Below, piece after piece: positions 1 to 64,000 of a DNA stretch of 64,000 nucleotides (within the stretch, counting starts at the first letter, position 1; every line of letters starts with the position of its first letter). Origin of the DNA: an uncultured Methanosarcinales archaeon. Its GTDB lineage: Archaea; Nanobdellota; Nanobdellia; Woesearchaeales; JABIAG01. The stretch spans positions 16,717 to 80,716 of the forward strand of contig CAZLQZ010000004.1 of NCBI GenBank assembly GCA_964561995.1, read 5' to 3'. The translations under genes and the position numbers were made by a program. The notes below the pieces were generated by a model. That model ran no database searches. It had not been told where the DNA came from and saw only the letters and a list, made by a program, of their open reading frames with translations.

Positions 1-1434
1 GAACATACAGCAATTGCTACTGGACTTCCTGCGTCTCCTGGTGCAGCGGTTGGTGAAGTTGCATTTACTGCATCTGAAGCACACTTAAAAACTGAAGAAG
101 GTAAAAAAGTTATTTTAGTCAGAACTGAAACTTCTCCAGAAGATATCGAAGGAATGAATGCTGCTGTTGGTATTTTAACTTCTAGAGGTGGAATGACTTC
201 TCATGCAGCTGTTGTTGCAAGAGGTATGGGTACATGTTGTGTTGCAGGTTGTGGTGATTGTGTAATTAGTGAAGATGCAAAAACTTTGACAGTTGGTGAA
301 ATTCAAGTTAAAGAAGGAGAATTTATTACTTTAGATGGTGCAACTGGTGAAGTATTTGTGGGTAAAATTCCGACAATTGATCCGGAATTATCTGGTAACT
401 TTGGAACACTTATGAGTTGGGCTGATGAAGTTAGAAAATTAAAAATCAGAACTAATGCTGATATACCAAGAGATGCAAAAGTTGCAGTTAAATTTGGTGC
501 TGAAGGAATTGGTCTTTGTAGAACTGAACACATGTTCTTTGAAGGTGAAAGAATTAAGGCTGTAAGAGAAATGATTCTTTCTAAAGGAGTAGAAGGAAGA
601 AAAATAGCTTTAGCAAAATTGTTACCTTTCCAAAAAGCTGATTTCATAGGATTATTTGAAGCAATGGAAGGAAAACCAGTAACAATTAGATTGTTAGACC
701 CGCCATTGCACGAATTCTTACCACAAGAAGAATCAGATATAAAAGAACTTGCTCAAGAAATGGATGTAAGTGTTGAATCATTGAATGAAAAGATCGAATC
801 ATTACATGAATTAAATCCGATGCTTGGACACAGAGGATGTAGATTAGGAATTACATATCCTGAAATTACTGAAATGCAAGCAACTGCAATCTTTGAAGCA
901 GCAAAAGAAACTGGAGCAGTTCCAGAAGTAATGATTCCTTTAGTTGGTAATGTTGTAGAATTTGTTAACCAAAAAGAAATCGTTGTTAAAGTTGCAAAAG
1001 AATTAGGAATTGAAAATTATAAAGTTGGTACTATGATTGAAGTTCCTAGAGGTGCACTAACTGCTGATGAAATTGCAAAACATGCAGAATTCTTTAGTTT
1101 TGGAACTAATGATTTGACACAAATGACTTTAGGTTTTAGTAGAGATGATGTTGGAAAATTTATTCCTGAATATATTAAAAAAGGAATTTATGAAAGAGAT
1201 CCTTTCCAAGCATTAGATCAAACTGGTGTTGGTCAATTAGTAAAAATGGCAGTTGAAAAAGGTAAATCTGTAAGGGAAAATATTAAGTTAGGAATTTGTG
1301 GCGAACATGGTGGAGAACCATCATCAATAGAATTTTGTCATAAAGTTGGACTTAATTATGTAAGTTGTAGTCCTTATAGGGTACCTATTGCAAGATTGGC
1401 AGCAGCTCAAGCAGCATTAAAAGAAGAACAATAA
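1..1434 (+). CDS. ppdK: Pyruvate phosphate dikinase, C-terminal portion (5' end lies outside the window; frame 1 is open from nt 1)
   Basis: In-frame translation from nt 1 gives [22 protein letters not shown]... and [15 protein letters not shown], the classic PPDK phospho-His and PEP-utilizer motifs. A TIM-barrel C-terminal domain (GTNDLTQ) follows. Confidence 0.9.
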
Positions 1435-1456
1435 GTTCTTTTATTTTTTTATTTTA
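1435..1456 (+). terminator. Oligo-T tract immediately after the ppdK stop (archaeal-type terminator candidate)
   Basis: gttcttttattttttttatttt directly after the TAA stop; convergent gene on the other strand. Confidence 0.35.
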
Positions 1457-1538
1457 ATTATTTGATTTTTCTATAATAATAATAATTATTATTTTAAAAT
1501 CAGAATGATTTTATAATTATTTTTTATTTTTTTAAAAT

Positions 1539-3668
1539 TTATTTTAGAATTTCTTTTATGTTATCAATAACTTCGGGATATTTTTCAATGTTAAGAAGTC
1601 CCGTATGTAATGTTTTTGTGCCTTTACATGTACCATTTATGATTATATTATTTGCATATTCTAGTTCTGCATTTGTTTTAATTACAACTCCATCACTTTC
1701 TTTTCCATTTGTTTTACATCCAATTCCTACAAAATTATAAATTGGGATATTTGGCTGAGTATCTCTGTTTAATTTATTTAAAAAAAGACTACCTTCATTC
1801 ATATCTCTGCATTCTAATTTTTCACCAAATAATCCACAATAATCTGCCACATTACCTACTACTCCTTTATTTGGCGTACCAATTAAAATAAGTTTATCAA
1901 CATTTTCTGTTCCAAAAATTTGCAAATATCTTCTTGCAACTAAACCACCCATGCTGTGAGCAATAATTGTAAATTTTTCTCCTCCAGTATGATACTTTAC
2001 TGTTTCAAGAAGTTCTTTTAATCTTACTGCGTATGTATCTATGTTTTCACTTTTTGTTTGTACTAATACAAAACCTTCTGGTTCTTCAAATAAATCAAAA
2101 TAATAACTTACTTTGATTGTTAATGGAGTGTTCATAACTCCCCAAAGTCCCTTGGGTAAGTCTCTTTTTGTATATATTGAAATTGCTCCTGTGCTCAAGT
2201 AACCTTCTTTTTCTAATTCATTTTGTATTTTTGTAAAAGCATGTAAGCTATATTCTGCTGAGACCTCTTTGTTGAATGAATGACCATGTAAAAAAATAAT
2301 TGGATTATTTTCATTTTCACAATTTATGCAACATTCTTTGCATTGATTTTCTAAACAACAAATTGGTTTATTTTCTTCAAAAGTAACGTTTAAATCATAG
2401 TTTGTAAAATTAATAATTTCTAGTTTTTTGATATTTATATTGTTAATTTTATTAATTAATTCAAATTTACATTTTAAAGGTAAAAGTTTTTCACTACTAT
2501 TTTGGTCTAAATTAACAATTAATTTATTGATTTCATTACATATTTCAATTATGTTTGTAGCATTACTTTTTTCTTTACATGTACCAGTTTTATTACAAAT
2601 TTCATCAATATTTAGGTTTAATTTATCCCTTTTATTATTAAAAGTTTGATTTAAAGATTCTTTGATTTTGTTAATTTTAAAATTTATTTTTGCAATATTA
2701 TTTTTTTCTTTAGTAAGATTTATTTTTCTTTCAAAATGGATAGAATTAATTTCTAATATAATCTCATTTAAATCTAAACTTAGATATTTAGATATTATTT
2801 GTTGACTTAATGGACTTATTATTTCATTATCTTTTTTTAAAGAATCAATAAGAAAGTTATACTCTTGATATTTTTTATTAATTATATTTAGTATGTAAGT
2901 AGATTCAAGATTAAGATCATTAGTTGTTCGATTAAGAAATATAAATTCTTTTTTGATTTTTTCATATTTACTTTCATTCCATATCTTGTTTATTTGTTTA
3001 ATATATTTTGTTAAAAGTAATGTGTCTTCTTTAAATGAAGAAATGTCAAGTTCAAAATTAGTTTTATTTTGTAATTTTTCAATATTAATTTCAAATAAAA
3101 TTTGATTTTTATTTAAATTTGAAATTAGGTTTGTTTTTTCATTTAGTAATGAAATGTACTGTTCTTTAATTATATTTTCTTCTTCTGTTAATTTTCTATT
3201 AACAAATAAAACTTTATTGATTTCAATTGGGTCTTTTTTTGTATGACAAAAGAACGTTTGTATGGCATTACATTTTATTGAATATCTAAACAGTTCGTAT
3301 CCTTCTCCCTCATTATTTGAACTAATATTAAATTTTTCTTCAAAGGGTATAGAACTTCTAACTTCAAAACTTTCATTATTGATGTTTGATTTATTGCTTA
3401 ACGCATCTAATTTGGATGAACATTGACTTTTACAAAAAGGATTTGTTATTATTTGTGTTTTAAATGAAATTTCTTTTGTTTCACCTTTTTCAATCTCAAT
3501 ATATTCTTCTGATGATTCTAACTTAATAATTATATCATTTCCAAGAAAAAAGTTGAAGTAAAGAAAAAGTTTAGTTCCAAATATCAATGTTAGAATTACT
3601 ATTACACTTATAATTAATATTGGTTTTTTTTTTTCAATAATGAAATCTTTAACTTTTTTTAGCTCCAT
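1539..3668 (-). CDS. Membrane-anchored alpha/beta-hydrolase (lipase/esterase-like, GxSxG = AHSMGG) with a long Asn/Lys-rich coiled-coil stalk
   Basis: N-terminal TM helix (ILIISVIVILTLIFGTKLF). About 400 aa of low-complexity coiled coil. C-terminal domain carries FLHGHS...IIAHSMGGLVARRYL, typical of PGAP1/lipase-class serine hydrolases. Confidence 0.5.
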   Translation of the reverse strand: MELKKVKDFIIEKKKPILIISVIVILTLIFGTKLFLYFNFFLGNDIIIKLESSEEYIEIEKGETKEISFKTQIITNPFCKSQCSSKLDALSNKSNINNESFEVRSSIPFEEKFNISSNNEGEGYELFRYSIKCNAIQTFFCHTKKDPIEINKVLFVNRKLTEEENIIKEQYISLLNEKTNLISNLNKNQILFEINIEKLQNKTNFELDISSFKEDTLLLTKYIKQINKIWNESKYEKIKKEFIFLNRTTNDLNLESTYILNIINKKYQEYNFLIDSLKKDNEIISPLSQQIISKYLSLDLNEIILEINSIHFERKINLTKEKNNIAKINFKINKIKESLNQTFNNKRDKLNLNIDEICNKTGTCKEKSNATNIIEICNEINKLIVNLDQNSSEKLLPLKCKFELINKINNINIKKLEIINFTNYDLNVTFEENKPICCLENQCKECCINCENENNPIIFLHGHSFNKEVSAEYSLHAFTKIQNELEKEGYLSTGAISIYTKRDLPKGLWGVMNTPLTIKVSYYFDLFEEPEGFVLVQTKSENIDTYAVRLKELLETVKYHTGGEKFTIIAHSMGGLVARRYLQIFGTENVDKLILIGTPNKGVVGNVADYCGLFGEKLECRDMNEGSLFLNKLNRDTQPNIPIYNFVGIGCKTNGKESDGVVIKTNAELEYANNIIINGTCKGTKTLHTGLLNIEKYPEVIDNIKEILK

Positions 3669-3699
3669 CTATGTTATAATAACCTACGCATATTTTAAT

Positions 3700-4596
3700 C
3701 TATTGAAAATTCATAGTAATAAATGGTCCCGAGAGGTTATTAATTGCGACAATTAAATTTAAACAGTGATGACTCAATGTTCCTTTTTCTTTTACTAATT
3801 GTCTACCTGTTTTAGTTAATTCTTTTCTTTTATCATAGAAAATTTTCCATTTATTATTATCATATTTGTAAAATAATTCATAAAATAAACTTAAAAATTT
3901 ATGAGTCTCTCTGAAATATTTTATTGAATTCTCTTCAGGTTTTTCGCCATCTAATAAATCATCAATAATATATTTGTATATATCACAAATGGCTTCAATT
4001 TCTCTTACTATTACATAATATAGGTTTGTTTTTGAATTGTCTTTGTATCCGTTTTTATTTAGAATTCTTAAACAAAACATACTTACTTTATTATTCTCTT
4101 TTTCTAATTTTCTTACTTCTTTTAAGTCAATTTTTTCTCCATTGAAGTATAATTGTATGGATAATGATATCTCTTTTGTTAAAAGAAAACATTTTCTTAA
4201 CATTGTATCAAATTCATTTTCTAATACTGCTGCAACATTTTTAATAATGCAGTAATCTTCTTCTTTTTCAACAATCTCAAATCCTAATAGGTCTATTTTT
4301 CTTATTTCGTTTAATATTTCATTATCTTTGAATTTTATTTTTATTTCATCATATCCTTTCATGTATGCATCACCAAGATATCTTTTGTCAAATACTTGAT
4401 TTTCAACGTCTAATAGAATTTTTTGTTTATTTGATTCTTTTTCATTAGTAATTAATAATTTACTACCTTTATCAATTACTTCAACTTCTGAACCTTTTAT
4501 TATATTATTTTTATTTGCCCACTCAATAGGCAATGAAACAACTAATGTTTTTACTGAAAGTTGTATGACTTTTCTTTTCATATCTTCTAGAATCAT
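3700..4596 (-). CDS. Putative regulator: SpoVT/AbrB-like N-terminal swapped-hairpin plus a helical (PhoU-like?) C-terminal domain
   Basis: N-terminus VIQLSVKTLVVSLPIEWANKNNIIKGSEVEV resembles AbrB/MazE DNA-binding domains; the rest is helical; a palindrome-rich divergent promoter lies upstream. Confidence 0.3.
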   Translation of the reverse strand: MILEDMKRKVIQLSVKTLVVSLPIEWANKNNIIKGSEVEVIDKGSKLLITNEKESNKQKILLDVENQVFDKRYLGDAYMKGYDEIKIKFKDNEILNEIRKIDLLGFEIVEKEEDYCIIKNVAAVLENEFDTMLRKCFLLTKEISLSIQLYFNGEKIDLKEVRKLEKENNKVSMFCLRILNKNGYKDNSKTNLYYVIVREIEAICDIYKYIIDDLLDGEKPEENSIKYFRETHKFLSLFYELFYKYDNNKWKIFYDKRKELTKTGRQLVKEKGTLSHHCLNLIVAINNLSGPFITMNFQ

Positions 4597-4632
4597 TAAT
4601 TGGTTTTAATTCTTTTCTATATTTAAAGCCAA

Positions 4633-4674
4633 CCTTATACATGTATAAGGTAGTTTTTTTTTTATAAGCTTATA
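4633..4674. promoter_or_regulatory. Two perfect palindromes (CCTTATACATGTATAAGG and TATAAGCTTATA) separated by a T10 run in the divergent intergenic region
   Basis: Both palindromes are exact reverse-complement repeats sharing TATAAG/CTTATA half-sites. They sit between the AbrB-like gene (minus) and the Lrp/AsnC gene (plus). Confidence 0.5.
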
Positions 4675-4719
4675 ACTAAATATCTTCGAAATAATTACAA
4701 TATTATTGGAGGAATTAAC

Positions 4720-5178
4720 ATGAATAATGAAAAAGAATTGAAAATGTTGAGTTATTTACGAAAAAATGGTCGGGAAAGATTAACAAAAATCAGTAGACAA
4801 ACTAAGATGCCGGTGTCAACTTTGTTTGATATGCTTCAAAAAACAAATAAAATTGTGAAAAATACTTGTTTATTGGATTTTTCTAAATTGGGTTTTTCAA
4901 TAAGAGCAAATGTTATTTTGAAAGTTAAACCTACACAAAGAACTCAGTTAAAAGAATTTTTAATTAATTATGTGAATTTAAATTCTTTATATCAAATTAA
5001 TAATGGGTATGATTTTATGGTTGAAGTTGTATGTCAGGAGCTTGATGAATTAGAAACTTTTTTGGAAAAGATTGAGGATGATTTTGATATTGTAGAAAAA
5101 AATGTATACTATATTATCAAAGATATTGCAAGAGAACAATTCTTAAGTAATCCTAATTCATTGTTGTTTTTGAATTAA
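4720..5178 (+). CDS. Lrp/AsnC-family transcriptional regulator
   Basis: N-terminal HTH (LSYLRKNGRERLTKISRQTKMPVSTLFDMLQK) plus a C-terminal RAM-like domain; 152 aa. Confidence 0.6.
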   Translation: MNNEKELKMLSYLRKNGRERLTKISRQTKMPVSTLFDMLQKTNKIVKNTCLLDFSKLGFSIRANVILKVKPTQRTQLKEFLINYVNLNSLYQINNGYDFMVEVVCQELDELETFLEKIEDDFDIVEKNVYYIIKDIAREQFLSNPNSLLFLN

Positions 5179-5835
5179 TCTTTTTTTAACTTTTTCTTTA
5201 AAAAGAATTACCGATAATATTGCACTTGTTATAATTGAAAAGATTATTACTGTTAGGTTTAAAGTAGGATTTGTAAAACTATCTCCCAAAGAAGCTGCAA
5301 TAAAACCATATGGTAGTGCACCAATTAACATTATTAAGATGAAATCTTTAAATCTTATGTCACTTAAACTTGCAGAAATTGCAATCAATTCATTTGGAAA
5401 TATTGGAATTAACCTTGCAATGTATAATGCATAAACAGCATCTTTTTTTATCATTTTTTTAAGATAGTTTAATTCTTTGTGTTTTCCTTTTTTTATGAAT
5501 CTTTTATGACCGTATTTTTTTATTACCTTGAATAATATCGAAGAACCAATAAGCATGGCAGATATGGAATATAATGCTCCTGCAATCATTCCAAATAAAA
5601 ATCCACCTAATACGTATATAAAAAATAGGGGTACAACTTCAAATAATGAAAAAAGTATCATTACAAACATAAAAGCAAATACTGATAAAGCTCCGGTGGA
5701 TTTGATAAAATCTCTTATTTCTTCAACATTAAATAAATTGTTTAAATCATTATGAATAACTAATATTACAACAAATATTAATATGGCAGCATACACTAGG
5801 GGTGCGATCTCTTTAGCTAATTTTTTCCAGTGCAT
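5158..5835 (-). CDS. Polytopic membrane protein, DedA/TVP38-like
   Basis: 5-6 predicted TM helices; VTT-like central region; no catalytic motif recognised. Confidence 0.3.
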   Translation of the reverse strand: MHWKKLAKEIAPLVYAAILIFVVILVIHNDLNNLFNVEEIRDFIKSTGALSVFAFMFVMILFSLFEVVPLFFIYVLGGFLFGMIAGALYSISAMLIGSSILFKVIKKYGHKRFIKKGKHKELNYLKKMIKKDAVYALYIARLIPIFPNELIAISASLSDIRFKDFILIMLIGALPYGFIAASLGDSFTNPTLNLTVIIFSIITSAILSVILFKEKVKKRLIQKQQ

Positions 5836-5906
5836 ACTTAGAAATAGATATTTTAGTTATTAAATGTTTTGTTAATCTTTTTAAACTATAGGACAACTCA
5901 GAATTT

Positions 5907-6401
5907 ATGAGTGATGTAAACAAATTAATCGATGACCTTTGGGTTAATCATTTAGTAAGGCTAACTAATCCACCAAAAAAAGTTTTTTATGCAAGATATA
6001 ACCTTTTTAAAGGAAATAATCATGATGTTGTTATATTTAATAATTTTGACACTGTTGGTTTTATAACTTTAAGAAATTCAGGAAAAAATTATAGAATTCT
6101 TAATGATTCTTTAGTAGTTCCTCATGAAGGATTTAGTAATAAACTGGGTTATGGTATTGAGGTTAAAGAAAAATATGAACGTAGAAATTTTGGTCATGCT
6201 CTTTTAAGTTTAGGAATTGGTGTTGCAATTAAAGATTTTAATGAGAAAGGTTTAGAAGATTTTGTGGTAAAAGTCTCAGGAATAAGTTCAAAAACACATT
6301 TTTATGAATCCTTCGGTTTTGAAACTCCAGGTTTTGGTGGTACATATAACCAAAGAAGCGTTCCAGACATTAATATTGTTTTTCCACATTATGAATATTA
6401 A
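5907..6401 (+). CDS. GNAT-family N-acetyltransferase (putative)
   Basis: RRNFGHALLSLGIGVA resembles the acetyl-CoA-binding Q/RxxGxG/A motif; 164 aa. Confidence 0.4.
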   Translation: MSDVNKLIDDLWVNHLVRLTNPPKKVFYARYNLFKGNNHDVVIFNNFDTVGFITLRNSGKNYRILNDSLVVPHEGFSNKLGYGIEVKEKYERRNFGHALLSLGIGVAIKDFNEKGLEDFVVKVSGISSKTHFYESFGFETPGFGGTYNQRSVPDINIVFPHYEY

Positions 6402-6403
6402 TT

Positions 6404-7120
6404 TTAAGAATTTTGTATTTCTATACTAATAGCTTTTTCTAGAACTTTAATTTTCATTGGACACTCTTTATAGTCAAGTTTATTGTCTTCACAGAATTCA
6501 ATAATTTTTTCTTTTTCTTTTTCTGTTTTAAATTTAACAAGAATGTTTATTTCTTTTCCAATGACATTAAATTTTATTTTTTTAAAAATTTCTTCTCTTT
6601 TTTCTTTTAGTTTTTTTAATCTATTTGGAAGGTTTTCTATTTTTTCATTTAATAAATTCATTTTAGCAATGTCAAAATCTGAAAAAATATTTAGATCATT
6701 GTCACTTGCAATTATTCCGCCGTATCCTAAATTAATCATTTTGTTTTTACCAAAACTACAAACAATTATGTCTGCTTCTGGAATTCTTTTTCCAATACTT
6801 CCAGTAATATCTGCAATGTAGAGAACATCATTCTTTCTTTTAATTTTATTTTGCATAAAAGCATAAGCTGGCATATCGTTAAACAGTACAACTCCTTTTT
6901 TTACATCATCAAAGTTAATGATTCCTCGTTTAGTTTTTAATTCAATAATCTTGAATTTTAATTTTTTACCATATTGTTCGTAAGTAATCCAATCACCTTG
7001 ATCTGCTAAGTATAGTGTATCATGTTTAGTTCGAGCATATCTTAATGCTTGTAAGATTGCTCTATTTCCTCTAGTAGTAAGAATTACGTTTTTTTTATTG
7101 GTTAGTTTATTTAGTTCCAT
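6404..7120 (-). CDS. Short DegT/DnrJ/EryC1-like PLP-fold protein (putative sugar aminotransferase-like, truncated architecture)
   Basis: VILTTRGNRAILQALRYA and CSFGKNKMINLGYGGIIASDN match the FSFxxxKxIxxGxGGxI PLP-lysine region of DegT-family enzymes; only 238 aa. Confidence 0.3.
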   Translation of the reverse strand: MELNKLTNKKNVILTTRGNRAILQALRYARTKHDTLYLADQGDWITYEQYGKKLKFKIIELKTKRGIINFDDVKKGVVLFNDMPAYAFMQNKIKRKNDVLYIADITGSIGKRIPEADIIVCSFGKNKMINLGYGGIIASDNDLNIFSDFDIAKMNLLNEKIENLPNRLKKLKEKREEIFKKIKFNVIGKEINILVKFKTEKEKEKIIEFCEDNKLDYKECPMKIKVLEKAISIEIQNS

Positions 7121-7775
7121 TTTCTTTTTTAATTATTTCAATTAAATCATAAAAATGTTCTGCTTCATAATCCGTTTTTAATTTATTTTTTGTTCTGGAT
7201 CCATATTTTGCAAAACAAATCTTAATGCCTGCATTTTTAGCTCCTTTAACATCTGTATCTGGTCTATCTCCTAACATTAGGGCTTCTTTTGCTTTAACAT
7301 TTAATCCTTTAAGTACTTTTTCAAAACCTTTTATGTTTGGTTTATTGGCATCTGCTATTATTATATCAAAAAAAGGAAGAAGTTTCATGGCATCTAATCT
7401 TTTTAATGCCTTTAATTTTGGAGCATCTGAAAGAACTGCAAGTTTAATTCCTTTTTTTATTAAATATATTAAAGTCGGTATAACTGTTGGATATGGTTCT
7501 AAAAATGCACTTTTTATTTTTCTGTAAGCGTTTGTAGCTACAGCAATTTTTATGTCGTCAACTTTATCATATTTAGATAAAAATTCAGTTAACCATTCAT
7601 TACTTTCAATACCAACTTTCCAATATATTTTCATTAATTTATTGTAAGCATCATCAAAATCCATTCTTAAGCCAGCATTAATCATGGCTTTAATAGCAGC
7701 TTCAACTGCTTTTTCCTTCATTGTGTAGAAATCAACTAATGTGTTGTCTACATCTAATATTATTGCTTTTATCAT
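7107..7775 (-). CDS. HAD-superfamily hydrolase (probable start at MIKAIILDVDNTL; the track ORF extends to 7826)
   Basis: DVDNTLV (DxDxT motif I) near the N-terminus; motif III GDRPDTD-like. Confidence 0.6.
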   Translation of the reverse strand: MIKAIILDVDNTLVDFYTMKEKAVEAAIKAMINAGLRMDFDDAYNKLMKIYWKVGIESNEWLTEFLSKYDKVDDIKIAVATNAYRKIKSAFLEPYPTVIPTLIYLIKKGIKLAVLSDAPKLKALKRLDAMKLLPFFDIIIADANKPNIKGFEKVLKGLNVKAKEALMLGDRPDTDVKGAKNAGIKICFAKYGSRTKNKLKTDYEAEHFYDLIEIIKKENGTK

Positions 7776-7847
7776 AGTGTATTGTAAGTAATCTGGTATA
7801 TAAATATGTGTGGGGAGACTTATCACTCCTACCTTTTCATGATTTTT

Positions 7848-8360
7848 TTAAGTACAGTATTGTGATAATGGATCATCTTTATATTGTCGCATTTTATCTA
7901 TTAATTCATTTAATATTTGTTGTGCATTTTCTGGTAAAGTTCCCATCATTTCAAATACTTCTGGTCCTTGCTTAAGAAAATCTTCTAACAAAATTTTTGA
8001 ATCTCCCGAAAAACCAGGATATTCTATTTGGAACATTGGTTTATCTTTTAAATCGACATGTTTGTCATTAAGATCAATAATGTCTGAACCGGGATTTTTG
8101 TGAAAAAGAACAACTCTTTTTGGACATAAGTAATCTCTTAATAACCATTTATCAAATGTCATAGATAACCAAGATTTACATTTAGAATAATCATTGTTAA
8201 CAACATATTCTATTTTAAAAAGATTTATGCCATAACTTGTCCAGTAAATTGATTGTCCATCTAATTTTTGAATCTTTGTCCATGGTATTAAATGGTCTGA
8301 TTCTTTTTTAGATTCGATAAGTTCTTTTAAACCAGTAAATGCTCTTGAGTCTTCTTTCAT
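7848..8360 (-). CDS. Hypothetical protein
   Basis: 170-aa ORF, first in the minus-strand operon with the HAD and DegT-like genes; no recognisable motif. Confidence 0.4.
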   Translation of the reverse strand: MKEDSRAFTGLKELIESKKESDHLIPWTKIQKLDGQSIYWTSYGINLFKIEYVVNNDYSKCKSWLSMTFDKWLLRDYLCPKRVVLFHKNPGSDIIDLNDKHVDLKDKPMFQIEYPGFSGDSKILLEDFLKQGPEVFEMMGTLPENAQQILNELIDKMRQYKDDPLSQYCT

Positions 8361-8443
8361 AATATTGAAGAATTGGCGATTATTAAAAAGTTATTTGTAA
8401 TTTCTAAAACTTTATAATAAGTTTAATCTTTTTTTATTTATTC

Positions 8444-8527
8444 GCGGAGGTGGCTGAGTGGTCAAAAGCGCTAGGTTGAGGGCCTAGTTCCTTAGTGGAT
8501 GCGCGTGTTCGAACCACGTCCTCCGCA
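8444..8527 (+). tRNA. tRNA-Leu (anticodon GAG), long variable arm, no intron
   Basis: Acceptor GCGGAGG/CCTCCGC; anticodon stem CTAGG/CCTAG with loop TTGAGGG; T-arm GCGTG-TTCGAAC-CACGT; TATA-like box upstream. Confidence 0.8.
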
Positions 8528-8598
8528 TTAAAATTTTATTTCAAAAAATTTATATACTTTGTTTTTAAATGTATTAAATATATATCAATGAGGTAAAA

Positions 8599-9465
8599 AT
8601 GTTTTCAAGTGAACAATATACGTTAGGAATTCCAATTAAGGAAGATATCTGTAATGAATTACAACAATTAATTTTTTCAATTATTGAAAAAGAACCATCA
8701 ATAGGAATTGATAAAAATACAACACAGAAGATAGAAGTTAAAGGTGAATTTCATATTACATTAGGTGTTTTTCATCCTAGTGCTTTTAAAAGTAATAAAA
8801 GTATGTTTAAGCATATAATTCATTTTTTAAGACAACATAAAAGTGTTTATTCAGAATTGAAAAAAGTGTTTAAAGGAAATGTTTTAATTAAAGGAATTGG
8901 TTTTGCTCATTCTAATAAATTAGTTAATAATGTGAAGGATGCGGATGTTACATATGCTGTTGCAGAATCAAGTGAAGTCAATACAATACGGTCGAAAATT
9001 CATGATTTATTGAGATTCTCAGGTATAGATGAAAAACATTTTATTTTTACAGACCCCCATATAACATTATTTATTAAATCTGGAAAAAAAGATGTTCATG
9101 GAGTAAATAAACCATTAAGAATTCCTTTAAATTCATTTTTAAATAAAAATAAATTAAATTTTAATTTTGAAACAGTAGTTTTTTATGGAACTAATAATAA
9201 GGCAATTGCTACATTTGGACCAAATGTTAAAAGTAAACCTTCAATAAAATTTGGTAAAATTCTTAAGACGAAGATACAAGAAATAAAAAGAAATGAAGTT
9301 AAAAGTGGACCTCAATATAATTGGGGAAATTTATTCAAAGATTTAGAATTTAGAGGAAAGGCTAATGAAATTAAAAATATTTTGATGGATTCTTCAAAAG
9401 GACCAAAAGAATTAGCCAAATTAATGGGTAGAGACATGGGAAAAGTAATGAAATTACTTAAATAA
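8599..9465 (+). CDS. 2H phosphoesterase superfamily protein (LigT/ThpR-like RNA 2',3'-cyclic phosphodiesterase / 2'-5' RNA ligase) with a C-terminal extension
   Basis: Two H-x-T-x motifs (FHITLGVF and PHITLFIK) spaced as in LigT; 288 aa against ~180 aa for canonical LigT. Confidence 0.6.
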   Translation: MFSSEQYTLGIPIKEDICNELQQLIFSIIEKEPSIGIDKNTTQKIEVKGEFHITLGVFHPSAFKSNKSMFKHIIHFLRQHKSVYSELKKVFKGNVLIKGIGFAHSNKLVNNVKDADVTYAVAESSEVNTIRSKIHDLLRFSGIDEKHFIFTDPHITLFIKSGKKDVHGVNKPLRIPLNSFLNKNKLNFNFETVVFYGTNNKAIATFGPNVKSKPSIKFGKILKTKIQEIKRNEVKSGPQYNWGNLFKDLEFRGKANEIKNILMDSSKGPKELAKLMGRDMGKVMKLLK

Positions 9466-9541
9466 TTGTCCAGTCAAATGTTTTAAATTTTTATAGGTTT
9501 TGTTTCAAAAAATTTATATGTTCTTTAAGTAAAATTTACTT

Positions 9542-10312
9542 ATGTTTTACTCACCAAAAGAATATCCTACTAAATCATTTATTTCTATTACATTAATTGT
9601 TTTAATTGGAATATTGGGGTCTGTTTATGTTCATCCTTTATTTCTTATTGCTGCTTTATTATACTGGATGCAGTACACTTCGGTTTTATCTTTTTCACAA
9701 TTCAAGAATAAATCTACACACAAAATTAATAGTTTAACGGGATTATTTCTTCAATCGATAGTGAGATTTGTAGTCTTTGAAATGTTAGCAGTTATTGGAA
9801 TTTTGTTTTATTTGCTTGCCGATAATGTGACCTTTGGAATATTTGCTTTGTTAGTCTGGTGGTTATTTGCTGTAAATTTTTATTTTTATTACACAAAAAA
9901 GTACTGGGTAATGATTATTTTAGGAATTATTGTATTTGTGACTTTGTTTTTAACTAATAGTGACAATATTATTGTTGAAATTTTAAATTTCTTTTTTATT
10001 ACTGTACCTTTATTGAAATTTTATAATTTTATTTTTTCGATAATGATTGCAATATTTGTTTATTTTTTGATAATTCGTTTTATTAATAAAAAAACAACTT
10101 CTGCCGGGTCTTTATTCTTTATTCTGTTATTTATTAGTCTAGGTATTGGTGCTTTTATAGAAATAATCATATATGAATTTTATTTTTATTCTTTATATCC
10201 CAATTTAGTGAATTATGTTGCTTCACAGATTATTGGTTTAATTTCTATTTTTTCAGGTTCATTAATTGGTTCTATTATTGTTGTTAGTCTTTTGTTTAAG
10301 AAACGGAAATAG
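9542..10312 (+). CDS. Polytopic membrane protein, hypothetical
   Basis: About 7 hydrophobic helices; no motif. Confidence 0.4.
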   Translation: MFYSPKEYPTKSFISITLIVLIGILGSVYVHPLFLIAALLYWMQYTSVLSFSQFKNKSTHKINSLTGLFLQSIVRFVVFEMLAVIGILFYLLADNVTFGIFALLVWWLFAVNFYFYYTKKYWVMIILGIIVFVTLFLTNSDNIIVEILNFFFITVPLLKFYNFIFSIMIAIFVYFLIIRFINKKTTSAGSLFFILLFISLGIGAFIEIIIYEFYFYSLYPNLVNYVASQIIGLISIFSGSLIGSIIVVSLLFKKRK

Positions 10313-10372
10313 AGTCTGCTCAATCAAAACCTTTATAAAATGCATAAAAATTTTATATATAGGTGATAAACA

Positions 10373-10795
10373 ATGCCAATCATAGGAACACATTTTACAA
10401 AAATTAATGTTGAAAACAAAAGAAAAGGTATGAGAAACTTAAAAGTTAACAATAATTTAGGAATTTCTAATATCGAAAAAATGGACTTAGAACTAGGAAG
10501 TGCAAAACAAAGTGGTGTTAGATTCGTTTTTGAATATACTACAAAATATGAACCTGATGCAGCAGAAATGATTTTTGAAGGCGAAGTTCTTTTTATTGAA
10601 GATGAAAAGAAAGTTGCTGAAATTTTAAATAATTGGAAAGATAAAAAACCAATTGATGATGATATTATGGCAAGAGTTATGAATTCTGCTTTAACTAAGT
10701 CTACAATTAAAGCTTTAAGTCTTTCTCAAGATATGAATCTGCCAGCTCCTGTTAAGTTGCCAAAGATTACTAAAAAAGAAGAAGCTAAGCAATAA
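10373..10795 (+). CDS. Hypothetical protein upstream of CDC48
   Basis: 140-aa ORF with an RBS-like context. Confidence 0.35.
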   Translation: MPIIGTHFTKINVENKRKGMRNLKVNNNLGISNIEKMDLELGSAKQSGVRFVFEYTTKYEPDAAEMIFEGEVLFIEDEKKVAEILNNWKDKKPIDDDIMARVMNSALTKSTIKALSLSQDMNLPAPVKLPKITKKEEAKQ

Positions 10796-10828
10796 GCTTT
10801 TTAAATTCTTTATTCTTTTATTTATAAT

Positions 10829-13696
10829 ATGAAAAAAGAAGATGTAACTTTAAAAGTTGCTGAAGCAATTCAGGATGATGTTGAAAAAGGAATTGTTCGT
10901 ATAGATTCTGCTTTTATGAAAGATTTAGAAGTTAATCCCGGAGATGTTATTGAAATCGAAGGAGAAAGAAAAACTTCTGCAATTGTTGATCGTTCTTATC
11001 CAGGTGATATTGGTTTAGATATAATTCGAATGGATGGTTTAATTCGAAGAAATGCTAAGACCGGTTTGGGTGAGACTGTTAAAATTAGAAAAATTGACGT
11101 TAGGGAAGCTAAGAAAGTTACAATTGCTCCTGCTAAAAAGGGAATTGTTGTAAGAGCTTCTCCTGTAACATTTAAAAGAGGTTTATTGGGAAGGTCAGTA
11201 GTTAAAGGTGATATTGTTTCTTTGGGTGGAGTAAGAAGAAGAAAAAATGCAATGAGTGATAATCCTTTTTTTAATGAAATATTTTCAATGCAAGAAGAGA
11301 AATTTGGAAACTTTTTTGCAGATTTAAAATTTATTGTTGTTGCAACAGATTCAAAAACACCAGTAATAATTGGTGAAAATACAGAAGTTACTATTAATCC
11401 TGAATCAGTCGAGATTTCAGATGAAACTGTTCCAGATGTTTCTTATGAAGATATTGGCGGGTTAGATGATGAATTGAAAAAAGTAAGAGAGATGGTAGAA
11501 TTACCATTAAAACATCCTGAAGTTTTTGAAAGATTAGGTATTGAACCTCCTAAAGGGGTGTTAATGCATGGTCCCCCTGGAACTGGTAAAACTTTGCTTG
11601 CAAAGGCTGTAGCTAACGAAACTAATGCTCACTTTATTTTAATTAACGGTCCTGAAATAATGTCTAAATTTTATGGGGAATCTGAAGCAAATTTAAGAAA
11701 GAAGTTTGAAGAAGCTGAAAAAAATGCTCCTTCTATTGTATTTATTGATGAAATTGATGCAATTGCTTCAAAAAGAGAAGAAACTCATGGTGAAGTTGAA
11801 AAAAGAGTTGTTGCTCAATTATTGGCAATAATGGACGGTTTACAATCTAGAGGAAAAGTAATAGTTATTGCTGCTTCTAATATTCCTCACGCTTTAGACC
11901 CTGCGTTAAGAAGACCTGGAAGATTTGATAGAGAGTTAGAAATTGGTGTTCCTGGAAAAGATGCAAGACTTCAAATTTTAAAGATTCATACTAGAAATAT
12001 GCCATTAAAAGGCAGTTTGTATGCTGAAAATATTAAACCATTAGTTCTTGATGAAATAGATGTCAAAATTAAAAATATTAATCTTCAAACAATTAGTAAA
12101 GAAGAAATGTTAAATCAAAAAGAAGATAAATTAAAAGGGCTTAATAATGAACTTGAAAATTCTAAAAAACAAATTAATGATTTACAAAAACAAATCAGTT
12201 CATTAGATATAGAAAAAGAAACATCAGACCAAAGTATGATTTACAAGATTTTAGATTCAATAAAAAGGCTTACTAATCAAAAGTCAAGTTTAGAAAAAGA
12301 AGTTCAAAATTTTAAAGAATCAATTGATGAACAAGAAAAAGAAATAAGTAAAATTAAATCAGAAATTGAAGATTTCAAATCAGGCATTATTAAAATTGAA
12401 AATGTTTTAGTAGAATTAAAAGAAGATAAATCCAAAATTAATGATTTAACAAATGAGATTATTGATTTAGAAGTTAGTGTTAGAAATCGTAGTTTATCGG
12501 ACCCTAGAGGTTTAATTTCTCAAAATAAAATTAGTGAATTATATCCAGTTCTTATGTCACATAATATAGTTTCCTTAATCTTGGACAAAGCAAGTCAAAA
12601 AGGAATTGTTAAAGATTTAGAGTCAATTTCAGAAATTACTCACGGTTTTGTTGGAGCAGATGTTTCAGCATTAGCAAAGGAAGCCGCTATGACTGTATTA
12701 AGAGAAGTATTTCCAGATATTCAAAATAAAGAAGAGGATGAAGCTATTCCAAGAGATGTTCTTGAAAAATTATTTATTACAAAACAAGATTTTTATAATG
12801 CTTTAAAAGTTGTTAGACCGTCAGCAATGAGAGAAGTTTTAGTGGAAGTTCCATCTGTTAAATGGGAAGATGTTGGTGGATTAGAAGATGCAAGACAAGA
12901 ATTACTTGAAGCTATTGAATGGCCATTAAAAAATCCTGAAGCTTTCAAAAGATTAGGTATTAGTCCTCCAAAAGGCGTATTGTTATATGGTCCTCCTGGA
13001 ACTGGTAAAACTTTACTTGCAAAAGCTGTGGCAACTGAAACACAAGCTAATTTTATTTCAATTAAAGGTCCTGAATTATTATCCAAATGGGTTGGTGAAT
13101 CTGAAAAAGCAATAAGAGAAATTTTTAAAAAAGCAAGGCAAACTTCACCAACAGTTATTTTCTTTGATGAAATTGATTCGATTGCTCCTGGAAGAAATCA
13201 ATCTTCAGAATCAAGTGTTACTCAAAGAGTTGTTAATCAATTGCTTACTGAATTAGATGGTTTAGAAGAATTACACAATGTAGTTGTTATTGCAGCAACT
13301 AATCGTCCAGATATAATGGATGCCGCATTATTAAGACCTGGAAGATTTGATAGAATTTTATTAACTCCTGTTCCGGATAAAAAAGCAAGGTTGAAGATAT
13401 TTGAAGTTCATACTAAAGAGATGCCTTTAAAAGATGTTAATTTAGATATTTTAGCCGATAAAACAGATGGTTATGTTGGAGCTGATATTGAAGCGATTTG
13501 TAGAGAAGCTGCAATTATTGCATTAAGAAAAAGTATGGATGCTAAAGAAGTTACTTTTGAACATTTTGAAAAAGCATTAGAAAAAGTTCATGCTTCAGTA
13601 AATAAAGATATTCAAGATTCTTATGAAAATCTTGAAAAAAATTTCAGGATGAAAAAAGCTAAGGAAATTAACGAATCTGTTAATTATATGGGTTAA
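10829..13696 (+). CDS. cdc48: CDC48/VCP-like AAA+ ATPase (N domain plus D1 and D2) with a ~210-aa coiled-coil insertion in the D1 lid
   Basis: Two Walker A (GPPGTGKT) and Walker B (DEID) boxes; SRH regions; N-terminal double-psi barrel. An insertion sits between HTRNMPL and [19 protein letters not shown]. Confidence 0.9.
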
Positions 13697-13698
13697 TA

Positions 13699-14103
13699 AT
13701 GAAAATTGCTATATGTGGGAGTATGTCAGCTGCCAAAGAAATGGTTGAAGTTAAAGATTTCTTAGAAAAAAAAGGTCATAAAATTCATATTCAAGATGAT
13801 ATAATGGATTTTGTTGAAGGTAAAAGAACAGATGAAGATAAATGGAGAAAGATTGAAATTGATCCGTTTAAAAATTATTTTGAAGTTATAAAAAGTTGTG
13901 ATGCAATCATAGTTGTTAATGTTGAAAAAAAAGGTGTTAAAGGTTACATTGGTGGCAATTCACTAATTGAGATGGCATTTGCTCATGTTTTGGATAAAAA
14001 AATTTATTTATTATGTGAAATCCCGAAGTTAAGTTATACTGATGAAATTGCAGCTTTTCAACCTATTTTATTAAATGAAAATATTGGAAATTTGGAGGAA
14101 TAA
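13699..14103 (+). CDS. Small Rossmann-like protein (nucleoside 2-deoxyribosyltransferase-like, tentative)
   Basis: MKIAICGSM...YIGGNSLIEMAFAHVLDKKIYLL pattern; 134 aa. Confidence 0.3.
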   Translation: MKIAICGSMSAAKEMVEVKDFLEKKGHKIHIQDDIMDFVEGKRTDEDKWRKIEIDPFKNYFEVIKSCDAIIVVNVEKKGVKGYIGGNSLIEMAFAHVLDKKIYLLCEIPKLSYTDEIAAFQPILLNENIGNLEE

Positions 14104-14104
14104 A

Positions 14105-14416
14105 ATGTTACTAAGCACAACAGATAATTTAGAAAAAAAATATGAAGTTTTAGGATTAGTTAAAGGTAATACTATTCAAAGTAGGCATGTAGGAAGAGAT
14201 ATTATGGCTGGTTTTAAACAAATAATTGGTGGAGAGATTAAGAGTTATACTCAAATGTTAGACAAAGCTAGGCAACAAGCAGTTAAAAGAATGGAAGATG
14301 AAGCAAAAGAACTTGGTGCTGATGCAATTATTGAAATTCGGTTTACGACATCATCTATTATGCAGGCAGCTTCTGAAGTATTAGCTTATGGTACTGCAAT
14401 AAAATATTTACAATGA
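14105..14416 (+). CDS. YbjQ/UPF0145 family protein
   Basis: MLLSTTDNLEKKYEVLGLVKG...ADAIIEIRF matches the UPF0145 pattern; start chosen at the internal ATG after the stop of the preceding gene. Confidence 0.6.
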   Translation: MLLSTTDNLEKKYEVLGLVKGNTIQSRHVGRDIMAGFKQIIGGEIKSYTQMLDKARQQAVKRMEDEAKELGADAIIEIRFTTSSIMQAASEVLAYGTAIKYLQ

Positions 14417-15135
14417 AACTTTTTGAATTAATTGAATTTTTAAATAATGAATTAGATTTATCTATTGAAGATAGTTCTAATAATGGATTACAAGTAGGTA
14501 CTGATAAAGAAATTAAAAAAATAGGTTTTGCAGTTGATGCAAATTTAGAAACTTTCAAAAAAGCTAAAGAAAACAAGTGTGACTTGTTAATTGTTCATCA
14601 TGGAATAAGTTGGAATGATTCTTTAAAACATATTACAGGAAATAATTATGATAGGGTTGGTTTTTTAATTGAAAATAATTTAGCTTTAGTAGCTTATCAT
14701 TTGCCATTAGATTGTCATAAAGTTTTAGGAAATAATATTCAAATTGCTCAATTATTGGGTTTAAGAAAAGTTAAACCTTTTGATGTTGGTTTTGTTGGTG
14801 AGCTAAGACAAGATTTAGATCCTGAAACAATGTCAAAAGCATTAGAAAATATATTGAAAACAAAATGTAAAAATTTATTTTATGGTAAAAATTTAATTCA
14901 TTCTGTAGCGATTATTTCCGGAGGAGCGGGAAGAGATATTGAAGATGCTTCTAAAATTGCAGATTGTTTTATTACTGGTGAAATTAATTATGGTCATGAA
15001 ACAATAGCTAAAGAAGTTAAAATAAATGTAATTGTTGCAGGCCACTATGAAACTGAAACTTTAGGTCTAAAAGCTTTGATGAAATTTTTGAATAGAAAAA
15101 CTGATTCTGAATTGGTTTTTATAGAATCATATTAA
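14413..15135 (+). CDS. NIF3/YqfO family metal-binding protein
   Basis: LIVHHGISW and AYHLPLDCH motifs of the dinuclear-metal NIF3 family. Confidence 0.7.
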   Translation: MKLFELIEFLNNELDLSIEDSSNNGLQVGTDKEIKKIGFAVDANLETFKKAKENKCDLLIVHHGISWNDSLKHITGNNYDRVGFLIENNLALVAYHLPLDCHKVLGNNIQIAQLLGLRKVKPFDVGFVGELRQDLDPETMSKALENILKTKCKNLFYGKNLIHSVAIISGGAGRDIEDASKIADCFITGEINYGHETIAKEVKINVIVAGHYETETLGLKALMKFLNRKTDSELVFIESY

Positions 15136-15224
15136 GTTATTTATTAATGATCTTTTTATAAATCTAGTATGTATTTTAAAGTCTACGAAAGCTTATAAGC
15201 AAATTTTTATTAAATTTAATTAGG

Positions 15225-17180
15225 ATGCAGGCAGACGAAATACTAAAAAGGCAAATTTCTGAGGGAGTTATGCGTATGCAAGTTAACGACCCTAAATATG
15301 ATGGATTGGTTTCTGTTATGAGGTTACTTGCTTCTAATCATAAACTTTCTCGAGATCCTGAAATAAAATCTTTTTTAAGAGATATAGGGGAGCCAACTGT
15401 TGATCATTTAAGAGTGGGTTACCTAGACCCAGTAAGACATTATTTAAGAGAATTAGGACATGAAGAAGTTTTAATTCCTGAAGTAAGAGAAGTAAAAGAA
15501 CTTGAAGAAAGGGTAAAAGAATTAGAATTAGTTAATGCAGATTTAAAAACTAAATCATTATTAAATATTTCTTCAAAAGATGGGAAAAAAGTTTTACCTT
15601 TAAATTCAGGACTTGAAAAATCAAGTGGAAGTTTATCATCAAATCTTTCTGATTCATTAGATAAAAGAGTTTTTGGCGAAACTAATAGTGTAAATGGCGG
15701 GGAAAATAATACTGAATCTGGGAATCAAACTAAAACTGGTTTTAGGTTTGCAAAAGCATTAGCAGAATACGATAATCATTCTTTTCAATCTGCAAGAACA
15801 GTTGGTGCTTTAGAGCATCATGGTTACTTAAAAAGGGATGGTAATGATTATTTTACTGATGAGTCGATTAAAAAAGTTCAAAACTACATGAAAGATAAAA
15901 CTTATTTTTGTGAAGTGGTTGATAAATTGAGTGAAACTTTTGGTTTATCAAAACCATCTATAAGAAACAAAGTTGATGATTTTTTAATTAATCGAGGTAA
16001 AGGTACTAATTCAATATTGGTTTTTGAAGGTACTGTTGATGAATTAATAGAAAAATCAAAAAAGAATTCTTCAACTCCTATAAGTAAAAGTAAGAAAACT
16101 GTTCAAGATGTAAATTCTTCAAAACCAACAATTACTTTTGATTATATTTTAAAAGAAAGATCTGATGTTGTTCCGTGTATTACTTATTTGTGTAAAATTG
16201 TTAGTGCAGGAAATTTAATTAGAGTGGGTATGGGTCTTATCGATAAGGAATCTTTTGAAGATTTTGCGCAAAAAAGAAGTAATTATACTTATCTTAAGGA
16301 TTCTATTAATTTATTTGCTAAAGATGTAAGGTTTGCACAACCAAGAATTAAATCCATTTTAAGGGAATCAAATTTAGTTGAAAATATTGGAACTGAAGGC
16401 AAAGGTGGAGTTGAATGGTATGAAAAAATAAAAGAAGGTGAGATATTATTTAGACTAAGAAGAGAACCTCAACAAAAAAAGAAATTATATTTTTATGAAG
16501 ATGTCAAATCTGTTTATAATAGTAATGAAGATTTATTTTTCGATGTTAATGCTGTAAGAGCTATGGCAGATTTTGATATTTTAAAAACTAATGAAAAGGG
16601 AGAAATTTTAACTGATTCTGTCAAGTCACTTAATCGTGCATTTATATTCTCTGAATATCAATATATTACGTTAGAAGAAATTGCAAAAGAAACTGGATTA
16701 GAAGGTTTAACCGAAAATGATTTAGGAGAGGCAAGAAGGTATTTGGCACAAGTTGCCCAAATTAATGGAAATCCTGTTTATGTTGTAGAAAAGAATAATA
16801 AAGACGTAGTAATTAATTTATGTTCTAAAGACTTATTATATTCAAGTAAAGAAAATATTATTTCTTCATTAAATCCTTGGGAAGAAGATAGTAATATGTT
16901 TGGACATCGGTATGCTTTAGCTGCCCAAGCAATAAAAGAAGGTATTTTTGATATGCCTGTTTATCTAGGTTTTAAAGAACAATTTGAATCTGCAGTTAAA
17001 GCTTCAGGAAGTGATTCTGTTTTTGCATTGTTTATGGGTGCTGGCAGAAAAGCTGGAATTCCGGATTATAGAAAATTACAATGTTCTATAAATGATATTC
17101 AAAACAGTCCTCACGCTCATGATACCATACTTCATTTTCTCGAGAATTTGGATGAGAAGGTTCAACCACAAGTGAGTTAA
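15225..17180 (+). CDS. Large orphan protein (651 aa) with a sigma-70 region-1.2-like motif and a region-4.2-like HTH start
   Basis: LDPVRHYLRELG resembles the conserved sigma-70 region-1.2 segment (recalled E. coli form DPVRMYMREMG); ITLEEIAKETGL resembles the start of the region-4.2 HTH; the rest is unrecognised. 3' end overlaps the convergent sigma gene. Confidence 0.5.
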   Translation: MQADEILKRQISEGVMRMQVNDPKYDGLVSVMRLLASNHKLSRDPEIKSFLRDIGEPTVDHLRVGYLDPVRHYLRELGHEEVLIPEVREVKELEERVKELELVNADLKTKSLLNISSKDGKKVLPLNSGLEKSSGSLSSNLSDSLDKRVFGETNSVNGGENNTESGNQTKTGFRFAKALAEYDNHSFQSARTVGALEHHGYLKRDGNDYFTDESIKKVQNYMKDKTYFCEVVDKLSETFGLSKPSIRNKVDDFLINRGKGTNSILVFEGTVDELIEKSKKNSSTPISKSKKTVQDVNSSKPTITFDYILKERSDVVPCITYLCKIVSAGNLIRVGMGLIDKESFEDFAQKRSNYTYLKDSINLFAKDVRFAQPRIKSILRESNLVENIGTEGKGGVEWYEKIKEGEILFRLRREPQQKKKLYFYEDVKSVYNSNEDLFFDVNAVRAMADFDILKTNEKGEILTDSVKSLNRAFIFSEYQYITLEEIAKETGLEGLTENDLGEARRYLAQVAQINGNPVYVVEKNNKDVVINLCSKDLLYSSKENIISSLNPWEEDSNMFGHRYALAAQAIKEGIFDMPVYLGFKEQFESAVKASGSDSVFALFMGAGRKAGIPDYRKLQCSINDIQNSPHAHDTILHFLENLDEKVQPQVS

Positions 17181-18531
17181 TATTTTCTAATGGTGTTGTT
17201 GAATTATTATCTTCAGGCAATAATGATAATTTTTTTGCAATAAAATAAATTCCTTCATATTCAGTTTGTTTAACTTCTTCTTCACTCCAATTAAGTTGAG
17301 AAGCAGTTTGCTTATAATCTTGGTTTTCAACATAAAGTTTATCTAAAACTAATTTTTGTTTAACATCATAAATTAAATCGATTGTTTCTTCAAATTGATC
17401 TAAACCATCTAATTCAGATAAAATTTTATATAATAAGTCGTTAGTTGGGTCAACAAATTTTATTTCTCCTCTTTTAAATCTTTGATAATCTGTTTTCCAA
17501 TTTTGTTTAGTTATTTTTGAAGGAGTTTTAATTTCTTTTGATTGTTTTGTTGTACTAATAATTGTTTCTAAATTTTCAGTTTTTTTAACAACTTTTTCTT
17601 TTAATAATTTTGTTTTAGTTTTTTCTCTTTTTTTATGAAGATAATCAATTTTAACAATTTTTCCTTTTGTTTCAATAGGTATAATTGGAGAAAAATCTGT
17701 TTCTTTTTCATAATCGGTTGTGTTTTTATCCATTAATCTATTAAGCTCGGAAAGTGCTTTTTGTTGTAGTTGTCTTACTCTCTCTCTAGTTCTTCCGATT
17801 AGTTTTGAAACCGATTCTAATGTTTTTGGTTCTTGTCCATTAAGGCCAAATCTATGAGTTAAAATTAATCTTTCTCTTTTCTCTAACTTTGGTAATAATT
17901 TGCAAGCATTTTTTGCTAATTCTTCTATTTTTCTTCTTTCAAATTCTGGATCTTCTTGTCCTAAATAAATTTCTTCAAAAGTTTTTTTGCCATATTGTTC
18001 AATTGGTGCGTCAATTGATATTGTGGTCGTTTTTATACTTTTTAAGCTTATTATTGTTCTAATAGTATAGCCAGTATATTCTGCTAATTCTTTATCAGTT
18101 GGTTTTCTGCTTAAATCTTCTGTTAAAACATTTTCTGCTTTTCGTATCTTAATAATTTTAGAATTGCTTTGAACTGGAATTCTTACTGTTTTTGCTTGAT
18201 TATTTATTGCTCTTCGCATACCTTGTTTAATCCACCAAGAAGCATAAGAAGAAAATTTAGCACCTTTTGCGGGGTCAAACTTTTCAACAGCTCGTATCAT
18301 TCCAATATTACCTTCAGAAATCAAATCTTGTAAAGGTAATCCTAAACCTTTAAAATTGTGAGCAATTTTAACAACTAATCTTAAATTACTCTCAATTAGT
18401 TTTTCTTTTGCTCTTTTTTCACCTTTTTTAATTCTGGCTGCTAGTTCTACTTCTTCTTCCCTAGTAATTAAAGGAAATCGATTAATCATTCGATAATAAC
18501 TTTTAATTGTATCTCCATTATTAATTTCCAT
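17086..18531 (-). CDS. Sigma-70 family RNA polymerase sigma factor (regions 1.2, 2, 3, 4) with a novel ~200-aa C-terminal extension
   Basis: LVVKIAHNFKGLGLPLQDLISEGNIGMIRAVEKFDPAKGAKFSSYASWWIKQGMRRAI (regions 2.1-2.4) and LESVSKLIGRTRERVRQLQQKALSELNRL (region 4.2) are near-consensus RpoD sequence. Confidence 0.75.
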   Translation of the reverse strand: MEINNGDTIKSYYRMINRFPLITREEEVELAARIKKGEKRAKEKLIESNLRLVVKIAHNFKGLGLPLQDLISEGNIGMIRAVEKFDPAKGAKFSSYASWWIKQGMRRAINNQAKTVRIPVQSNSKIIKIRKAENVLTEDLSRKPTDKELAEYTGYTIRTIISLKSIKTTTISIDAPIEQYGKKTFEEIYLGQEDPEFERRKIEELAKNACKLLPKLEKRERLILTHRFGLNGQEPKTLESVSKLIGRTRERVRQLQQKALSELNRLMDKNTTDYEKETDFSPIIPIETKGKIVKIDYLHKKREKTKTKLLKEKVVKKTENLETIISTTKQSKEIKTPSKITKQNWKTDYQRFKRGEIKFVDPTNDLLYKILSELDGLDQFEETIDLIYDVKQKLVLDKLYVENQDYKQTASQLNWSEEEVKQTEYEGIYFIAKKLSLLPEDNNSTTPLENINSLVVEPSHPNSRENEVWYHEREDCFEYHL

Positions 18532-18615
18532 TTATTTAGTATTTTGTTTGTTGTTTTAAAGATTTTCATACTTAAACAGAAACAATTTTATAGTAGTTAT
18601 TTCATAAAATACATA

Positions 18616-20319
18616 ATGGAAATAAGAAAGAAAGATAGAAAAGTGGCTTATTTCTCAATGGAGATAGGATTAGAGCCAAATATGCCTACTTATGCAGGCG
18701 GTTTAGGTATTTTAGCAGGCGATACTTTAAAGACTTGTGCAGATCTTAATGTTCCTGTTGTTGCTGTTAGTTTGTTATATAGAGATGGATATTTCAAACA
18801 ACATTTGGATTCAGATGGTAATCAAACTGAAAGTCCTGATCGATGGGATTATGATAATAAATTAGAACTTTTACCTGAAAAAGTGGTTGTTAGTATTTCT
18901 GGACGGGATGTAGTAATTCAAGCTTGGCAATATACTGTTAAAGGTTTTACTGAATTTGAAGTGCCAGTATTATTTTTAGATACTAATCTTCCTGAAAATA
19001 CTGATCAAGACCGAATTATTACTCAAAAATTATATCAGGGAGACCATTCAATGAGAATCTCTCAAGAAATTGTTTTAGGAATTGGTGGATTGAAGATGCT
19101 TCAAGATTTAGGTTATAAAAATATTAAAAAGCATCATTTGAATGAAGGGCATGGTAGTTTTTTAATTTTAGAATTACTTAGTGATACAAGACTGCATCAT
19201 GGTAAAAGTGATTTAAGAGAATTGTATGATTTTGAAGAAGTTAAACATAGTTGTGTTTTTACAACCCATACTCCTGTTGCTGCTGGTCATGATCAATTTG
19301 ATCCTCAGTTAGTTAAAGATATTATTGGAAAAAATATTAATTCTGAATTATTAGATTATTCTGTTAAAAATGGTAAAATAAATATGACTCAAATAGCATT
19401 GGCTAATTCTGAATATGTAAATGGAGTTGCAAAAAAACATGCTTTTGTTTCAAAGCAAATGTTTCCAGAACATAAAATTGCTTCAATAACTAATGGAATA
19501 TATTGTCCCTTTTGGGTTCATCCAGGTATGCAAGAACTTTTTGACAAGTACATACCTAAGTGGTTTTTAGACCCAACAGATTTAAGACACGCAATGATTA
19601 TTCCTGATAAAGAATTGTGGAATGCTCATATTAAAGCTAAAAAAGATTTAATTGATTTTGTAAATACTAAATATAATTCTAATTTAAGTCCTGATGTTTT
19701 TACTATTGGATTTGCAAGAAGAGCTGCTGAATATAAAAGAGTTGAATTATTATTTTCTGATATTAAAAAATTAAAATCAATAGTAAAAAAGGTTGGAAAA
19801 ATTCAAATTGTTTTAGCAGGAAAAGCTCATCCTCAAGATGGTGGAGGAAAAGGTTTAATTAAAAGAGTTTTTGAAAAAATTAAAGAATTAAAAGGTTTAA
19901 TAGAAATTGTTTATTTAGAAAATTATAATATTGAAATTGCACAAAAAATGGTACCAGGTGTTGATATTTGGTTAAATACTCCATTAAAACCAAGAGAAGC
20001 TTCTGGAACAAGTGGAATGAAAGCTGCCCTAAATGGAGTTCCTCAATTTAGTATTTTAGATGGTTGGTGGATTGAAGGTTGTATTGAAGGTTTAACTGGA
20101 TGGAGCATTGGAACTAATGAAAAGGAAAGCAATTGGGATGAAGATGCAAAAGATCTTTATGATAAATTAGAAAAAGAGATTCTTCCTATTTTTTATAATA
20201 AAAAAAGTGAGTGGAGAAAAATAATGAAATACTCCATTTCATTTAATGCATCTTATTTTAATACTCATAGAATGGTTAAGGATTATGTTCTTAATGCTTA
20301 TTTTATTGAAAGTGAATGA
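18616..20319 (+). CDS. glgP: Alpha-glucan (glycogen/maltodextrin) phosphorylase, short archaeal GT35 type (start taken at the internal MEIRKKD)
   Basis: EIGLEPNMPTYAGGLGILAGD at the N-terminus and EASGTSGMKAALNGVPQFSILDGWW (PLP-lysine region). Confidence 0.8.
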   Translation: MEIRKKDRKVAYFSMEIGLEPNMPTYAGGLGILAGDTLKTCADLNVPVVAVSLLYRDGYFKQHLDSDGNQTESPDRWDYDNKLELLPEKVVVSISGRDVVIQAWQYTVKGFTEFEVPVLFLDTNLPENTDQDRIITQKLYQGDHSMRISQEIVLGIGGLKMLQDLGYKNIKKHHLNEGHGSFLILELLSDTRLHHGKSDLRELYDFEEVKHSCVFTTHTPVAAGHDQFDPQLVKDIIGKNINSELLDYSVKNGKINMTQIALANSEYVNGVAKKHAFVSKQMFPEHKIASITNGIYCPFWVHPGMQELFDKYIPKWFLDPTDLRHAMIIPDKELWNAHIKAKKDLIDFVNTKYNSNLSPDVFTIGFARRAAEYKRVELLFSDIKKLKSIVKKVGKIQIVLAGKAHPQDGGGKGLIKRVFEKIKELKGLIEIVYLENYNIEIAQKMVPGVDIWLNTPLKPREASGTSGMKAALNGVPQFSILDGWWIEGCIEGLTGWSIGTNEKESNWDEDAKDLYDKLEKEILPIFYNKKSEWRKIMKYSISFNASYFNTHRMVKDYVLNAYFIESE

Positions 20320-20325
20320 TTTTCT
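20273..20325 (+). repeat. Direct repeat copy 1 (last 53 nt of glgP including the stop)
   Basis: tggttaaggattatgttcttaatgcttattttattgaaagtgaatgattttct. Confidence 0.8.
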
Positions 20326-20404
20326 ACTTTTAAATTATTTTTTCGAGTGCTGTTTGAACAAAGTGAAAATAGTACCTTGCGTGTCAACTGAGTGTAACCA
20401 GTTG

Positions 20405-20457
20405 TGGTTAAGGATTATGTTTTGAATGCTTATTTTATTGAAAGTGAATGATTTTCT
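20405..20457 (+). repeat. Direct repeat copy 2 (51/53 identical), 79 nt downstream of copy 1
   Basis: tggttaaggattatgttttgaatgcttattttattgaaagtgaatgattttct. The intervening 79 nt are GC-richer and contain the hairpin CAACTG-N8-CAGTTG. Confidence 0.8.
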
Positions 20458-20505
20458 TGTTTTTGGATGAATAACCTTTAAAAATCAAATTAAATTCTTA
20501 AATTC

Positions 20506-21135
20506 ATGACTAAACATTTGAAAATTCGTATTAGAAATAAAGATAAAACTCATCCTCTTAATGTTACAGGAATAAAAGTTGCAAAACCAATTCATGAAAC
20601 TCATAAACTTAAAAGACCTTCTCCAGCTGAAGAAACCCAAGTCGAAATTGAAAATGATTTTTCTTTATCAGAAAGAAAAACTTGGCAAGAACTTTATCAG
20701 GAAGGCAGAGAATTAAGTCATCAAGGAGTATATTCTGAAGCTTTAATTAGATTTCAAATGGCAAATCAAATTTTATCCACTTCTCTTGATATTCCAAATC
20801 ATATTGGAATGACATATTTTCATTTAAAAAAATATGATGAAGCCGAAGAAACTTTTAGAAGTTTGTATGATAAATTTCCCGATAGTATGCAAGTATTAGA
20901 TAATCTTATTACTACAGTTCAAATAAGAGGCGAAGAATTTGAAGAAAATGGTCATTGTGAATGTGCTATGATATCATATAAAGAACATGGTAGATTGCTT
21001 GTTGAAAGAATGGATATAATGGAATCTGTAATTGCTTTACAAAATGAAGAAAAGTCTCAATATGAATCTGCGATGAAATCTTACGAAGAACAAAACAAAT
21101 CTCTTGTTGAAAAAATAGATGCGACGAAATCATAA
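20506..21135 (+). CDS. TPR-repeat protein (putative)
   Basis: Helical repeat pattern EALIRFQMANQIL...HIGMTYFHLKKYDEAEETF. Confidence 0.4.
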   Translation: MTKHLKIRIRNKDKTHPLNVTGIKVAKPIHETHKLKRPSPAEETQVEIENDFSLSERKTWQELYQEGRELSHQGVYSEALIRFQMANQILSTSLDIPNHIGMTYFHLKKYDEAEETFRSLYDKFPDSMQVLDNLITTVQIRGEEFEENGHCECAMISYKEHGRLLVERMDIMESVIALQNEEKSQYESAMKSYEEQNKSLVEKIDATKS

Positions 21136-21199
21136 ATTGCTTAACAGAAATCGAATTTTCTCCTTAATCTTTTTAAATTCACTAAAGTTTCTTTTTTAT

Positions 21200-21574
21200 A
21201 TGAATGATGTTTCAGAATTATTGGCTGTTATTAAAGAACTTTTAACTGTTGAAGAAAGTGATAACTTTGTTAATGGTAAACACGCTTGTAAGGTTAGAGG
21301 AGAATTAAGAGTTTGTTTAAAAGACCTTTTAGAACAACACACAGTTCTTGCGAGTTCATCACCAGTTTATGGTGCAATTAGAGAAACTCCTGGCAGAGTT
21401 AGTTGGAAAAGTGTTGCATCATTATTAGTTGAAAAATATCAAGTGCCTAATGATGAACTAGCTCAAATTGAAGAACAATGCAAAACTCCTGGTTCATCTA
21501 TAAAATATGGAAGAACATCTGATGGTTCATATGCTAATTTAAGACAACAAGAATTTGATTTTTTTACTCCTTGA
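21200..21574 (+). CDS. Hypothetical protein (start at the internal MNDVSELL)
   Basis: ORF; no motif. Confidence 0.35.
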   Translation: MNDVSELLAVIKELLTVEESDNFVNGKHACKVRGELRVCLKDLLEQHTVLASSSPVYGAIRETPGRVSWKSVASLLVEKYQVPNDELAQIEEQCKTPGSSIKYGRTSDGSYANLRQQEFDFFTP

Positions 21575-21604
21575 AACTTTTAGATTATTATAAATTAAGA
21601 AAAG

Positions 21605-21880
21605 TTATAATTCAAATTCATCAATAAATTCTATTATTGTTTTATATTTTTGAAGATAAAGAAATCCTTTGTCTGTTAAAGTGATATATTTTTTACCTTT
21701 TTTATCTTCACATTCTCTTATAAATTTTTTTTTAATAAGTTCTTTATAATATTCTGCAAAACTTTGTGAAGAGAGATTAGAGTATCTTAATAACGGTGTG
21801 GGCTTTATTGAATTATTTTGTTTTTCAATTATCTTAAGAATATCTTTAATTACTTCCAATCTTTCTCTTTTTTTTACCAT
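21605..21880 (-). CDS. Small winged-helix DNA-binding protein (putative)
   Basis: 91 aa, basic, wHTH-like KKGKKYITLTDKGFLYLQKY. Confidence 0.35.
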   Translation of the reverse strand: MVKKRERLEVIKDILKIIEKQNNSIKPTPLLRYSNLSSQSFAEYYKELIKKKFIRECEDKKGKKYITLTDKGFLYLQKYKTIIEFIDEFEL

Positions 21881-22539
21881 TTTATTAATTTTGCAACTTT
21901 ATGTAATATGTATGCAAATATTCCTATCGAAATTATGTTAAATAAAATTCCTAATTCCATCGGAATAAATAGTTTTGCACCTAGAAAACTTAAATTCACT
22001 ATCCAAAATAAAGATAAAAGAACATAAATTATGATTAGCTTAGAAAACTTTTTAGATTTTGAATGAGTTTTTAATGCCATTATTAAAGAAAAAATTAATA
22101 GTGCTGCTTGTAATATTATAAGTATTAATGGTGACCTAGTTAGTAAAATAATTAATGCTATCATTATTGAAATTAAATGTAATAATAAGTTTATTTCTTT
22201 TTTTTTGAATTTTTTCCATATTACACTTAATGTTAAAAAAATAATTGCCATTGTACTAAGATAACTTGTTAAAACTAAGAATAATGGTTGTATTATATGT
22301 CTTGGTATGAAAATTCCTTTAGTAAACATTGAAACATTAAATAAAACAAATAAAAATCTAAATGCATAAGCTAATGAAAAAAATAAGAAAGTATTTCTAA
22401 AATATTTTATGCCTTGATGTTTAGTTAAACTGAATATTTCCTGAGTTCTTAAATAAATTAATAGTGCTAGAATAAAAATTACTAAAGAGAATATTGTTTC
22501 CATTCCTAAAAAATACATATTGATAAAGTGTGGTGGCAT
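21874..22539 (-). CDS. Polytopic membrane protein, hypothetical
   Basis: 6-7 TM helices. Confidence 0.35.
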   Translation of the reverse strand: MPPHFINMYFLGMETIFSLVIFILALLIYLRTQEIFSLTKHQGIKYFRNTFLFFSLAYAFRFLFVLFNVSMFTKGIFIPRHIIQPLFLVLTSYLSTMAIIFLTLSVIWKKFKKKEINLLLHLISIMIALIILLTRSPLILIILQAALLIFSLIMALKTHSKSKKFSKLIIIYVLLSLFWIVNLSFLGAKLFIPMELGILFNIISIGIFAYILHKVAKLIKW

Positions 22540-22592
22540 TGTTATCTTCTTATTTCTATTTATTTTTATTTTATTTAAAGGTTTATAAAATA

Positions 22593-22637
22593 AATGGACT
22601 TAAAGTGTACATTTTTCCTTCTTTAGTTTTATAAATG
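22593..22637 (+). repeat. 45-bp element copy 1 (immediately upstream of the ABC operon, contains the TTTATAAA box)
   Basis: aatggacttaaagtgtacatttttccttctttagttttataaatg. Confidence 0.8.
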
Positions 22638-22657
22638 AATTTTAATTTAGGTTTATT

Positions 22658-23371
22658 GTGAAATCATTAATTCAAATTAAAAATGTAGGTAAAAGCTACA
22701 AAATGGGAAAAGCAGGAATGCTTGATGTTTTAAAAGGAATTAATTTGGACATTTCACCAGGAGAATTTTTAACAATAATTGGACCTAGTGGTTCAGGAAA
22801 AAGTACTATGATGAATATTGTTGGAGCATTAGATATTCCATCTTCAGGTGAAGTTCTAATTATGAATAAAAATATTGCAAAAATGTCGGAATCTTCTCTT
22901 GCTGTTTTAAGAGGAAAAACAATTGGTTTTATTTTTCAACAGTTTAATTTAGTTCCAACTTTATCTGCTTTAGAAAATGTTATGCTTCCAATGGAATTTA
23001 TAGATGTTCCTACTAATGTTGCAAAAAAAAGAGCAACAGAACTTCTTGAAATGTTAGGTTTAGGTGATAGAGTTGATCATAAACCTAATGAACTCTCTGG
23101 AGGGCAACAACAAAGAGTTGCGATTGCAAGAGCTTTGTCAAACGACCCACCAATTATACTTGCTGATGAACCCACCGGAAATTTGGATAGTAAAACAGGT
23201 ATTTTTGTTATGGATTTTTTAAGAAAATTAAATACGAAACAAGGAAAAACTATTATTTTAATCACTCATGATACTTCTTTAATTAAATACGCTCATCGAG
23301 TAATACATTTAAAAGACGGGGTTGTGGTTAAGGATGTTTTTTCTAATCATAAAAAGGAGGATAAAAAATGA
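22658..23371 (+). CDS. ABC transporter ATP-binding protein (MacB/LolD-type, GTG start)
   Basis: Walker A GPSGSGKST; signature LSGGQQQRVAIARAL; Walker B ILADEPTGNLD. Confidence 0.85.
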   Translation: MKSLIQIKNVGKSYKMGKAGMLDVLKGINLDISPGEFLTIIGPSGSGKSTMMNIVGALDIPSSGEVLIMNKNIAKMSESSLAVLRGKTIGFIFQQFNLVPTLSALENVMLPMEFIDVPTNVAKKRATELLEMLGLGDRVDHKPNELSGGQQQRVAIARALSNDPPIILADEPTGNLDSKTGIFVMDFLRKLNTKQGKTIILITHDTSLIKYAHRVIHLKDGVVVKDVFSNHKKEDKK

Positions 23372-24297
23372 AACTTATAAAAAAAACAATTATTTTATTA
23401 ATGGTGGTGCTATGCTTATCTTTTAATGTTTTTGCAGATACATATGAAGATAATTATTCAGTAATAACTTATAATAATGCTTTTTCAGAAGCAAACCTTC
23501 AAGTTGTTCAATTAAGGTATGAACCTTACCCTGCAAATCCGGGTGATTATGTTACTGTTTGGATTAAAGCAGAAAATATTGGAAATACTTTTACAAAGGA
23601 TGCTGTTTTTAAATTAATTCCAGAATATCCTTTTTCATTAGATTCTAGTCAAGACGCGATTAAATCGTTTGGTAATCTTAATACCGAACCTGTTGTTTTG
23701 GAATATAAACTTAAAGTTGATGAAAATGCTGTTGATGGAATTAACGAAATTAAAATTGCTTTTTTAGAAGATGGACAAGAAGATAATTGGGGTTATAAAA
23801 CATTTGATATTGAAGTAGATAATTCTCAAACTGATTTTGATTTGGTAATTCAAGAAATAAGTGGCAATGAACTTTCTATTGCAATTGCTAATACTGGAAA
23901 AAACGTTGCATATTCAACAATTGTAAGAATTCCTAATCAAGAAAACTTTAATGTTATTGGAACCGATGGTCAAATGGTTGGTAATTTAGAAGATGGCGAT
24001 TATACTCTTGTAGGATTTGAAGTGAATAATAATAATCGTAATAGTTTGTTAAATGTTCAAATAGATTATACTGATGAAATTGGAGAAAGAAGAAGTGTTG
24101 TTAAGGAAGTTAAGTATCCTTTAACTTTAACTTCATCTTCTGAATTAAATTTAATTAATGGTAGGCCTACAAAACAACAACAGGAAACTTCTTTACTTCA
24201 AAAATGGTGGTTTTGGTTATTAATTGTTTTTGTTGCTTTTTTAACTTATAGAATCTATAAGCGTTATAAAATTTTTAGATCTAAAAGAGGGAAATAA
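23368..24297 (+). CDS. Secreted CARDB/COG1361-like beta-sandwich protein with a C-terminal TM anchor
   Basis: Signal peptide; YEPYPANPGDYVTVWIKAENIGN (CARDB-like); C-terminal WWFWLLIVFVAFLTYRIYKRYK anchor. The COG1136+COG1361+COG0577 triad is a known archaeal arrangement (recalled). Confidence 0.5.
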   Translation: MKLIKKTIILLMVVLCLSFNVFADTYEDNYSVITYNNAFSEANLQVVQLRYEPYPANPGDYVTVWIKAENIGNTFTKDAVFKLIPEYPFSLDSSQDAIKSFGNLNTEPVVLEYKLKVDENAVDGINEIKIAFLEDGQEDNWGYKTFDIEVDNSQTDFDLVIQEISGNELSIAIANTGKNVAYSTIVRIPNQENFNVIGTDGQMVGNLEDGDYTLVGFEVNNNNRNSLLNVQIDYTDEIGERRSVVKEVKYPLTLTSSSELNLINGRPTKQQQETSLLQKWWFWLLIVFVAFLTYRIYKRYKIFRSKRGK

Positions 24298-24303
24298 AGC
24301 AAA

Positions 24304-25557
24304 ATGAGATTAAGGAAAATTTTACAGCTGGCTTGGAATATATTAATTCATAGTAAACTACGAAGTTGGCTTACTATAATTGGTATAGTCATTGGAATTG
24401 CAGCTGTAGTTTCAATAGTATCAATTAGTCAAGGTGCTCAAAATAGTCTTGCAAATCAATTCGATGATTTAGGTGCTGATATTATTACTATTACTCCTGG
24501 TTATTCAAAGGCTACTGGTTTTATGGGCCCGGTGCGAGGAGGAGGTGGTGCGTCGGAATCATCTGTTGATCAAGAAGATTTGACTGATAAAGATACGCTT
24601 GCTTTGAAAAGTCTTACAAATATAAAATATGTTATGGGCAAAGTGTCTGGTACTGCCGAAGTTAAATACTTGGGTGAGTCAGGAGATGTTACAGTAACTG
24701 GAGTTGATACTGATGTTTGGAAAGACATGATTACTGATGAATTGGAATCAGGCAGATATTTAACTAAGGGTGATATTTATTCAGTAATTATAGGTTATAA
24801 AAGAGCACATTCTTTTTTCGATAATGAAGTTCAAATAAATCGACAAATTTCAATTGAAGGAAAAATATTCAAAGTAGTGGGAATTTTTGAGCAAGGGGAA
24901 GATGATAATGCAATTATTATTCCTATTAAAGCGGCAATTGATGTTTTAGATGATGTAGAGGATGGTGAATTTAATTCTATTTCAATAAAGGTCGATAATG
25001 AAGAACTGGTAAATGAAACATTAAATGATGTAGAAAAAAAATTAATGTTGTCACGAGGTATATTGAGAGAAGATGAAAAAGATTTTACAGTTTCATCTGT
25101 TTTAGAACTTCAAACAACTATAACTCAAACACTAAATACTATGTCCATTTTTCTTGGGTCTATTGCTGCAATCTCTTTACTTGTTGGAGCAGTGGGAATT
25201 TCAAATACTATGTTTACTTCAGTATTAGAAAAAACAAAAGAAATTGGAATTATGAAAGCAATTGGTTCGAAAAATAAAGATATTCTTTTGATATTTTTAT
25301 TCAATTCAGGTATGATTGGTTTTGTTGGTGGATTGGGCGGAGTAATTCTTGGTTCAATTGCTTCAGGTTACATTGGATTGTTAACTTCTAGTAGTTCCTC
25401 TGGAGGAATATCGAGAATGTTTGGAACAACTTCATTATCTTTTGAACTTTTGTTATTTGCATTTTTATTTTCAATAGTAATTGGTATGATTGCAGGAGTA
25501 ATTCCAGCATATCGTGCTTCAAGATTAAAACCTGTTGACGCATTAAGGTACGAATAA
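24304..25557 (+). CDS. ABC transporter permease (MacB/FtsX-type, with extracytoplasmic domain)
   Basis: N-terminal TM, a large external domain, and a C-terminal FtsX-like 3-TM bundle ending RASRLKPVDALRYE. Confidence 0.8.
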   Translation: MRLRKILQLAWNILIHSKLRSWLTIIGIVIGIAAVVSIVSISQGAQNSLANQFDDLGADIITITPGYSKATGFMGPVRGGGGASESSVDQEDLTDKDTLALKSLTNIKYVMGKVSGTAEVKYLGESGDVTVTGVDTDVWKDMITDELESGRYLTKGDIYSVIIGYKRAHSFFDNEVQINRQISIEGKIFKVVGIFEQGEDDNAIIIPIKAAIDVLDDVEDGEFNSISIKVDNEELVNETLNDVEKKLMLSRGILREDEKDFTVSSVLELQTTITQTLNTMSIFLGSIAAISLLVGAVGISNTMFTSVLEKTKEIGIMKAIGSKNKDILLIFLFNSGMIGFVGGLGGVILGSIASGYIGLLTSSSSSGGISRMFGTTSLSFELLLFAFLFSIVIGMIAGVIPAYRASRLKPVDALRYE

Positions 25558-25600
25558 TGGACTTATAATGTACATTTTTGCTTCTTTGGTTTTATAAACC
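25556..25600 (+). repeat. 45-bp element copy 2 (41/45 identical), immediately after the permease stop
   Basis: aatggacttataatgtacatttttgcttctttggttttataaacc. Confidence 0.8.
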
Positions 25601-25688
25601 TTTGAAGTTTAATAAAATAAAACAGAAATCATAGGATTTTTGATTATTACAATTTGAAGTTGTAATGAGACACGCGGAGGTGTGAGAA

Positions 25689-26153
25689 ATGAAAAAAGGA
25701 TTAATGGCAATTGTTGCATTACTCGTTTTGAGTGTTGTTGCAATTGGTGCGTATGCAATGCCCTTAAACGCAAGAGGCAATGAAGAAATAAAAGAAGCAA
25801 TTGAAACTGGCGATTATGATGCTTATTTAAATGCATTTAATTATCGACAGCCGTTGAGTGAAGACGATTTTGATGGAATTCATCAAAGACATCAATTAAG
25901 AAATTCTCATAAAGAAGAAATGGATCTTGCAATAGAACAAGGTTACGATGCATGGATAGAAGTTGTTGAAGATATGGATCATACGCCCCCAATGTATGAA
26001 ATGGTTTCCGAAGAAAACTTCGACATTTTTGTAGATTTGCATGAAGCAAGAGAAAGTGGTGACTGGGAAACAGCAAGAACTCTTTCTGAAGAACTGGGTT
26101 TTGAATCTGGAAGAATGGGAAGAGGGCATAGAGGAATGCAAATGAATAATTAA
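25689..26153 (+). CDS. Small secreted protein, hypothetical (GC-richer than surroundings, SD GGAGGTG upstream)
   Basis: Signal peptide MKKGLMAIVALLVLSVVAIGAYA; acidic helical remainder. Confidence 0.5.
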   Translation: MKKGLMAIVALLVLSVVAIGAYAMPLNARGNEEIKEAIETGDYDAYLNAFNYRQPLSEDDFDGIHQRHQLRNSHKEEMDLAIEQGYDAWIEVVEDMDHTPPMYEMVSEENFDIFVDLHEARESGDWETARTLSEELGFESGRMGRGHRGMQMNN

Positions 26154-26204
26154 TTTTTTTTAATTCGACATTAGTCGTGCCAGAAGACTTTCTTCTGGAT
26201 ATTT

Positions 26205-26411
26205 TTATTCTTCCTCTTGATAATGTTCGCAAATATCTTTTTCAAATTTTTCGTGTTTGGTTAAATCTTTTTTATCTTTTAATTTATCACAATCTATTAT
26301 TACTTCTTCTTTTATTTTTCTACACCAATCTCCATCAACAAGTTCAAAATCAGGATCTTTTCCACCAACAATTTCCATTGTTTTGTGTTTTTCAGATTTT
26401 AACCATGCCAT
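26205..26411 (-). CDS. Small acidic Cys-containing protein, hypothetical (overlaps a plus-strand ORF of poorer coding quality)
   Basis: 68 aa containing CRK...CDK...CEH. Confidence 0.25.
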   Translation of the reverse strand: MAWLKSEKHKTMEIVGGKDPDFELVDGDWCRKIKEEVIIDCDKLKDKKDLTKHEKFEKDICEHYQEEE

Positions 26412-26464
26412 GCTTAAGTAAAGTTAATGTAGTATTTAATTTTTATGTTTATGTATTAAATATT

Positions 26465-26929
26465 TTATAAAATAATTATAAATATAATTGTAAGAATTAA
26501 TATAATGTCTAAAAATATTTCAACATAAGATTCGTTATTATATATGTTTAATATTTTGATTTTGACTGTTTTTCCAGTATGGATGTTATCTAGTAATAAA
26601 TGTGAATAATATCCTATTGTAGTAATTAAAGCAATTTTCCAATTAATAAATGAAAGTATGAGGATAATTAAACTAACAATTAATGCTCCTTTTTTATAAT
26701 GTATAAAACTTCTTTGATTGTATTTGTGAAACTTTTCTGACATGTTCCATGTTTTAATTAATGAAAATTTATCTTTTTTAGAATGGATAATATGTTTTAT
26801 ATAATGGTCTATGTCAATTACAACTCCAATTACTCCACAAAAAATTACTAATTCTATGGAAATTAAATTAATCTTGTTTAAAATTAATGCGATAAAGAAT
26901 GGAAATAAAAAGTGTGTATGTGGATTCAT
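26465..26929 (-). CDS. Membrane protein, DUF457/YdjM-like metal-dependent hydrolase (tentative)
   Basis: His-rich membrane helices HTHFLFPF..., IDIDHYIKH, HLLLDNIH. Confidence 0.3.
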   Translation of the reverse strand: MNPHTHFLFPFFIALILNKINLISIELVIFCGVIGVVIDIDHYIKHIIHSKKDKFSLIKTWNMSEKFHKYNQRSFIHYKKGALIVSLIILILSFINWKIALITTIGYYSHLLLDNIHTGKTVKIKILNIYNNESYVEIFLDIILILTIIFIIIL

Positions 26930-26982
26930 ATATTTAGATCTGAATTTTTAGTTTATTAATTTTATCATTTGAAAATTCTTAA

Positions 26983-28620
26983 TTAATATACTCCTCTTGA
27001 TATGTGTCCTTTAGTAAAACCTTTGCTTATTTTTTTGATGTTGATTTTTTCACCATCTAAAATTTTATCATAAATGTCTAACCATTTTGTAACTCTTTTA
27101 TCTAAATCAAAGTAAAATTGATTTATTCCTTCTTTTTTCAAATTTATAATTGAATCTAATAATGCAATTTGTTTTGAATTAAAAACTTTCCAATAATCTT
27201 TTTCTTTAATAACTTTATATTCATATTGTTCATATTTTAGTGAAGATGGGAGAGGATTTTTAGTTGTCATAACAGTAATATTTCCTTGAACTAATACTAA
27301 GAAGTCTTTATTTTTAAAACTAGTTAATTCTTGGAAGTTTAATTCTGGGCTAATGATTCCTTTACCAAAAAATTCTAAATCGTAGTCATTAAATAAATTC
27401 ATTCCGTAATTACAAATTGAATTAAATTTATCTTTAAATCCGAATGAATTAACAATTACTCCTTTGGGATTTATTTTGTTAACTTTTTCTACATATTTTT
27501 CAATTTCTTCATCACTAATTATTGTTGGTAAAACTAAATAAAAATCTTTTTTACATCTTTTTTTTGCTTCCATTACGTTTTCACTATCAATATTATAAAA
27601 AATTGCTTTAACTCTATCAAATTGGTTTGCTTCTTCAATACTTTTTAAATTGTAAACTTTAACATAAAAACCTTCTTTAGAATTTTTTGGTTCTATTTTT
27701 GGTAAAGTAAATTCAACATATTTTCTTTCAATAACAATTGGTTTTTTATTGTTAATATAGTTGTAAGGTTCATAATATATTTCATCAAAAATAATGTTTT
27801 GTTTGGATGTTTTATTTTCTTCTTTTGAAAAAAATCCTTCTGTTAATTCTCGTTTAAATGCTGTTTTTATATATTCATAATCATTTTGAGTTATTTCATT
27901 GCCATCTAATGCTTTTCTATAAACTAATGCAACTTTTTTTAGATATTCTTTGCTTCTTAATCTTCCTTCAATTTTTAATGAAACTGCACTTATTTCATTT
28001 ATTTTTTTAAGTAAAGAAAGATCTTTCATACTCATCAAATATTCATCATTATATTCTTTTCTGCAAGGTTGGGCACAAAATCCTCTGTTTCCACTTCTTC
28101 CGCCAATAAATGAAGACATTAAACATAATCCTGAAACGCAAAAACATAATGCTCCTTGAACAAATATTTCTACAGGCATAATCTTGCTAATTTCGTTTAT
28201 TTCTTCTTTGGATAATTCTCTTGGTAAAATTACTCTGTCAACGTATTTTAAGTTTTTTAAATTTTGAACACGAGCTTGAGTTGATAAATGGACATTTAAA
28301 CCAGGGAAATTATCTTTAATAATTTTTGCAAAAGAAATGTGTTGAATAATTATTGCATCTGCATTTGCTAAGTAAATTTCATTAACTGCTTCAAAGAATT
28401 CTTTGATTTCTTGATTTTTAACTAAAGTATTCATGGTAACGTAAACTTTTACGCCATTTTTATGACAATATACTACTGCTTCGTTTAAATCTTCGAAAGA
28501 AAAGTTTCCAGCCTTTAGTCTAGCATTGAATTTATTTATACCCAAATAAACCGCATCTGCTCCATTTTCTACTGCAACTTCTAGTTTTTCAAAGTTTCCT
28601 GCAGGTAATAGTAATTCCAT
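26983..28620 (-). CDS. Peptidase U32 family protein (collagenase-like / RlhA-TrhP-type)
   Basis: MELLLPAGNFEKLEVAVENGADAVYLG and EIFVQGALCFCVSGLCLMSS (U32 signature with conserved Cys). Confidence 0.75.
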   Translation of the reverse strand: MELLLPAGNFEKLEVAVENGADAVYLGINKFNARLKAGNFSFEDLNEAVVYCHKNGVKVYVTMNTLVKNQEIKEFFEAVNEIYLANADAIIIQHISFAKIIKDNFPGLNVHLSTQARVQNLKNLKYVDRVILPRELSKEEINEISKIMPVEIFVQGALCFCVSGLCLMSSFIGGRSGNRGFCAQPCRKEYNDEYLMSMKDLSLLKKINEISAVSLKIEGRLRSKEYLKKVALVYRKALDGNEITQNDYEYIKTAFKRELTEGFFSKEENKTSKQNIIFDEIYYEPYNYINNKKPIVIERKYVEFTLPKIEPKNSKEGFYVKVYNLKSIEEANQFDRVKAIFYNIDSENVMEAKKRCKKDFYLVLPTIISDEEIEKYVEKVNKINPKGVIVNSFGFKDKFNSICNYGMNLFNDYDLEFFGKGIISPELNFQELTSFKNKDFLVLVQGNITVMTTKNPLPSSLKYEQYEYKVIKEKDYWKVFNSKQIALLDSIINLKKEGINQFYFDLDKRVTKWLDIYDKILDGEKINIKKISKGFTKGHISRGVY

Positions 28621-28704
28621 GGTTAAAGTTATGATGATTACTTTATATAGCTATTGATTCAATTATTCCAAATCTTTATAAGATTATAGAGATTAAACCT
28701 CTTT

Positions 28705-29442
28705 ATGAAATGGATGTTAATTATTTTATTACTCATTTTAACTGCTTGTACAACTGGTAATGCTGTTAAAGATATAAATGAAACTGAGTTGCCCGATTGT
28801 AAAGAAATAATCTGTAACTCGCCTTATATTAGGTTTGAGTATTCTTGTTGTTTAGATACTGATTCTAATAGTATTTGTGATGATGATGAAGTTAAAGAAA
28901 AAAATAATAAGGTTACATTGAATGATGTTGCTAAATTATTTGCTGAATATAGAGAAAATCATGATTATGATAAAATCTATGACCTTTTAATTGAAGAAAA
29001 AAGAGATTATATTGATCAGTACGATTTTATTTCTTTATTTCCTGGAATTGAATTTGGTTTTGATAATGTAATTTTAGGCACTGAAGTTGAAAGGAGAGTT
29101 GCTGATGATCCAATTGATGAAATAAATGTGAAAAAGGTTTATACTAATAATAGTGTTGTTTATGAAGTTGAATTAACTACGGGTGGAACTATTGAAAAAC
29201 AATATGATTTTGTTATTGAAAATGATGAATGGAAATTAGATGCTTATGACTATATTATATATAGGAGTTGTTATGCAGTTATTGATTGTAATGATTTTTC
29301 TTTTGAGTGTGAAGTAACTTGTAAAGATTCTTTTTCAGAATTAAGTGATGAAGATTCTTTTTTATGTAGGGATGATTTGTGTCATTGTAAATGTATTGAT
29401 AAAAATGGTTATGGTAGATTCTTTGTGCCCGATGTTGAATAA
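28705..29442 (+). CDS. Secreted Cys-rich protein (lipobox-like LTAC), hypothetical
   Basis: Signal peptide and many paired Cys. Confidence 0.45.
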   Translation: MKWMLIILLLILTACTTGNAVKDINETELPDCKEIICNSPYIRFEYSCCLDTDSNSICDDDEVKEKNNKVTLNDVAKLFAEYRENHDYDKIYDLLIEEKRDYIDQYDFISLFPGIEFGFDNVILGTEVERRVADDPIDEINVKKVYTNNSVVYEVELTTGGTIEKQYDFVIENDEWKLDAYDYIIYRSCYAVIDCNDFSFECEVTCKDSFSELSDEDSFLCRDDLCHCKCIDKNGYGRFFVPDVE

Positions 29443-29644
29443 ATTTAAGGGTTGTGTTTTTGTTAATAATTAATTCTTATTTTTAAAAAAATAAAAAAAG
29501 TTTATGATACTCTTTTTGGTAGAGTAATTGTAAAATTAGTTTTATGAATAATTAAAGAAAAGCACGTCACAGCTCTTTTTATTTTTGCTTTCTTTATTTG
29601 ATATTCTTTTATTTTATTTAATTATTCATTTTATTTCATATTTT

Positions 29645-30370
29645 TCATTTAGTATTCATTTTTTCTTTTTCCCATGTCCAAATCAGTAAGGAATGTTCTT
29701 TTTCTTCTTTTTCGTTTTGGTAGGCGTCAATAACTGCGACTCTATTAAAGTCATATACTTTAATAAGATTAGTTATATTTTCAATTTCTCGAGATTCACA
29801 GTCCTTTTTAAAAAATTCATTTTCTCGTGCATAGGGTTTTTGAAGAGTTTGTTCTAAATTTTCAGGATTTTCACTAAATCCTTTACCTTTTGCCTGTTGA
29901 GAATAAATTAAACAATCCATGCCAGACATCTCTTTTAAACGCTCATCTGCATTTAGATATGTTCTAAGACACGTTTTTCCATGTATGAAAAAATATTTAA
30001 ATAATTCTTCATAATGTGATCTGTTTTGATTAACATCATATAAACATTGGATGTCTACATATTGTTGACGACAACAAGATACTTCTGGAAAAACTAAAGC
30101 CGCATAATCTGCATTTTTACCTTCAACAATTTTAAATTCATCGATATTTAAAATGGTTTTAGTAAAATCTTCATTTAGCCAAAATTGAACAAATTCAGTA
30201 TTTATTTCATTTGATCTTTCTTTATTAAAAAAAAGATCTAATCCTTGATTATTAATTTTTTTTTCCCTGGTGTAAATCTTTTTATCTATTTTCCATATTT
30301 CGTCTTTTTTTTCTCTTTCTGCTTCTCGTCTTAATTTTTCTTTTTTTTTGTTCATTTGTTTTAAATTCAT
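29645..30370 (-). CDS. Hypothetical protein
   Basis: 241-aa ORF; basic N-terminus. Confidence 0.4.
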   Translation of the reverse strand: MNLKQMNKKKEKLRREAEREKKDEIWKIDKKIYTREKKINNQGLDLFFNKERSNEINTEFVQFWLNEDFTKTILNIDEFKIVEGKNADYAALVFPEVSCCRQQYVDIQCLYDVNQNRSHYEELFKYFFIHGKTCLRTYLNADERLKEMSGMDCLIYSQQAKGKGFSENPENLEQTLQKPYARENEFFKKDCESREIENITNLIKVYDFNRVAVIDAYQNEKEEKEHSLLIWTWEKEKMNTK

Positions 30371-30487
30371 TTTTGCACCTCTTTTGTTTCTTTACTACTG
30401 TGAAGAGACGGTTCAATATAACTGTTTGTGTCCACATTTGTGGATTCAAATCAAAAACTATTTAAATGATATTACATTTATTCTATT

Positions 30488-31213
30488 ATGGATACTACAA
30501 TTCTCGAGGATATTGGTTTAACTCAAGTTGAAATTAAGGTTTTTCTTGCATTAATTGATTTGGGTTCATCAAATGCGGGAGACATTATGGAGAAAACAGG
30601 ACTCCAAAATACTACTGTTCACAGAGCATTTCACTCTTTGGCTGGAAAAGGATTGCTCACTTACATCTTAGTTAGTAAAAAGAAAAATTATCAAGCAGTT
30701 GACCCTGATTTACTTCTAACACACTTAGAAGAAAAACGTGCAAATTTACAAAGTATAATTCCTGAATTGAAAGAAAGAATTAAAGCATCGGGTTCTAAAC
30801 CACAAGTAATTGTTTATCAAGGAGTTAAAGGAGCTAAAGAGCTTCTTCATCAAATGCTAGACACAGATTCAAAGGAATATGTGGCTTATGGAGGAAATCA
30901 AACTAATGTTAATCTTTTCGGAGATTTCTTTTGGAAGAACTTTCATAATAAACGTTATCAAAAAAAAATTAAAGCAAAATTAATTTTTCATAATTCATTA
31001 AAACATTGGGTTCCCATTCTTAATAAATATCCATTAACAGAAGTCAAAACTACTAAGCATATATTTGAACAAATGACTGAAACAGTAATCTGTGGAAATA
31101 AAGTTGCAATACTGGTATATTTGCCTAAACCGTTTGGTGTTCTTATAGACGAAAAAACAGCTGCCGATTCATATAGAAAATTCTTTGATATATTGTGGAG
31201 TTCATCGACATAA
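30488..31213 (+). CDS. TrmB-family transcriptional regulator
   Basis: LTQVEIKVFLALIDLGSSNAGDIMEKTGL HTH plus a C-terminal TrmB-like effector domain. Confidence 0.65.
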   Translation: MDTTILEDIGLTQVEIKVFLALIDLGSSNAGDIMEKTGLQNTTVHRAFHSLAGKGLLTYILVSKKKNYQAVDPDLLLTHLEEKRANLQSIIPELKERIKASGSKPQVIVYQGVKGAKELLHQMLDTDSKEYVAYGGNQTNVNLFGDFFWKNFHNKRYQKKIKAKLIFHNSLKHWVPILNKYPLTEVKTTKHIFEQMTETVICGNKVAILVYLPKPFGVLIDEKTAADSYRKFFDILWSSST

Positions 31214-31273
31214 AAGAACAAATGGCAAAATTCAATCATAAAACTTTTAAACAAAATATATTTTATTAATATA

Positions 31274-32239
31274 ATGGCAAAAGTTTATTTTTCAAAAGAC
31301 GTTAGTAAATTAATTAATTTTCTTCCTAAATTTAATGGTAAGACTGCTGTAAAAGTTCATTTTGGTGAGAAAGGAAATTCTCGTTTTGTTAAACCTGAGT
31401 TAATTAAAGTAATAACTGATAAATTGAATGATTTTTATCTTACTGATACTAATACTTTGTATGCTGGACAAAGATTAAATTCAAAAGATCATTTACAATT
31501 AGCTAAAAAACATGGTTTTGGTAATTTTCCATTATTAATTAATGATGATGAAGTTCAAATTGAAATTAATAAAAATATTTTTTCTAAAGTTAAAATTGGA
31601 AAAACAATTGCTTCTGCTGATTCAATGGTTGTTGTATCACATTTTAAAGGACATATCTTGTTTGGTTTTGGTGGGGCATTAAAGAATATTGGAATGGGTT
31701 GCGGCTCGAGAGGTGGAAAGTTAGAAATGCATTCGAAAATTAAACCTTCAGTTGATTCTTCTTGTATTGGTTGTGGTAAATGTATTGAAAATTGTTCTGT
31801 AAATGCAATTAAATTAGTTGATGGTATTGCAGAAATAAATAAAGATATTTGTACTGGATGTGCTAAATGTATTGGTGTTTGTCCAACAAGAGCAGTAAAG
31901 ATACCATGGCATGGCGCAACATCTAATGAAGCGCAAGAAAGATGTGCTGAATATGCATTTGGTGCTACAAAAAATAAGAATTGTGTTTATTTTAATTTTG
32001 TTATTGATATTACTAAGGATTGTGATTGTGCTGCTGACTCTGAAATTATCGGTAGTGATGTAGGAGTTTTATTTTCAAAAGATCCAGTAGCAATAGATCA
32101 AGCAGCTTATGATTTAATTGTTAAAGAACAAGGTGATATTTTTTTAAAAAATACGAGTGTGGATGGTACTCATATATTGAAATATTCTGAAGAGATAGGT
32201 TTGGGTTGTAAGGATTATGAATTGGTTGTTATAGAATAA
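31274..32239 (+). CDS. DUF362-domain protein with a 2x[4Fe-4S] ferredoxin insert
   Basis: CIGCGKCIENC and CTGCAKCIGVCP cluster motifs in a DUF362-like scaffold. Confidence 0.6.
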   Translation: MAKVYFSKDVSKLINFLPKFNGKTAVKVHFGEKGNSRFVKPELIKVITDKLNDFYLTDTNTLYAGQRLNSKDHLQLAKKHGFGNFPLLINDDEVQIEINKNIFSKVKIGKTIASADSMVVVSHFKGHILFGFGGALKNIGMGCGSRGGKLEMHSKIKPSVDSSCIGCGKCIENCSVNAIKLVDGIAEINKDICTGCAKCIGVCPTRAVKIPWHGATSNEAQERCAEYAFGATKNKNCVYFNFVIDITKDCDCAADSEIIGSDVGVLFSKDPVAIDQAAYDLIVKEQGDIFLKNTSVDGTHILKYSEEIGLGCKDYELVVIE

Positions 32240-32407
32240 AAAGAATGTTCTTTTGTACTTTTATTTTTTATCTTTAATAAAATCCCTTTTCGGTTAGGAT
32301 TTAAAATTAAATTTTTCAATAGTAAAACCTAAACGTTTATAACTAAAAAGTAATTATTTATCTAGTTTTTGGGAGTTTAAATTAAACAAATCTCAGTTTT
32401 TAAAAAA

Positions 32408-35401
32408 ATGAAAGAAATTAAAGGAGAACTTGAAAAAAGAATAGATCAATACAGCCTAGCTTTTGCTCAGTTACCTGATTCTATACTTATTACAGATTCT
32501 AAATTCAATATAGTTTCAGTTAACAAGCCATTTGAAGAACTTTTTGGTTATACTTTGGAAGAAATTGTAGGAAAAACACCTGACATGTTAAATGGTGAGC
32601 CAAATTCAGAAAAGATTCAGCGAAAGATTTATGATGATATTGCTACTGGTGCCTGGAGAGGTTCTTTTGAAAATGTAAAAAAAGATGGTAGTACATTTAC
32701 TTGTGATATGACTATTTCAGCATTAAAAGATGAACAAGGTGAACTATTTGCTTATGTTGGGACTCAAAAAGATATTACTGAACGTAAGAAAGCAGAATTA
32801 GAATTAAAAGAAAGTGAGCAAAATTTAAATTCATTAATCTTTTCGATGATTGAAGGCTTTTGTGTTCATAAGCTTATTCGTGATGAAAATGGTATTGCAG
32901 TTGATTATAGAATTGTGAGTGCAAACCCTGCGTATGAAAAATATACTGGAATAAAAATAGAAGAAGTTGTAGGTAAGTTAGGAACAGAAGTTTATGGAGC
33001 TAAAGAAGCTCCTTTCTTAGAAAGATATGCAAGAGTTATTGAAACAGGAGAACCAGATTTTTTTGATGTTTTTTTTGAACCTCTAGGCAAGCATTTTGAT
33101 ATTTCAGTTTTTTCTCCAGAAAAAGATGTTTTTGTAACTACATTTAATGATATCACTAAAAAAAAACAATCAGAACAAGAATTGAAAGAAAGAAATAAGG
33201 AACTTAATGGACTATATAATCTAGGACAATTAGTAGAAGAAACTAGAAGTTTAGATGAATTATTGCCCAGATTAGCAAAAGAAATTATCTCTCCAAGTAT
33301 GAAATTTTCAGATAGAGTTCATATAGGATTCCAACTTGACAAAAAGGATTATATCACCTGTCATGAACACAAAGCGAACGAGATTCCATATTCTCTTTCT
33401 GCACCCATTTTAATTAAAGGAAAGCAAAGAGGCCAATTAATAGTTGGTTATTTGGAAGATTTACCTTTTGAAAAAGATTTTGAGAAAAAACTTGTTGATA
33501 GTTATGCAAACAGTTTGGGAAAGACTATTGAAAGATTTGAAGCAGAACAAGAATTGAAAGAAAGCGAAAAAAAGTATAAAAGATTATTTGAATCTTCTAG
33601 AGACGCTATTATGACTTTAAATCCTCCTTCTTGGTTATTCACTGCAGGAAATAAATCTACTTTAGAAATGTTCCTATGTGAAGATGAAAATGATTTCATT
33701 TCAAGAACACCTGATAATTATTCGCCAGAATATCAGCCTGATGGAGAATTATCTAGTACAAAATCTATAACTATGATAAACCGAGCGATGAAAGAAGGAT
33801 CTTATTTCTTTGAATGGAGTCATAAAAAATCAGATGGGCAAGAATTTCCAGCAACAGTTCTATTAAGCAGAATTGAAGAAGATGGCCTAAAATATTTACA
33901 AGCTACAGTCAGAGATATAACAGACAGAAAAAAATCAGAACAAGAATTAAAAGAAAGTAAGACGAAATACAAGGCCTTATTTGAATCTAATCCTGATGGG
34001 ATAATCACAGTAGATATTACCACAAAAAAATTCACCTACGTTAACCCCTCTGTATGTAGTATGTTAGGGTATACTCAAGAAGAGTTAGTGGGTATGGGTG
34101 TGATGGATATTCATCCAAAAGACGATTTGGAACATGTAATCTCTGAATTTGAGGCTCAGGGAAGAGGAGATAAAACATTAGCTAATGGCATTCCTTGTTT
34201 AAAAAAAGATGGCACGATAATATATGCCGATGTCGCATCAGCCCCTTATTATAGAAAGGGAATTAAGTATAATATTGGCTTTTTTAGAGATATCACCGAA
34301 CGTAAAAAAACAGAAGCACAACTTATTGAAGCACAAAAGATGGATTCTATTGGAAATCTTGCAGGGGGTATAGCTCATGATTTTAATAATCTTTTAGCAG
34401 CTTCTATGGGTTATGCTGAGTTATTATCACAAGAAGAGAATCCAATAAAGAAGAGAAGATATATTGATAGGATTTTAGTAGCAAATGAACGTATGGAAGA
34501 ACTTACACAAAAATTACTTGGTTTTGCTAGAAGGGCGGATACAACTAAACAAGCTGTAAATTTAAATCAGGTTGTTAATGGAGCTTATTCTTTGCTTGAA
34601 GTTAATGAAAAAGGTATTGATTTAGAAATAAATCTTGGAGATTTAGTTACAATAGATGCAGATCAGACACAAATGATGCAGATTGTGATGAATCTGTGTG
34701 TTAATTCAATTGATGCAATGCAAGAACATGAAACATTATCTATTAATACTTATACTTTAAATGGAAGAGTACATCTAAAAGTAACTGATACAGGTTATGG
34801 TATGGATGAAGAAACACTTAAACATGTTTATGACCCATACTTCACTACAAAAAAAACTGGAGAAGTAAAAGGCACAGGACTTGGTATGGCTAGTGTTTAT
34901 GGAATTGTTGTTGATCATAATGCGCAAATAACTATTGATTCTGTTGTTGGAAAAGGAACAACCGTCGAGATTAGTTTTCCTAGTGGAGAAAAACCGTATA
35001 AAGTTAGTGGGGATAGTTATCAAGAAACGGGGAGAGAACTAGATGGTGCTCAAATTTTATTAGTTGAAGATGATGAACAAGTAGGGGAAATGCTTACTGA
35101 TATGTTACCTCTCTTGGGATATGAGTTGATATGGGCAAAAACTGGTGAAGAAGCTGTTGTTATGTTTAAAAAAAATCAAGATATTATTCATGCTGTGATT
35201 TTAGATTATAAGTTGCCTGATTTTAATGGCGATAAAGTTTATACTAGGATGAAAGAGCTTGCAGATATTCCTACTTTAATGGTGTCAGGGTTTGCTGTTG
35301 ATAAAGCTCAGGCATGTTTAGATTTAGGGGTAAAAGAATTCTTAGGAAAACCATATCGTATGGGTGAATTGTCTAGTGCATTGGAAAGAATAATGAGTTA
35401 A
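32408..35401 (+). CDS. Hybrid sensor histidine kinase: multiple PAS/PAC domains, HisKA, HATPase_c, C-terminal receiver
   Basis: H-box HDFNNLL; G-boxes DTGYGMD and GTGLGMASVYGIV; REC ILLVEDDEQVGEML with the conserved Asp region. Confidence 0.85.
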   Translation: MKEIKGELEKRIDQYSLAFAQLPDSILITDSKFNIVSVNKPFEELFGYTLEEIVGKTPDMLNGEPNSEKIQRKIYDDIATGAWRGSFENVKKDGSTFTCDMTISALKDEQGELFAYVGTQKDITERKKAELELKESEQNLNSLIFSMIEGFCVHKLIRDENGIAVDYRIVSANPAYEKYTGIKIEEVVGKLGTEVYGAKEAPFLERYARVIETGEPDFFDVFFEPLGKHFDISVFSPEKDVFVTTFNDITKKKQSEQELKERNKELNGLYNLGQLVEETRSLDELLPRLAKEIISPSMKFSDRVHIGFQLDKKDYITCHEHKANEIPYSLSAPILIKGKQRGQLIVGYLEDLPFEKDFEKKLVDSYANSLGKTIERFEAEQELKESEKKYKRLFESSRDAIMTLNPPSWLFTAGNKSTLEMFLCEDENDFISRTPDNYSPEYQPDGELSSTKSITMINRAMKEGSYFFEWSHKKSDGQEFPATVLLSRIEEDGLKYLQATVRDITDRKKSEQELKESKTKYKALFESNPDGIITVDITTKKFTYVNPSVCSMLGYTQEELVGMGVMDIHPKDDLEHVISEFEAQGRGDKTLANGIPCLKKDGTIIYADVASAPYYRKGIKYNIGFFRDITERKKTEAQLIEAQKMDSIGNLAGGIAHDFNNLLAASMGYAELLSQEENPIKKRRYIDRILVANERMEELTQKLLGFARRADTTKQAVNLNQVVNGAYSLLEVNEKGIDLEINLGDLVTIDADQTQMMQIVMNLCVNSIDAMQEHETLSINTYTLNGRVHLKVTDTGYGMDEETLKHVYDPYFTTKKTGEVKGTGLGMASVYGIVVDHNAQITIDSVVGKGTTVEISFPSGEKPYKVSGDSYQETGRELDGAQILLVEDDEQVGEMLTDMLPLLGYELIWAKTGEEAVVMFKKNQDIIHAVILDYKLPDFNGDKVYTRMKELADIPTLMVSGFAVDKAQACLDLGVKEFLGKPYRMGELSSALERIMS

Positions 35402-35575
35402 AGAATTAATTATATCTGGCTATTTTAAAGAAAGTGCTTAAGAAATTTTAGAAGATGAAGCATTAGAATTTTTAATGAAACTTTTTGATAAAGATTAGAT
35501 TTCTCAAACTTTGAACGAAATGTTGCAATGATAATGTATTATATTCTTCGAGATTAATATATAAAGAAAAAAGTA

Positions 35576-35659
35576 CGCCACAGCCCAGATTTGAACTGGG
35601 ATATCCTTGCGGAAACGAGCTTTCCAGGCTCGCGCAGTACCAGGTTGTGCCACTGTGGC
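35576..35659 (-). tRNA. tRNA-Ser (anticodon GGA), long variable arm, no intron
   Basis: Minus-strand read GCCACAG...CGAGC-CTGGAAA-GCTCG...CCCAG-TTCAAAT-CTGGG-CTGTGGC-G; TTTATAAA box about 28 nt upstream. Confidence 0.75.
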
Positions 35660-35842
35660 TTAACAACTAGGGACTATATTCCATTTATAAAATTTGTCAT
35701 TTTCCTCTAGAAATAACGAAAAGTTTAAATACTAGTTTGCTCAGAGGATAAACAGACGTTAAAAAACGTTATGAAACCTTTTTTTGGTTTCGGCCAAAAA
35801 AGTTTATGCTTTTTTGAGTAAAAAACATGTGGGGGTATTAAC

Positions 35843-36079
35843 ATGGCACAAAAAGTAGAAAAAGTAGGAGTTAAAAAAGAAAAAGGACATCTGTATTTCG
35901 TAGATAAGAATGGTGATGTTTCTAGAGCAGTTATGGCTAGAGGCGGAAGAAAGAAAACAGGAAAAGCAAAAAAAGAAAAAGTTGCTAAAGTTGGCGTTAA
36001 AAAAGAATCCGGTTATCTATATTTCATTGATAAAGCAGGAGACATATCAAGAGCTAAAATGGCAAGAGGCAGAAAATAA
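35843..36079 (+). CDS. Small basic protein of two tandem ~32-aa repeats (SH3-like/Sul7d-flavoured; candidate nucleic-acid-binding protein)
   Basis: KVGVKKEKGHLYFVDKNGDVSRAVMARGGRKK / KVGVKKESGYLYFIDKAGDISRAKMARGRK. The repeats diverge at synonymous sites; SD GGGGGT upstream. Confidence 0.5.
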   Translation: MAQKVEKVGVKKEKGHLYFVDKNGDVSRAVMARGGRKKTGKAKKEKVAKVGVKKESGYLYFIDKAGDISRAKMARGRK

Positions 36080-36109
36080 GCCTCTCTTTTTTTATTTTTT
36101 ATTAAACAA

Positions 36110-36508
36110 ATGAAATATTTTAAGGGTTTTATTGCGGGCATGATTTTACCAGCAGTAATTTCACCCTTTGTTATTTCATTTTTCATTCTACAAAATGAAT
36201 TAATCGCAGTTCAAAAACTTCCATTTATATTTTTTGGTCCTATTTTGTGGGGATTGTGGAATGTTTTATTTTTAACAACTAAGAAAAAAGTTCCTATTCA
36301 AGACAGAAATGTTAAAATTGGTGTTTATGGTGCAGTTTATGGTCTGTTAACTGTTTTGATTAATGCATTATATTTTGAATTCACTTCAATTATTCCTTCA
36401 TTTTCAGATTCATTTATTATTTGGGCAGTAATATTTTATCCAATAGTTTTATTTTTTGCATGGAAATATATAGTAAATGCATTAAATATGATACTTGAAA
36501 TATATTAA
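36110..36508 (+). CDS. Small membrane protein (4 TM), hypothetical
   Basis: Hydrophobic helices. Confidence 0.35.
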   Translation: MKYFKGFIAGMILPAVISPFVISFFILQNELIAVQKLPFIFFGPILWGLWNVLFLTTKKKVPIQDRNVKIGVYGAVYGLLTVLINALYFEFTSIIPSFSDSFIIWAVIFYPIVLFFAWKYIVNALNMILEIY

Positions 36509-36529
36509 TTAAATAAAAAGAGGTGTTTT

Positions 36530-37522
36530 ATGGTATTAAGAATAGCGATTAATGGGTTTGGAAGAATTGGGAGAATGGTTTACAAAGCTTCTTTATCAAA
36601 TTCTAAGATTGAAGTTGTTGCAGTTAATGATTTGGGTGACAAAAATTTAATGGCACATTTGTTAAAATATGATTCAATACAACCAGTTAATGTAAAAGAT
36701 GTTAAAGTAAAAGGTGACTATTTAATTGTTAATGGAAATAAAATTCAAATGTTTTCAGAAAAAGAGCCTAATAAACTTCCTTGGAAAGATTTAGATATTG
36801 ATGTTGTTTGTGAATCTACTGGATTTTTTAGAACTAAAGAAAAAGCATCACTACATTTAGATGCTGGTGCAAAGAAAGTATTAATTTCTGCTCCTGCTAA
36901 AGGCGACAAACCAGTTAAAACAATTGTTATGGGTGTTAATGACAATTTAATAAAAAAATCCGATAAAATTTTGTCTAATGCTTCTTGTACTACAAATTCA
37001 CTCGCTCCAATGGCAAAAGTTCTTAACGATAATTTTAAAATTGTAAAAGGTTTTTTTACAACAGTTCATGCTTATACTGTTACACAAAATATAGTTGATG
37101 GACCTCATAAAGATTGGAGAAGAGCAAGAGCAGCAGCAATGAATATTATTCCTACTTCAACGGGCGCTGCAAAAGCTGCAGAATTAGCTTTGCCTTCATT
37201 AAAAGGTAAATTGGATGGAATTGCAATGAGAGTTCCAGTTGCTGCAGGTTCAATTACTGATTTGTCTGTAAATGTTTCAAAAAATGTAACTCTTGATCAA
37301 GTTAATAATGCTTTTAAAATGGCAGCAAAGAAAATGAAGGGAGTTTTAAGTTATTCAAAAGAACCTTTAGTAAGTTCTGACATTGTTGGTAATAGTTCTT
37401 CAGTTATTTTTGATTCGGAGTTGACAAAAGTTAATGGTAACCTGATAAAAGTTTGCGGATGGTATGACAATGAATGGGGTTATAGTAATAGAATGATTGA
37501 TATTATGTCAAAGATGAGGTAA
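36530..37522 (+). CDS. gap: Glyceraldehyde-3-phosphate dehydrogenase, type I (bacterial/eukaryal type)
   Basis: INGFGRIGR; SNASCTTNSLAP (catalytic Cys); WYDNEWGYS. Confidence 0.9.
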   Translation: MVLRIAINGFGRIGRMVYKASLSNSKIEVVAVNDLGDKNLMAHLLKYDSIQPVNVKDVKVKGDYLIVNGNKIQMFSEKEPNKLPWKDLDIDVVCESTGFFRTKEKASLHLDAGAKKVLISAPAKGDKPVKTIVMGVNDNLIKKSDKILSNASCTTNSLAPMAKVLNDNFKIVKGFFTTVHAYTVTQNIVDGPHKDWRRARAAAMNIIPTSTGAAKAAELALPSLKGKLDGIAMRVPVAAGSITDLSVNVSKNVTLDQVNNAFKMAAKKMKGVLSYSKEPLVSSDIVGNSSSVIFDSELTKVNGNLIKVCGWYDNEWGYSNRMIDIMSKMR

Positions 37523-37616
37523 AAATGAGTGATGATTTCAAAAAAAATTTAGCCTATTGGATTGGGATTGCAGCAATTATTTTTACTGTAATTATGATTT
37601 TAATTCAGGTTTTAAA

Positions 37617-37790
37617 ATGAAGAATGATGGTTTACAATTCCTTTCTATTGTTATAAGTAGTTTGGCATTGTTGTACATACTATTTGTTAATGTTTTTCGA
37701 GAATCTTTTATTGTTAATGATTGGATTGTAGTTAGTGTCGATTTAATAGCTAAAATAATTATTGAGATGGTGTTATTATCAAGAAAATGA
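37617..37790 (+). CDS. Small hydrophobic peptide, hypothetical (alternative to track ORF 37557..37790)
   Basis: MKNDGLQFLSIVISSLALLYILFV...; weak. Confidence 0.2.
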   Translation: MKNDGLQFLSIVISSLALLYILFVNVFRESFIVNDWIVVSVDLIAKIIIEMVLLSRK

Positions 37791-38860
37791 AATCATTAAA
37801 GAATATTAAACTTCAAGGGAAAAAAGTCATCGTTAGGCTTGATTTAGATATTCCAATTAAAAATGGAAAGATTACAGATGATACAAGATTAAAAGAATCT
37901 TTGCCTACATTAAAACTTCTTAAAAAAGCTAAGCAAGTAATTATTATGGGTCATTTAGGAAGACCTAAAGGAAATGAAAAAAAATATTCTCTTGGGCCAA
38001 TTGCTTTAAGATTGTCTAAATTACTTAATGTTAAAATAAAACTTGGAATTCCAAAAAATGAAAAGTATGTTATGTTGGAAAATTTAAGATTTGATTCAAG
38101 AGAAAAAACTAATGGTTTATCTTTTGCAAAAGAACTTGCTTCTTATGCTGATATTTATGTTAATGATGCATTTGCTACTAGTCATCGAAATGCTGCATCA
38201 ATAACTGGAATTACTAAATACTTGCCTTCTTATCCTGGATTAAAAGTTGAAAAAAACATAAAAGAAATTCCTAAATTAATTAATAATCCTAAGCATCCTT
38301 TTATTTTAGTTTTAGGTGGAATAAAAATTGACAAATTAAATATTTTAAAGAATTTAGTTAAAAAAGCAGACGCAGTTTTAATTGGAAGTGCAATGGTTTT
38401 TGCTTTTATGGGAAAAAGATATAATGAAAATGAAATTAAACTTGCTAAACAAATACTTAAATCTGCAAAAAGAAAAATTATTTTACCAATAGACGTTATA
38501 ATGGATAATAAAAAAACTATTGATGTAGAAAAAATTCCTATTAAAAGAAAAGCATATGATATTGGTCCAAAAACTATTTTGATATATTCTGAAATGTTAA
38601 AACAAGCAAAAACAATTGTTTGGAATGGTCCACTAGGTTTTTATGAAGGTGGTTATACTAAATCTACCAAAGCTTTAGCAAAAGTAATTACAAATTCAAA
38701 AGCAACAACAATTATTGGAGGAGGAGATACTACTCATTGTTTAAAAAATAGTTTAGAAAAAGTAACTCACTATACTACTGCCGGTGGTGCTTTTTTACAA
38801 TTAGTTTCTGGAAAAGAATTAATAGGAATTAAAGCGTTAAGAATAAACACTAATGCTTAA
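37787..38860 (+). CDS. pgk: Phosphoglycerate kinase (short, 357 aa)
   Basis: KKVIVRLDLDIP...ITDDTRL and a C-terminal GGGDT-like ATP lid (IIGGGDTT). Confidence 0.85.
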   Translation: MKSLKNIKLQGKKVIVRLDLDIPIKNGKITDDTRLKESLPTLKLLKKAKQVIIMGHLGRPKGNEKKYSLGPIALRLSKLLNVKIKLGIPKNEKYVMLENLRFDSREKTNGLSFAKELASYADIYVNDAFATSHRNAASITGITKYLPSYPGLKVEKNIKEIPKLINNPKHPFILVLGGIKIDKLNILKNLVKKADAVLIGSAMVFAFMGKRYNENEIKLAKQILKSAKRKIILPIDVIMDNKKTIDVEKIPIKRKAYDIGPKTILIYSEMLKQAKTIVWNGPLGFYEGGYTKSTKALAKVITNSKATTIIGGGDTTHCLKNSLEKVTHYTTAGGAFLQLVSGKELIGIKALRINTNA

Positions 38861-41431
38861 TCTTGCTTCGCTTCCTACTTCATCATTTCTTATTTTAAGT
38901 TGTCTTAATTTATCAACTAATTTATGTCTTCCGATTTTAGTAAATCCCCATTGTTTAGTGTCCATGTTAAATCCTAATCCAATTCCGCCATACTTTTTGC
39001 TAAATGCACTACTCATGTCTTCAAATCTTTCTTTTCCTCTTTTATCGCTGTATCCTTCGACTTTGAATAAAACATTTTGTTGCATTAAAGCACCTACTGA
39101 TTCTTTGTCAACAATTTCAAAAACGTCTTTTGGTAGACCGTTATTAAAAAGTGTAGATTCATATGCCGCTTGAACATTACTTTTTAGTGTCTTACTAAAA
39201 TATGCAGGTTGTGTTTCAGTTTTTATTCCCATTAATAATTCATTAATTGAATTTTTATCAATTTTTAAAGAATGAGCTCTTGTTTTAGTATAACCCTCAG
39301 GACAGTATTTACTAACAAATTCTAATTGATTAATTAATTCATTTTTAACGTCAGACAAAGTTAAGTATTCACTTAGTTTTGCAATTTCTCTTTTAACACT
39401 TTCTGGGTTAACATGAGAAAAATTTCCACCAGTTTTAACTGCTCCTTGAACTTCTTTAACTCTAAAGTCTAAACCCACCCAAGATTCATAAATTTTATGT
39501 CCTTTTGCTTCATTTAATAATTGTTTATTTGCTTGATATTCAACCATTTCTTTTGAATCTGAAATTGTTTGAACACATCTTGAATATTTCAAACTGTTAT
39601 ATTGTTGTTCAATTTTCGCAGCATCTTCTGGATTAATGTATTTAGCTTGATTAATTGCTTTTAGTTCGTTAGGCATTTCCATTTCAAGAACACTTTCTAA
39701 ACTAAATATCCAGTCTAATTGTTCTTTTGTTTGTCCTGCAACTTCAACATGATCTTTTACAACATTGAAATATTTCATTATTAAGGGTTTATCCCCTTTA
39801 GCAATCTCTTTTGAAACTAAATTAAATTTAGAAGATTCAACCATTTCATCTTTCATTTTTTCAGTAAATTTATGATAGTTTGATAATGTTGTTTTTGCAA
39901 CTCTTGCTCTAGTTTTTTGTTTATCAGATGCCTCTTTGTTTGTTTTCACATAACTGTTTGCTAATCTGTCAATTACTTGCGCTAAACTAATTCCTGTTGT
40001 TTTTTCAAAGTCAATACCATTAATATATCTGCCTTTCATAATGTCTAATTTTAATTCATCATCTTCAACTGTTTTGCTCATTCTTATTTGTTGAACTGTA
40101 GTGTAAAATTCACTAATTACTTCTTTTGAATAACGCATAGAAACTCTTTCACATAAATTTGCCCAAGCTTTACCTTGTCCTAATTCAGTTCTTTTAAAGA
40201 CACTTTCTAATGGAGTAAATTTGCCCCAAAGTAATAGTTCCGGATGTGTTTCATTAAATTCTTCATTTGTAGCTTTTGCATGATCTCGTCTATTAAGATA
40301 TTGTTTCCATTCTATTTTTTCTTTATCCCATAATGGTTTTGTGTCTTTGATTGCTTCTGTTAATGTTCTCCATTCTTCAAAGTAATCTGTTAGTACTTCT
40401 CTATTGAATATTTTTCTTTTTTCTTTAATTCCCGGAAGAGCTCTTTCAATTGATCTTGCTTCAACAGGCTTTAAGAAATCTTCATTTAATGCATCATCTA
40501 ACGTGTAATGTTTATTTTTTCTAGTAAATGGTTCTCTTCCTTTTTTTGTTAACCTTGTAATATATAATTTTGAATCAAAGTCATATTCATCATTTCCTTG
40601 TTCCCTTAAGAATATTCCATCATCTCTAAATGTTCTTCCTGAAGCTTCTGCTTTCATCATTCTATTTTCTAAAATCCATGAAAAGAATAATGCGTGATCT
40701 TTTGGTGTCATATCAAAATAATTTTTAGTATATTTAACAACAACTTCTCTTATTTTTGGATCTTTTATTTTATCTAATTCTCCTACTGCATAATTTACCA
40801 TACTTCTACTATTATTTTGATTAAGATTAAATTCTAATCCTTCAATATCTCCATTTAGAATCATTTTCGAGTAATCTGCTAAAACTTCACTATTTGCTAA
40901 TTCATAAGCATTTATTCCTGCTTCATCAAGCATTCCTATCAATGTTTCATTGTTATTAAGAATTCCGTCAATTGAATCTTCTAGATCTTTTTTTCTTTGT
41001 CTTCTAATTCTATTTTTAGCTTGTTCTGATTCAAATTTTACTAAGTCACCAGTACCTAGTTTTTCATCTAATTTTAAAAGTAAATTGAAATGATCGTCTC
41101 CTGCTTGTATTGGGTCACGAATTTGGCTAGTTGTTTGTCCTTGAAAGTCAGTATGTTTCCATCTAACATAAGTAACTTTAGAAAGTCCTTGTCCACAATA
41201 ACATCTTCCTATTTCATCTCCTTCTTTATAATCTGCTACTTTAAATGTAAATTTTCCATCGATTTTTTTTCCGGTTTTAGCTCTAAATTTTGCTAAGAAA
41301 TTTCTTAAAAAACTTAATGATGTTGTATTTCCTAAACTACTATAATTTTCACATAATTCTAAAAATTCTTTTCCTTCTTGAGTTTTTAAATCGCACCCTT
41401 GTTTTATTTCTTTTAATACTTTTGTAGTCAT
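38837..41431 (-). CDS. Large orphan protein (864 aa), divergently transcribed from a TrmB regulator
   Basis: Long uninterrupted ORF with good coding periodicity; only a weak KIDGK motif; no domain recognised. Confidence 0.55.
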   Translation of the reverse strand: MTTKVLKEIKQGCDLKTQEGKEFLELCENYSSLGNTTSLSFLRNFLAKFRAKTGKKIDGKFTFKVADYKEGDEIGRCYCGQGLSKVTYVRWKHTDFQGQTTSQIRDPIQAGDDHFNLLLKLDEKLGTGDLVKFESEQAKNRIRRQRKKDLEDSIDGILNNNETLIGMLDEAGINAYELANSEVLADYSKMILNGDIEGLEFNLNQNNSRSMVNYAVGELDKIKDPKIREVVVKYTKNYFDMTPKDHALFFSWILENRMMKAEASGRTFRDDGIFLREQGNDEYDFDSKLYITRLTKKGREPFTRKNKHYTLDDALNEDFLKPVEARSIERALPGIKEKRKIFNREVLTDYFEEWRTLTEAIKDTKPLWDKEKIEWKQYLNRRDHAKATNEEFNETHPELLLWGKFTPLESVFKRTELGQGKAWANLCERVSMRYSKEVISEFYTTVQQIRMSKTVEDDELKLDIMKGRYINGIDFEKTTGISLAQVIDRLANSYVKTNKEASDKQKTRARVAKTTLSNYHKFTEKMKDEMVESSKFNLVSKEIAKGDKPLIMKYFNVVKDHVEVAGQTKEQLDWIFSLESVLEMEMPNELKAINQAKYINPEDAAKIEQQYNSLKYSRCVQTISDSKEMVEYQANKQLLNEAKGHKIYESWVGLDFRVKEVQGAVKTGGNFSHVNPESVKREIAKLSEYLTLSDVKNELINQLEFVSKYCPEGYTKTRAHSLKIDKNSINELLMGIKTETQPAYFSKTLKSNVQAAYESTLFNNGLPKDVFEIVDKESVGALMQQNVLFKVEGYSDKRGKERFEDMSSAFSKKYGGIGLGFNMDTKQWGFTKIGRHKLVDKLRQLKIRNDEVGSEARLSISVYS

Positions 41432-41503
41432 TTTAACCCTCCTAATGATTATTATTATTTTAACTTTTACTATATTCTATTGTTAATCAATATAAAAGGT
41501 AGG

Positions 41504-41519
41504 GGTGATACAAATCACC
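41504..41519. promoter_or_regulatory. Inverted repeat GGTGAT-ACAA-ATCACC in the TrmB / 864-aa-gene divergent promoter region
   Basis: Exact 6-bp arms with a 4-bp spacer; TATAAAAGG box just upstream. Confidence 0.45.
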
Positions 41520-41555
41520 ACAACATTTAAATAAGATTTAACGTTTAATACAATT

Positions 41556-42257
41556 ATGGATGCATTAGGAGCTGCTGGCTTAACAAAAAATGAAGCAAAA
41601 TTGTATAAGATTTTATTAAAATGGACTTCTGGTAATGTTACTGATTTATCAAGAGCATCAGGAATACATCGAAGAAGTGTTTATGATGTTTTACAAAGAT
41701 TGGCTGATAAAGGTTTAGCATCTTATATTGTTAAGGACGGTGTTAAGAAATATTTAGCTAATAATCCTGAAAGATTAAAAGAAATTGTAGATGAAAAAAA
41801 GAATCTTATAAGTGAAGAACTTCCTAATTTAATTGGTATGTTTAAACAAAATACCGAAAAAAAAAGTACTCAGTTTTTTATGGGGAAAAAAGGTATTAAA
41901 TACATTCTTGATGAGCAATTAACACTTAAGCATGAAATTTTAGTTTTAGGTGGAAGTAATATTGCTCAAGAAATGCTTAAATATTATTTTCCAAAATATG
42001 ACAATATAAGAAAAGAAAAGAAAATCCCTATCAAAATAATTTATTCTGGAAAAAAACAAAAAAAACATAAAAGTGTTTTATCTCAAGTTAAATATATGCC
42101 TGATGGAATGGGTGGTGAAATGGCGCTTAATATTTATGGTAAGAATGTCGCTTTAATAATGTGGAATGAAGATAATCCTTTTGCTATTTTGATCAATCAA
42201 AAAGAAGTTGCAGACAATTTTAAAGACTATTTTCAGTTCATTTGGGACAAACTTTAG
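41556..42257 (+). CDS. TrmB-family transcriptional regulator
   Basis: LTKNEAKLYKILLKWTSGNVTDLSRASGIHRRSVYDVLQRLADKGL HTH plus a TrmB C-terminal domain. Confidence 0.65.
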   Translation: MDALGAAGLTKNEAKLYKILLKWTSGNVTDLSRASGIHRRSVYDVLQRLADKGLASYIVKDGVKKYLANNPERLKEIVDEKKNLISEELPNLIGMFKQNTEKKSTQFFMGKKGIKYILDEQLTLKHEILVLGGSNIAQEMLKYYFPKYDNIRKEKKIPIKIIYSGKKQKKHKSVLSQVKYMPDGMGGEMALNIYGKNVALIMWNEDNPFAILINQKEVADNFKDYFQFIWDKL

Positions 42258-42348
42258 AATAATTATACAGTATCACTATTTTAAAACACTACTTTTCTTA
42301 CAACAATTCTTATAAATGAATTATTCGATTTTTAAATGGGGGGATAAA

Positions 42349-43608
42349 ATGCACAAGAAAATTTCAATTGAACATTTACCAAAATTAGATAAAGTATTAA
42401 GAATCACATTTTCATCTATCAAAAAAGACCTTATTGAGTCTAAAGAAGAGTTTTCTCAATTGGATGAGAAGGTTGAAAATTCATTAACATTGTTTAGACA
42501 AAGACTTAATGATTTTAATGATTCTATTTGGAAAGAATTAAAGAAAAAAACCGATTATATGGATAATGAATTAACTGTTAAAACAACTTTTTTAGAAAAA
42601 CAATTGAAAGAATTGGCAGATTATACTGAAAAATTCATTGAAACTACTAATTTAAAAGTAACTTCCTGGAATAAAAAAATTAAAAGTATTGATGATAATT
42701 CTGCAAGAGCTACTGAAATTGGTACTGAACTTAAAAAAATTAAGTTTCTTAGGGCTGATTTAGAAAAAATCAAAATTTTAGAAAAAGAAATTAATAATTT
42801 ATCGGAAATTCATATAACTAAAAAGGATTTTAAGAAAGCAAATGATGATTTAGATAAAAAGTTAAATAAAAAAGTAGATGCTTTAAAATTAAATCATGAT
42901 GTTTTTAAAAATGATTTTGAAAAAAATTCAGATACGTTAAGAGGCGAAGTAAGTGATAAAGTTTCAGGTATGGAATTGGAAGTTAAGCACTTTTCTAAAA
43001 CTCTTAATTCTGAAGTTACTAATTTAAAACAAGAATTTGATACTAAACTAAAAGAAAAAATTTCTTTAACAAATCTTGAAGAAGATTTTGGAAAAAGATT
43101 TACTAAATTGGAAAAGTCTTTTTCTTCTGATAAAGTTGTTTTAGAAAAATCTGTTGAAGATTTAAAAAAGCAATTTGAAAAAGATAACAAAAAAGCTCTA
43201 GCAGCTGCTCAAGAAAGTTTTATCGACACTTCAAAAACTGAGATTAAAAAAGCACTTGTCGACGTTACTAAAAATGTTAATGAGGGGACTGTTTCAGTAA
43301 AAGACATTAAGTCAGATCTGAATAAGATTTCAAGGGCAGTAGATATTCTTAAATCTCGTGTTTCAAATATTGAAAGTAATAAGGATACAAAACCAATAAA
43401 AGATACAAATAAGAAAGAAAAAGTCTTAGATAAAAAAGAAGAAAAAGAAAAACCAAAATTAAAAGAAAAAAAACCCAGTTTTTTGAAAAAAATAGTTGAT
43501 TTTTTAATTGAAGATATTGAAGAAGATAAAGATAAAACTCTTCAAGAATTTGATAGAAAAAAAGGCGATAAGTTTGAAATTAAAGAAATAAAAGAATTAA
43601 AAGAGTAA
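42349..43608 (+). CDS. Long coiled-coil protein, hypothetical (start at the internal Met preceded by the GGGGGAT SD; the track ORF starts at 42316)
   Basis: About 420 aa of heptad-rich Lys/Glu sequence. Confidence 0.5.
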   Translation: MHKKISIEHLPKLDKVLRITFSSIKKDLIESKEEFSQLDEKVENSLTLFRQRLNDFNDSIWKELKKKTDYMDNELTVKTTFLEKQLKELADYTEKFIETTNLKVTSWNKKIKSIDDNSARATEIGTELKKIKFLRADLEKIKILEKEINNLSEIHITKKDFKKANDDLDKKLNKKVDALKLNHDVFKNDFEKNSDTLRGEVSDKVSGMELEVKHFSKTLNSEVTNLKQEFDTKLKEKISLTNLEEDFGKRFTKLEKSFSSDKVVLEKSVEDLKKQFEKDNKKALAAAQESFIDTSKTEIKKALVDVTKNVNEGTVSVKDIKSDLNKISRAVDILKSRVSNIESNKDTKPIKDTNKKEKVLDKKEEKEKPKLKEKKPSFLKKIVDFLIEDIEEDKDKTLQEFDRKKGDKFEIKEIKELKE

Positions 43609-43641
43609 ACATTATATATTTCTTAATTTATTTTTTATTTA

Positions 43642-43938
43642 ATGAGAAAATACAAGCCTAAACCTGAACATATTGTAAAAACTGCTAAAGAAAGAATAAA
43701 TGAATTGTTTGAATTAGCAGAATCTAATGAATCTTATGCAAATAGATATGTTTCAATGGCAAGAAAAATTTCTATGAAATATAAAGTTAAAATTCCTAAA
43801 GAGTTAAAGAAAAGATTTTGTAAGCATTGTTATAAATATTTAAGACAAGGAAAGAATGTTCGAGTTAGAAGAAATGAAAAGGGTATTGTTTATACTTGTT
43901 TAGAATGTAATAAGCAAATGAGATTTCCAATTAAGTAA
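43642..43938 (+). CDS. rpp21: RNase P protein component Rpp21/Rpr2
   Basis: AKERINELFELAE...RYVSMARKISMKYKVKIP...CKHCYKYL...CLECNKQMRFP follows the Rpp21 zinc-ribbon family pattern. Confidence 0.8.
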   Translation: MRKYKPKPEHIVKTAKERINELFELAESNESYANRYVSMARKISMKYKVKIPKELKKRFCKHCYKYLRQGKNVRVRRNEKGIVYTCLECNKQMRFPIK

Positions 43939-44025
43939 TTTTTCTCATAACTTTATATAGTTATTATAAAACACTAACTTTCAAATACAACAATGTTTTT
44001 AAACCAATTTCCTTATTAGTAATAT

Positions 44026-44769
44026 ATGGGGGCAAAGAAAACAATTAAGGACTTAAATAGGAGCTTAAAAAATTCTTTTTCTAGAATTAAAGAAGATGTT
44101 GTTTCATTAAAAAAAACAAGAAAACAATTATCTAAAGAAGTTAATAATCTTAATTTAAAACAAGTTGAATTTGATAAGGATGTTGCAAAAAATGAAGATA
44201 TTCATAAAATGCAATTGAAAGTTGAAAATATTGCCTATGAACAAAAATCTATAAAGGAATTTTCAGATATTCTTGCTTTTTTGAAAAAAGAGTCAGTTAT
44301 GAAAAGAGAATATGATAGGGCTCATAATAAAACTAAAAATGAAGTTAGTTCTTTGAGAAAAGAAGTTGATAAAATTAAAAAATCAAGAGATATAGTTAAA
44401 GAAGCAAGAGTAATTCAACTTGAAAAGAGTTTAATGAAAATTGATGATGTTAAAAAAGAAATTTTAGACGATGTAAAAAGAAAGTATTTGACTGCAGAAG
44501 AAGTGGCAGCAGAAATAAATCCTTTGAAAAAAGAGTTTTTAGATCTTTATAATAAAGTTAACAAAGTTACTAGGGAAGTATTATCTTATCCTAAATTGAA
44601 GTTTTTTGGTGATGTAATGTTATTAATTGCAATAATTAGTTTAGCGGGTGCTGGAATATCATTATATTTTAATTATTACTTTGCAGCTAATTTTTTGGGT
44701 ATAGAAGCTTTGATATTTTTCATTATTGGAATTATTGTTATGTTGATTCATAAGATGAGTATTAGGTAA
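44026..44769 (+). CDS. Coiled-coil protein with a C-terminal TM anchor, hypothetical
   Basis: Heptad-rich; tail MLLIAIISLAGAGISLYFNYYFAANFLGIEALIFFIIGIIVMLI. Confidence 0.45.
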   Translation: MGAKKTIKDLNRSLKNSFSRIKEDVVSLKKTRKQLSKEVNNLNLKQVEFDKDVAKNEDIHKMQLKVENIAYEQKSIKEFSDILAFLKKESVMKREYDRAHNKTKNEVSSLRKEVDKIKKSRDIVKEARVIQLEKSLMKIDDVKKEILDDVKRKYLTAEEVAAEINPLKKEFLDLYNKVNKVTREVLSYPKLKFFGDVMLLIAIISLAGAGISLYFNYYFAANFLGIEALIFFIIGIIVMLIHKMSIR

Positions 44770-44802
44770 AATTTTTAAACTATTCTTTAATTAATTGTAT
44801 TT

Positions 44803-45054
44803 ATGTATGATTTAGAGCTTGAAAAAATAATAAGTAATATTAAAAAGGAAAAAGCTAAACTTGTTTGTATTCAATTGCCTGATGGTTTAAAACCTAAAGC
44901 AAATGAGATTCAAGAAGCAATTGAAAGTAAAACTGATGCTAAAGTAGTTATTTGGTCTGGTTCTTGTTTTGGTGCATGTGATGTACCTTTAGAATTAAAG
45001 AGTTTGAAGATTGATTTAGTTGTGCAATTCGGTCATAGCGAATTGGTAAGGTAG
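44803..45054 (+). pseudogene. dph2: N-terminal fragment (83 aa) of diphthamide synthase Dph2, terminated right after the conserved GHS motif
   Basis: KLVCIQLPDGLKP...SGSCFGACDVPLE...VQFGHSELVR* matches the Dph2 N-terminus (IQxPxGL, GACD, GHS). About 260 aa of the expected protein are missing. Confidence 0.6.
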
Positions 45055-45150
45055 CCTGTAAACCTCTAGAAAGTTTGTAATTAAATAACTACTGGTCACT
45101 GGACAAGTTCTCACATAGAGTATTTAAATGAATTTCAATTTTAATATTGT

Positions 45151-45921
45151 ATGAAATTTAATTTAAACAAAGTTGAGTTTAGTAAAAATGACTTAAGAAA
45201 AGGAATAAAGATTCCAACTAAACTAACGAAAGAACTTGCTCATTTTATAGGAATTCATATGGGTGATGGTCATTTGAGTAAAAGGAAGAATGGATATAGA
45301 ATTTGTTATTCTGGTCATTGGATTAATGAATTGAATTGGTATCAAAATTATCTTTTTGTTTTGATTAAGAACTTGTTTAATAAAGAAGTTGGTCCTGTTA
45401 AAGGACATGATTGTGTTCAAATAAATATTAATTCTAAAGCTATTCATTTTTTTTTTAGTAAAGTGTGTGATTTACCAGTGGGATCAAAGTCTAATTGTGA
45501 TTTTCTAAAATTTATTAAAAATGGTTATTTATCTATTAAAAAAGCTTTTTTGAGAGGATTTGCCGATACTGATTTTTCATTAGTTTTTAAAAATCGACAT
45601 AAAAATATCAATTATTATCCTGTTATTGATTGTGCTATTTCCAATAAAGTTCTTAGAGATTCACTTGTTAATTTAATTGAATCAATTGGTTTTAAAGTTT
45701 ATTCTAATGAAAGATTGAGAAAAAGAAAAAATAAAGTTAATGCTTCTTATTATTTTCAAATTAATGGAGTTAAAGCAATTGAAAAATGGATGAAGGAAGT
45801 AGGTTTTACTAGTTATAATCAACTGACAAAGTATTGGCTTTGGAAAAAACAAGGTTTTGTTCCTTCAAAAACAAATATTAATTACAGGTTAGAAGTATTG
45901 AAAATAAGTTTAATAAAATAA
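45151..45921 (+). CDS. LAGLIDADG homing endonuclease (double-motif), free-standing, in the same frame as the dph2 fragment
   Basis: LAHFIGIHMGDGHL and LRGFADTDFS are the two LAGLIDADG motifs; 256 aa. Confidence 0.7.
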   Translation: MKFNLNKVEFSKNDLRKGIKIPTKLTKELAHFIGIHMGDGHLSKRKNGYRICYSGHWINELNWYQNYLFVLIKNLFNKEVGPVKGHDCVQININSKAIHFFFSKVCDLPVGSKSNCDFLKFIKNGYLSIKKAFLRGFADTDFSLVFKNRHKNINYYPVIDCAISNKVLRDSLVNLIESIGFKVYSNERLRKRKNKVNASYYFQINGVKAIEKWMKEVGFTSYNQLTKYWLWKKQGFVPSKTNINYRLEVLKISLIK

Positions 45922-45925
45922 AATG

Positions 45926-46027
45926 CGCCCCCGACCAGATTCGAATTCACCGTGACTTTCTTGCAAAAATCACTCTGGTGACCTTGCGGTTAACAGCCGC
46001 ACGCTCCACCTACTGAGCTACGGAGGC
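45926..46027 (-). tRNA. tRNA-Asn (anticodon GTT) with a ~29-nt non-canonical intron in the T-arm
   Basis: Minus-strand GCCTCCG-TA-GCTC-AGTAGGTG-GAGC-G-TGCGG-CTGTTAA-CCGCA-AGGTC-ACCAG-[AGTGATTTTTGCAAGAAAGTCACGGTGAA]-TTCGAAT-CTGGT-CGGGGGC-G. Confidence 0.55.
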
Positions 46028-46131
46028 ACATTACATTGGATTTTTAAACGCTTTATAAAATTTTCTGTAATTTAGAAAGAAATTGGTTTTTTTAATTAAA
46101 TTTATAAATTAATTTATCTAACTATTTGTTT

Positions 46132-46830
46132 ATGACTAAATTTGGCATTATTGGAGCAATGGATGATGAAATTGAAATGTATTTAGAATATATTCAAGAT
46201 AGAAAAGAAACTAAATGGAACATATTTACTTTTTATGAAGGTAAGTTTCAAAATCACGATATTGTATTAGTTAAATCTGGCGTTGGAAAAGTATTTTCTT
46301 CAATGGTATGTCAACATCTTATTGATGAATTTAATCCCGATATGATACTTTTCACTGGTGTTGGAGGCTCATTAAACAAAGAACTAGAAATTGGCGATGT
46401 GGTTGTTGGTGTTGATTCTGTACATCACGATTTTAATGCAATTCCTTTGGGTTTTAAAAGAGGTCAAATATCTTATACTGATTATAGATTTTTCAATGCT
46501 GAACAAAAATTAATTGATTTAGCTTTTAAAACAAAATTAGAAAAAAATAAGATTATAAAGGGAAGAATTCTTACGGGGGATCAATTTTTTACACAAAAAG
46601 ATAAAGCAGAACATAGTTATTTGGTTGAAGAACTTAAAGGAGACTGTATTGAAATGGAAGGTGCAGCAGTTGCTCAAGTATGTAATATTAACGAAGTGCC
46701 ACATTTAATTATTAGAACTGTTTCTGATAAGGCAGATGGTACTGCAGTAGAAGATTATAATAATTTCAAATCAATTGTTGCAATGAATTCTTTTAAAATT
46801 GTTGAAAATATTATTAAAACTTTTTTATAA
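46132..46830 (+). CDS. mtnN: 5'-methylthioadenosine/S-adenosylhomocysteine nucleosidase
   Basis: FGIIGAMDDEIE start; VGGSLN; C-terminal IEMEGAAVAQVC. Confidence 0.7.
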   Translation: MTKFGIIGAMDDEIEMYLEYIQDRKETKWNIFTFYEGKFQNHDIVLVKSGVGKVFSSMVCQHLIDEFNPDMILFTGVGGSLNKELEIGDVVVGVDSVHHDFNAIPLGFKRGQISYTDYRFFNAEQKLIDLAFKTKLEKNKIIKGRILTGDQFFTQKDKAEHSYLVEELKGDCIEMEGAAVAQVCNINEVPHLIIRTVSDKADGTAVEDYNNFKSIVAMNSFKIVENIIKTFL

Positions 46831-46895
46831 CATTAATTTTTGATTTTTTTTATTTATCCCAAAGTTTAAATACTAGATAAATAATTAAATATTTC

Positions 46896-47306
46896 ATGTA
46901 TAAAACATCAAAAGAAAGCAGGATAGAATTAAAATTAAGGTTGATGATTGTTTTCGGATTTGTTTTTCTTTTGTTGTTAATTGGCACATTCTTTTATCAC
47001 TTTATGGAAGGTTGGACTTTTTCTCAATCATTATATTTTTCTACAATTTCATTAGTTTCAAGAGGATTTTTTGATTTATATCCATCAAATATTTTCTCTG
47101 TAATCTTTAGTGTATTTTATTTGTTAATTGGTGTGGGAATTATGATTTATGCTGTTTCTACAATTGTTGCATATTACATTTCTTTTTATCAACAAGCAGT
47201 TGAAAAAAAAGCATCCGAATTAATTAATAAATTAACTACAAAGAAGAAAAAAATTAAACCAAAAGAAAAGTGGTATATTCTTAAAGAAAAAGGTAAAGAT
47301 TTATAA
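46896..47306 (+). CDS. Two-TM pore-loop ion-channel-like protein with a non-canonical filter (TISLVSRGFFD in place of TxxTxGYGD)
   Basis: TM1, then WTFSQSLYFSTISLVSRGFFD pore helix/loop, then TM2 and a basic tail. Confidence 0.4.
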   Translation: MYKTSKESRIELKLRLMIVFGFVFLLLLIGTFFYHFMEGWTFSQSLYFSTISLVSRGFFDLYPSNIFSVIFSVFYLLIGVGIMIYAVSTIVAYYISFYQQAVEKKASELINKLTTKKKKIKPKEKWYILKEKGKDL

Positions 47307-47351
47307 AAAATCCTTATTTTCGAATAACTTGTAATTATTGGAGGGATAGTA

Positions 47352-48101
47352 ATGAAACAAGATATTGAAGAAATAATAAAACAAGGAAGAATAGATAAGT
47401 GTTGGAAAGATTTAACTTCTCAAAGCACTTTTGGTGTTTCTAAAGAAGAAGCATTTTGGTTGAATGACATTTTAAGAAATGAAGAAATTAAGCAAGTTTA
47501 TGAACAAACTCAAAAAGAAATTTCTGGATATGATATTTTAAGTGAAAATACGTCTTATCGTGCAGAAACAATTGATGTTAATGGACAAGGTTCATTTGTT
47601 CCAAAATTAAATGTTACTGAATCAAGAAGAAAAAATAAACACCTTTATTCTGGAAAAAGAAGAAGTCCAAAACAATACGACCCAACTTTAAAAAGAAAAT
47701 TTGTTAGAACAGAAGACCAAGTTTATGCTGCAGCTAGAGATATTGTTAAGGGGCATTCAAAACCTGATGATTATTTGTTGGTTAATGGTGCTGCAAACTT
47801 TAGACAATTAATGTTAACTGCAGAAAAAAAAGGAAATTCTATGGATTCAGATTTGGCACTTAATTGGTTAAAAGGTTATATTGATTTAAGAAAACAAGAA
47901 GTAGCTAAACCATTAAGAAACGTAGGTAGTAAAAATGGCTCTCTTCAAAGAAGACCTTTTGGTAAAGGTTATGCTAATGCAAAATTAGAAAGTCAAGATG
48001 ATCTTTTTGAAAAACGTTTGCCTGCTGGTACTGTTAAACCTCAACCAATAGAAGCTGTTTCTTCTTATAACGGTGTTTTTGGTCATAGTTGTAGGATTTA
48101 A
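47352..48101 (+). CDS. Hypothetical protein
   Basis: 249-aa ORF with an SD-like GGAGGGA upstream. Confidence 0.4.
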   Translation: MKQDIEEIIKQGRIDKCWKDLTSQSTFGVSKEEAFWLNDILRNEEIKQVYEQTQKEISGYDILSENTSYRAETIDVNGQGSFVPKLNVTESRRKNKHLYSGKRRSPKQYDPTLKRKFVRTEDQVYAAARDIVKGHSKPDDYLLVNGAANFRQLMLTAEKKGNSMDSDLALNWLKGYIDLRKQEVAKPLRNVGSKNGSLQRRPFGKGYANAKLESQDDLFEKRLPAGTVKPQPIEAVSSYNGVFGHSCRI

Positions 48102-48279
48102 CAGTAATATTTATAAAACAACTTCTTTTTTTTATTATTAAATTTAAATGATTTTAAGCTTACCTTGGCAACTGTTTTGTTAGTTGACACTGAAAATAGG
48201 TATCAAAAGTTTTACTTTTGTAATCTTGCTGAAAAGCAAGGTTTCCTCATGTTTGCTTGTCAAGCTTGAAAAATTCATT

Positions 48280-48391
48280 GGCCCTGTAGCATAGTCTGGT
48301 GGTGCGCACGACTGATATATTGGTTTCCTGATATTCGGGAAAGCTAATGACCGAAATCGTGAGGTCCGGAGTTCAAATCTCCGCGGGGCCA
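48280..48391 (+). tRNA. tRNA-Ile (anticodon GAT) with a ~38-nt intron at the canonical 37/38 position
   Basis: GGCCCTG-TA-GCAT...GTGC-G-CACGA-CTGATA[intron]A-TCGTG-AGGTC-CGGAG-TTCAAAT-CTCCG-CGGGGCC-A. Confidence 0.7.
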
Positions 48392-48438
48392 TATATTTTT
48401 AATTATCTTTTTAAACAATCTATAATTTCTATTAATTT

Positions 48439-48906
48439 ATGTTTCGAGAAAGTCAAGATTTAGCTCAAAAAGAACTTATTTCCCTATTTTATGAAATGGC
48501 AACGCATGTTAAAAATCCTTATGTTAATTGCGAAATATTCTCTGATAACATTGCTAAAAGACTAAAACAAAAAGATATAGATTACAGGGCACTTGTTGTT
48601 AGAGCAGGGTTTCAATGTAAAGAAAATGTGGATGAAATTGAGCAAACGGGAATTTGTAAAGAAAGACGACATTCTTATGATGGCATTTATGCTGCTCACT
48701 TTAGTGAGATGAGATATATTCATGTTATTGATGACATGGCTCTTAATCCTTTATATTGGTTGAATCATTATGTAGAAAACAATCCTGCTTTGGTTTTTTA
48801 TGATGCAGATAAATTGACTTTACAAGATGAAGATATGAAGCGTTATAGTTTTAATACTGAACCTTTAGATGCTTTAGTTGGTATTTTAGAATTTAGAATT
48901 ATTTAA
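48439..48906 (+). CDS. Hypothetical protein
   Basis: 155-aa ORF. Confidence 0.35.
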   Translation: MFRESQDLAQKELISLFYEMATHVKNPYVNCEIFSDNIAKRLKQKDIDYRALVVRAGFQCKENVDEIEQTGICKERRHSYDGIYAAHFSEMRYIHVIDDMALNPLYWLNHYVENNPALVFYDADKLTLQDEDMKRYSFNTEPLDALVGILEFRII

Positions 48907-48917
48907 TTTCTTTTTCA

Positions 48918-49475
48918 TTAGTTAGGTAAAGTGTCGGGTCTCCATCCATCACTATCATCATCTTTCCAATAATCTGCACTATCTTTTCTTTTATGATTTG
49001 TTTTTTTTGGAGGTTTTTTTATATCATAAATGTGATAATCGTCTTCAATATCGGGCGTGTATTTCAAACATCTTCTTTTTAACATGTTTTCATAGCTTAT
49101 TTTAATTAATTCAGCTCGATGTTGAAAATGCATCCTTAATCCTTCTCCTACTAAAATAAAGTTAGGATTAAAAGCTACGCCATATAATGTGATTAAGTTT
49201 GGTAAAACTTTTCCGACAAGCGTATGTTTAAGAATTTCAGAATTATAATGTTGTGTAAGGAGTCTTTGTTTATTTTTCTCGGAAAAATATTCACAAACAG
49301 TATTGATTTTTTGTGAATAAAAATATTTGGTGTTTGAGCCGATAACATATTCCCAAAATTCACTATTTGCGAAATACTCTTGATTTTTATCAACAAAATT
49401 ATCTAGTTTATCAAATGCTTTGTCAACCAAATTAAAGGGGTTTAGAGCATAAATTTTATCACTTAATTCTGTCAT
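48918..49475 (-). CDS. Hypothetical protein
   Basis: 185-aa ORF. Confidence 0.35.
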   Translation of the reverse strand: MTELSDKIYALNPFNLVDKAFDKLDNFVDKNQEYFANSEFWEYVIGSNTKYFYSQKINTVCEYFSEKNKQRLLTQHYNSEILKHTLVGKVLPNLITLYGVAFNPNFILVGEGLRMHFQHRAELIKISYENMLKRRCLKYTPDIEDDYHIYDIKKPPKKTNHKRKDSADYWKDDDSDGWRPDTLPN

Positions 49476-49502
49476 AAATAAGTAAGAAATGTAACTTTAT
49501 AT

Positions 49503-49940
49503 TTAACTCTTTTCCATATATTCTTCTAATAACTTATTAGAATCCATTAAAATGGAATAGTGATAATTATCAAATTTTTTACTTTTAATAAATTTAATAA
49601 ATTTCTTTTGTTTTTTTTCATCCCATTCTAAAAATAATTTAAATGTTTTACACATATAATCAACATCACAATTATCTTCTCTAAAATCAAAATTATTGTT
49701 TCTTAATGGGTGTAATGGACAAAAGATTTCTCCCTCTTTTTCAATAACATTTCTACAAACACCAGAATCTCTTAAGTCCCATTTGTGTGCTCTTTCTCTG
49801 AATTTATTTAAGTCTTTTAATTTTTCAAATTCTTTAGTATTTTTCTTAATATCTTTTTTCAATTCTTTAATTGAAGTATAATCATGACCACAACATCCAA
49901 AACAACTTAATCCATCAAATTGGCATAAATTTATTTTCAT
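49503..49940 (-). CDS. Cys-rich hypothetical protein
   Basis: CQFDGLSCFGCCGHDY...CRNV...CPLHP... Confidence 0.35.
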   Translation of the reverse strand: MKINLCQFDGLSCFGCCGHDYTSIKELKKDIKKNTKEFEKLKDLNKFRERAHKWDLRDSGVCRNVIEKEGEIFCPLHPLRNNNFDFREDNCDVDYMCKTFKLFLEWDEKKQKKFIKFIKSKKFDNYHYSILMDSNKLLEEYMEKS

Positions 49941-50056
49941 TTTACTTAGATTTATTTTAGTATTTATAAAATCTCTTCATGAATTAATGATGCAAAAGAA
50001 TTGCTAATAAAAAGATTTTTATAATAATTCAACAAAAATAACCTTGAGGTGATAAT

Positions 50057-50209
50057 ATGGCTCGAAGTTTAAGTACATATTTAGGTATATTTTTGATAGC
50101 AATTGGAATTTTACCCTTTTTAGGAGTAGGATTTGGTGGTTTAATTCAGCAAATAATTAATGTACTAGTAATTGTATCAGGTGTTATTTTGATTTTATCA
50201 CAGAGATAA
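50057..50209 (+). CDS. Small 2-TM membrane peptide (50 aa), hypothetical; not in the ORF track
   Basis: MARSLSTYLGIFLIAIGILPFLGVGFGGLIQQIINVLVIVSGVILILSQR with an RBS-like GAGGTGA upstream. Confidence 0.25.
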   Translation: MARSLSTYLGIFLIAIGILPFLGVGFGGLIQQIINVLVIVSGVILILSQR

Positions 50210-50245
50210 TTTCTTTTTTTTTTATAATTTTGAGAAACAAGAATT

Positions 50246-51151
50246 CTATTTTAAGAGATTTATAATTTTATTTTTTGTTATTTTATTCTTTTTAAACAAT
50301 TCTTTTGCAGTTCCAGATTCTCCAAATTTATCATTTACTCCAATTCTTATAACTTTACAAGGATAATTTTCACTTACAATTTCTGCAACCGCTGAACCTA
50401 ATCCTCCATTGATTTGGTGATCTTCAATAGTAATTATTTTTTTACATTCTTTTGCAGCTTTAATTATTGCTTTTTTGTCAATAGGTTTAATTGTATGCAT
50501 ATTAAGAACTCTTACATTTTTAATCTCATCTGCTGCTTTAATTCCTTCAATAAGAATAGGACCGCATCCAATTATGCACGCTTTTTTTCCTTTTCTTAAT
50601 TCTTGAGCTTTTCCAATTTTAAAATCTGTTTTTGAAGTAGTAATTTCTTCATTTTTAGATCTTCCCATTCTAATATAACAAGGCCCATTATATTTTGAAA
50701 TTGCATGTGTTGCTTTTTTTGCTTGTTCAAAATCAATTGGTTGAATAACAATCATATTTGGTAATGTTCTCATTAAAGCAATATCTTCTAACATTTGATG
50801 CGTAGCACCATCTTGTCCTACATCTAAACCAGTATGAGTTGAAACAATTTTCACATTAACGTTATTATAACAAATTGTTGTTCTAATTTGTTCCCAATTT
50901 CTTCCTGGACTAAAAGTTCCAAAACTACTTACAAAAGGAATTTTTCCAACGTGAGCTAAACCTGAACCAACCGTTACTAAGTTTTGTTCAGCAACTCCAA
51001 CATCAAAGTATCTGTTAGGGTATTTTTCTTTAAACCATTTCATTCTTACTGATGGTGCAAGATCTGCTGATAAGGCAACGATTTTTTTATTTTTACCTAA
51101 TTCTAGTAATGCTTCTCCAAATCCATCCCTGCATGATTTTTCATCTTTCAT
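50246..51151 (-). CDS. Transketolase, C-terminal subunit
   Basis: Pyrimidine-binding and C-terminal domains (GEDGATHQ-like DGATHQMLED). Confidence 0.85.
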   Translation of the reverse strand: MKDEKSCRDGFGEALLELGKNKKIVALSADLAPSVRMKWFKEKYPNRYFDVGVAEQNLVTVGSGLAHVGKIPFVSSFGTFSPGRNWEQIRTTICYNNVNVKIVSTHTGLDVGQDGATHQMLEDIALMRTLPNMIVIQPIDFEQAKKATHAISKYNGPCYIRMGRSKNEEITTSKTDFKIGKAQELRKGKKACIIGCGPILIEGIKAADEIKNVRVLNMHTIKPIDKKAIIKAAKECKKIITIEDHQINGGLGSAVAEIVSENYPCKVIRIGVNDKFGESGTAKELFKKNKITKNKIINLLK

Positions 51152-51236
51152 TTTTTTAATTCCTCACTACATTTTCGTATTGTAGCTTCCGATTTTAAGT
51201 ATGGTTTCCATTGCATTCCAACCATACGAATTTCTT

Positions 51237-52058
51237 TCATCTTTTCAATTCCTCTATTGCTATCTCTGCTTCTTTTATATTTGGAGCTTTACCATGCCAT
51301 TTCCATTTATTTTCCATAAATGAAACACCTTTTCCTGGAATTGTATTTGCAATAATCATTAGTGGTTTTTTTGATTTTGTTTTTAGAGCAGTTCTTATTT
51401 GTGAAATGTTATTTCCGTTAATTGTTTTAGTATTCCATCCAAATGCTTTATACTTTTTTTCTAAGTTACCTAGTGGCATTATTTCTTTTGTATTACCACT
51501 TAACTGAATATTATTTTTGTCCATTACACAAATTAAATTGTTCAAATTATATTTGGCAGCAAACATAACACCTTCCCATGTGTTTCCTTCATCTTGCTCG
51601 CCATCAGAAATAATACAAAATACTTTATTTTTTTTCTTATCAAGTTTTAATCCTAATGCCATTCCTGCAGCTTGAGAAATACCACTTCCTAAAGGGCCAG
51701 AACTAGTTTCTAATCCTGGTAAACTCTCTCGATGTGGATGTCCTTGCAATCTAGAATTTAATTTTCTTAATGTCATTAATTCTTTTTCAGGAAAAAATCC
51801 TGCTTCTGACATTACAGCATAAAGAATTGGATTTATGTGTCCATTTGATAATACTAAATAATCTCTTTTAATCCATTTTGGGTTTGAGGGATCATATTTC
51901 ATCACATCAAAATATAATACTGAAAAAATATCTGCCATTCCCAAACTACCTGCCGGATGACCTGAACCTGCTTTTGCTAGCATTTTAATTACATTAATTC
52001 TTAATTGTTTTGCAATTTTTTTAAGCAAGTTATTTTTTACCATTTTTGTATGTTTCAA
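51237..52058 (-). CDS. Transketolase, N-terminal (TPP-binding) subunit
   Basis: GSGHPAGSLGMADI and ISDGEQDEGNTWE TPP-binding motifs. Confidence 0.85.
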   Translation of the reverse strand: MKHTKMVKNNLLKKIAKQLRINVIKMLAKAGSGHPAGSLGMADIFSVLYFDVMKYDPSNPKWIKRDYLVLSNGHINPILYAVMSEAGFFPEKELMTLRKLNSRLQGHPHRESLPGLETSSGPLGSGISQAAGMALGLKLDKKKNKVFCIISDGEQDEGNTWEGVMFAAKYNLNNLICVMDKNNIQLSGNTKEIMPLGNLEKKYKAFGWNTKTINGNNISQIRTALKTKSKKPLMIIANTIPGKGVSFMENKWKWHGKAPNIKEAEIAIEELKR

Positions 52059-52091
52059 AATTTTTATTTTTGAGACATTCCAAAAGTACTT

Positions 52092-52694
52092 TTATTGTAC
52101 TTTTGTTATGAATTTAACTGGATCTTTTTTATTCCATAATTGTGATGCCATTACAACTCTTGTTGCACCAGCTTTTTCTAATGATTTTATGTTCTTTTCA
52201 CTAATTCCCCCATCAACACAGATTGGTAATGGAGTTATTTTTCTTAATTTTTTAACTTTATTTAATGTTGAGGGGATAAAAGGTTGTCCACTTTTGCCTG
52301 CAATAATTCCCATAACAATTATTTCGTCAATTTTATCTAAAAAAGGTTTTAATTTTTCAATTTTAGTTTTATTTTTAATTGCTAAACCTACTTTTAATTT
52401 ATGCTTTTTAATTAATTGAATTAATTTATTTGTTTTTTTTAATTCAACATGAATAAATATGATTTTTGCACCTGCTTTTTTATAATAATATATTTGTCTT
52501 TCAGGATTAAGTGTCATTAAATGAACTTCTTTTATTAATTTAGTTTTAAAATTTTTAACAAATTTTGGAGTAAATCCTTGTTTATTTTTAACAAATTTTC
52601 CGTCTGCTACATCAAACTGTATTCTACTACAAACTTTTTCTATAGATTCAATATCATATTTCTTTTGTCCAAGAATTGAGGGAGTTATTTGCAT
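52092..52694 (-). CDS. rpe: Ribulose-phosphate 3-epimerase (short form)
   Basis: MQITPSILG...D.ADGKFV start; TIM-barrel pattern. Confidence 0.65.
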   Translation of the reverse strand: MQITPSILGQKKYDIESIEKVCSRIQFDVADGKFVKNKQGFTPKFVKNFKTKLIKEVHLMTLNPERQIYYYKKAGAKIIFIHVELKKTNKLIQLIKKHKLKVGLAIKNKTKIEKLKPFLDKIDEIIVMGIIAGKSGQPFIPSTLNKVKKLRKITPLPICVDGGISEKNIKSLEKAGATRVVMASQLWNKKDPVKFITKVQ

Positions 52695-53125
52695 TTTTCT
52701 ATTTTTCTAATTTTATTAATCCTCCTTAGATGTCTTGTTTTATCAGTAAATTTGGTATTTAACCATTTTTCAAGTAATTTTTTAGCATGTCCAAAAGATA
52801 AATGCCAACCCGATAAGCATATTACGTTTGCATCATTATGTAATCTAGAAAATTCAGCTTCTCTTAAATTGTGAATAGATACTGCTCTAATACCTTTTAC
52901 TTTATTTGCAACAATGCAAACCCCAAAGCTACTTCCACAAACTAAAATTCCTTTATCATTTCCTTTGATTTTTTTAGCAAGTTTGTAACCAAAATCAGGA
53001 TAATCATCTTCTGGGTCGTAATGTTTATTACCAATATCAATAAACTTAATCTTTTTCTTTTTTAGGTACTCTTTAAGCTTTTCTTTTAGCCTAAACCCTG
53101 CATGATCTGAACCTATATATAACAT
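52685..53125 (-). CDS. rpiB: Ribose-5-phosphate isomerase B
   Basis: MLYIGSDHAGF...GILVCGSSFG (RpiB/LacAB family). Confidence 0.8.
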   Translation of the reverse strand: MLYIGSDHAGFRLKEKLKEYLKKKKIKFIDIGNKHYDPEDDYPDFGYKLAKKIKGNDKGILVCGSSFGVCIVANKVKGIRAVSIHNLREAEFSRLHNDANVICLSGWHLSFGHAKKLLEKWLNTKFTDKTRHLRRINKIRKIEKCK

Positions 53126-53818
53126 TTATACTCCTAAAAAATCCACCATTAAAAAAGCTAGCATTGTAATTATTCCCATAACAAAATAGATAATATATTT
53201 TCCTCTTGTTCTAGCAATAATATCTCTAAAAACAATATACATTAAAGAACCTGCAACTAAACCAATTATTGCTCTAAAAAATGATTCTGGAAATGCAAAA
53301 AAGTTAACGGCTACAATTCCTAGAATTGGTGAAATTGATAAAAAGAATTTTATTATTTTGTGATTTTTAACTAAGTAATGTAATTCTCTTAATGAAGCTG
53401 CACTTAATAAATTATGTAAACTAATTGGGATGAAAAAAATAATTGCTTGAATAATATCTTTTTTTATAAAAAACCAAAGACTTGCTCCTACAAAGAAATT
53501 GTATATTAAGAATGTGGCAGTGTGTTCTTCTTTTAGTTCTTTCTTTTTTTCTGCTACACTTTTTGCTTGAAAAATATGGCTATCGATAAGATTAAATATT
53601 ACAAATCCCACTAAAACAAATGCGAAAAATGTTTCATTGCCGCCTTCTTTTGGAACACCTTTTGATAGAAGATGCATAAATATGTAAGTTAATGATAATC
53701 CTGCCGTAAAATTTTTGGCTTGTATTCTCTTAATTTTTTCTTTAATATAAAATTCATCACTAAAATAATTTATTATAAATAGAACTACACCTAGGCCTAA
53801 AGCTATATATAAGGACAT
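53126..53818 (-). CDS. Polytopic membrane protein (ZIP-like metal transporter, tentative)
   Basis: 7-8 TM helices with a His in an HNLLSAASL segment. Confidence 0.3.
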   Translation of the reverse strand: MSLYIALGLGVVLFIINYFSDEFYIKEKIKRIQAKNFTAGLSLTYIFMHLLSKGVPKEGGNETFFAFVLVGFVIFNLIDSHIFQAKSVAEKKKELKEEHTATFLIYNFFVGASLWFFIKKDIIQAIIFFIPISLHNLLSAASLRELHYLVKNHKIIKFFLSISPILGIVAVNFFAFPESFFRAIIGLVAGSLMYIVFRDIIARTRGKYIIYFVMGIITMLAFLMVDFLGV

Positions 53819-53856
53819 AATGATTTTTATGCAACTATTAGTTTATATATTTTGTG

Positions 53857-53883
53857 TTAATCTTTATAAATTAAAGCTCGTTA
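53857..53883 (+). promoter_or_regulatory. 27-bp promoter element copy A (TTAATCTTTATAAATTAAAGCTCGTTA) with a TATA-like box, 9 nt before ATGAAT
   Basis: Identical to copy B at 55244..55270. Confidence 0.7.
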
Positions 53884-53892
53884 ATTGATGTT

Positions 53893-55233
53893 ATGAATGG
53901 CTTAGTTGGTATTGTTGGTGGTGCAGGGGCTGAAGGAGTTCATTTCGCGGAAGTAATTTATTCATCTGGATGCGATGTAGCAATATCTGATGTTAATGAA
54001 GAAGAAGCTAAGAAATTATGTTCTAAAAGAGGTTATCATTTAATGTCTTCTGAAGAATTAGCTACAAAATGTAATTTAACTTTATTTTCATTACCTATTG
54101 ATGTAACTCCCATAGAAATTGAAAGATTAGCACCATTAATTCCTGAAGCAATGGCGGATTTAACATCTGTTAAAACTAATGCTATGAAATCTATGCTAAA
54201 TTATTCAAATTCTGATGTTGAAGTTTTTAGTATTCATGGAATGTATCGTCCAACCGTTTCTCCATGGGGTCAAAATATTTTAATGATTTCTTCAAGACCT
54301 TCTCAAGGTGGCGAATGGTTTAATTATTTAAATAATGTATTTGAAAAACAACATGCTAATGTTAGTGTTATTGATTCAGCTGAAAAGCATGATAAAATTT
54401 CTGCTTTATTACAAGTTCTTCCTCATTCTATTACTTATGCTTATCTTTCTTTATTAGAACAATATTCAAATTTATTTATGGATGAACTTGATCTTTATGA
54501 AATTGAAAAATTTTCAACTTTATTTTCAAGAATGATGTTACAAACAACTGGGAGAGTAGTTTCCAATCCAAATGCTGGAGGTATGTATGGGTTAATTCAA
54601 TCCGAAAATCCTCATACTGAATTAATTTATGATTGGTTGATTGCAACACTTATTAATCAAAAAGAATGTGTTTTGGGAGGAAATGATTTTACAGAACCTG
54701 ATTTAAATTCTTTTGCATCTCAACATCGAGCTTTGAATAATTTTGTAGGTAGGTATGGTAAAATTGCAGCCGAAAGACAAGATCGAATGATGGGGAGACC
54801 ATTTGGAATTCAATTAGTTTATGATACTAATTCCAGAGATCAAGTTGAAGCAACTTTAGATGGATTTAGAAAACCTTCTGAACCATATAAGGAAAATTTA
54901 GAAACTACTTGGGTTTTAACTGGTGAACTTTCAAGATTGTTTAGGTCTGAAGAATTTGTTATGGCAAAACAATCATTTTACAAAAGAGAACATGCTAAGT
55001 CTGAAGGTATTTATGCTTTTTACATTAGAAATAAACAACACGATGGTCAAAAGTTAAGATTCTCTCCAGTTATTCCTGAAAAACCTGAAAGATCTAAAAT
55101 AAGAGTTCCAAATCAAAAACGAATTCAAATGTATAACAATTATCAAGATCAATTTCTTAATTTGTTTAACACTTGGGATAGAACTCCTGAATTGCATGAT
55201 TTAGGAACTTTGATTGCTTATACGACTATTTAA
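53893..55233 (+). CDS. Prephenate/arogenate dehydrogenase-like protein with a ~150-aa C-terminal extension
   Basis: LVGIVGGAGAEG NAD-binding Rossmann start; TyrA-like central region. Confidence 0.5.
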   Translation: MNGLVGIVGGAGAEGVHFAEVIYSSGCDVAISDVNEEEAKKLCSKRGYHLMSSEELATKCNLTLFSLPIDVTPIEIERLAPLIPEAMADLTSVKTNAMKSMLNYSNSDVEVFSIHGMYRPTVSPWGQNILMISSRPSQGGEWFNYLNNVFEKQHANVSVIDSAEKHDKISALLQVLPHSITYAYLSLLEQYSNLFMDELDLYEIEKFSTLFSRMMLQTTGRVVSNPNAGGMYGLIQSENPHTELIYDWLIATLINQKECVLGGNDFTEPDLNSFASQHRALNNFVGRYGKIAAERQDRMMGRPFGIQLVYDTNSRDQVEATLDGFRKPSEPYKENLETTWVLTGELSRLFRSEEFVMAKQSFYKREHAKSEGIYAFYIRNKQHDGQKLRFSPVIPEKPERSKIRVPNQKRIQMYNNYQDQFLNLFNTWDRTPELHDLGTLIAYTTI

Positions 55234-55243
55234 ATAAATTCTA

Positions 55244-55270
55244 TTAATCTTTATAAATTAAAGCTCGTTA
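55244..55270 (+). promoter_or_regulatory. 27-bp promoter element copy B (identical), 8-9 nt before ATGAAT of the next gene
   Basis: TTAATCTTTATAAATTAAAGCTCGTTA. Confidence 0.7.
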
Positions 55271-55278
55271 CTTAAGCT

Positions 55279-55671
55279 ATGAATTACAAAACAATAAGAA
55301 ATTTGGTAGCATGTGGTAGTGTGGCATTGTTAACTAGTTGTACAACATCAAAAAGAGATATAAAATCATTAGAAAATCAAGTGAATGATTTTAAAAAACC
55401 TCTATTAGCACCTATTGTGGTAGAAAACAATACTTCAAAATTAATTACAATACCTGGAGAAGCTGAAATACCATCCATTCCATTTAAAGAACCTTCAATT
55501 TATAATCAATGTTCTCATTGGACTAAGAACCATCAAAGCGAATTATTGTATGGTGCAGTTGCTGCAATGGCTTTAATTAGTGCAGCAGGTCATTGTGTTT
55601 CTAAATATGGTCGAAGAACTGTTGTATCTCAACAATTATATAGGTTGAATCAATCTTCTGTTAAAGAATAA
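55279..55671 (+). CDS. Putative lipoprotein, hypothetical
   Basis: Signal plus LTSC lipobox. Confidence 0.4.
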   Translation: MNYKTIRNLVACGSVALLTSCTTSKRDIKSLENQVNDFKKPLLAPIVVENNTSKLITIPGEAEIPSIPFKEPSIYNQCSHWTKNHQSELLYGAVAAMALISAAGHCVSKYGRRTVVSQQLYRLNQSSVKE

Positions 55672-55730
55672 AAATTATTTTTTATTAATTTTACCAAACT
55701 TTTATAAACTTTTATCCCTTATTTTAGTTT

Positions 55731-56384
55731 ATGACCAATAAAAACTTAATTGTTGCTCCAGTTGGAGATAGTATGGAAAACTTATTTATTGGATTAAGAG
55801 ATTTTCCAGCAGAAAGAGTAATTCTTATTGTTAATAAAAATCAATTAGATAAAGCAAAAGAAGCGAAAAAAGATCTTGATAGATTTAAAATTAAAACTCA
55901 AATTATTGAAATTGATGGCGATATATGGGAAGCCTTTTTTCAAAAAGTTGCTGAAATAAAAGAGATAGAAAAGGATTATAATGTTATTGTTAATACTGCT
56001 ACAGGAAGTAGATTAACTCAATGTGCTGTTACTTCTGCCGCTTTTGTTAATGGATTAAAAGCAATTAGTGTTGAAAATGAAGAAACAGTTTTACTTCCTG
56101 TATTGAAATTTTCTTATTATAAATTATTAACTGATAAGAAAATGGAAATTTTAAAACATCTGGGTGATGAAACTTGCTGTTCGTCTATGGATGAATTATC
56201 TCAAAGAACTGGTATGAGTATGCCGTTAATTTCTTATCATGTCAATGGAAATTTAAAATCGGAAGGTCTTAAAGAATTAGGACTTGCAGAAACTACTGAA
56301 TTTAAAGGAAAAACTTCTATAAAAATTACAACTTTGGGACGGTTATTATTAAAAGGTTACATAAGGTCAGAAGATGCAGATTGA
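55731..56384 (+). CDS. Csa3-like regulator: N-terminal CARF-like Rossmann domain plus C-terminal wHTH (tentative)
   Basis: LIVAPVGDSMENLF...VILIV...VNTATGSRLTQCAVTSAA (CARF-like), then MEILKHLGDETCCSSMDELSQRTGMSMPLISYHV wHTH. Confidence 0.4.
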   Translation: MTNKNLIVAPVGDSMENLFIGLRDFPAERVILIVNKNQLDKAKEAKKDLDRFKIKTQIIEIDGDIWEAFFQKVAEIKEIEKDYNVIVNTATGSRLTQCAVTSAAFVNGLKAISVENEETVLLPVLKFSYYKLLTDKKMEILKHLGDETCCSSMDELSQRTGMSMPLISYHVNGNLKSEGLKELGLAETTEFKGKTSIKITTLGRLLLKGYIRSEDAD

Positions 56385-57240
56385 AGATTGGAAAAAAGCG
56401 GGAAGAATTTCAGCAGAAGCATTAGAATGTGGTAGATTATTAATTGTTAAAGGAAGTTCTGTTTTAGATGTTTGTAATAGAGTTGATGAAAAGATAAGGC
56501 AATTAGGGGCAAATCCTGCATTTCCATCACAAATGTCATTAGATAATGTTGCAGCTCATTCTTGTCCTGATAAAGATGATAAGATTATTCTTGATACTCA
56601 AGTTGTTAAATTAGATGTGGGTGCGGAAATTAATGGGGCAATAGGTGATAATGCTTGTACTGTTGATTTAAGCGGCGAGAATTCAAAGTTAGTTGATGCT
56701 TCAAGAGATGCCTTAAATAATGCTATAAAAATAATTAAACCCGGTACTAAAATTGGAGAGATTGGAAAAGTAATTCAAGATACAATCACTTCTTATGGTT
56801 TTACGCCGGTAGTAAATTTATCTGGTCACGGTTTGGGTGAATATAATATCCATTGTAAACCAACTATTCCAAATATTGATACTGGTGACAAAACAGAATT
56901 AATTGAAGGTATGATTTTTGCAATTGAGCCTTTTGCATCAAAAGGTTCTGGAAGAGTTAAAGAGTCTGGAAATTCAACAATCTTTGCTCAAATTAATTCT
57001 AAACCAATAAGAATGGGAAGAGATATTTTACAAAAAGTTGAATCATTTAAGTTATTACCTTTTACTAAAAGGTGGTTAGATTTTCCAGAATTTAAGTTAA
57101 GGATGGCATTTAAACAGTTTGAACAACTTGGAATTATTACTAGTTATCCTCCTTTAGTCGATACTGGATTAATTAGTCAAGCAGAACATACTGTAATTGT
57201 CACTAAAGATGGTTGTGAGATTTTAACTATTTTTAATTAA
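56374..57240 (+). CDS. map: Methionine aminopeptidase, archaeal type 2
   Basis: AGRISAE...AFPSQMSLDNVAAHSCP...IDVGAEINGAIGDNACTV... (pita-bread fold with insert), ~288 aa. Confidence 0.85.
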   Translation: MQIEDWKKAGRISAEALECGRLLIVKGSSVLDVCNRVDEKIRQLGANPAFPSQMSLDNVAAHSCPDKDDKIILDTQVVKLDVGAEINGAIGDNACTVDLSGENSKLVDASRDALNNAIKIIKPGTKIGEIGKVIQDTITSYGFTPVVNLSGHGLGEYNIHCKPTIPNIDTGDKTELIEGMIFAIEPFASKGSGRVKESGNSTIFAQINSKPIRMGRDILQKVESFKLLPFTKRWLDFPEFKLRMAFKQFEQLGIITSYPPLVDTGLISQAEHTVIVTKDGCEILTIFN

Positions 57241-57675
57241 TTATTTTTTTGTAAGAACGTTATGATTATCTTTAATCATTTTTTTAATTGTTTTTAATTC
57301 TTCTTGAATTTGATTAATTTCTCTTTCAGCTTTTCTATCTATTGCTAGATCGGTTTCTGCTTTTTTTCTGTCTCTTTCAGTACTTCTATTTTGGCTCATT
57401 AAAATGACGGGAGCTTGTATTGCTGCTAATAATGATAAAGCTAAATTTAAAAGTATAAATGGATAAGGATCCCATGGTTTTTGTCTTAATAATAAAGCGT
57501 TTAATAAAATCCATGCTAAAAAACCCAACATAAATAGAATTATAAAATGCCAACTACCTGCATGAAATGTAACTGAATCTGCTAATTTTTGTCCATAAGT
57601 TCTTCGACGTATTATCTTTTTAATATTTTTAGAATTATTTTTTTCAGGCTTTTGTTTGTTTGCTTTTTTTGCCAT
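57241..57675 (-). CDS. DUF1003-family membrane protein
   Basis: PFILLNLALSLLAAIQAPVILMSQNRSTERDR. Confidence 0.5.
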   Translation of the reverse strand: MAKKANKQKPEKNNSKNIKKIIRRRTYGQKLADSVTFHAGSWHFIILFMLGFLAWILLNALLLRQKPWDPYPFILLNLALSLLAAIQAPVILMSQNRSTERDRKKAETDLAIDRKAEREINQIQEELKTIKKMIKDNHNVLTKK

Positions 57676-57893
57676 TAATTTATATTTTAGATAATCTACT
57701 ATTTAAGTCTTTTGTTGTTAGATATTTTGATATTGTTAATTCAAGTGTGTGCTGTTTTTTCTATTATAATTTATTTTTTAGTTTGAATGCATGGTGCTAT
57801 TATAATACTATTAATCTGTTTTTATGTGAAAATCTTATAATTATCATTTTTGTTTTCTAAAAATTTAAATATCATTATAGTAAACCATAATCT

Positions 57894-58541
57894 ATGATTA
57901 TTTGTGGTATTGATGAAGCGGGCAAAGGTCCAGTACTTGGAAGTTTGATAATTTGTGGTGTTACAATAGAGAAATCTAAAATTAAAAAGTTAAAAGCATT
58001 AAAAGTTGCAGATTCAAAATTACTTTCTAAAAAAATAAGAGAAGAGCTTTATGATAAAATCATACGTGTTGTTGATGATTACGAACTTATTGTTTTAGAA
58101 CCAAAAGATATAGATTTCGCTTTAAATTCTCCAGTATTAAATTTAAATAAGTTAGAAGCTAATCATACTTGTGAATTGTTAAAAAAATTAAATCCCGATA
58201 AAGCATTTATTGATTGTCCTGATGTAAATCCTCAGCGTTATAAAAACATTTTACAACAAGCAACCAAGGCAGAATTGATTGTTGAACATAAAGCAGAAAA
58301 ATATGAAGTTGTTGCAGCTGCTTCAATTATAGCTAAAGTAATTAGGGATAGAAGTATGCATGAGCTTAAGGAAATTCATAAGGTTGAGGTGGGCTCAGGT
58401 TATTGTTCTGACCCCGTAACTAAAAAATTTATTGATAAACATTGGAACAATGAAGTTTTTTCTCATATAATTAGAAAGTCTTGGGCAACTTATAAAAATA
58501 AAAAAATAGAAAAGGAACAAAAAACATTAGATAATTTTTAA
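57894..58541 (+). CDS. rnhB: Ribonuclease HII
   Basis: MIICGIDEAGKGPVLGSLIICG (DEAGRG-type active site). Confidence 0.85.
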   Translation: MIICGIDEAGKGPVLGSLIICGVTIEKSKIKKLKALKVADSKLLSKKIREELYDKIIRVVDDYELIVLEPKDIDFALNSPVLNLNKLEANHTCELLKKLNPDKAFIDCPDVNPQRYKNILQQATKAELIVEHKAEKYEVVAAASIIAKVIRDRSMHELKEIHKVEVGSGYCSDPVTKKFIDKHWNNEVFSHIIRKSWATYKNKKIEKEQKTLDNF

Positions 58542-58608
58542 TTTTTCTCTCTATATTTCGAAAATTACAAATAGTAAGATTTATATATCCCTAACTATAT
58601 GAAATAAC

Positions 58609-60474
58609 ATGGAAATTGGAGAAAGTAACCTTAAAGATTATGTTAGATTATTATTAAGCCATAAATATTTCATAATTTCATTTTTAATTGTATTTTTTTT
58701 CATTGGTTTAGGTTTCTATTTTACTGAAGTTCCATTTTATTCTGCAGAAGTTAAATTAGTAATTGATTCTGAAAAATTAGACACTGCATTTGATGTTATG
58801 CAAATTCAAGAACCCGAAGTGATTATGGCTTCTATTAAAAATTATAATGTAATTTTAGATTGTGTAAAAGAATTGAATCTTACTAATTATCCTATGACTT
58901 TACCATTAGAAAGAAGAGCAAGAAATTTTATAAATGTTTTATTAGACCCTAATTATGTTGTTAAAGAATTAACCTTAAATGATTATTATCTTTTTTATGC
59001 AAGTAATATTGTTTCATCATTTAAACGAGGGAAAATAATTCAAATTAGAATTTCAACTCACGATCCAATAATTTCAGAAAAGTTTGCAAATCTTTTAGGT
59101 AATAAAATTGTTGAAAAAAATAAAGAATTAAAAAGAAAAAAAATTGCTGTAACTGTTAATTATATTGATACCCAACTTAGCGTTATAAGAACTGCCTTAG
59201 AGTCTAATTTAGAAGGTTATCATGGCTTGATTGCTTCTGAAGAGTATATAAATGTCGTATCATTTCAAGAAAAGATTGAATCTAATAAAGAAATTATACT
59301 TTCAATGGAAAAAGAATTGGAATCATTAAGAGCAGAAGAATCTACTATTTTTTATAAAGATGGACTCAATGATAATTCTGTTAATGCTAGACTCGATTTG
59401 AATCGAAGAATTGAAGCTTTAAAAGAACGTGTAATTGAATTACGTGCAGAAATAATTAGTTATCAGAGTGATTTTTTTAAATTAAATAAAACTATTTATT
59501 ATGAAGCAAATGAACTTAATTATTTTGTTAAACAAGATGAACTAATATATTCTAATTTAATTAATGAAAAACAGAAGTTTTTATTGTCAGAAGTATTAGA
59601 ATTGGATGATGTTACATTTCTTAGTAAAGCTTGGGTTCCAGCATATCCTGATTTTACAAGAGGATTTATTTTATTAATGGTTTCAATGATCTTTGGATTT
59701 TGTGCGTCTGTAGGTTTAATTTTAGTAATAAACTTTTTTGAAACTCGCTTTCTTAGTGAGGATGAAATTGAATCTGAGTTGGGATTTAAAATAATTGGTA
59801 AAATACCTTTTATTCCTAAAAAATTGCTTGATTCTTTTATATCTGGAAATAAAGTAATTCCTCCCGAATTACTGGAGTCTTATGAAACTATTAGAACTAA
59901 TCTACATTTTGCAAGAAAAGAAAAAAATATAAAATCAATCTCATTAGTTTCATCAACTGCTCATGAAGGTTCTTCACTTGTTGCAGCAAATCTTGCAATG
60001 ACTCTTGCAAGAGATGGTGAAAAAACTTTACTCGTCGATGTTAATTTTAGAAATCCAGTTATTGATAAAATATTTGATATTGATGAAGATGAAGGTGGAA
60101 TAACTAATATTAATAAAAAATTAAATTTTAATAAGTTATGTCATAAAGAAAATAAAAATCTTCATGTTATTGTTTTGGGAAATCAAAAATGTCATCCTCA
60201 AAACCTTATGGAATCTAAACAATTTGATTCTTTTTTAAAAAAGGTAATGAAAAAGTATGATAATGTTATTTTTGATGCATCTCCAGAATTAAGTACTACT
60301 GAGACTAGTGTACTAACTTCAAAAACAGACTCAACAATTTTAGTAGTAGATTTAAAGAATACAAAAAAGTACGATGTTAAAAAAGAAATTGGTGATTTAA
60401 CCGATGCTCATGCAACAATCATTGGAATTGTTGTTAATCAGGCTAGAGTAAGGTCTGTTGATTTAAGAATATGA
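58609..60474 (+). CDS. Polysaccharide co-polymerase (Wzz/GumC-like) fused to a BY-kinase-like P-loop domain with a degenerate Walker A
   Basis: N-terminal Wzz TM plus coiled-coil periplasmic domain and a second TM; C-terminal SSTAHEGSS (where GEGKT is expected), LLVDVNFRNP (Walker A'), VIFDASP (Walker B); no Tyr-rich tail. Confidence 0.55.
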   Translation: MEIGESNLKDYVRLLLSHKYFIISFLIVFFFIGLGFYFTEVPFYSAEVKLVIDSEKLDTAFDVMQIQEPEVIMASIKNYNVILDCVKELNLTNYPMTLPLERRARNFINVLLDPNYVVKELTLNDYYLFYASNIVSSFKRGKIIQIRISTHDPIISEKFANLLGNKIVEKNKELKRKKIAVTVNYIDTQLSVIRTALESNLEGYHGLIASEEYINVVSFQEKIESNKEIILSMEKELESLRAEESTIFYKDGLNDNSVNARLDLNRRIEALKERVIELRAEIISYQSDFFKLNKTIYYEANELNYFVKQDELIYSNLINEKQKFLLSEVLELDDVTFLSKAWVPAYPDFTRGFILLMVSMIFGFCASVGLILVINFFETRFLSEDEIESELGFKIIGKIPFIPKKLLDSFISGNKVIPPELLESYETIRTNLHFARKEKNIKSISLVSSTAHEGSSLVAANLAMTLARDGEKTLLVDVNFRNPVIDKIFDIDEDEGGITNINKKLNFNKLCHKENKNLHVIVLGNQKCHPQNLMESKQFDSFLKKVMKKYDNVIFDASPELSTTETSVLTSKTDSTILVVDLKNTKKYDVKKEIGDLTDAHATIIGIVVNQARVRSVDLRI

Positions 60475-61481
60475 AATCTGTAGAAAATAAAGAGGTTGGC
60501 GTTTCAATACTTACAAAATATTTCAAAATACCTGATAAAACTTTGAAATCTGTAACATTTCAGTTTATGTTTAGAATGATTTCATTAGTAATTTTATTTA
60601 TGTATGAAGTGTTTATTATAAAAGCTAATGTTGATTTTTCTTTTGGTAAAATTGATTTAGTTGATACTTTAAATTTTCCTCAGCAACTTCCTAATTTGAT
60701 TCTTGTTGCTTTTGTAATATTTTTTATCTTAAATAAAGAAGATTTTCAAATGTTTGGAAATTTATCTCAAATAACTATGGCTAGATTTTATTCCTTTTTT
60801 TCATTGAATGTAATAACTACTGCTGTTTTTTTATTATATAATCAGTATATGATATTTAATAGTGTTTTAGTTTCTGCAAATCCAACTGTTTTTGTTATTA
60901 TTTGGTTTTTGCTTGCGATTTCACTTCTTGTATTTTTGTTTCTTTCTTTTTTTAAAATTGGAGATCTTATTAACGCACTTAAAAAATTTAAAATGTCAAT
61001 TTTTATTTCTTTATTTTTATCGTTAATCTTCTTTTCAATATATGATTTTTTTTATAAATTCTGGGTAATTCTTTCTTTTTTAGTAAGCAAGGGTGTTATT
61101 CTAGTTCTTTCAATTTTTTATAGTCCTGAGTTGAGTTATGTTGGAGGAATTCCAAACATTAAGTTGTTAGATTTTGGTGCTTCAGTTTCTGCTCCTTGTT
61201 CAGGTATTGAAGGAATTAGTTTGTTTATTCTTTTATTTTCAATATTTGTAATTTATCACCGAAGAACTGTTAATAAAGAAAAAGTTCTTTTTTTATACAT
61301 TGTTGGTATTGCTAGTGTAATTTTGTTAAATATTTTAAGGATTGCTCTTTTGTTTTGGATAGGAGGTGTATTTTCCCCAGCATTAGCAACTGGAATTTTC
61401 CATTCTAATTTGGGGTGGATAATGTATTCTGTTTACTTTGTAATTTTTGAAATATTTTTGTTTGATTGGGTGCAAGAATGA
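60471..61481 (+). CDS. Exosortase/archaeosortase-like polytopic membrane protein (tentative)
   Basis: 8 TM helices; conserved-looking VSAPCSGIEGISLF Cys motif and Arg/Asn positions; sits inside the glycan cluster. Confidence 0.35.
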   Translation: MKSVENKEVGVSILTKYFKIPDKTLKSVTFQFMFRMISLVILFMYEVFIIKANVDFSFGKIDLVDTLNFPQQLPNLILVAFVIFFILNKEDFQMFGNLSQITMARFYSFFSLNVITTAVFLLYNQYMIFNSVLVSANPTVFVIIWFLLAISLLVFLFLSFFKIGDLINALKKFKMSIFISLFLSLIFFSIYDFFYKFWVILSFLVSKGVILVLSIFYSPELSYVGGIPNIKLLDFGASVSAPCSGIEGISLFILLFSIFVIYHRRTVNKEKVLFLYIVGIASVILLNILRIALLFWIGGVFSPALATGIFHSNLGWIMYSVYFVIFEIFLFDWVQE

Positions 61482-62209
61482 AGGATCAAATAGTTAAAAA
61501 AGCAATAATTATTGGTGCAGGACTTGGTTCAAGAATGTATCCATATACTAAAGTTGAATCTAAATTGATGATTCCCATTCTTAATAAACCCTTTATTGAA
61601 TATCTTATTGACGAATTGGTTGATTCGGGTATAAAAGAGGTTGTAATAATTAGTAATCATATTTCAAAAATAAATTCGTTATTTTCAAAAGATCAAAATC
61701 TGGATAAAATATTAATTAAGATTGGTAGAAAAGATCTTTTAAAAAAAGTTAATTCTAAGATTAAAATTAATTGGCATTGTATTCAAGAAGAGCTTCCCTT
61801 GGGATGGCTTCATGAGATTTTAGCTTCTGAACAGTTTGTAAAAAATGGTCCTTTTGCTGTTTTATTTTCGGATGTATTATATCATTCAAGAACTCCTGCA
61901 ACTGCTCAACTAATTAAACAATTTCAAAAAACAAATAAAAATCAAAGGTCTCTTGGAAGATTTGTTTTTAAACCAAATGTAATTAATTTAATAAAAAGTG
62001 AAGATTTTGAATTGGGTAAAGATTTGGCAGATTTAGATCTTTTTAAAAAGCTGTGTGAATCTAATGAACTTTCATCATATGCAATAAAAGGAACATTTTT
62101 AGATATTGGTGATCCGCTATCCCTTCTTAAAACTATTACTTTTTTATCTTTAAAGGATAATGAATTAAAAAAACCTTATAGAACTTATCTTAAAAGTATT
62201 TTAAAATGA
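61466..62209 (+). CDS. Sugar-1-phosphate nucleotidyltransferase
   Basis: KAIIIGAGLGSRMYPYTKVESKLMIPILNKP (GxGxR nucleotide-binding motif). Confidence 0.6.
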   Translation: MGARMKDQIVKKAIIIGAGLGSRMYPYTKVESKLMIPILNKPFIEYLIDELVDSGIKEVVIISNHISKINSLFSKDQNLDKILIKIGRKDLLKKVNSKIKINWHCIQEELPLGWLHEILASEQFVKNGPFAVLFSDVLYHSRTPATAQLIKQFQKTNKNQRSLGRFVFKPNVINLIKSEDFELGKDLADLDLFKKLCESNELSSYAIKGTFLDIGDPLSLLKTITFLSLKDNELKKPYRTYLKSILK

Positions 62210-62841
62210 AATATATTCGATTTTTTGACATAATCTTTTCATTAATTCTATTAATAATTTTAATTCCAGTTTATTTTATTGTGTCGGTATTTGTTTTTTC
62301 TTTTTCAGGATTTCCTGTATTTTATCATCAAAAAAGAATGGGAAAAAATAAGAAAATATTTACTTTATATAAATTTCGTACAATGATTATTAATGCAGAA
62401 AAATGTCAAAAAAAAGGAACAGATACAAATAAATTAATTACTTTTCCTGGTTGTATTATAAGAAAGATTTATTTGGACGAATTACCTCAATTATTTAACA
62501 TTTTAAAAGGAAATATGAGCTTTATTGGTCCTAGACCTTATGGTGTTAAGGAGTTTAAAAAACTCAATTCAGTATACAATATTGAAGATATTTTAGCTGT
62601 TAGGCCTGGTTTGACTGGTTTGGAGAGTGCATTAGACTATCTTCCTAAAAATAAATCTAGAAATATCTTAAAAAAACTTGGAATTAAAGCAAATTATAAG
62701 TCTTTTATTGAACATAAAATAGTAATTAATAAATATTATATGCACTATAAATCCTTTTTTTTAAATATTAAGATAATTTATTGGACTATTTTATCTTTTA
62801 TATACAATGTTGTGCTTTTATTTGAAAAACTATTTAAATGA
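62206..62841 (+). CDS. Polyprenyl-phosphate sugar-phosphate transferase (PglC/WbaP C-terminal-domain type)
   Basis: N-terminal TM; KFRTM; DELPQLFNILKGNMSFIGPRP. Confidence 0.7.
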   Translation: MKYIRFFDIIFSLILLIILIPVYFIVSVFVFSFSGFPVFYHQKRMGKNKKIFTLYKFRTMIINAEKCQKKGTDTNKLITFPGCIIRKIYLDELPQLFNILKGNMSFIGPRPYGVKEFKKLNSVYNIEDILAVRPGLTGLESALDYLPKNKSRNILKKLGIKANYKSFIEHKIVINKYYMHYKSFFLNIKIIYWTILSFIYNVVLLFEKLFK

Positions 62842-62860
62842 TTGATTATTTTAGTAATAT

Positions 62861-63520
62861 ATGGTAAGTTTAGTTAAAAGGTCTTTTGATATTATTTTCT
62901 CATTTTCTTTATTACTTATATTTTGGCCATTTATGTTAATAATCTTTTTTTCAGTCGTTATCTTTTCTGGATGGCCTGCAATATATAAAGCAAAAAGAAT
63001 TGGTAAAGGTGGAAGACAATTTACAATTTTTAAGTTTCGAACAATGATTAATGAATCAAAAAGGGGTAAATTTGGTCTTTCTGATGAAGATTATGTTACT
63101 CCGATTGGTAAAATTTTAAGAAAAACACATTTTGATGAAACTCTTCAATTATTTAATGTTTTAATGGGTGATATGACTCTTATTGGACCTAGGGCAATGG
63201 ACCTTGAAAGATTCAAATATCTTTATGCAAAAAATAATGATTGGAAAAAAATCATGAAATCAATACCTGGAATAACTGGTATAAATCAATTATGTAAATA
63301 TCATCCTAAGACTTCAAAAAGAATTTTAAAAAGTTTAAAACTTAAAAAACGAAATCGTCTTTTTTTAGATGATTATTATATTCATAACCGATCATTTATA
63401 TTGGATTTAAAGATTGCACTGTGGACTTTTATTTATTTAACAGAAACTTTTGAAGGTGTTGTTATAAGTTATTCAAAACAATTTTTTTATTCTTTAATTT
63501 TAATAATTTTTAAGCATTAA
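62861..63520 (+). CDS. Polyprenyl-phosphate sugar-phosphate transferase, tandem paralog
   Basis: KFRTM; DETLQLFNVLMGDMTLIGPRA. Confidence 0.7.
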   Translation: MVSLVKRSFDIIFSFSLLLIFWPFMLIIFFSVVIFSGWPAIYKAKRIGKGGRQFTIFKFRTMINESKRGKFGLSDEDYVTPIGKILRKTHFDETLQLFNVLMGDMTLIGPRAMDLERFKYLYAKNNDWKKIMKSIPGITGINQLCKYHPKTSKRILKSLKLKKRNRLFLDDYYIHNRSFILDLKIALWTFIYLTETFEGVVISYSKQFFYSLILIIFKH

Positions 63521-63611
63521 ATACTAAATTATTAAATATTAAATTAAATAATTTATCTAATAGAATTTTAATTTAGTAAAGTATAAATACTATATGATTT
63601 AAATTATTATT

Positions 63612-64000
63612 ATGCAAATGCACGAAATTAAGAAAACTGCTTTTTTTGGATTATTATGGCGGGGAGGAAATCAAATTTTTAAACAAATTATTCTTTTTTT
63701 TGTAAAGATTTTTTTGGCAAAATTATTGATTCCTGATGAGTTTGGTTTAGCTGCTATGGCTTTTATATTAATTTCAATTTTTAATTTGTTAAATTCTATC
63801 GGAATTGGACCTGCATTTATAAGAGATGATAAATTTAATCGAAAAAGAGCTGAAAATACTCTTTTTTATCTTGGGCTTATACCAAATATTTTGATTGCAT
63901 TATTCACTTTTTTTCTTGCACCGGTTGCATCAGCTTATTTCTTTTCTCCAGCAAATGCAAACTATTTAACATTAATTTGGATGATTCGAGCAGTAGCATT
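63612..64000 (+). CDS. Wzx-type polysaccharide flippase (MOP superfamily), 3'-partial
   Basis: LWRGGNQIFKQIILFFVKIFLAKLLIPDEFGLAAMAF is the typical flippase N-terminus. Confidence 0.5.
   Translation, partial: MQMHEIKKTAFFGLLWRGGNQIFKQIILFFVKIFLAKLLIPDEFGLAAMAFILISIFNLLNSIGIGPAFIRDDKFNRKRAENTLFYLGLIPNILIALFTFFLAPVASAYFFSPANANYLTLIWMIRAVA

Follow-up and report, generated by a model that had tools for sequence, protein, structure and literature searches.

The sigma gene and its domains

A gene of the sigma-70 family lies on the minus strand of the window, by which we mean the whole 64-kb stretch of DNA that was analysed. The features on which the analysis rests are the following:

17086-18531, minus strand: sigma-70-family gene of 481 codons plus stop (stop at 17086-17088), from the ORF list, Pfam and PDB match
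18555-18560, minus strand: TTTAAA box starting 29 nt upstream of the ATG, a putative archaeal TATA-type promoter of a leaderless mRNA
18415-18513, minus strand: region 1.2, aa 7-39 (PF00140, Sigma70_r1_2, 44.3 bits against a cut-off of 22)
18190-18399, minus strand: region 2, aa 45-114 (PF04542, Sigma70_r2, 69.7 bits against 24, profile positions 1-70 of 71), with the core-binding parts 2.1/2.2, the DNA-melting part 2.3 (Y96, W99, W100) and the -10 recognition part 2.4
17956-18159, minus strand: region 3, aa 125-192, including a diverged 3.1 and the 3.2 linker/finger (PF04539, Sigma70_r3, 35.5 bits against 25.3)
17743-17895, minus strand: region 4, aa 213-263, with the -35-recognition helix-turn-helix GRTRERVRQLQQKAL (PF04545, Sigma70_r4, 47.1 bits against 24.1)
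17089-17733, minus strand: lineage-specific C-terminal extension, aa 267-481 (~215 aa), in three parts: a low-complexity linker, rich in Lys and predicted to be helical (aa ~267-344), a helical stretch (aa ~345-436), and a tail
17260-17361, minus strand: possible second sigma-region-4-like helix-turn-helix, aa 391-424, KQKLVLDKLYVENQDYKQTASQLNWSEEEVKQTE, from sub-threshold profile hits
17086-17180: the sigma gene and an unannotated 651-aa ORF (15225-17180, plus strand) converge and overlap by 95 nt at their 3' ends, from the ORF coordinates

Residues 1 to ~265 of the 481-aa protein form a complete group-2-type sigma-70 factor. The initial annotation had described a full-length sigma-70. The motifs that it quoted are present in the ORF and the four Sigma70 domains all score significantly in the profile search that it proposed, so the description is right for regions 1.2, 2, 3 and 4 but not for region 1.1, which is missing: just 6 residues precede region 1.2. 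This N-terminal architecture is that of the Lentisphaerae homologues, and relative to bacterial homologues of ~277 aa the sigma portion is complete. Like region 1.1, the non-conserved region found in primary sigmas is missing, which makes the protein group-2-like. Structures of RpoS and SigA match it with E values of 1e-46 to 5e-54, the best being RpoS (7f0r_F, E 4.6e-54, aa 8-271), and AlphaFold2 models the sigma domains, regions 2 and 4 included, with pLDDT above 90. Residues Y96, W99 and W100 of region 2.3 and R249-E250-R251-V252-R253-Q254 of region 4.2 align with invariant bacterial columns; they correspond to the melting aromatics and to the R-E-R-x-R-Q recognition helix. With the four regions and both motifs in place, the protein is a member of the sigma-70 family. 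Several classes within the family do not fit it. A primary (group 1) sigma of the RpoD/SigA type would have region 1.1, and the corresponding models score 213 against 354 (TIGR02393) and 207 against 572 (NF006666). The RpoS equivalogs also fall short (TIGR02394, 264.6 bits against a cut-off of 378.7; NF004207, 249.1 against 394), and the presence of regions 1.2 and 3 above the Pfam cut-offs is at odds with the ECF class.

Archaeal context, bacterial ancestry

The contig is genuinely archaeal (DPANN/Woesearchaeota), as the initial annotation had claimed, and the gene markers that it named were all recovered. The window encodes Rpr2/Rpp21 (43642-43938), a type II MetAP (56374-57240; TIGR00501, 289 bits against a cut-off of 222.65), two intron-containing tRNAs, two TrmB regulators, an archaeal-type RNase HII and a CDC48 for which nearly every named homologue is from Ca. 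Woesearchaeota. TTTAWA boxes, the TATA-type signal, start preferentially at -31 to -27 (23 of the 64 window genes), and the sigma gene falls within this peak; the archaeal sigma genes of two comparison loci, L003 and L025, have TTTAAA/TTAAAA at -28/-26. Around the gene, matches to sigma-70-type -35/-10 elements are not enriched (98 found, 108.9 +/- 9.0 expected). The sigma is an addition to the TBP/TFB system and not a replacement for it.

The sigma-70 family is otherwise bacterial, which raises the question of an artefact: the contig could be an assembly chimera, or it could be bacterial (e.g., CPR) and wrongly binned with an archaeon. Nothing positive speaks for it and we regard it as effectively refuted. 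Archaeal markers flank the gene on the same contig: on one side lies CDC48, at a distance of 3.4 kb, and on the other lie TrmB, Rpp21 and the intron-bearing tRNAs. GC is flat along the window, and the composition of the gene (GC 0.271, GC3 0.106) and its codon usage (z = -0.73 relative to the 64 window genes) match those of its neighbours. The identical gene with identical flanks on both sides occurs in two further assemblies (ENA k141_453786 and Logan SRR8526173), where the 95-nt overlap is likewise called, and a second archaeal contig has the same association. Given the host-typical composition and codons, the host promoter geometry and the repeated junctions, the sigma gene is not a chimera. 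Other genes of bacterial type are also found on the contig, namely type I GAPDH, MacB/FtsX, a hybrid histidine kinase and Bac_transf.

The ancestry of the gene points to the PVC bacteria. The top 119 homologues are sigmas of ~277 aa with 53-61% identity, the named ones all from Victivallales or Lentisphaeria, and the closest relatives are Lentisphaerae/Victivallales sigmas of this length with 55-60% identity over aa 5-268. One unnamed top match has a bacterial context, with HPr and rhamnosidase genes adjacent. In a neighbor-joining phylogeny, which answers the earlier question on the donor lineage, the query and the sigma of L003 fall into one clade with the Lentisphaerae-like sequences in 196 of 200 bootstraps. 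L003 also provides the orthologue whose existence in relatives had been left to establish: its sigma is 47-48% identical to the query and lies within a synteny block of eight genes and a tRNA-Leu(GAG) that matches positions 3.7-15.1 kb of the window, in which neighbouring genes diverge comparably (30-81%). Finding a copy in the same gene neighbourhood argues for an old acquisition followed by vertical inheritance. That the acquisition was single and shared is backed by synteny but not by the tree, since the query and L003 are sisters in just 2 of 200 bootstraps and form a basal grade instead.

We defined as invariant the 62 positions that are at least 95% invariant across 37 bacterial homologues. 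The archaeal sigma keeps 57 of them, with four of the five changes conservative, as expected of the intact, non-decayed gene that the initial annotation had described. Conservation is strongest in regions 2.1-2.4 and 4.2: region 2 keeps 31/34 invariant positions, with conservative changes, and its sub-regions are each 74-85% identical to the bacterial consensus, while region 4.2 keeps 8/8. Regions 3.1 and 3.2 have only 48% and 35% identity to this consensus, compared with 84-86% among bacteria, and none of the three archaeal copies retains the invariant Asp at aa 191. From the retained positions and the syntenic ortholog, the gene appears to be under selection, in line with the earlier proposal.

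The C-terminal extension

The extension had been said to match nothing, and its novelty stands: this orphan of ~215 aa has no homologue among 1.84 billion representatives, in a word-index search, in metagenome contigs or in the comparison loci, and two other archaeal sigma copies that we inspected (322 and 334 aa) lack it. The statement needs to be amended for weak signals resembling sigma region 4 or a helix-turn-helix, all of them sub-threshold. Searching Pfam with the aa 340-450 fragment gives Sigma70_r4 as the first hit (E 0.0022) and r4_2 as the third (E 0.0071), and NCBIfam gives TIGR02937 (E 1.8e-4) and SigX (E 5.9e-4) at aa ~391-424. Local profiles of group-1/2 sigma-4 fall in the same register on the extension but are not significant against shuffles. 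The AlphaFold2 models of the extension are of low confidence (pLDDT 30-64), and a fold search gave no match. Judged from these profile hits, the extension may hold a second sigma-4-like helix-turn-helix.

Possible roles in an archaeal cell

Transcription initiation relies on sigma factors in bacteria and on TBP and TFB/TFIIB in archaea and eukaryotes, two systems held to exclude each other. What could a sigma factor do in an archaeon? Our best explanation, for which we see about an even chance when it is taken as a whole, is an acquired and domesticated sigma that acts as a promoter-DNA-binding regulator. A Woesearchaeota (DPANN) ancestor would have taken a group-2 sigma gene from a PVC-type bacterium. 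The gene would then have ameliorated to the composition and codons of the host, settled behind a host-type TATA/leaderless promoter, and been inherited vertically under purifying selection, with the orphan extension gained in the query lineage. The identity of the gene and this evolutionary account, from the PVC-type donor to host adaptation, vertical inheritance and selection, are very probably correct.

The mechanism is more doubtful. The protein would no longer be the initiation subunit of a bacterial RNA polymerase, but a sequence-specific regulator that binds promoter DNA. We propose such a non-canonical role because general transcription is of the TBP/TFB type and the 64-kb window has no gene for a bacterial core RNAP; the ~64 ORFs scanned revealed neither RNAP beta/beta-prime nor anti-sigma domains. 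The helix-turn-helix of sigma-4 would bind a -35-type element and the sigma-2 domain a -10-type element, both without core. Dombroski and colleagues reportedly observed, in 1992 and 1993, that N-terminally truncated sigma-70 fragments without region 1.1 bind promoter DNA in the absence of core. In a protein that lacks the auto-inhibitory region 1.1, the sigma-4 helix-turn-helix and sigma-2 could bind DNA alone. A further module for binding DNA or a partner would come with the extension, and the retained 2.1/2.2 surface may also dock on the clamp coiled-coil of the archaeal RNAP, homologous to the beta-prime clamp helices. As a mechanism read from sequence, the stand-alone regulator is a tentative proposal, somewhat less probable than not; the lack of enrichment of sigma-70-type -35/-10 matches around the gene speaks against it. 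The initial annotation had left the choice between a repurposed DNA-binding regulator and an acquisition under selection; both are compatible with the data and neither is singled out by them.

The conservation of regions 2.1/2.2 raises a different possibility. In bacteria, these regions form the interface with the beta-prime clamp helices, and to our knowledge the clamp coiled-coil is conserved in all multisubunit RNAPs. Sigma-2 could thus sit on the clamp coiled-coil of the archaeal Rpo1, with sigma-4 near the flap/wall, and the sigma could direct or modulate a subset of promoters alongside TBP/TFB or in competition with them. Regions 2.1/2.2 keep 17/19 invariant positions, with both changes conservative. 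They are as conserved as the DNA-binding parts, more than a purely stand-alone DNA binder would seem to require, and this favours an RNAP-like partner. Archaea have also kept the gene and passed it on, and the window has no bacterial core subunit gene. Yet 2.1/2.2 conservation may just reflect the core of the sigma-2 fold, and region 3.2, which in the bacterial holoenzyme threads the active-site cleft and the RNA exit channel, is strongly diverged and has lost its invariant Asp. We consider hybrid initiation of this kind unlikely; slightly less likely still is its fuller version, a vertically inherited hybrid mechanism in which the sigma would dock via 2.1/2.2 on the archaeal RNAP and promoters would be chosen by sigma-4 together with the C-terminal helix-turn-helix-like module. 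A sigma working in the canonical way, with a bacterial-type core RNAP encoded elsewhere in the genome or supplied by a bacterial partner cell, would account for the intact canonical determinants and would not be out of place among the many other bacterial-type genes of the contig. It is quite improbable, because no beta, beta-prime or alpha gene lies within the 64-kb window, neither a secretion signal nor an export context is evident for the protein, the host promoter signal is an archaeal TATA at ~-29, and Castelle et al. (2021, PMC8204110) report no such core for the DPANN genomes that carry a sigma.

It is equally improbable that the gene is a functionless passenger drifting to loss, with an extension born from the loss of a stop codon into non-coding DNA. 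The orphan, low-complexity, Lys-rich extension with its GC3 of 0.076 and poorly predicted structure could be read in this way, as could the 95-nt overlap with the neighbouring ORF and the divergence of regions 3.1/3.2. But 57 of 62 invariant positions were kept despite full amelioration to 27% GC, an ortholog persists in the syntenic block of a second, distant genome, the promoter is of host type, and an open frame of 211 codons would arise by chance with a probability of ~5e-9 at the local, AT-rich base composition; the codons of the extension are also typical of the host. A part in defence, such as that of an anti-phage sigma like MzaA, or in a mobile element, be it a provirus or a plasmid, is very improbable. 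The sigma domain does match MzaA models (NCBIfam, 221.5 bits; PADLOC, E 3e-40), and the gene of L003 lies 59 nt downstream of tRNA-Leu, a typical integration site. These matches involve only the generic sigma domain in NCBIfam (profile positions 474-702, with a cut-off of 800 bits) and positions 426-656 of 683 in PADLOC; PADLOC finds nothing among the neighbours, integrase and viral genes are absent nearby, the flanks are housekeeping genes, and a scan of viral contigs gave no match. MzaA itself, the MZA anti-phage sigma of ~700 aa with N-terminal domains and Mza partners, differs in architecture, and its partner genes are not found here.

That archaea have long kept an intact sigma behind an archaeal promoter implies either that its domains can serve anew as plain DNA-binding regulators, the reading that we favour, or that a sigma can work with an archaeal-type RNA polymerase. 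The latter would have a direct bearing on the divergence of the two modes of initiation. Such genes were noted once in the literature, in 2021, without follow-up. This locus offers a concrete, clonable case with a PVC/Lentisphaerae donor lineage and a syntenic ortholog for comparison. It also provides a map of constrained (2.1-2.4, 4.2) and relaxed (3.1/3.2) sigma regions, plus a removable extension with no known homologue.

Several known systems resemble the archaeal sigma in part. The RpoD/SigA-annotated Lentisphaerae/Victivallales sigmas of ~277 aa share the domain order 1.2-2-3-4 and the absence of region 1.1, but they are bacterial, act with a bacterial core RNAP and end ~10-50 residues past region 4. 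RpoS and other group-2 sigmas (PDB 7f0r_F, 5ipl_F) are the best structure and NCBIfam matches and have the same four regions; falling below the equivalog cut-off, the archaeal sigma is not an ortholog of proteobacterial RpoS. ECF41 and ECF42 are ECF sigmas fused to regulatory C-terminal extensions. By analogy, the extension described here could allow a self-modulation that replaces a separate anti-sigma factor; however, ECF sigmas lack regions 1.2 and 3, both present in the archaeal protein, and a profile search found no similarity of the extension to SnoaL-like or TPR extensions. TFB/TFIIB and TBP, whose TATA signature marks the host promoters (PMC7289017), functionally correspond to sigma in the native transcription system of the host, but have another fold and no meaningful sequence relationship. 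Finally, sigma-70 genes in archaea, which the initial annotation had taken to be novel, were already described: they (fam00359) are "particularly prevalent in Woesearchaeota," in genomes that have TBP, TFB and TFE, without anti-sigma factors and with an unknown mechanism (Castelle et al. 2021, Front Microbiol, PMC8204110). By family description, the gene studied here resembles them, as a sigma on a contig with archaeal markers, in the same phylum-level group, with no anti-sigma domain in the scanned window ORFs. What is new is its ~215-aa C-terminal extension, which sets it apart from the other archaeal copies inspected.

The sigma factor and its archaeal setting

The sigma gene belongs to an archaeon; it is intact, under constraint and adapted to its host. 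It lies among the following features of the window.

17086..18531 (-), sigma gene, 481 open codons
15225-17180 (+), ORF of 651 aa with no family match
10829-13696 (+), CDC48, 955 aa
43642-43938, RNase P Rpr2/Rpp21 subunit
45151-45921 (+), LAGLIDADG-like ORF
45925-46027 (-), intron-containing tRNA-Asn
48279-48392, tRNA (Ser, CGA) with a 38-nt intron
154-1434 (+), ORF of 426 aa
36530-37522 (+), 22658-25557, 32408-35401 and 60471-63520, bacterial-type gene loci

Sigma-70 modules of the protein (Pfam, all above gathering score)
Region 1.2: aa 7-39, 44.3 bits
Region 2: aa 45-114, 69.7 bits, E 1.9e-19
Region 3: aa 125-192, 35.5 bits
Region 4: aa 213-263, 47.1 bits

The protein matches 65 distinct sigma chains of the PDB at E <= 1e-10, headed by RpoS (7f0r_F, E 4.6e-54, aa 8-271) with HrdB/SigA chains next, and AlphaFold2, given 37 homologues as input, models sigma-1.2/2, sigma-3 and sigma-4 with pLDDT >90. 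The initial annotation described the sigma part correctly. The top NCBIfam models (RpoS, cyanobacterial RpoD-family and RpoD) all score below their equivalog cut-offs, which makes the protein a generic sigma of group-2 type, not orthologous to any named one. With no more than 6 residues ahead of region 1.2, region 1.1 is absent, as it is from the nearest bacterial relatives.

The surroundings are archaeal, as had been claimed: besides Rpp21, the window encodes a type II methionine aminopeptidase scoring above its equivalog cut-off, an archaeal-type RNase HII, two TrmB regulators, a CDC48 whose named homologues are nearly all "Candidatus Woesearchaeota archaeon," and two tRNA genes detected only with introns allowed. 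The promoters agree. In 23 of the 64 window genes a TTTAWA hexamer begins 31 to 27 nt ahead of the start codon, a sharp peak with hardly any such hexamers between -26 and -10. Such spacing is the signature of archaeal TATA boxes ahead of leaderless mRNAs. The general promoters in the window are of the TATA type, and the pattern indicates that most mRNAs of the organism are probably leaderless. The sigma gene itself has TTTAAA at -29.

The chimera raised as a possibility in the initial annotation finds no favor in the data. GC is about 27% and level along the whole window; the sigma gene, with GC of 0.271 and GC3 of 0.106, has a codon-usage z of -0.73, inside the spread of the other 63 window genes. 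A MEGAHIT contig in ENA and a Logan assembly of SRR8526173 carry the identical sigma gene, with no strain variants, and the same flanking genes on both sides; they differ from the window only at a contig end inside CDC48 and by a single SNP. The 40 mismatches in L001 are clustered at a contig end inside CDC48. The concordance of two more public assemblies, together with composition, codon usage and the archaeal markers, therefore rules out both chimerism and mis-binning.

Other genes of the window deserve mention. The bacterial-type genes comprise a type I GAPDH (TIGR01534, 425 bits, above cut-off), a MacB/FtsX ABC transporter, a PAS-PAS-HisKA-HATPase-REC hybrid kinase, an exosortase/archaeosortase-family protein and two Bac_transf sugar transferases, and are consistent with the large influx of bacterial genes that has been described for DPANN archaea. 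CDC48 is longer than most close Woesearchaeota homologues (about 755 aa), and its BLAST coverage in two segments suggests an insertion of about 200 aa between conserved parts; a subset of relatives shares the long form (900-990 aa). The LAGLIDADG-like ORF ends directly beside the tRNA-Asn, whose intron, as placed by ARAGORN, appears non-canonical. The 426-aa ORF, whose product is absent from the gene-position index, covers no more of a PEP-utilising enzyme than its mobile and PEP-binding domains and may represent a PpsA/PPDK that is split or truncated. The 651-aa ORF runs towards the sigma gene from the opposite strand, and the two overlap over the final 95 nt of the sigma gene. Inspection by eye shows three internal repeats of about 125 aa with HTH-like ends. 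A motif in the ORF resembling region 1.2 (DPVRHYLRELG) was rejected, with a Pfam E of 0.096 and no support from a local profile with shuffles.

Relatives and origin

In the database the 119 best relatives, bacterial sigmas about 277 aa long, share 53-61% identity with the query across the first ~270 residues, and every named one among them belongs to Victivallales or Lentisphaeria; one unnamed top match adjoins bacterial HPr and rhamnosidase genes. Two archaeal copies were recovered by a pattern scan in which each GTDB species was represented by one genome, the host genome not being among these representatives. L025, on a Woesearchaeota contig, encodes a sigma of 334 aa with 32% identity adjoining intein-containing gyrase genes; L003, on the 284-kb contig CAZJAJ010000002.1, encodes one of 322 aa with 47-48% identity. 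The initial annotation proposed to look for orthologues in related DPANN genomes; nothing exceeds 48% identity in the genome-contig scan, a second metagenome scan or a viral scan. The L025 gyrases, at L025:236-5947, are bacterial-type B and A subunits, each apparently split by an intein-like insertion.

The copy in L003 is the most informative. Its CDC48 is 81% identical to that of the window in the best segment, and L003:5884-14911 is syntenic with 3.7-15.1 kb of the window (3700-15135) over eight genes and tRNA-Leu(GAG). From this identity and this block we infer that L003 is from a relative of the window organism. It carries the label "uncultured Methanosarcinales archaeon," and probably either the label is wrong or the contig mis-binned. 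The sigma gene of L003 has the tRNA-Leu on one side and the homologue of window gene 6404-7120 on the other; that of the window is found some 2 kb past NIF3. The neighborhood is therefore shared, with local rearrangement. The L003 gene begins 59 nt past the tRNA-Leu, and the syntenic block lacks the 651-aa ORF. Neighboring proteins are 30-81% identical between the two contigs, bracketing the 47% of the sigma.

A neighbor-joining (NJ) tree of 263 columns places the query in one clade with L003 and the Lentisphaerae-like sequences in 196 of 200 bootstraps, leaving out Omnitrophota, Planctomycetota and L025. Query and L003 have long basal branches and are sisters in just 2/200 replicates. Our reading is that a single old transfer from a PVC-type donor would have reached an ancestor of the query and L003 archaea, followed by vertical descent with faster evolution. 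We favor one transfer because the synteny supports it; the NJ tree neither confirms nor strongly contradicts it. The L025 copy probably stems from a separate or much older event.

Constraint and the C-terminal extension

The gene has not diverged evenly. Among 37 bacterial homologues from four phyla, 62 positions are at least 95% invariant; 57 of them are kept in the query and 55 in L003, and four of the five changes in the query are conservative (L/M, M/I, L/I, V/I). These positions were kept despite complete re-coding of the gene to 27% GC. The indirect evidence of this kind strongly suggests that the gene is under selection. Conservation differs by region.

Identity of the query to the Lentisphaerae-type consensus, and identity among the bacteria
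Regions 2.1-2.4: 74-85%; among bacteria 94-98%
Region 3.1: 48%; among bacteria 84%
Region 3.2: 35%; among bacteria 86%
Region 4.2: 66%; among bacteria 94%

What is still constrained are the DNA-contacting regions 2.3, 2.4 and 4.2 and the clamp-helix-contacting regions 2.1 and 2.2. In the bacterial holoenzyme, region 3.2 runs through the active-site cleft and the RNA exit channel. Its invariant Asp (aa 191) is substituted in all three archaeal copies, and the selective relaxation of the region is a hint that the canonical role may no longer be needed in this part.

The extension (aa 267-481) is absent from the L003 and L025 sigmas. Its open frame of 211 codons would arise by chance with a probability of about 5e-9 at local composition, its codons are host-typical and no TATA-like box stands ahead of the internal Met267; it therefore belongs to the same protein. 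The initial annotation held that these residues match nothing recognisable. This is borne out for homologues: none was found by a full HMMER scan of 1.84 billion representatives (50%-identity clusters, which can mask extended relatives), by a word-index search of 5.8 billion clusters (a weak negative, the query's own protein being also missed), by a metagenome peptide-pattern scan, or by BLAST against the other compared loci and window ORFs. It does not hold for profiles, which give concordant sub-threshold matches to sigma region 4 at aa 391-424 (KQKLVLDKLYVENQDYKQTASQLNWSEEEVKQTE). With the aa 340-450 fragment, Pfam Sigma70_r4 (E 0.0022) and r4_2 (E 0.0071) rank first and third among 24,736 models, below threshold, and NCBIfam gives TIGR02937 (E 1.8e-4) and SigX (5.9e-4), also sub-threshold. 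Profiles from the query's own sigma-4 family fall in the same register, yet not above shuffled controls.

The first ~80 residues are a Lys-rich, low-complexity linker. Structure prediction, which had been suggested for the extension, gave a helical model of low confidence (pLDDT 30-64 inside the full-length protein; 49.5 for the extension alone, AlphaFold2, single sequence), and Foldseek with the extension found no PDB match below E = 3. A recent duplication of the query's own region 4 is ruled out, since family-specific and broader sigma-4 HMMs score below shuffles. A second, diverged sigma-4-like HTH is plausible, and from the profile matches we lean slightly towards its presence.

Possible function and relation to known archaeal sigma factors

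How could a sigma factor serve an archaeon? We tentatively propose a stand-alone DNA-binding regulator, a reading to which we give appreciable weight, short of an even chance. The protein would act as a sequence-specific transcription regulator built from sigma-2 and sigma-4, and would not initiate transcription as a subunit of a bacterial polymerase; the extension could supply an extra DNA-binding or partner-binding module. Region 1.1 of E. coli sigma-70 is said, after Dombroski and co-workers, to be auto-inhibitory and to mask DNA binding by the free factor, and this region is missing here. Sigma-70-type promoter matches show no local enrichment around the gene.

Since regions 2.1/2.2 are well conserved, docking on the clamp coiled-coil of the archaeal RNAP, which is homologous to the bacterial one, is conceivable; we regard such a hybrid as unlikely. 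Canonical function with a bacterial core encoded out of view is more improbable still. The ~64 window ORFs examined include no bacterial RNAP core subunit or anti-sigma factor. Contig extension reached no rRNA or RNAP genes; it added sequence on one side only, 5.8 kb with polysaccharide-synthesis genes. An equally slim chance is left to a neutral passenger, to be set beside the invariant positions kept. Membership in a defence system was rejected; the same ORFs include no defence partner and no mobile-element gene. The regulator built from sigma-2 and sigma-4 is the reading we retain, provisionally.

Sigma-70 genes in DPANN are already known and "particularly prevalent in Woesearchaeota" (Castelle et al. 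2021, PMC8204110), so that the headline phenomenon is not new. That study excluded mis-binning, reported that anti-sigma factors are absent and did not settle the mechanism, and we found no follow-up to it in the literature. The locus is accordingly no new discovery. What our analysis adds is a likely PVC/Lentisphaerae-type origin for this sub-lineage, syntenic support for vertical inheritance within archaea, a map of constraint in which 2.x and 4.2 are kept and 3.1/3.2 relaxed, sequence evidence that the gene may use a host leaderless TATA promoter, and an orphan C-terminal extension unique to the query copy. The locus offers a good experimental entry point to the question of how archaeal sigma factors work.

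Follow-up and report, generated by a model that had tools for sequence, protein, structure and literature searches.

A split-gene dph2-N beside a tRNA-Asn-associated LAGLIDADG endonuclease gene in a woesearchaeal contig

Our analysis of the window (the whole 64-kb stretch of DNA) indicates that a short dph2 reading frame and the LAGLIDADG reading frame behind it are very probably two unrelated things lying side by side, an intact split-gene dph2-N and a tRNA-Asn-associated endonuclease gene. The truncation of dph2 as originally posed is the known lineage-wide split of this gene, and the link of the endonuclease to that truncation is coincidental; the residual interest lies in the coupling of the endonuclease with an intron of the tRNA gene, which is a modest new lead.

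Layout of the locus

The features of the locus are collected in Table 1. The preliminary description, which was made from the letters, had reported a Dph2 N-terminus of 83 codons ending just past the GHS motif, four in-frame stops followed in the same frame by a 256-aa double-motif LAGLIDADG ORF, and then a minus-strand tRNA-Asn and mtnN; all of this is confirmed by ORF analysis and by matches to PF01866 and TIGR00322 (dph2-N), Pfam LAGLIDADG_3 (endonuclease), Rfam tRNA (anticodon GUU) and PNP_UDP_1 (mtnN). The dph2-N ORF starts with the ATG at 44803, has the C-terminus ...VVQFGHSELVR and stops with the TAG at 45052-45054; three further stops in the same frame (after PVNL, KVCN and ...EFQF) lie in the 96 nt behind it, and the endonuclease ORF starts with the ATG at 45151 and ends ...KISLIK. 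That the two ORFs have a common frame is a one-in-three coincidence and uninformative. The tRNA-Asn gene was found by Rfam and is missed by a default ARAGORN run; over 44700-46200, the spacer included, no Rfam family except tRNA was matched. The DNA of the locus is 100% identical in two other public assemblies, ENA ERZ27316330 (contig k141_453786) and Logan SRR8526173, so that the stops are no one-off assembly error.

Table 1. Coordinates of the features at the dph2-N/tRNA-Asn locus, as positions in the window
Feature	Position	Strand	Remarks
dph2-N	44803..45054	+	83-codon ORF; Dph2 N-terminal domain of a two-gene Dph2
Intergenic spacer	45055..45150	+	non-coding; promoter of the endonuclease gene; holds in-frame stops
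Spacer motif ACTGGTCACTGGACA	45091-45105		
TATA box TATTTAAAT	45121-45129		22 nt before the endonuclease ATG
LAGLIDADG homing-endonuclease gene (predicted), free-standing	45151..45921	+	256 aa, double-motif; Pfam LAGLIDADG_3
tRNA-Asn(GUU)	45926..46027	-	Rfam tRNA, 47 bits; T-arm insertion
tRNA-Asn exon 1	46027-45975	-	
tRNA-Asn intron	45974-45946	-	29 nt, in the T-arm between tRNA positions 53 and 54
tRNA-Asn exon 2	45945-45926	-	
tRNA-Asn intron-less exon junction			AAGGTCACCAG joined to TTCGAATCTGGTCGGGGGCG
mtnN-like gene	46126-46830		Pfam PNP_UDP_1

A two-gene Dph2 in Woesearchaeota and related Nanoarchaeia

The 83-aa product of dph2-N is a homolog of Dph2, 2-(3-amino-3-carboxypropyl)histidine synthase, by the family labels used in the homology test (PF01866, TIGR00322 and arCOG04112). 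It matches positions 1-58 of the 302 positions of Pfam Diphthamide_syn PF01866 (E 7.7e-14, 52 bits; cut-off 33) and positions 1-83 of the 320 positions of TIGR00322 (E 3e-23), and it aligns with residues 6-86 of the solved 337-aa Dph2 6Q2D (E 7e-17); with TIGR03682, the Dph2 equivalog model, it scores 64.7 bits and stays below the threshold of 202.8. It contains only the first Fe-S cysteine (GSCFGACD) and ends four residues past GHS, and does not have the three domains, with one Cys ligand each to the [4Fe-4S] cluster, of a single-chain Dph2. A search of 5.8 billion proteins returned 1,918 homologous clusters; the best 120 of these 1,918 are all proteins of 82-121 aa with 64-77% identity from Woesearchaeota/Nanoarchaeota MAGs, and their C-termini lie 1-20 residues past GHS (mode 3-4). 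Among the best 150 representatives at 50% clustering, 82 are no longer than 130 aa and 24 are full-length Dph2 proteins (about 39-51% identity). The stand-alone N-terminal gene, encoding 82-90 aa, is present in at least 531 GTDB species genomes of Woesearchaeota/Nanoarchaeia. An alignment of 32 N-terminal pieces has 22 invariant columns, GSCFGACD included, and the dph2-N of the window retains all 22. The genes 3' of dph2-N vary among the genomes (EamA transporters, rpiB, unknown ORFs), and no endonuclease gene lies beside dph2-N in the relatives' loci examined. A break point that is fixed across hundreds of species, together with the strong conservation, indicates a selected split gene and not a recent insertion; judged by its sequence, the dph2-N of the window appears to be an intact, selected gene and not debris.

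No Dph2 C-terminal coding sequence was detected in the 64-kb window by tblastn, by a scan for the LGC...CPR motif or by a custom C-terminal-domain HMM, which bears out, for this window, the earlier statement that no dph2 exon follows downstream. With a P. horikoshii Dph2 query, tblastn against the window and 88 loci gave weak downstream hits that mimic a displaced 3' exon; these are rpiB genes (LacAB_rpiB) and were rejected as false positives. The motif scan and the custom HMM also found no C-terminal half within ±10 kb of 80 dph2-N genes, and a profile search with the C-terminal regions of full-length DPANN-like Dph2 proteins returned full-length proteins only. Context look-up of a more distant 89-aa N piece revealed a 244-aa Diphthamide_syn gene that overlaps it by 7 nt (L090/L091), and with the 244-aa protein as query 186 C-terminal-only proteins were retrieved. 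Among the 120 of the 186 that were listed, the length is 207-276 aa, CPR is present in 117 and GHS in none; the source names are Woesearchaeota, Pacearchaeota and Nanoarchaeota. These stand-alone genes encode the remaining two Fe-S cysteines, in the motifs LGC and CPR, and a C piece could be aligned with 6Q2D over residues 95-308, complementing the region covered by the N piece. In PhDph2 the three cluster cysteines are reportedly supplied by three domains, so that both pieces would be needed for Dph2. The arrangement of the two genes differs among the related loci: in L096 the TAG of the N gene directly abuts the ATG of the C gene in the same frame, in L108 and L109 the N and C genes are adjacent, and in L092-L095 a solitary C-terminal gene lies between glutaredoxin and FAD-protein genes. 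Wherever both genes could be seen, they were found together. P0492, considered as a route to the C-terminal gene of the window's own samples, was ruled out, as it belongs to different samples.

It is proposed that in Woesearchaeota and related Nanoarchaeia Dph2 has been divided right past GHS into two genes, an N gene (~83 aa) providing the first [4Fe-4S] cysteine and a C gene (~210-250 aa) providing the other two (LGC and CPR). The two ORFs are still adjacent in some lineages, either as a stop followed by a restart or with a 7-nt overlap, and have probably been parted by rearrangement in others, the window's lineage included; their products would presumably come together again as one enzyme. 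The sequences point to a likely history in which the gene was first split in place at a domain boundary and its halves were then dispersed, with the window in the dispersed state. We infer the C-terminal gene of the window's genome from its relatives, 64 kb of this genome having been read. Two-gene Dph1/2 has been reported in DPANN, together with the advice against using Dph2 as a marker gene (Narrowe et al. 2018, GBE, PMC6143161), and Podar et al. 2013 (PMC3655853) list a split Dph2 (Nst 222-440) for the nanoarchaeote Nst1; the gene split as such is already known from the literature. Of the explanations offered in the preliminary description, that of a split dph2 with its C-terminal half elsewhere is the one that largely stands: the fixed break, the stand-alone C genes in the clade and the published record speak for the split, and the partner gene itself is absent from the 64-kb window.

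The competing explanations fit these data less well. According to one, a homing endonuclease or intein invaded and destroyed dph2, so that the 83 codons would be what is left of a 5' exon or N-extein, and the spacer a decayed intein or intron. The endonuclease ORF does start within 96 nt of the dph2-N fragment and shares its frame, enzymes of the LAGLIDADG type are typically found in inteins, and the profile of this family is similar to the endonuclease domains of inteins. An 83-aa gene with the identical end point nevertheless occurs in hundreds of genomes with no adjoining endonuclease, the relatives of the endonuclease never adjoin dph2, no downstream extein or exon was found in the 64-kb window, and the spacer is a conserved promoter module, not coding remnants. 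The junction was checked for intein features and has none of them: no Cys/Ser follows it, the ORF ends ...SLIK and not in His-Asn, and Pfam gives no match to Hint or intein domains (blocks A, B, F and G). The invasion, raised in the preliminary description, is effectively refuted by the relatives' 83-aa gene, by the endonuclease gene's own promoter and by the want of an intein junction, and we regard it as most improbable. Even less credence, close to none, is due to the idea that the locus is one continuous ORF whose stops are either recoded or due to errors of sequencing or assembly; the common frame would suit it, but there are four separate stops in a sequence that is identical between independent assemblies, the spacer has a TATA box and no coding similarity, and homologues from hundreds of genomes end at the same place. 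It has also been considered that the N piece is all that remains, functional Dph2 and diphthamide having been lost and the 83-aa protein being a pseudogene or serving a new stand-alone role. Other archaea are documented to have lost diphthamide synthesis (PMC6143161), and dph5, dph6 and EF-2 are, like the C-terminal half, all absent from the 64-kb window, but this window is a small fraction of the genome, so that absence there means little. The 83-aa protein, moreover, keeps every invariant residue of the family (all 22 of the 32-piece alignment, the Fe-S cysteine among them), related genomes hold solitary C-terminal genes, and the N and C genes co-occur wherever both are seen; a genuine loss is improbable, though less so than the invasion. 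The two-gene enzyme is the reading that we retain for dph2-N.

The endonuclease gene and its tRNA neighbor

The 256-aa product passes the cut-off of Pfam LAGLIDADG_3 (PF14528; 23.3 bits, cut-off 22.5) and features two LAGLIDADG motifs, FIGIHMGDGH and LRGFADTDFS. A scan of JGI metagenomes yielded six relatives with 29-65% identity, all six of which match LAGLIDADG_3 (best E 2.7e-12), and the acidic residues of both motifs (GDG and TD) are conserved in all members of the family; the six relatives share the motifs FIGIHMGDG and LRGFADTD. The family profile matches the endonuclease domain of PI-PfuI (1DQ3, E 2.8e-4) and the endonuclease domains of VMA inteins; the ORF itself has no intein or Hint match in Pfam. 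A single-sequence AlphaFold model of the protein (pLDDT 42) is too poor for use. Taken together, the sequence features point to a free-standing predicted homing endonuclease that is neither an intein nor encoded inside an intron. In the JGI metagenomes dph2-N lies within 4 kb of none of the six relatives. No tRNA gene adjoins the distant LAGLIDADG relatives (23-25% identity) that occur in viral contigs.

The endonuclease gene has a putative promoter of its own in the spacer (Table 1), and the 22-nt spacing between the TATA box and the ATG is what would be expected for a leaderless archaeal mRNA. A module of the form CACTGGACA ... TATTTAAA is also located upstream of the endonuclease relatives in L099, L101 and L102, and is found in 23 of 109 loci overall; the promoter motif occurs once in the 64-kb window, with 0.11 occurrences expected. 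The CACTGGACA motif was considered as endonuclease-specific and rejected as such, since host genes are preceded by it too. The conserved leader that follows the CACTGGACA promoter corresponds to no Rfam family. Some of the nuclease cassettes found next to tRNA genes have a common promoter and leader module. There are no meaningful direct or inverted repeats flanking the endonuclease gene, and thus no att-like duplication of the tRNA 3' end.

In all seven loci of the family (the window and L097-L102) the endonuclease ORF is arranged tail-to-tail with a tRNA gene on the opposite strand, the two genes being 0-25 nt apart (4 nt in the window) or overlapping. Given about 45 tRNA genes per megabase, the chance of such adjacency is a few per thousand per locus. 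The tRNA is tRNA-Asn(GUU) for the five closer loci of the family, the tRNA genes beside the endonucleases carry one to three introns, and the gene on the far side of the ORF is a different one in every locus. These arrangements suggest that the endonuclease gene is associated with the tRNA-Asn gene located 3' of it and not with dph2; it lies beside dph2-N because tRNA-Asn and dph2-N are loose neighbors in the clade. A distance of less than 1 kb between tRNA-Asn and dph2-N is seen in L011, L016, L076 and L083.

The tRNA-Asn gene of the window is interrupted in its T-arm. Manual parsing and an MFE fold give splice sites with a 3-nt bulge, a 4-bp helix and a 3-nt bulge, in which the bulges AG↓A and AA↓U lie on either side of a CACC/GGUG helix; splicing as parsed yields the mature T-arm ACCAG-UUCGAAU-CUGGU. 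The geometry is that of a BHB motif, of the relaxed type in view of its weak outer helix. T-arm introns at the same position (53/54) accompany the endonuclease gene in L097, L098 and L100, where an equivalent bulge-helix structure is maintained by compensatory changes between the exon and the 3' end of the intron. The T-arm intron is thus present in four of five endonuclease-adjacent tRNA-Asn genes versus none of ten others, in a small sample the loci of which are not phylogenetically independent; the ten are tRNA-Asn genes of fetched Woesearchaeal loci that do not adjoin the endonuclease family, and several of them have D-loop or anticodon introns. The fifth endonuclease-adjacent tRNA-Asn gene (L099) has no T-arm intron, and the endonuclease ORF beside it carries a +1 frameshift; this locus would be a counter-example if the frameshift is an assembly error. 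The T-arm is the part of the tRNA gene closest to the endonuclease ORF. In L011 the 5' end of a tRNA-Asn gene, the sole intron of which is in the 5'-proximal D-loop, is abutted by the gene of an HTH protein with a PD-(D/E)XK-like motif (recognized by eye only). A different double-motif LAGLIDADG ORF overlaps the 3' end of a tRNA-Asn gene with no T-arm intron in L061.

The mechanism of archaeal tRNA intron transposition has been described as unknown (PMC4090602). In collaborative homing, exemplified by psbA/F-CphI of cyanophages (PMC6083498), a free-standing endonuclease cuts intron-less alleles of the neighboring gene and the intron protects the resident one, and the pattern of intron and endonuclease suggests this mode of action here. 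By analogy, the LAGLIDADG gene may form a collaborative-homing pair with the 29-nt BHB intron that interrupts the T-arm of the adjoining tRNA-Asn gene, an assignment that we make tentatively. In this scheme the endonuclease would cut tRNA-Asn genes without the T-arm intron, in their pseudo-palindromic T-arm; the 29-nt BHB-type intron would interrupt the target and so protect the resident tRNA gene; and intron and endonuclease gene would be co-converted into the cut alleles. The endonuclease gene immediately adjoins an intron-containing tRNA gene, and the T-arm without the intron (ACCAG-TTCGAAT-CTGGT) forms a natural pseudo-palindrome such as LAGLIDADG enzymes recognize; an intron-less copy of tRNA-Asn is not found in the 64-kb window. 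It is also conceivable, if rather unlikely, that the LAGLIDADG protein is a domesticated DNA- or RNA-binding factor (a regulator or splicing helper) for the tRNA gene, or that it homes intergenically 3' of the tRNA and has nothing to do with the T-arm intron. LAGLIDADG folds have been domesticated elsewhere, as in WhiA and the mitochondrial maturases, and in L061 and L099 tRNA-Asn adjoins a LAGLIDADG gene and has no T-arm intron. Against this, all members of the family retain the two catalytic acidic residues, the far-side context of the ORF changes from locus to locus as expected for a mobile cassette, the one frameshifted copy (L099) fits the usual decay cycle of homing endonucleases, and the host endonuclease splices BHB introns, for which no maturase is required. 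The collaborative-homing reading, if true, would mean that an endonuclease gene coupled to a T-arm intron offers a DNA-level mechanism for the non-canonical tRNA introns of archaea. Nuclease cassettes beside tRNA genes in Woesearchaeota (two LAGLIDADG families and the HTH/PD-(D/E)XK-like ORF) hint at a wider phenomenon, and could be the force behind the acquisition and persistence of non-canonical tRNA introns.

Comparison with known systems

The archaeal Dph2 enzymes with solved structures (3LZC/3LZD, 6BXM and 6Q2D), radical-SAM-type [4Fe-4S] enzymes, are single chains of 327-378 residues with all three cysteines; dph2-N has the first cluster cysteine and the GHS motif in common with them and encodes only the first ~25%. 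As in the two-gene Dph1/2 of DPANN (PMC6143161) and the Dph2 of Nst1 (PMC3655853), the N-terminal domain is here a separate small gene. These two reports state only that the split exists, to which the present data add the position of the break 1-20 residues past GHS, the ~83-aa size of the N piece, its occurrence in at least 531 species genomes, and both adjacent and dispersed arrangements of the N and C genes; the latter form a natural series for the fission of an Fe-S enzyme gene between two of its domains. An 83-aa Dph2 match in Woesearchaeota/Nanoarchaeia is to be taken as a real gene, half of a two-gene enzyme, and not as a pseudogene or a sign of diphthamide loss, and Dph2 is unsuitable as a single-copy marker in these archaea, as Narrowe et al. 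warned (PMC6143161).

The 256-aa ORF shares the double motif and profile-level similarity with other archaeal LAGLIDADG endonucleases, namely the putative enzyme 2DCH, PI-PfuI (1DQ3) and the VMA intein endonucleases, to which I-DmoI can be added as a comparable case. It differs from these enzymes in being located outside any intron or intein, and it is very divergent; its best PDB match (E 2.8e-4) is obtained with the family profile only. As a pair of endonuclease and intron, the locus resembles psbA/F-CphI of cyanophages (PMC6083498), in which a free-standing endonuclease gene also adjoins an intron-containing gene, intron and endonuclease gene occurring together as they may do here. In the cyanophage system the intron shields the resident allele from cleavage; at the tRNA-Asn locus such protection would be expected under collaborative homing. 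[quoted passage not shown]

Promoter module and conserved leader

Of the 109 fetched loci, 23 contain a recurrent promoter module in which CACTGGACA (frequently present as overlapping CACTGGACACTGGACA) lies ~10-12 nt 5' of a TATTTAAA box. The module stands before nuclease ORFs as well as host genes, the latter exemplified by a small acidic protein encoded upstream of dph2-N, the gene for the N-terminal piece of the two-gene Dph2 (L004 and L026), and it is probably a clade-wide site of the transcription-factor or BRE-like kind. A conserved leader of ~35 nt (ACGCAAAACTGCCAAATAATGCTTTTCGG and variants), for which no match was found among Rfam families, is located 3' of the CACTGGACA promoter and 5' of nuclease ORFs of differing families. 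Both copies in L028 adjoin tRNA genes and have no ORF downstream; these two may be decayed cassettes.

Positions of features in the window and in fetched loci of relatives (L-numbers, each with its own coordinates)
Feature	Locus	Position	Strand	Remark
LAGLIDADG ORF + tRNA gene	window	45151-46027
LAGLIDADG ORF + tRNA gene	L097	4001-4944
LAGLIDADG ORF + tRNA gene	L098	62-613
LAGLIDADG ORF + tRNA gene	L099	3977-4898
LAGLIDADG ORF + tRNA gene	L100	4001-4939
LAGLIDADG ORF + tRNA gene	L101	156-983
LAGLIDADG ORF + tRNA gene	L102	3992-4850
Second double-motif LAGLIDADG ORF, 278 aa	L061	19013-19849	-	tRNA-Asn 18958-19047 (+)
HTH protein, 272 aa	L011	10445-11263	+	PD-(D/E)XK-like motif (by eye); tRNA-Asn 11249-11351 (+)
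Shortened HTH homologue	L022	12633-13109	+	upstream of tRNA-Asn
Promoter module	window	45091-45129
Promoter module	L099	3946
Promoter module	L101	70-85
Promoter module	L102	3896-3920
Promoter module	L004	5174
Promoter module	L011	10251-10279
Promoter module	L014, L019, L026, L028, L045, L085
Leader	L011	~10330-10365
Leader, two copies	L028	~15110-15150, ~15900-15940	-
Leader	L045	~19280
Leader	L061	~19930	-
Leader	L085	~1500
Leader	L097	~3875-3900
Leader	L100	~3880-3910
dph2-N + dph2-C	L096	2716-3741
dph2-N + dph2-C	L090	823-1820
dph2-N + dph2-C	L108	2236-3244
dph2-N + dph2-C	L109	2231-3208
Second intron-containing tRNA	window	48280-48391	+	missed by ARAGORN
CDC48/AAA+ ATPase, 955 aa	window	10829-13696	+
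RT-16 RNA (Rfam, 82.9 bits)	L102	8435-8608	-
ORF with reverse-transcriptase-like YVDD motif	L102	7181-7693	-	adjoins RT-16 RNA

Paired dph2 genes and other window features

In L096, L090, L108 and L109, dph2-N adjoins dph2-C, the gene for the C-terminal piece; only a TAG and then an ATG separate the two in L096, where the frame is shared, and the L090 genes have different frames and an overlap of 7 nt. Such pairs look like snapshots of in-place gene fission. A gene often found downstream of dph2-N is rpiB (LacAB_rpiB; L020, L023, L027, L033, L034, L050, L068 and L082), which gives weak false tblastn matches to the Dph2 middle domain and is mistakable for a displaced exon.

The second intron-containing tRNA of the window is apparently a tRNA-Ile(GAU), its anticodon having been read manually, and its intron of ~38 nt occupies the canonical position. 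The 130 nt 5' of it contain hairpins and exceed their surroundings in G+C, and the preceding 249-aa ORF (window 47352-48101) had no Pfam match. In the window CDC48/AAA+ ATPase, a ~220-aa insertion with predicted coiled-coil lies between the first AAA core and the lid; its matches to Crescentin/ATG16 are weak, and it is not an intein.

Nuclease ORFs beside tRNA genes

The L061 LAGLIDADG ORF, unrelated to the window family, features an N-terminal HTH and the motifs YVGLWMGDGT and LLGLVLSDGYL, and its C-terminus is encoded on the strand opposite the tRNA-Asn T-arm and acceptor stem. In L011, dph2-N is followed by the CACTGGACA promoter and then directly by the 272-aa HTH protein, whose ORF runs into the 5' end of a tRNA-Asn gene with a D-loop intron as its sole intron. 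A segment resembling the window LAGLIDADG protein occurs in a 1,159-aa ORF of L076 (16011-19490, +), presumably a host protein bearing an intein. The L102 contig carries RT-16 RNA and the YVDD ORF together with a distant endonuclease relative.

Every member of the window LAGLIDADG family (window and L097-L102) lies tail-to-tail with a multi-intron tRNA gene. A BHB-like intron in the T-arm (53/54) is present in four of the five tRNA-Asn genes adjoining this family, versus none of ten other tRNA-Asn genes. The pairing of family and intron possibly means that an archaeal tRNA intron here undergoes collaborative homing, in which the free-standing endonuclease would cut intron-less alleles of the neighbouring gene and the intron would protect the resident copy.
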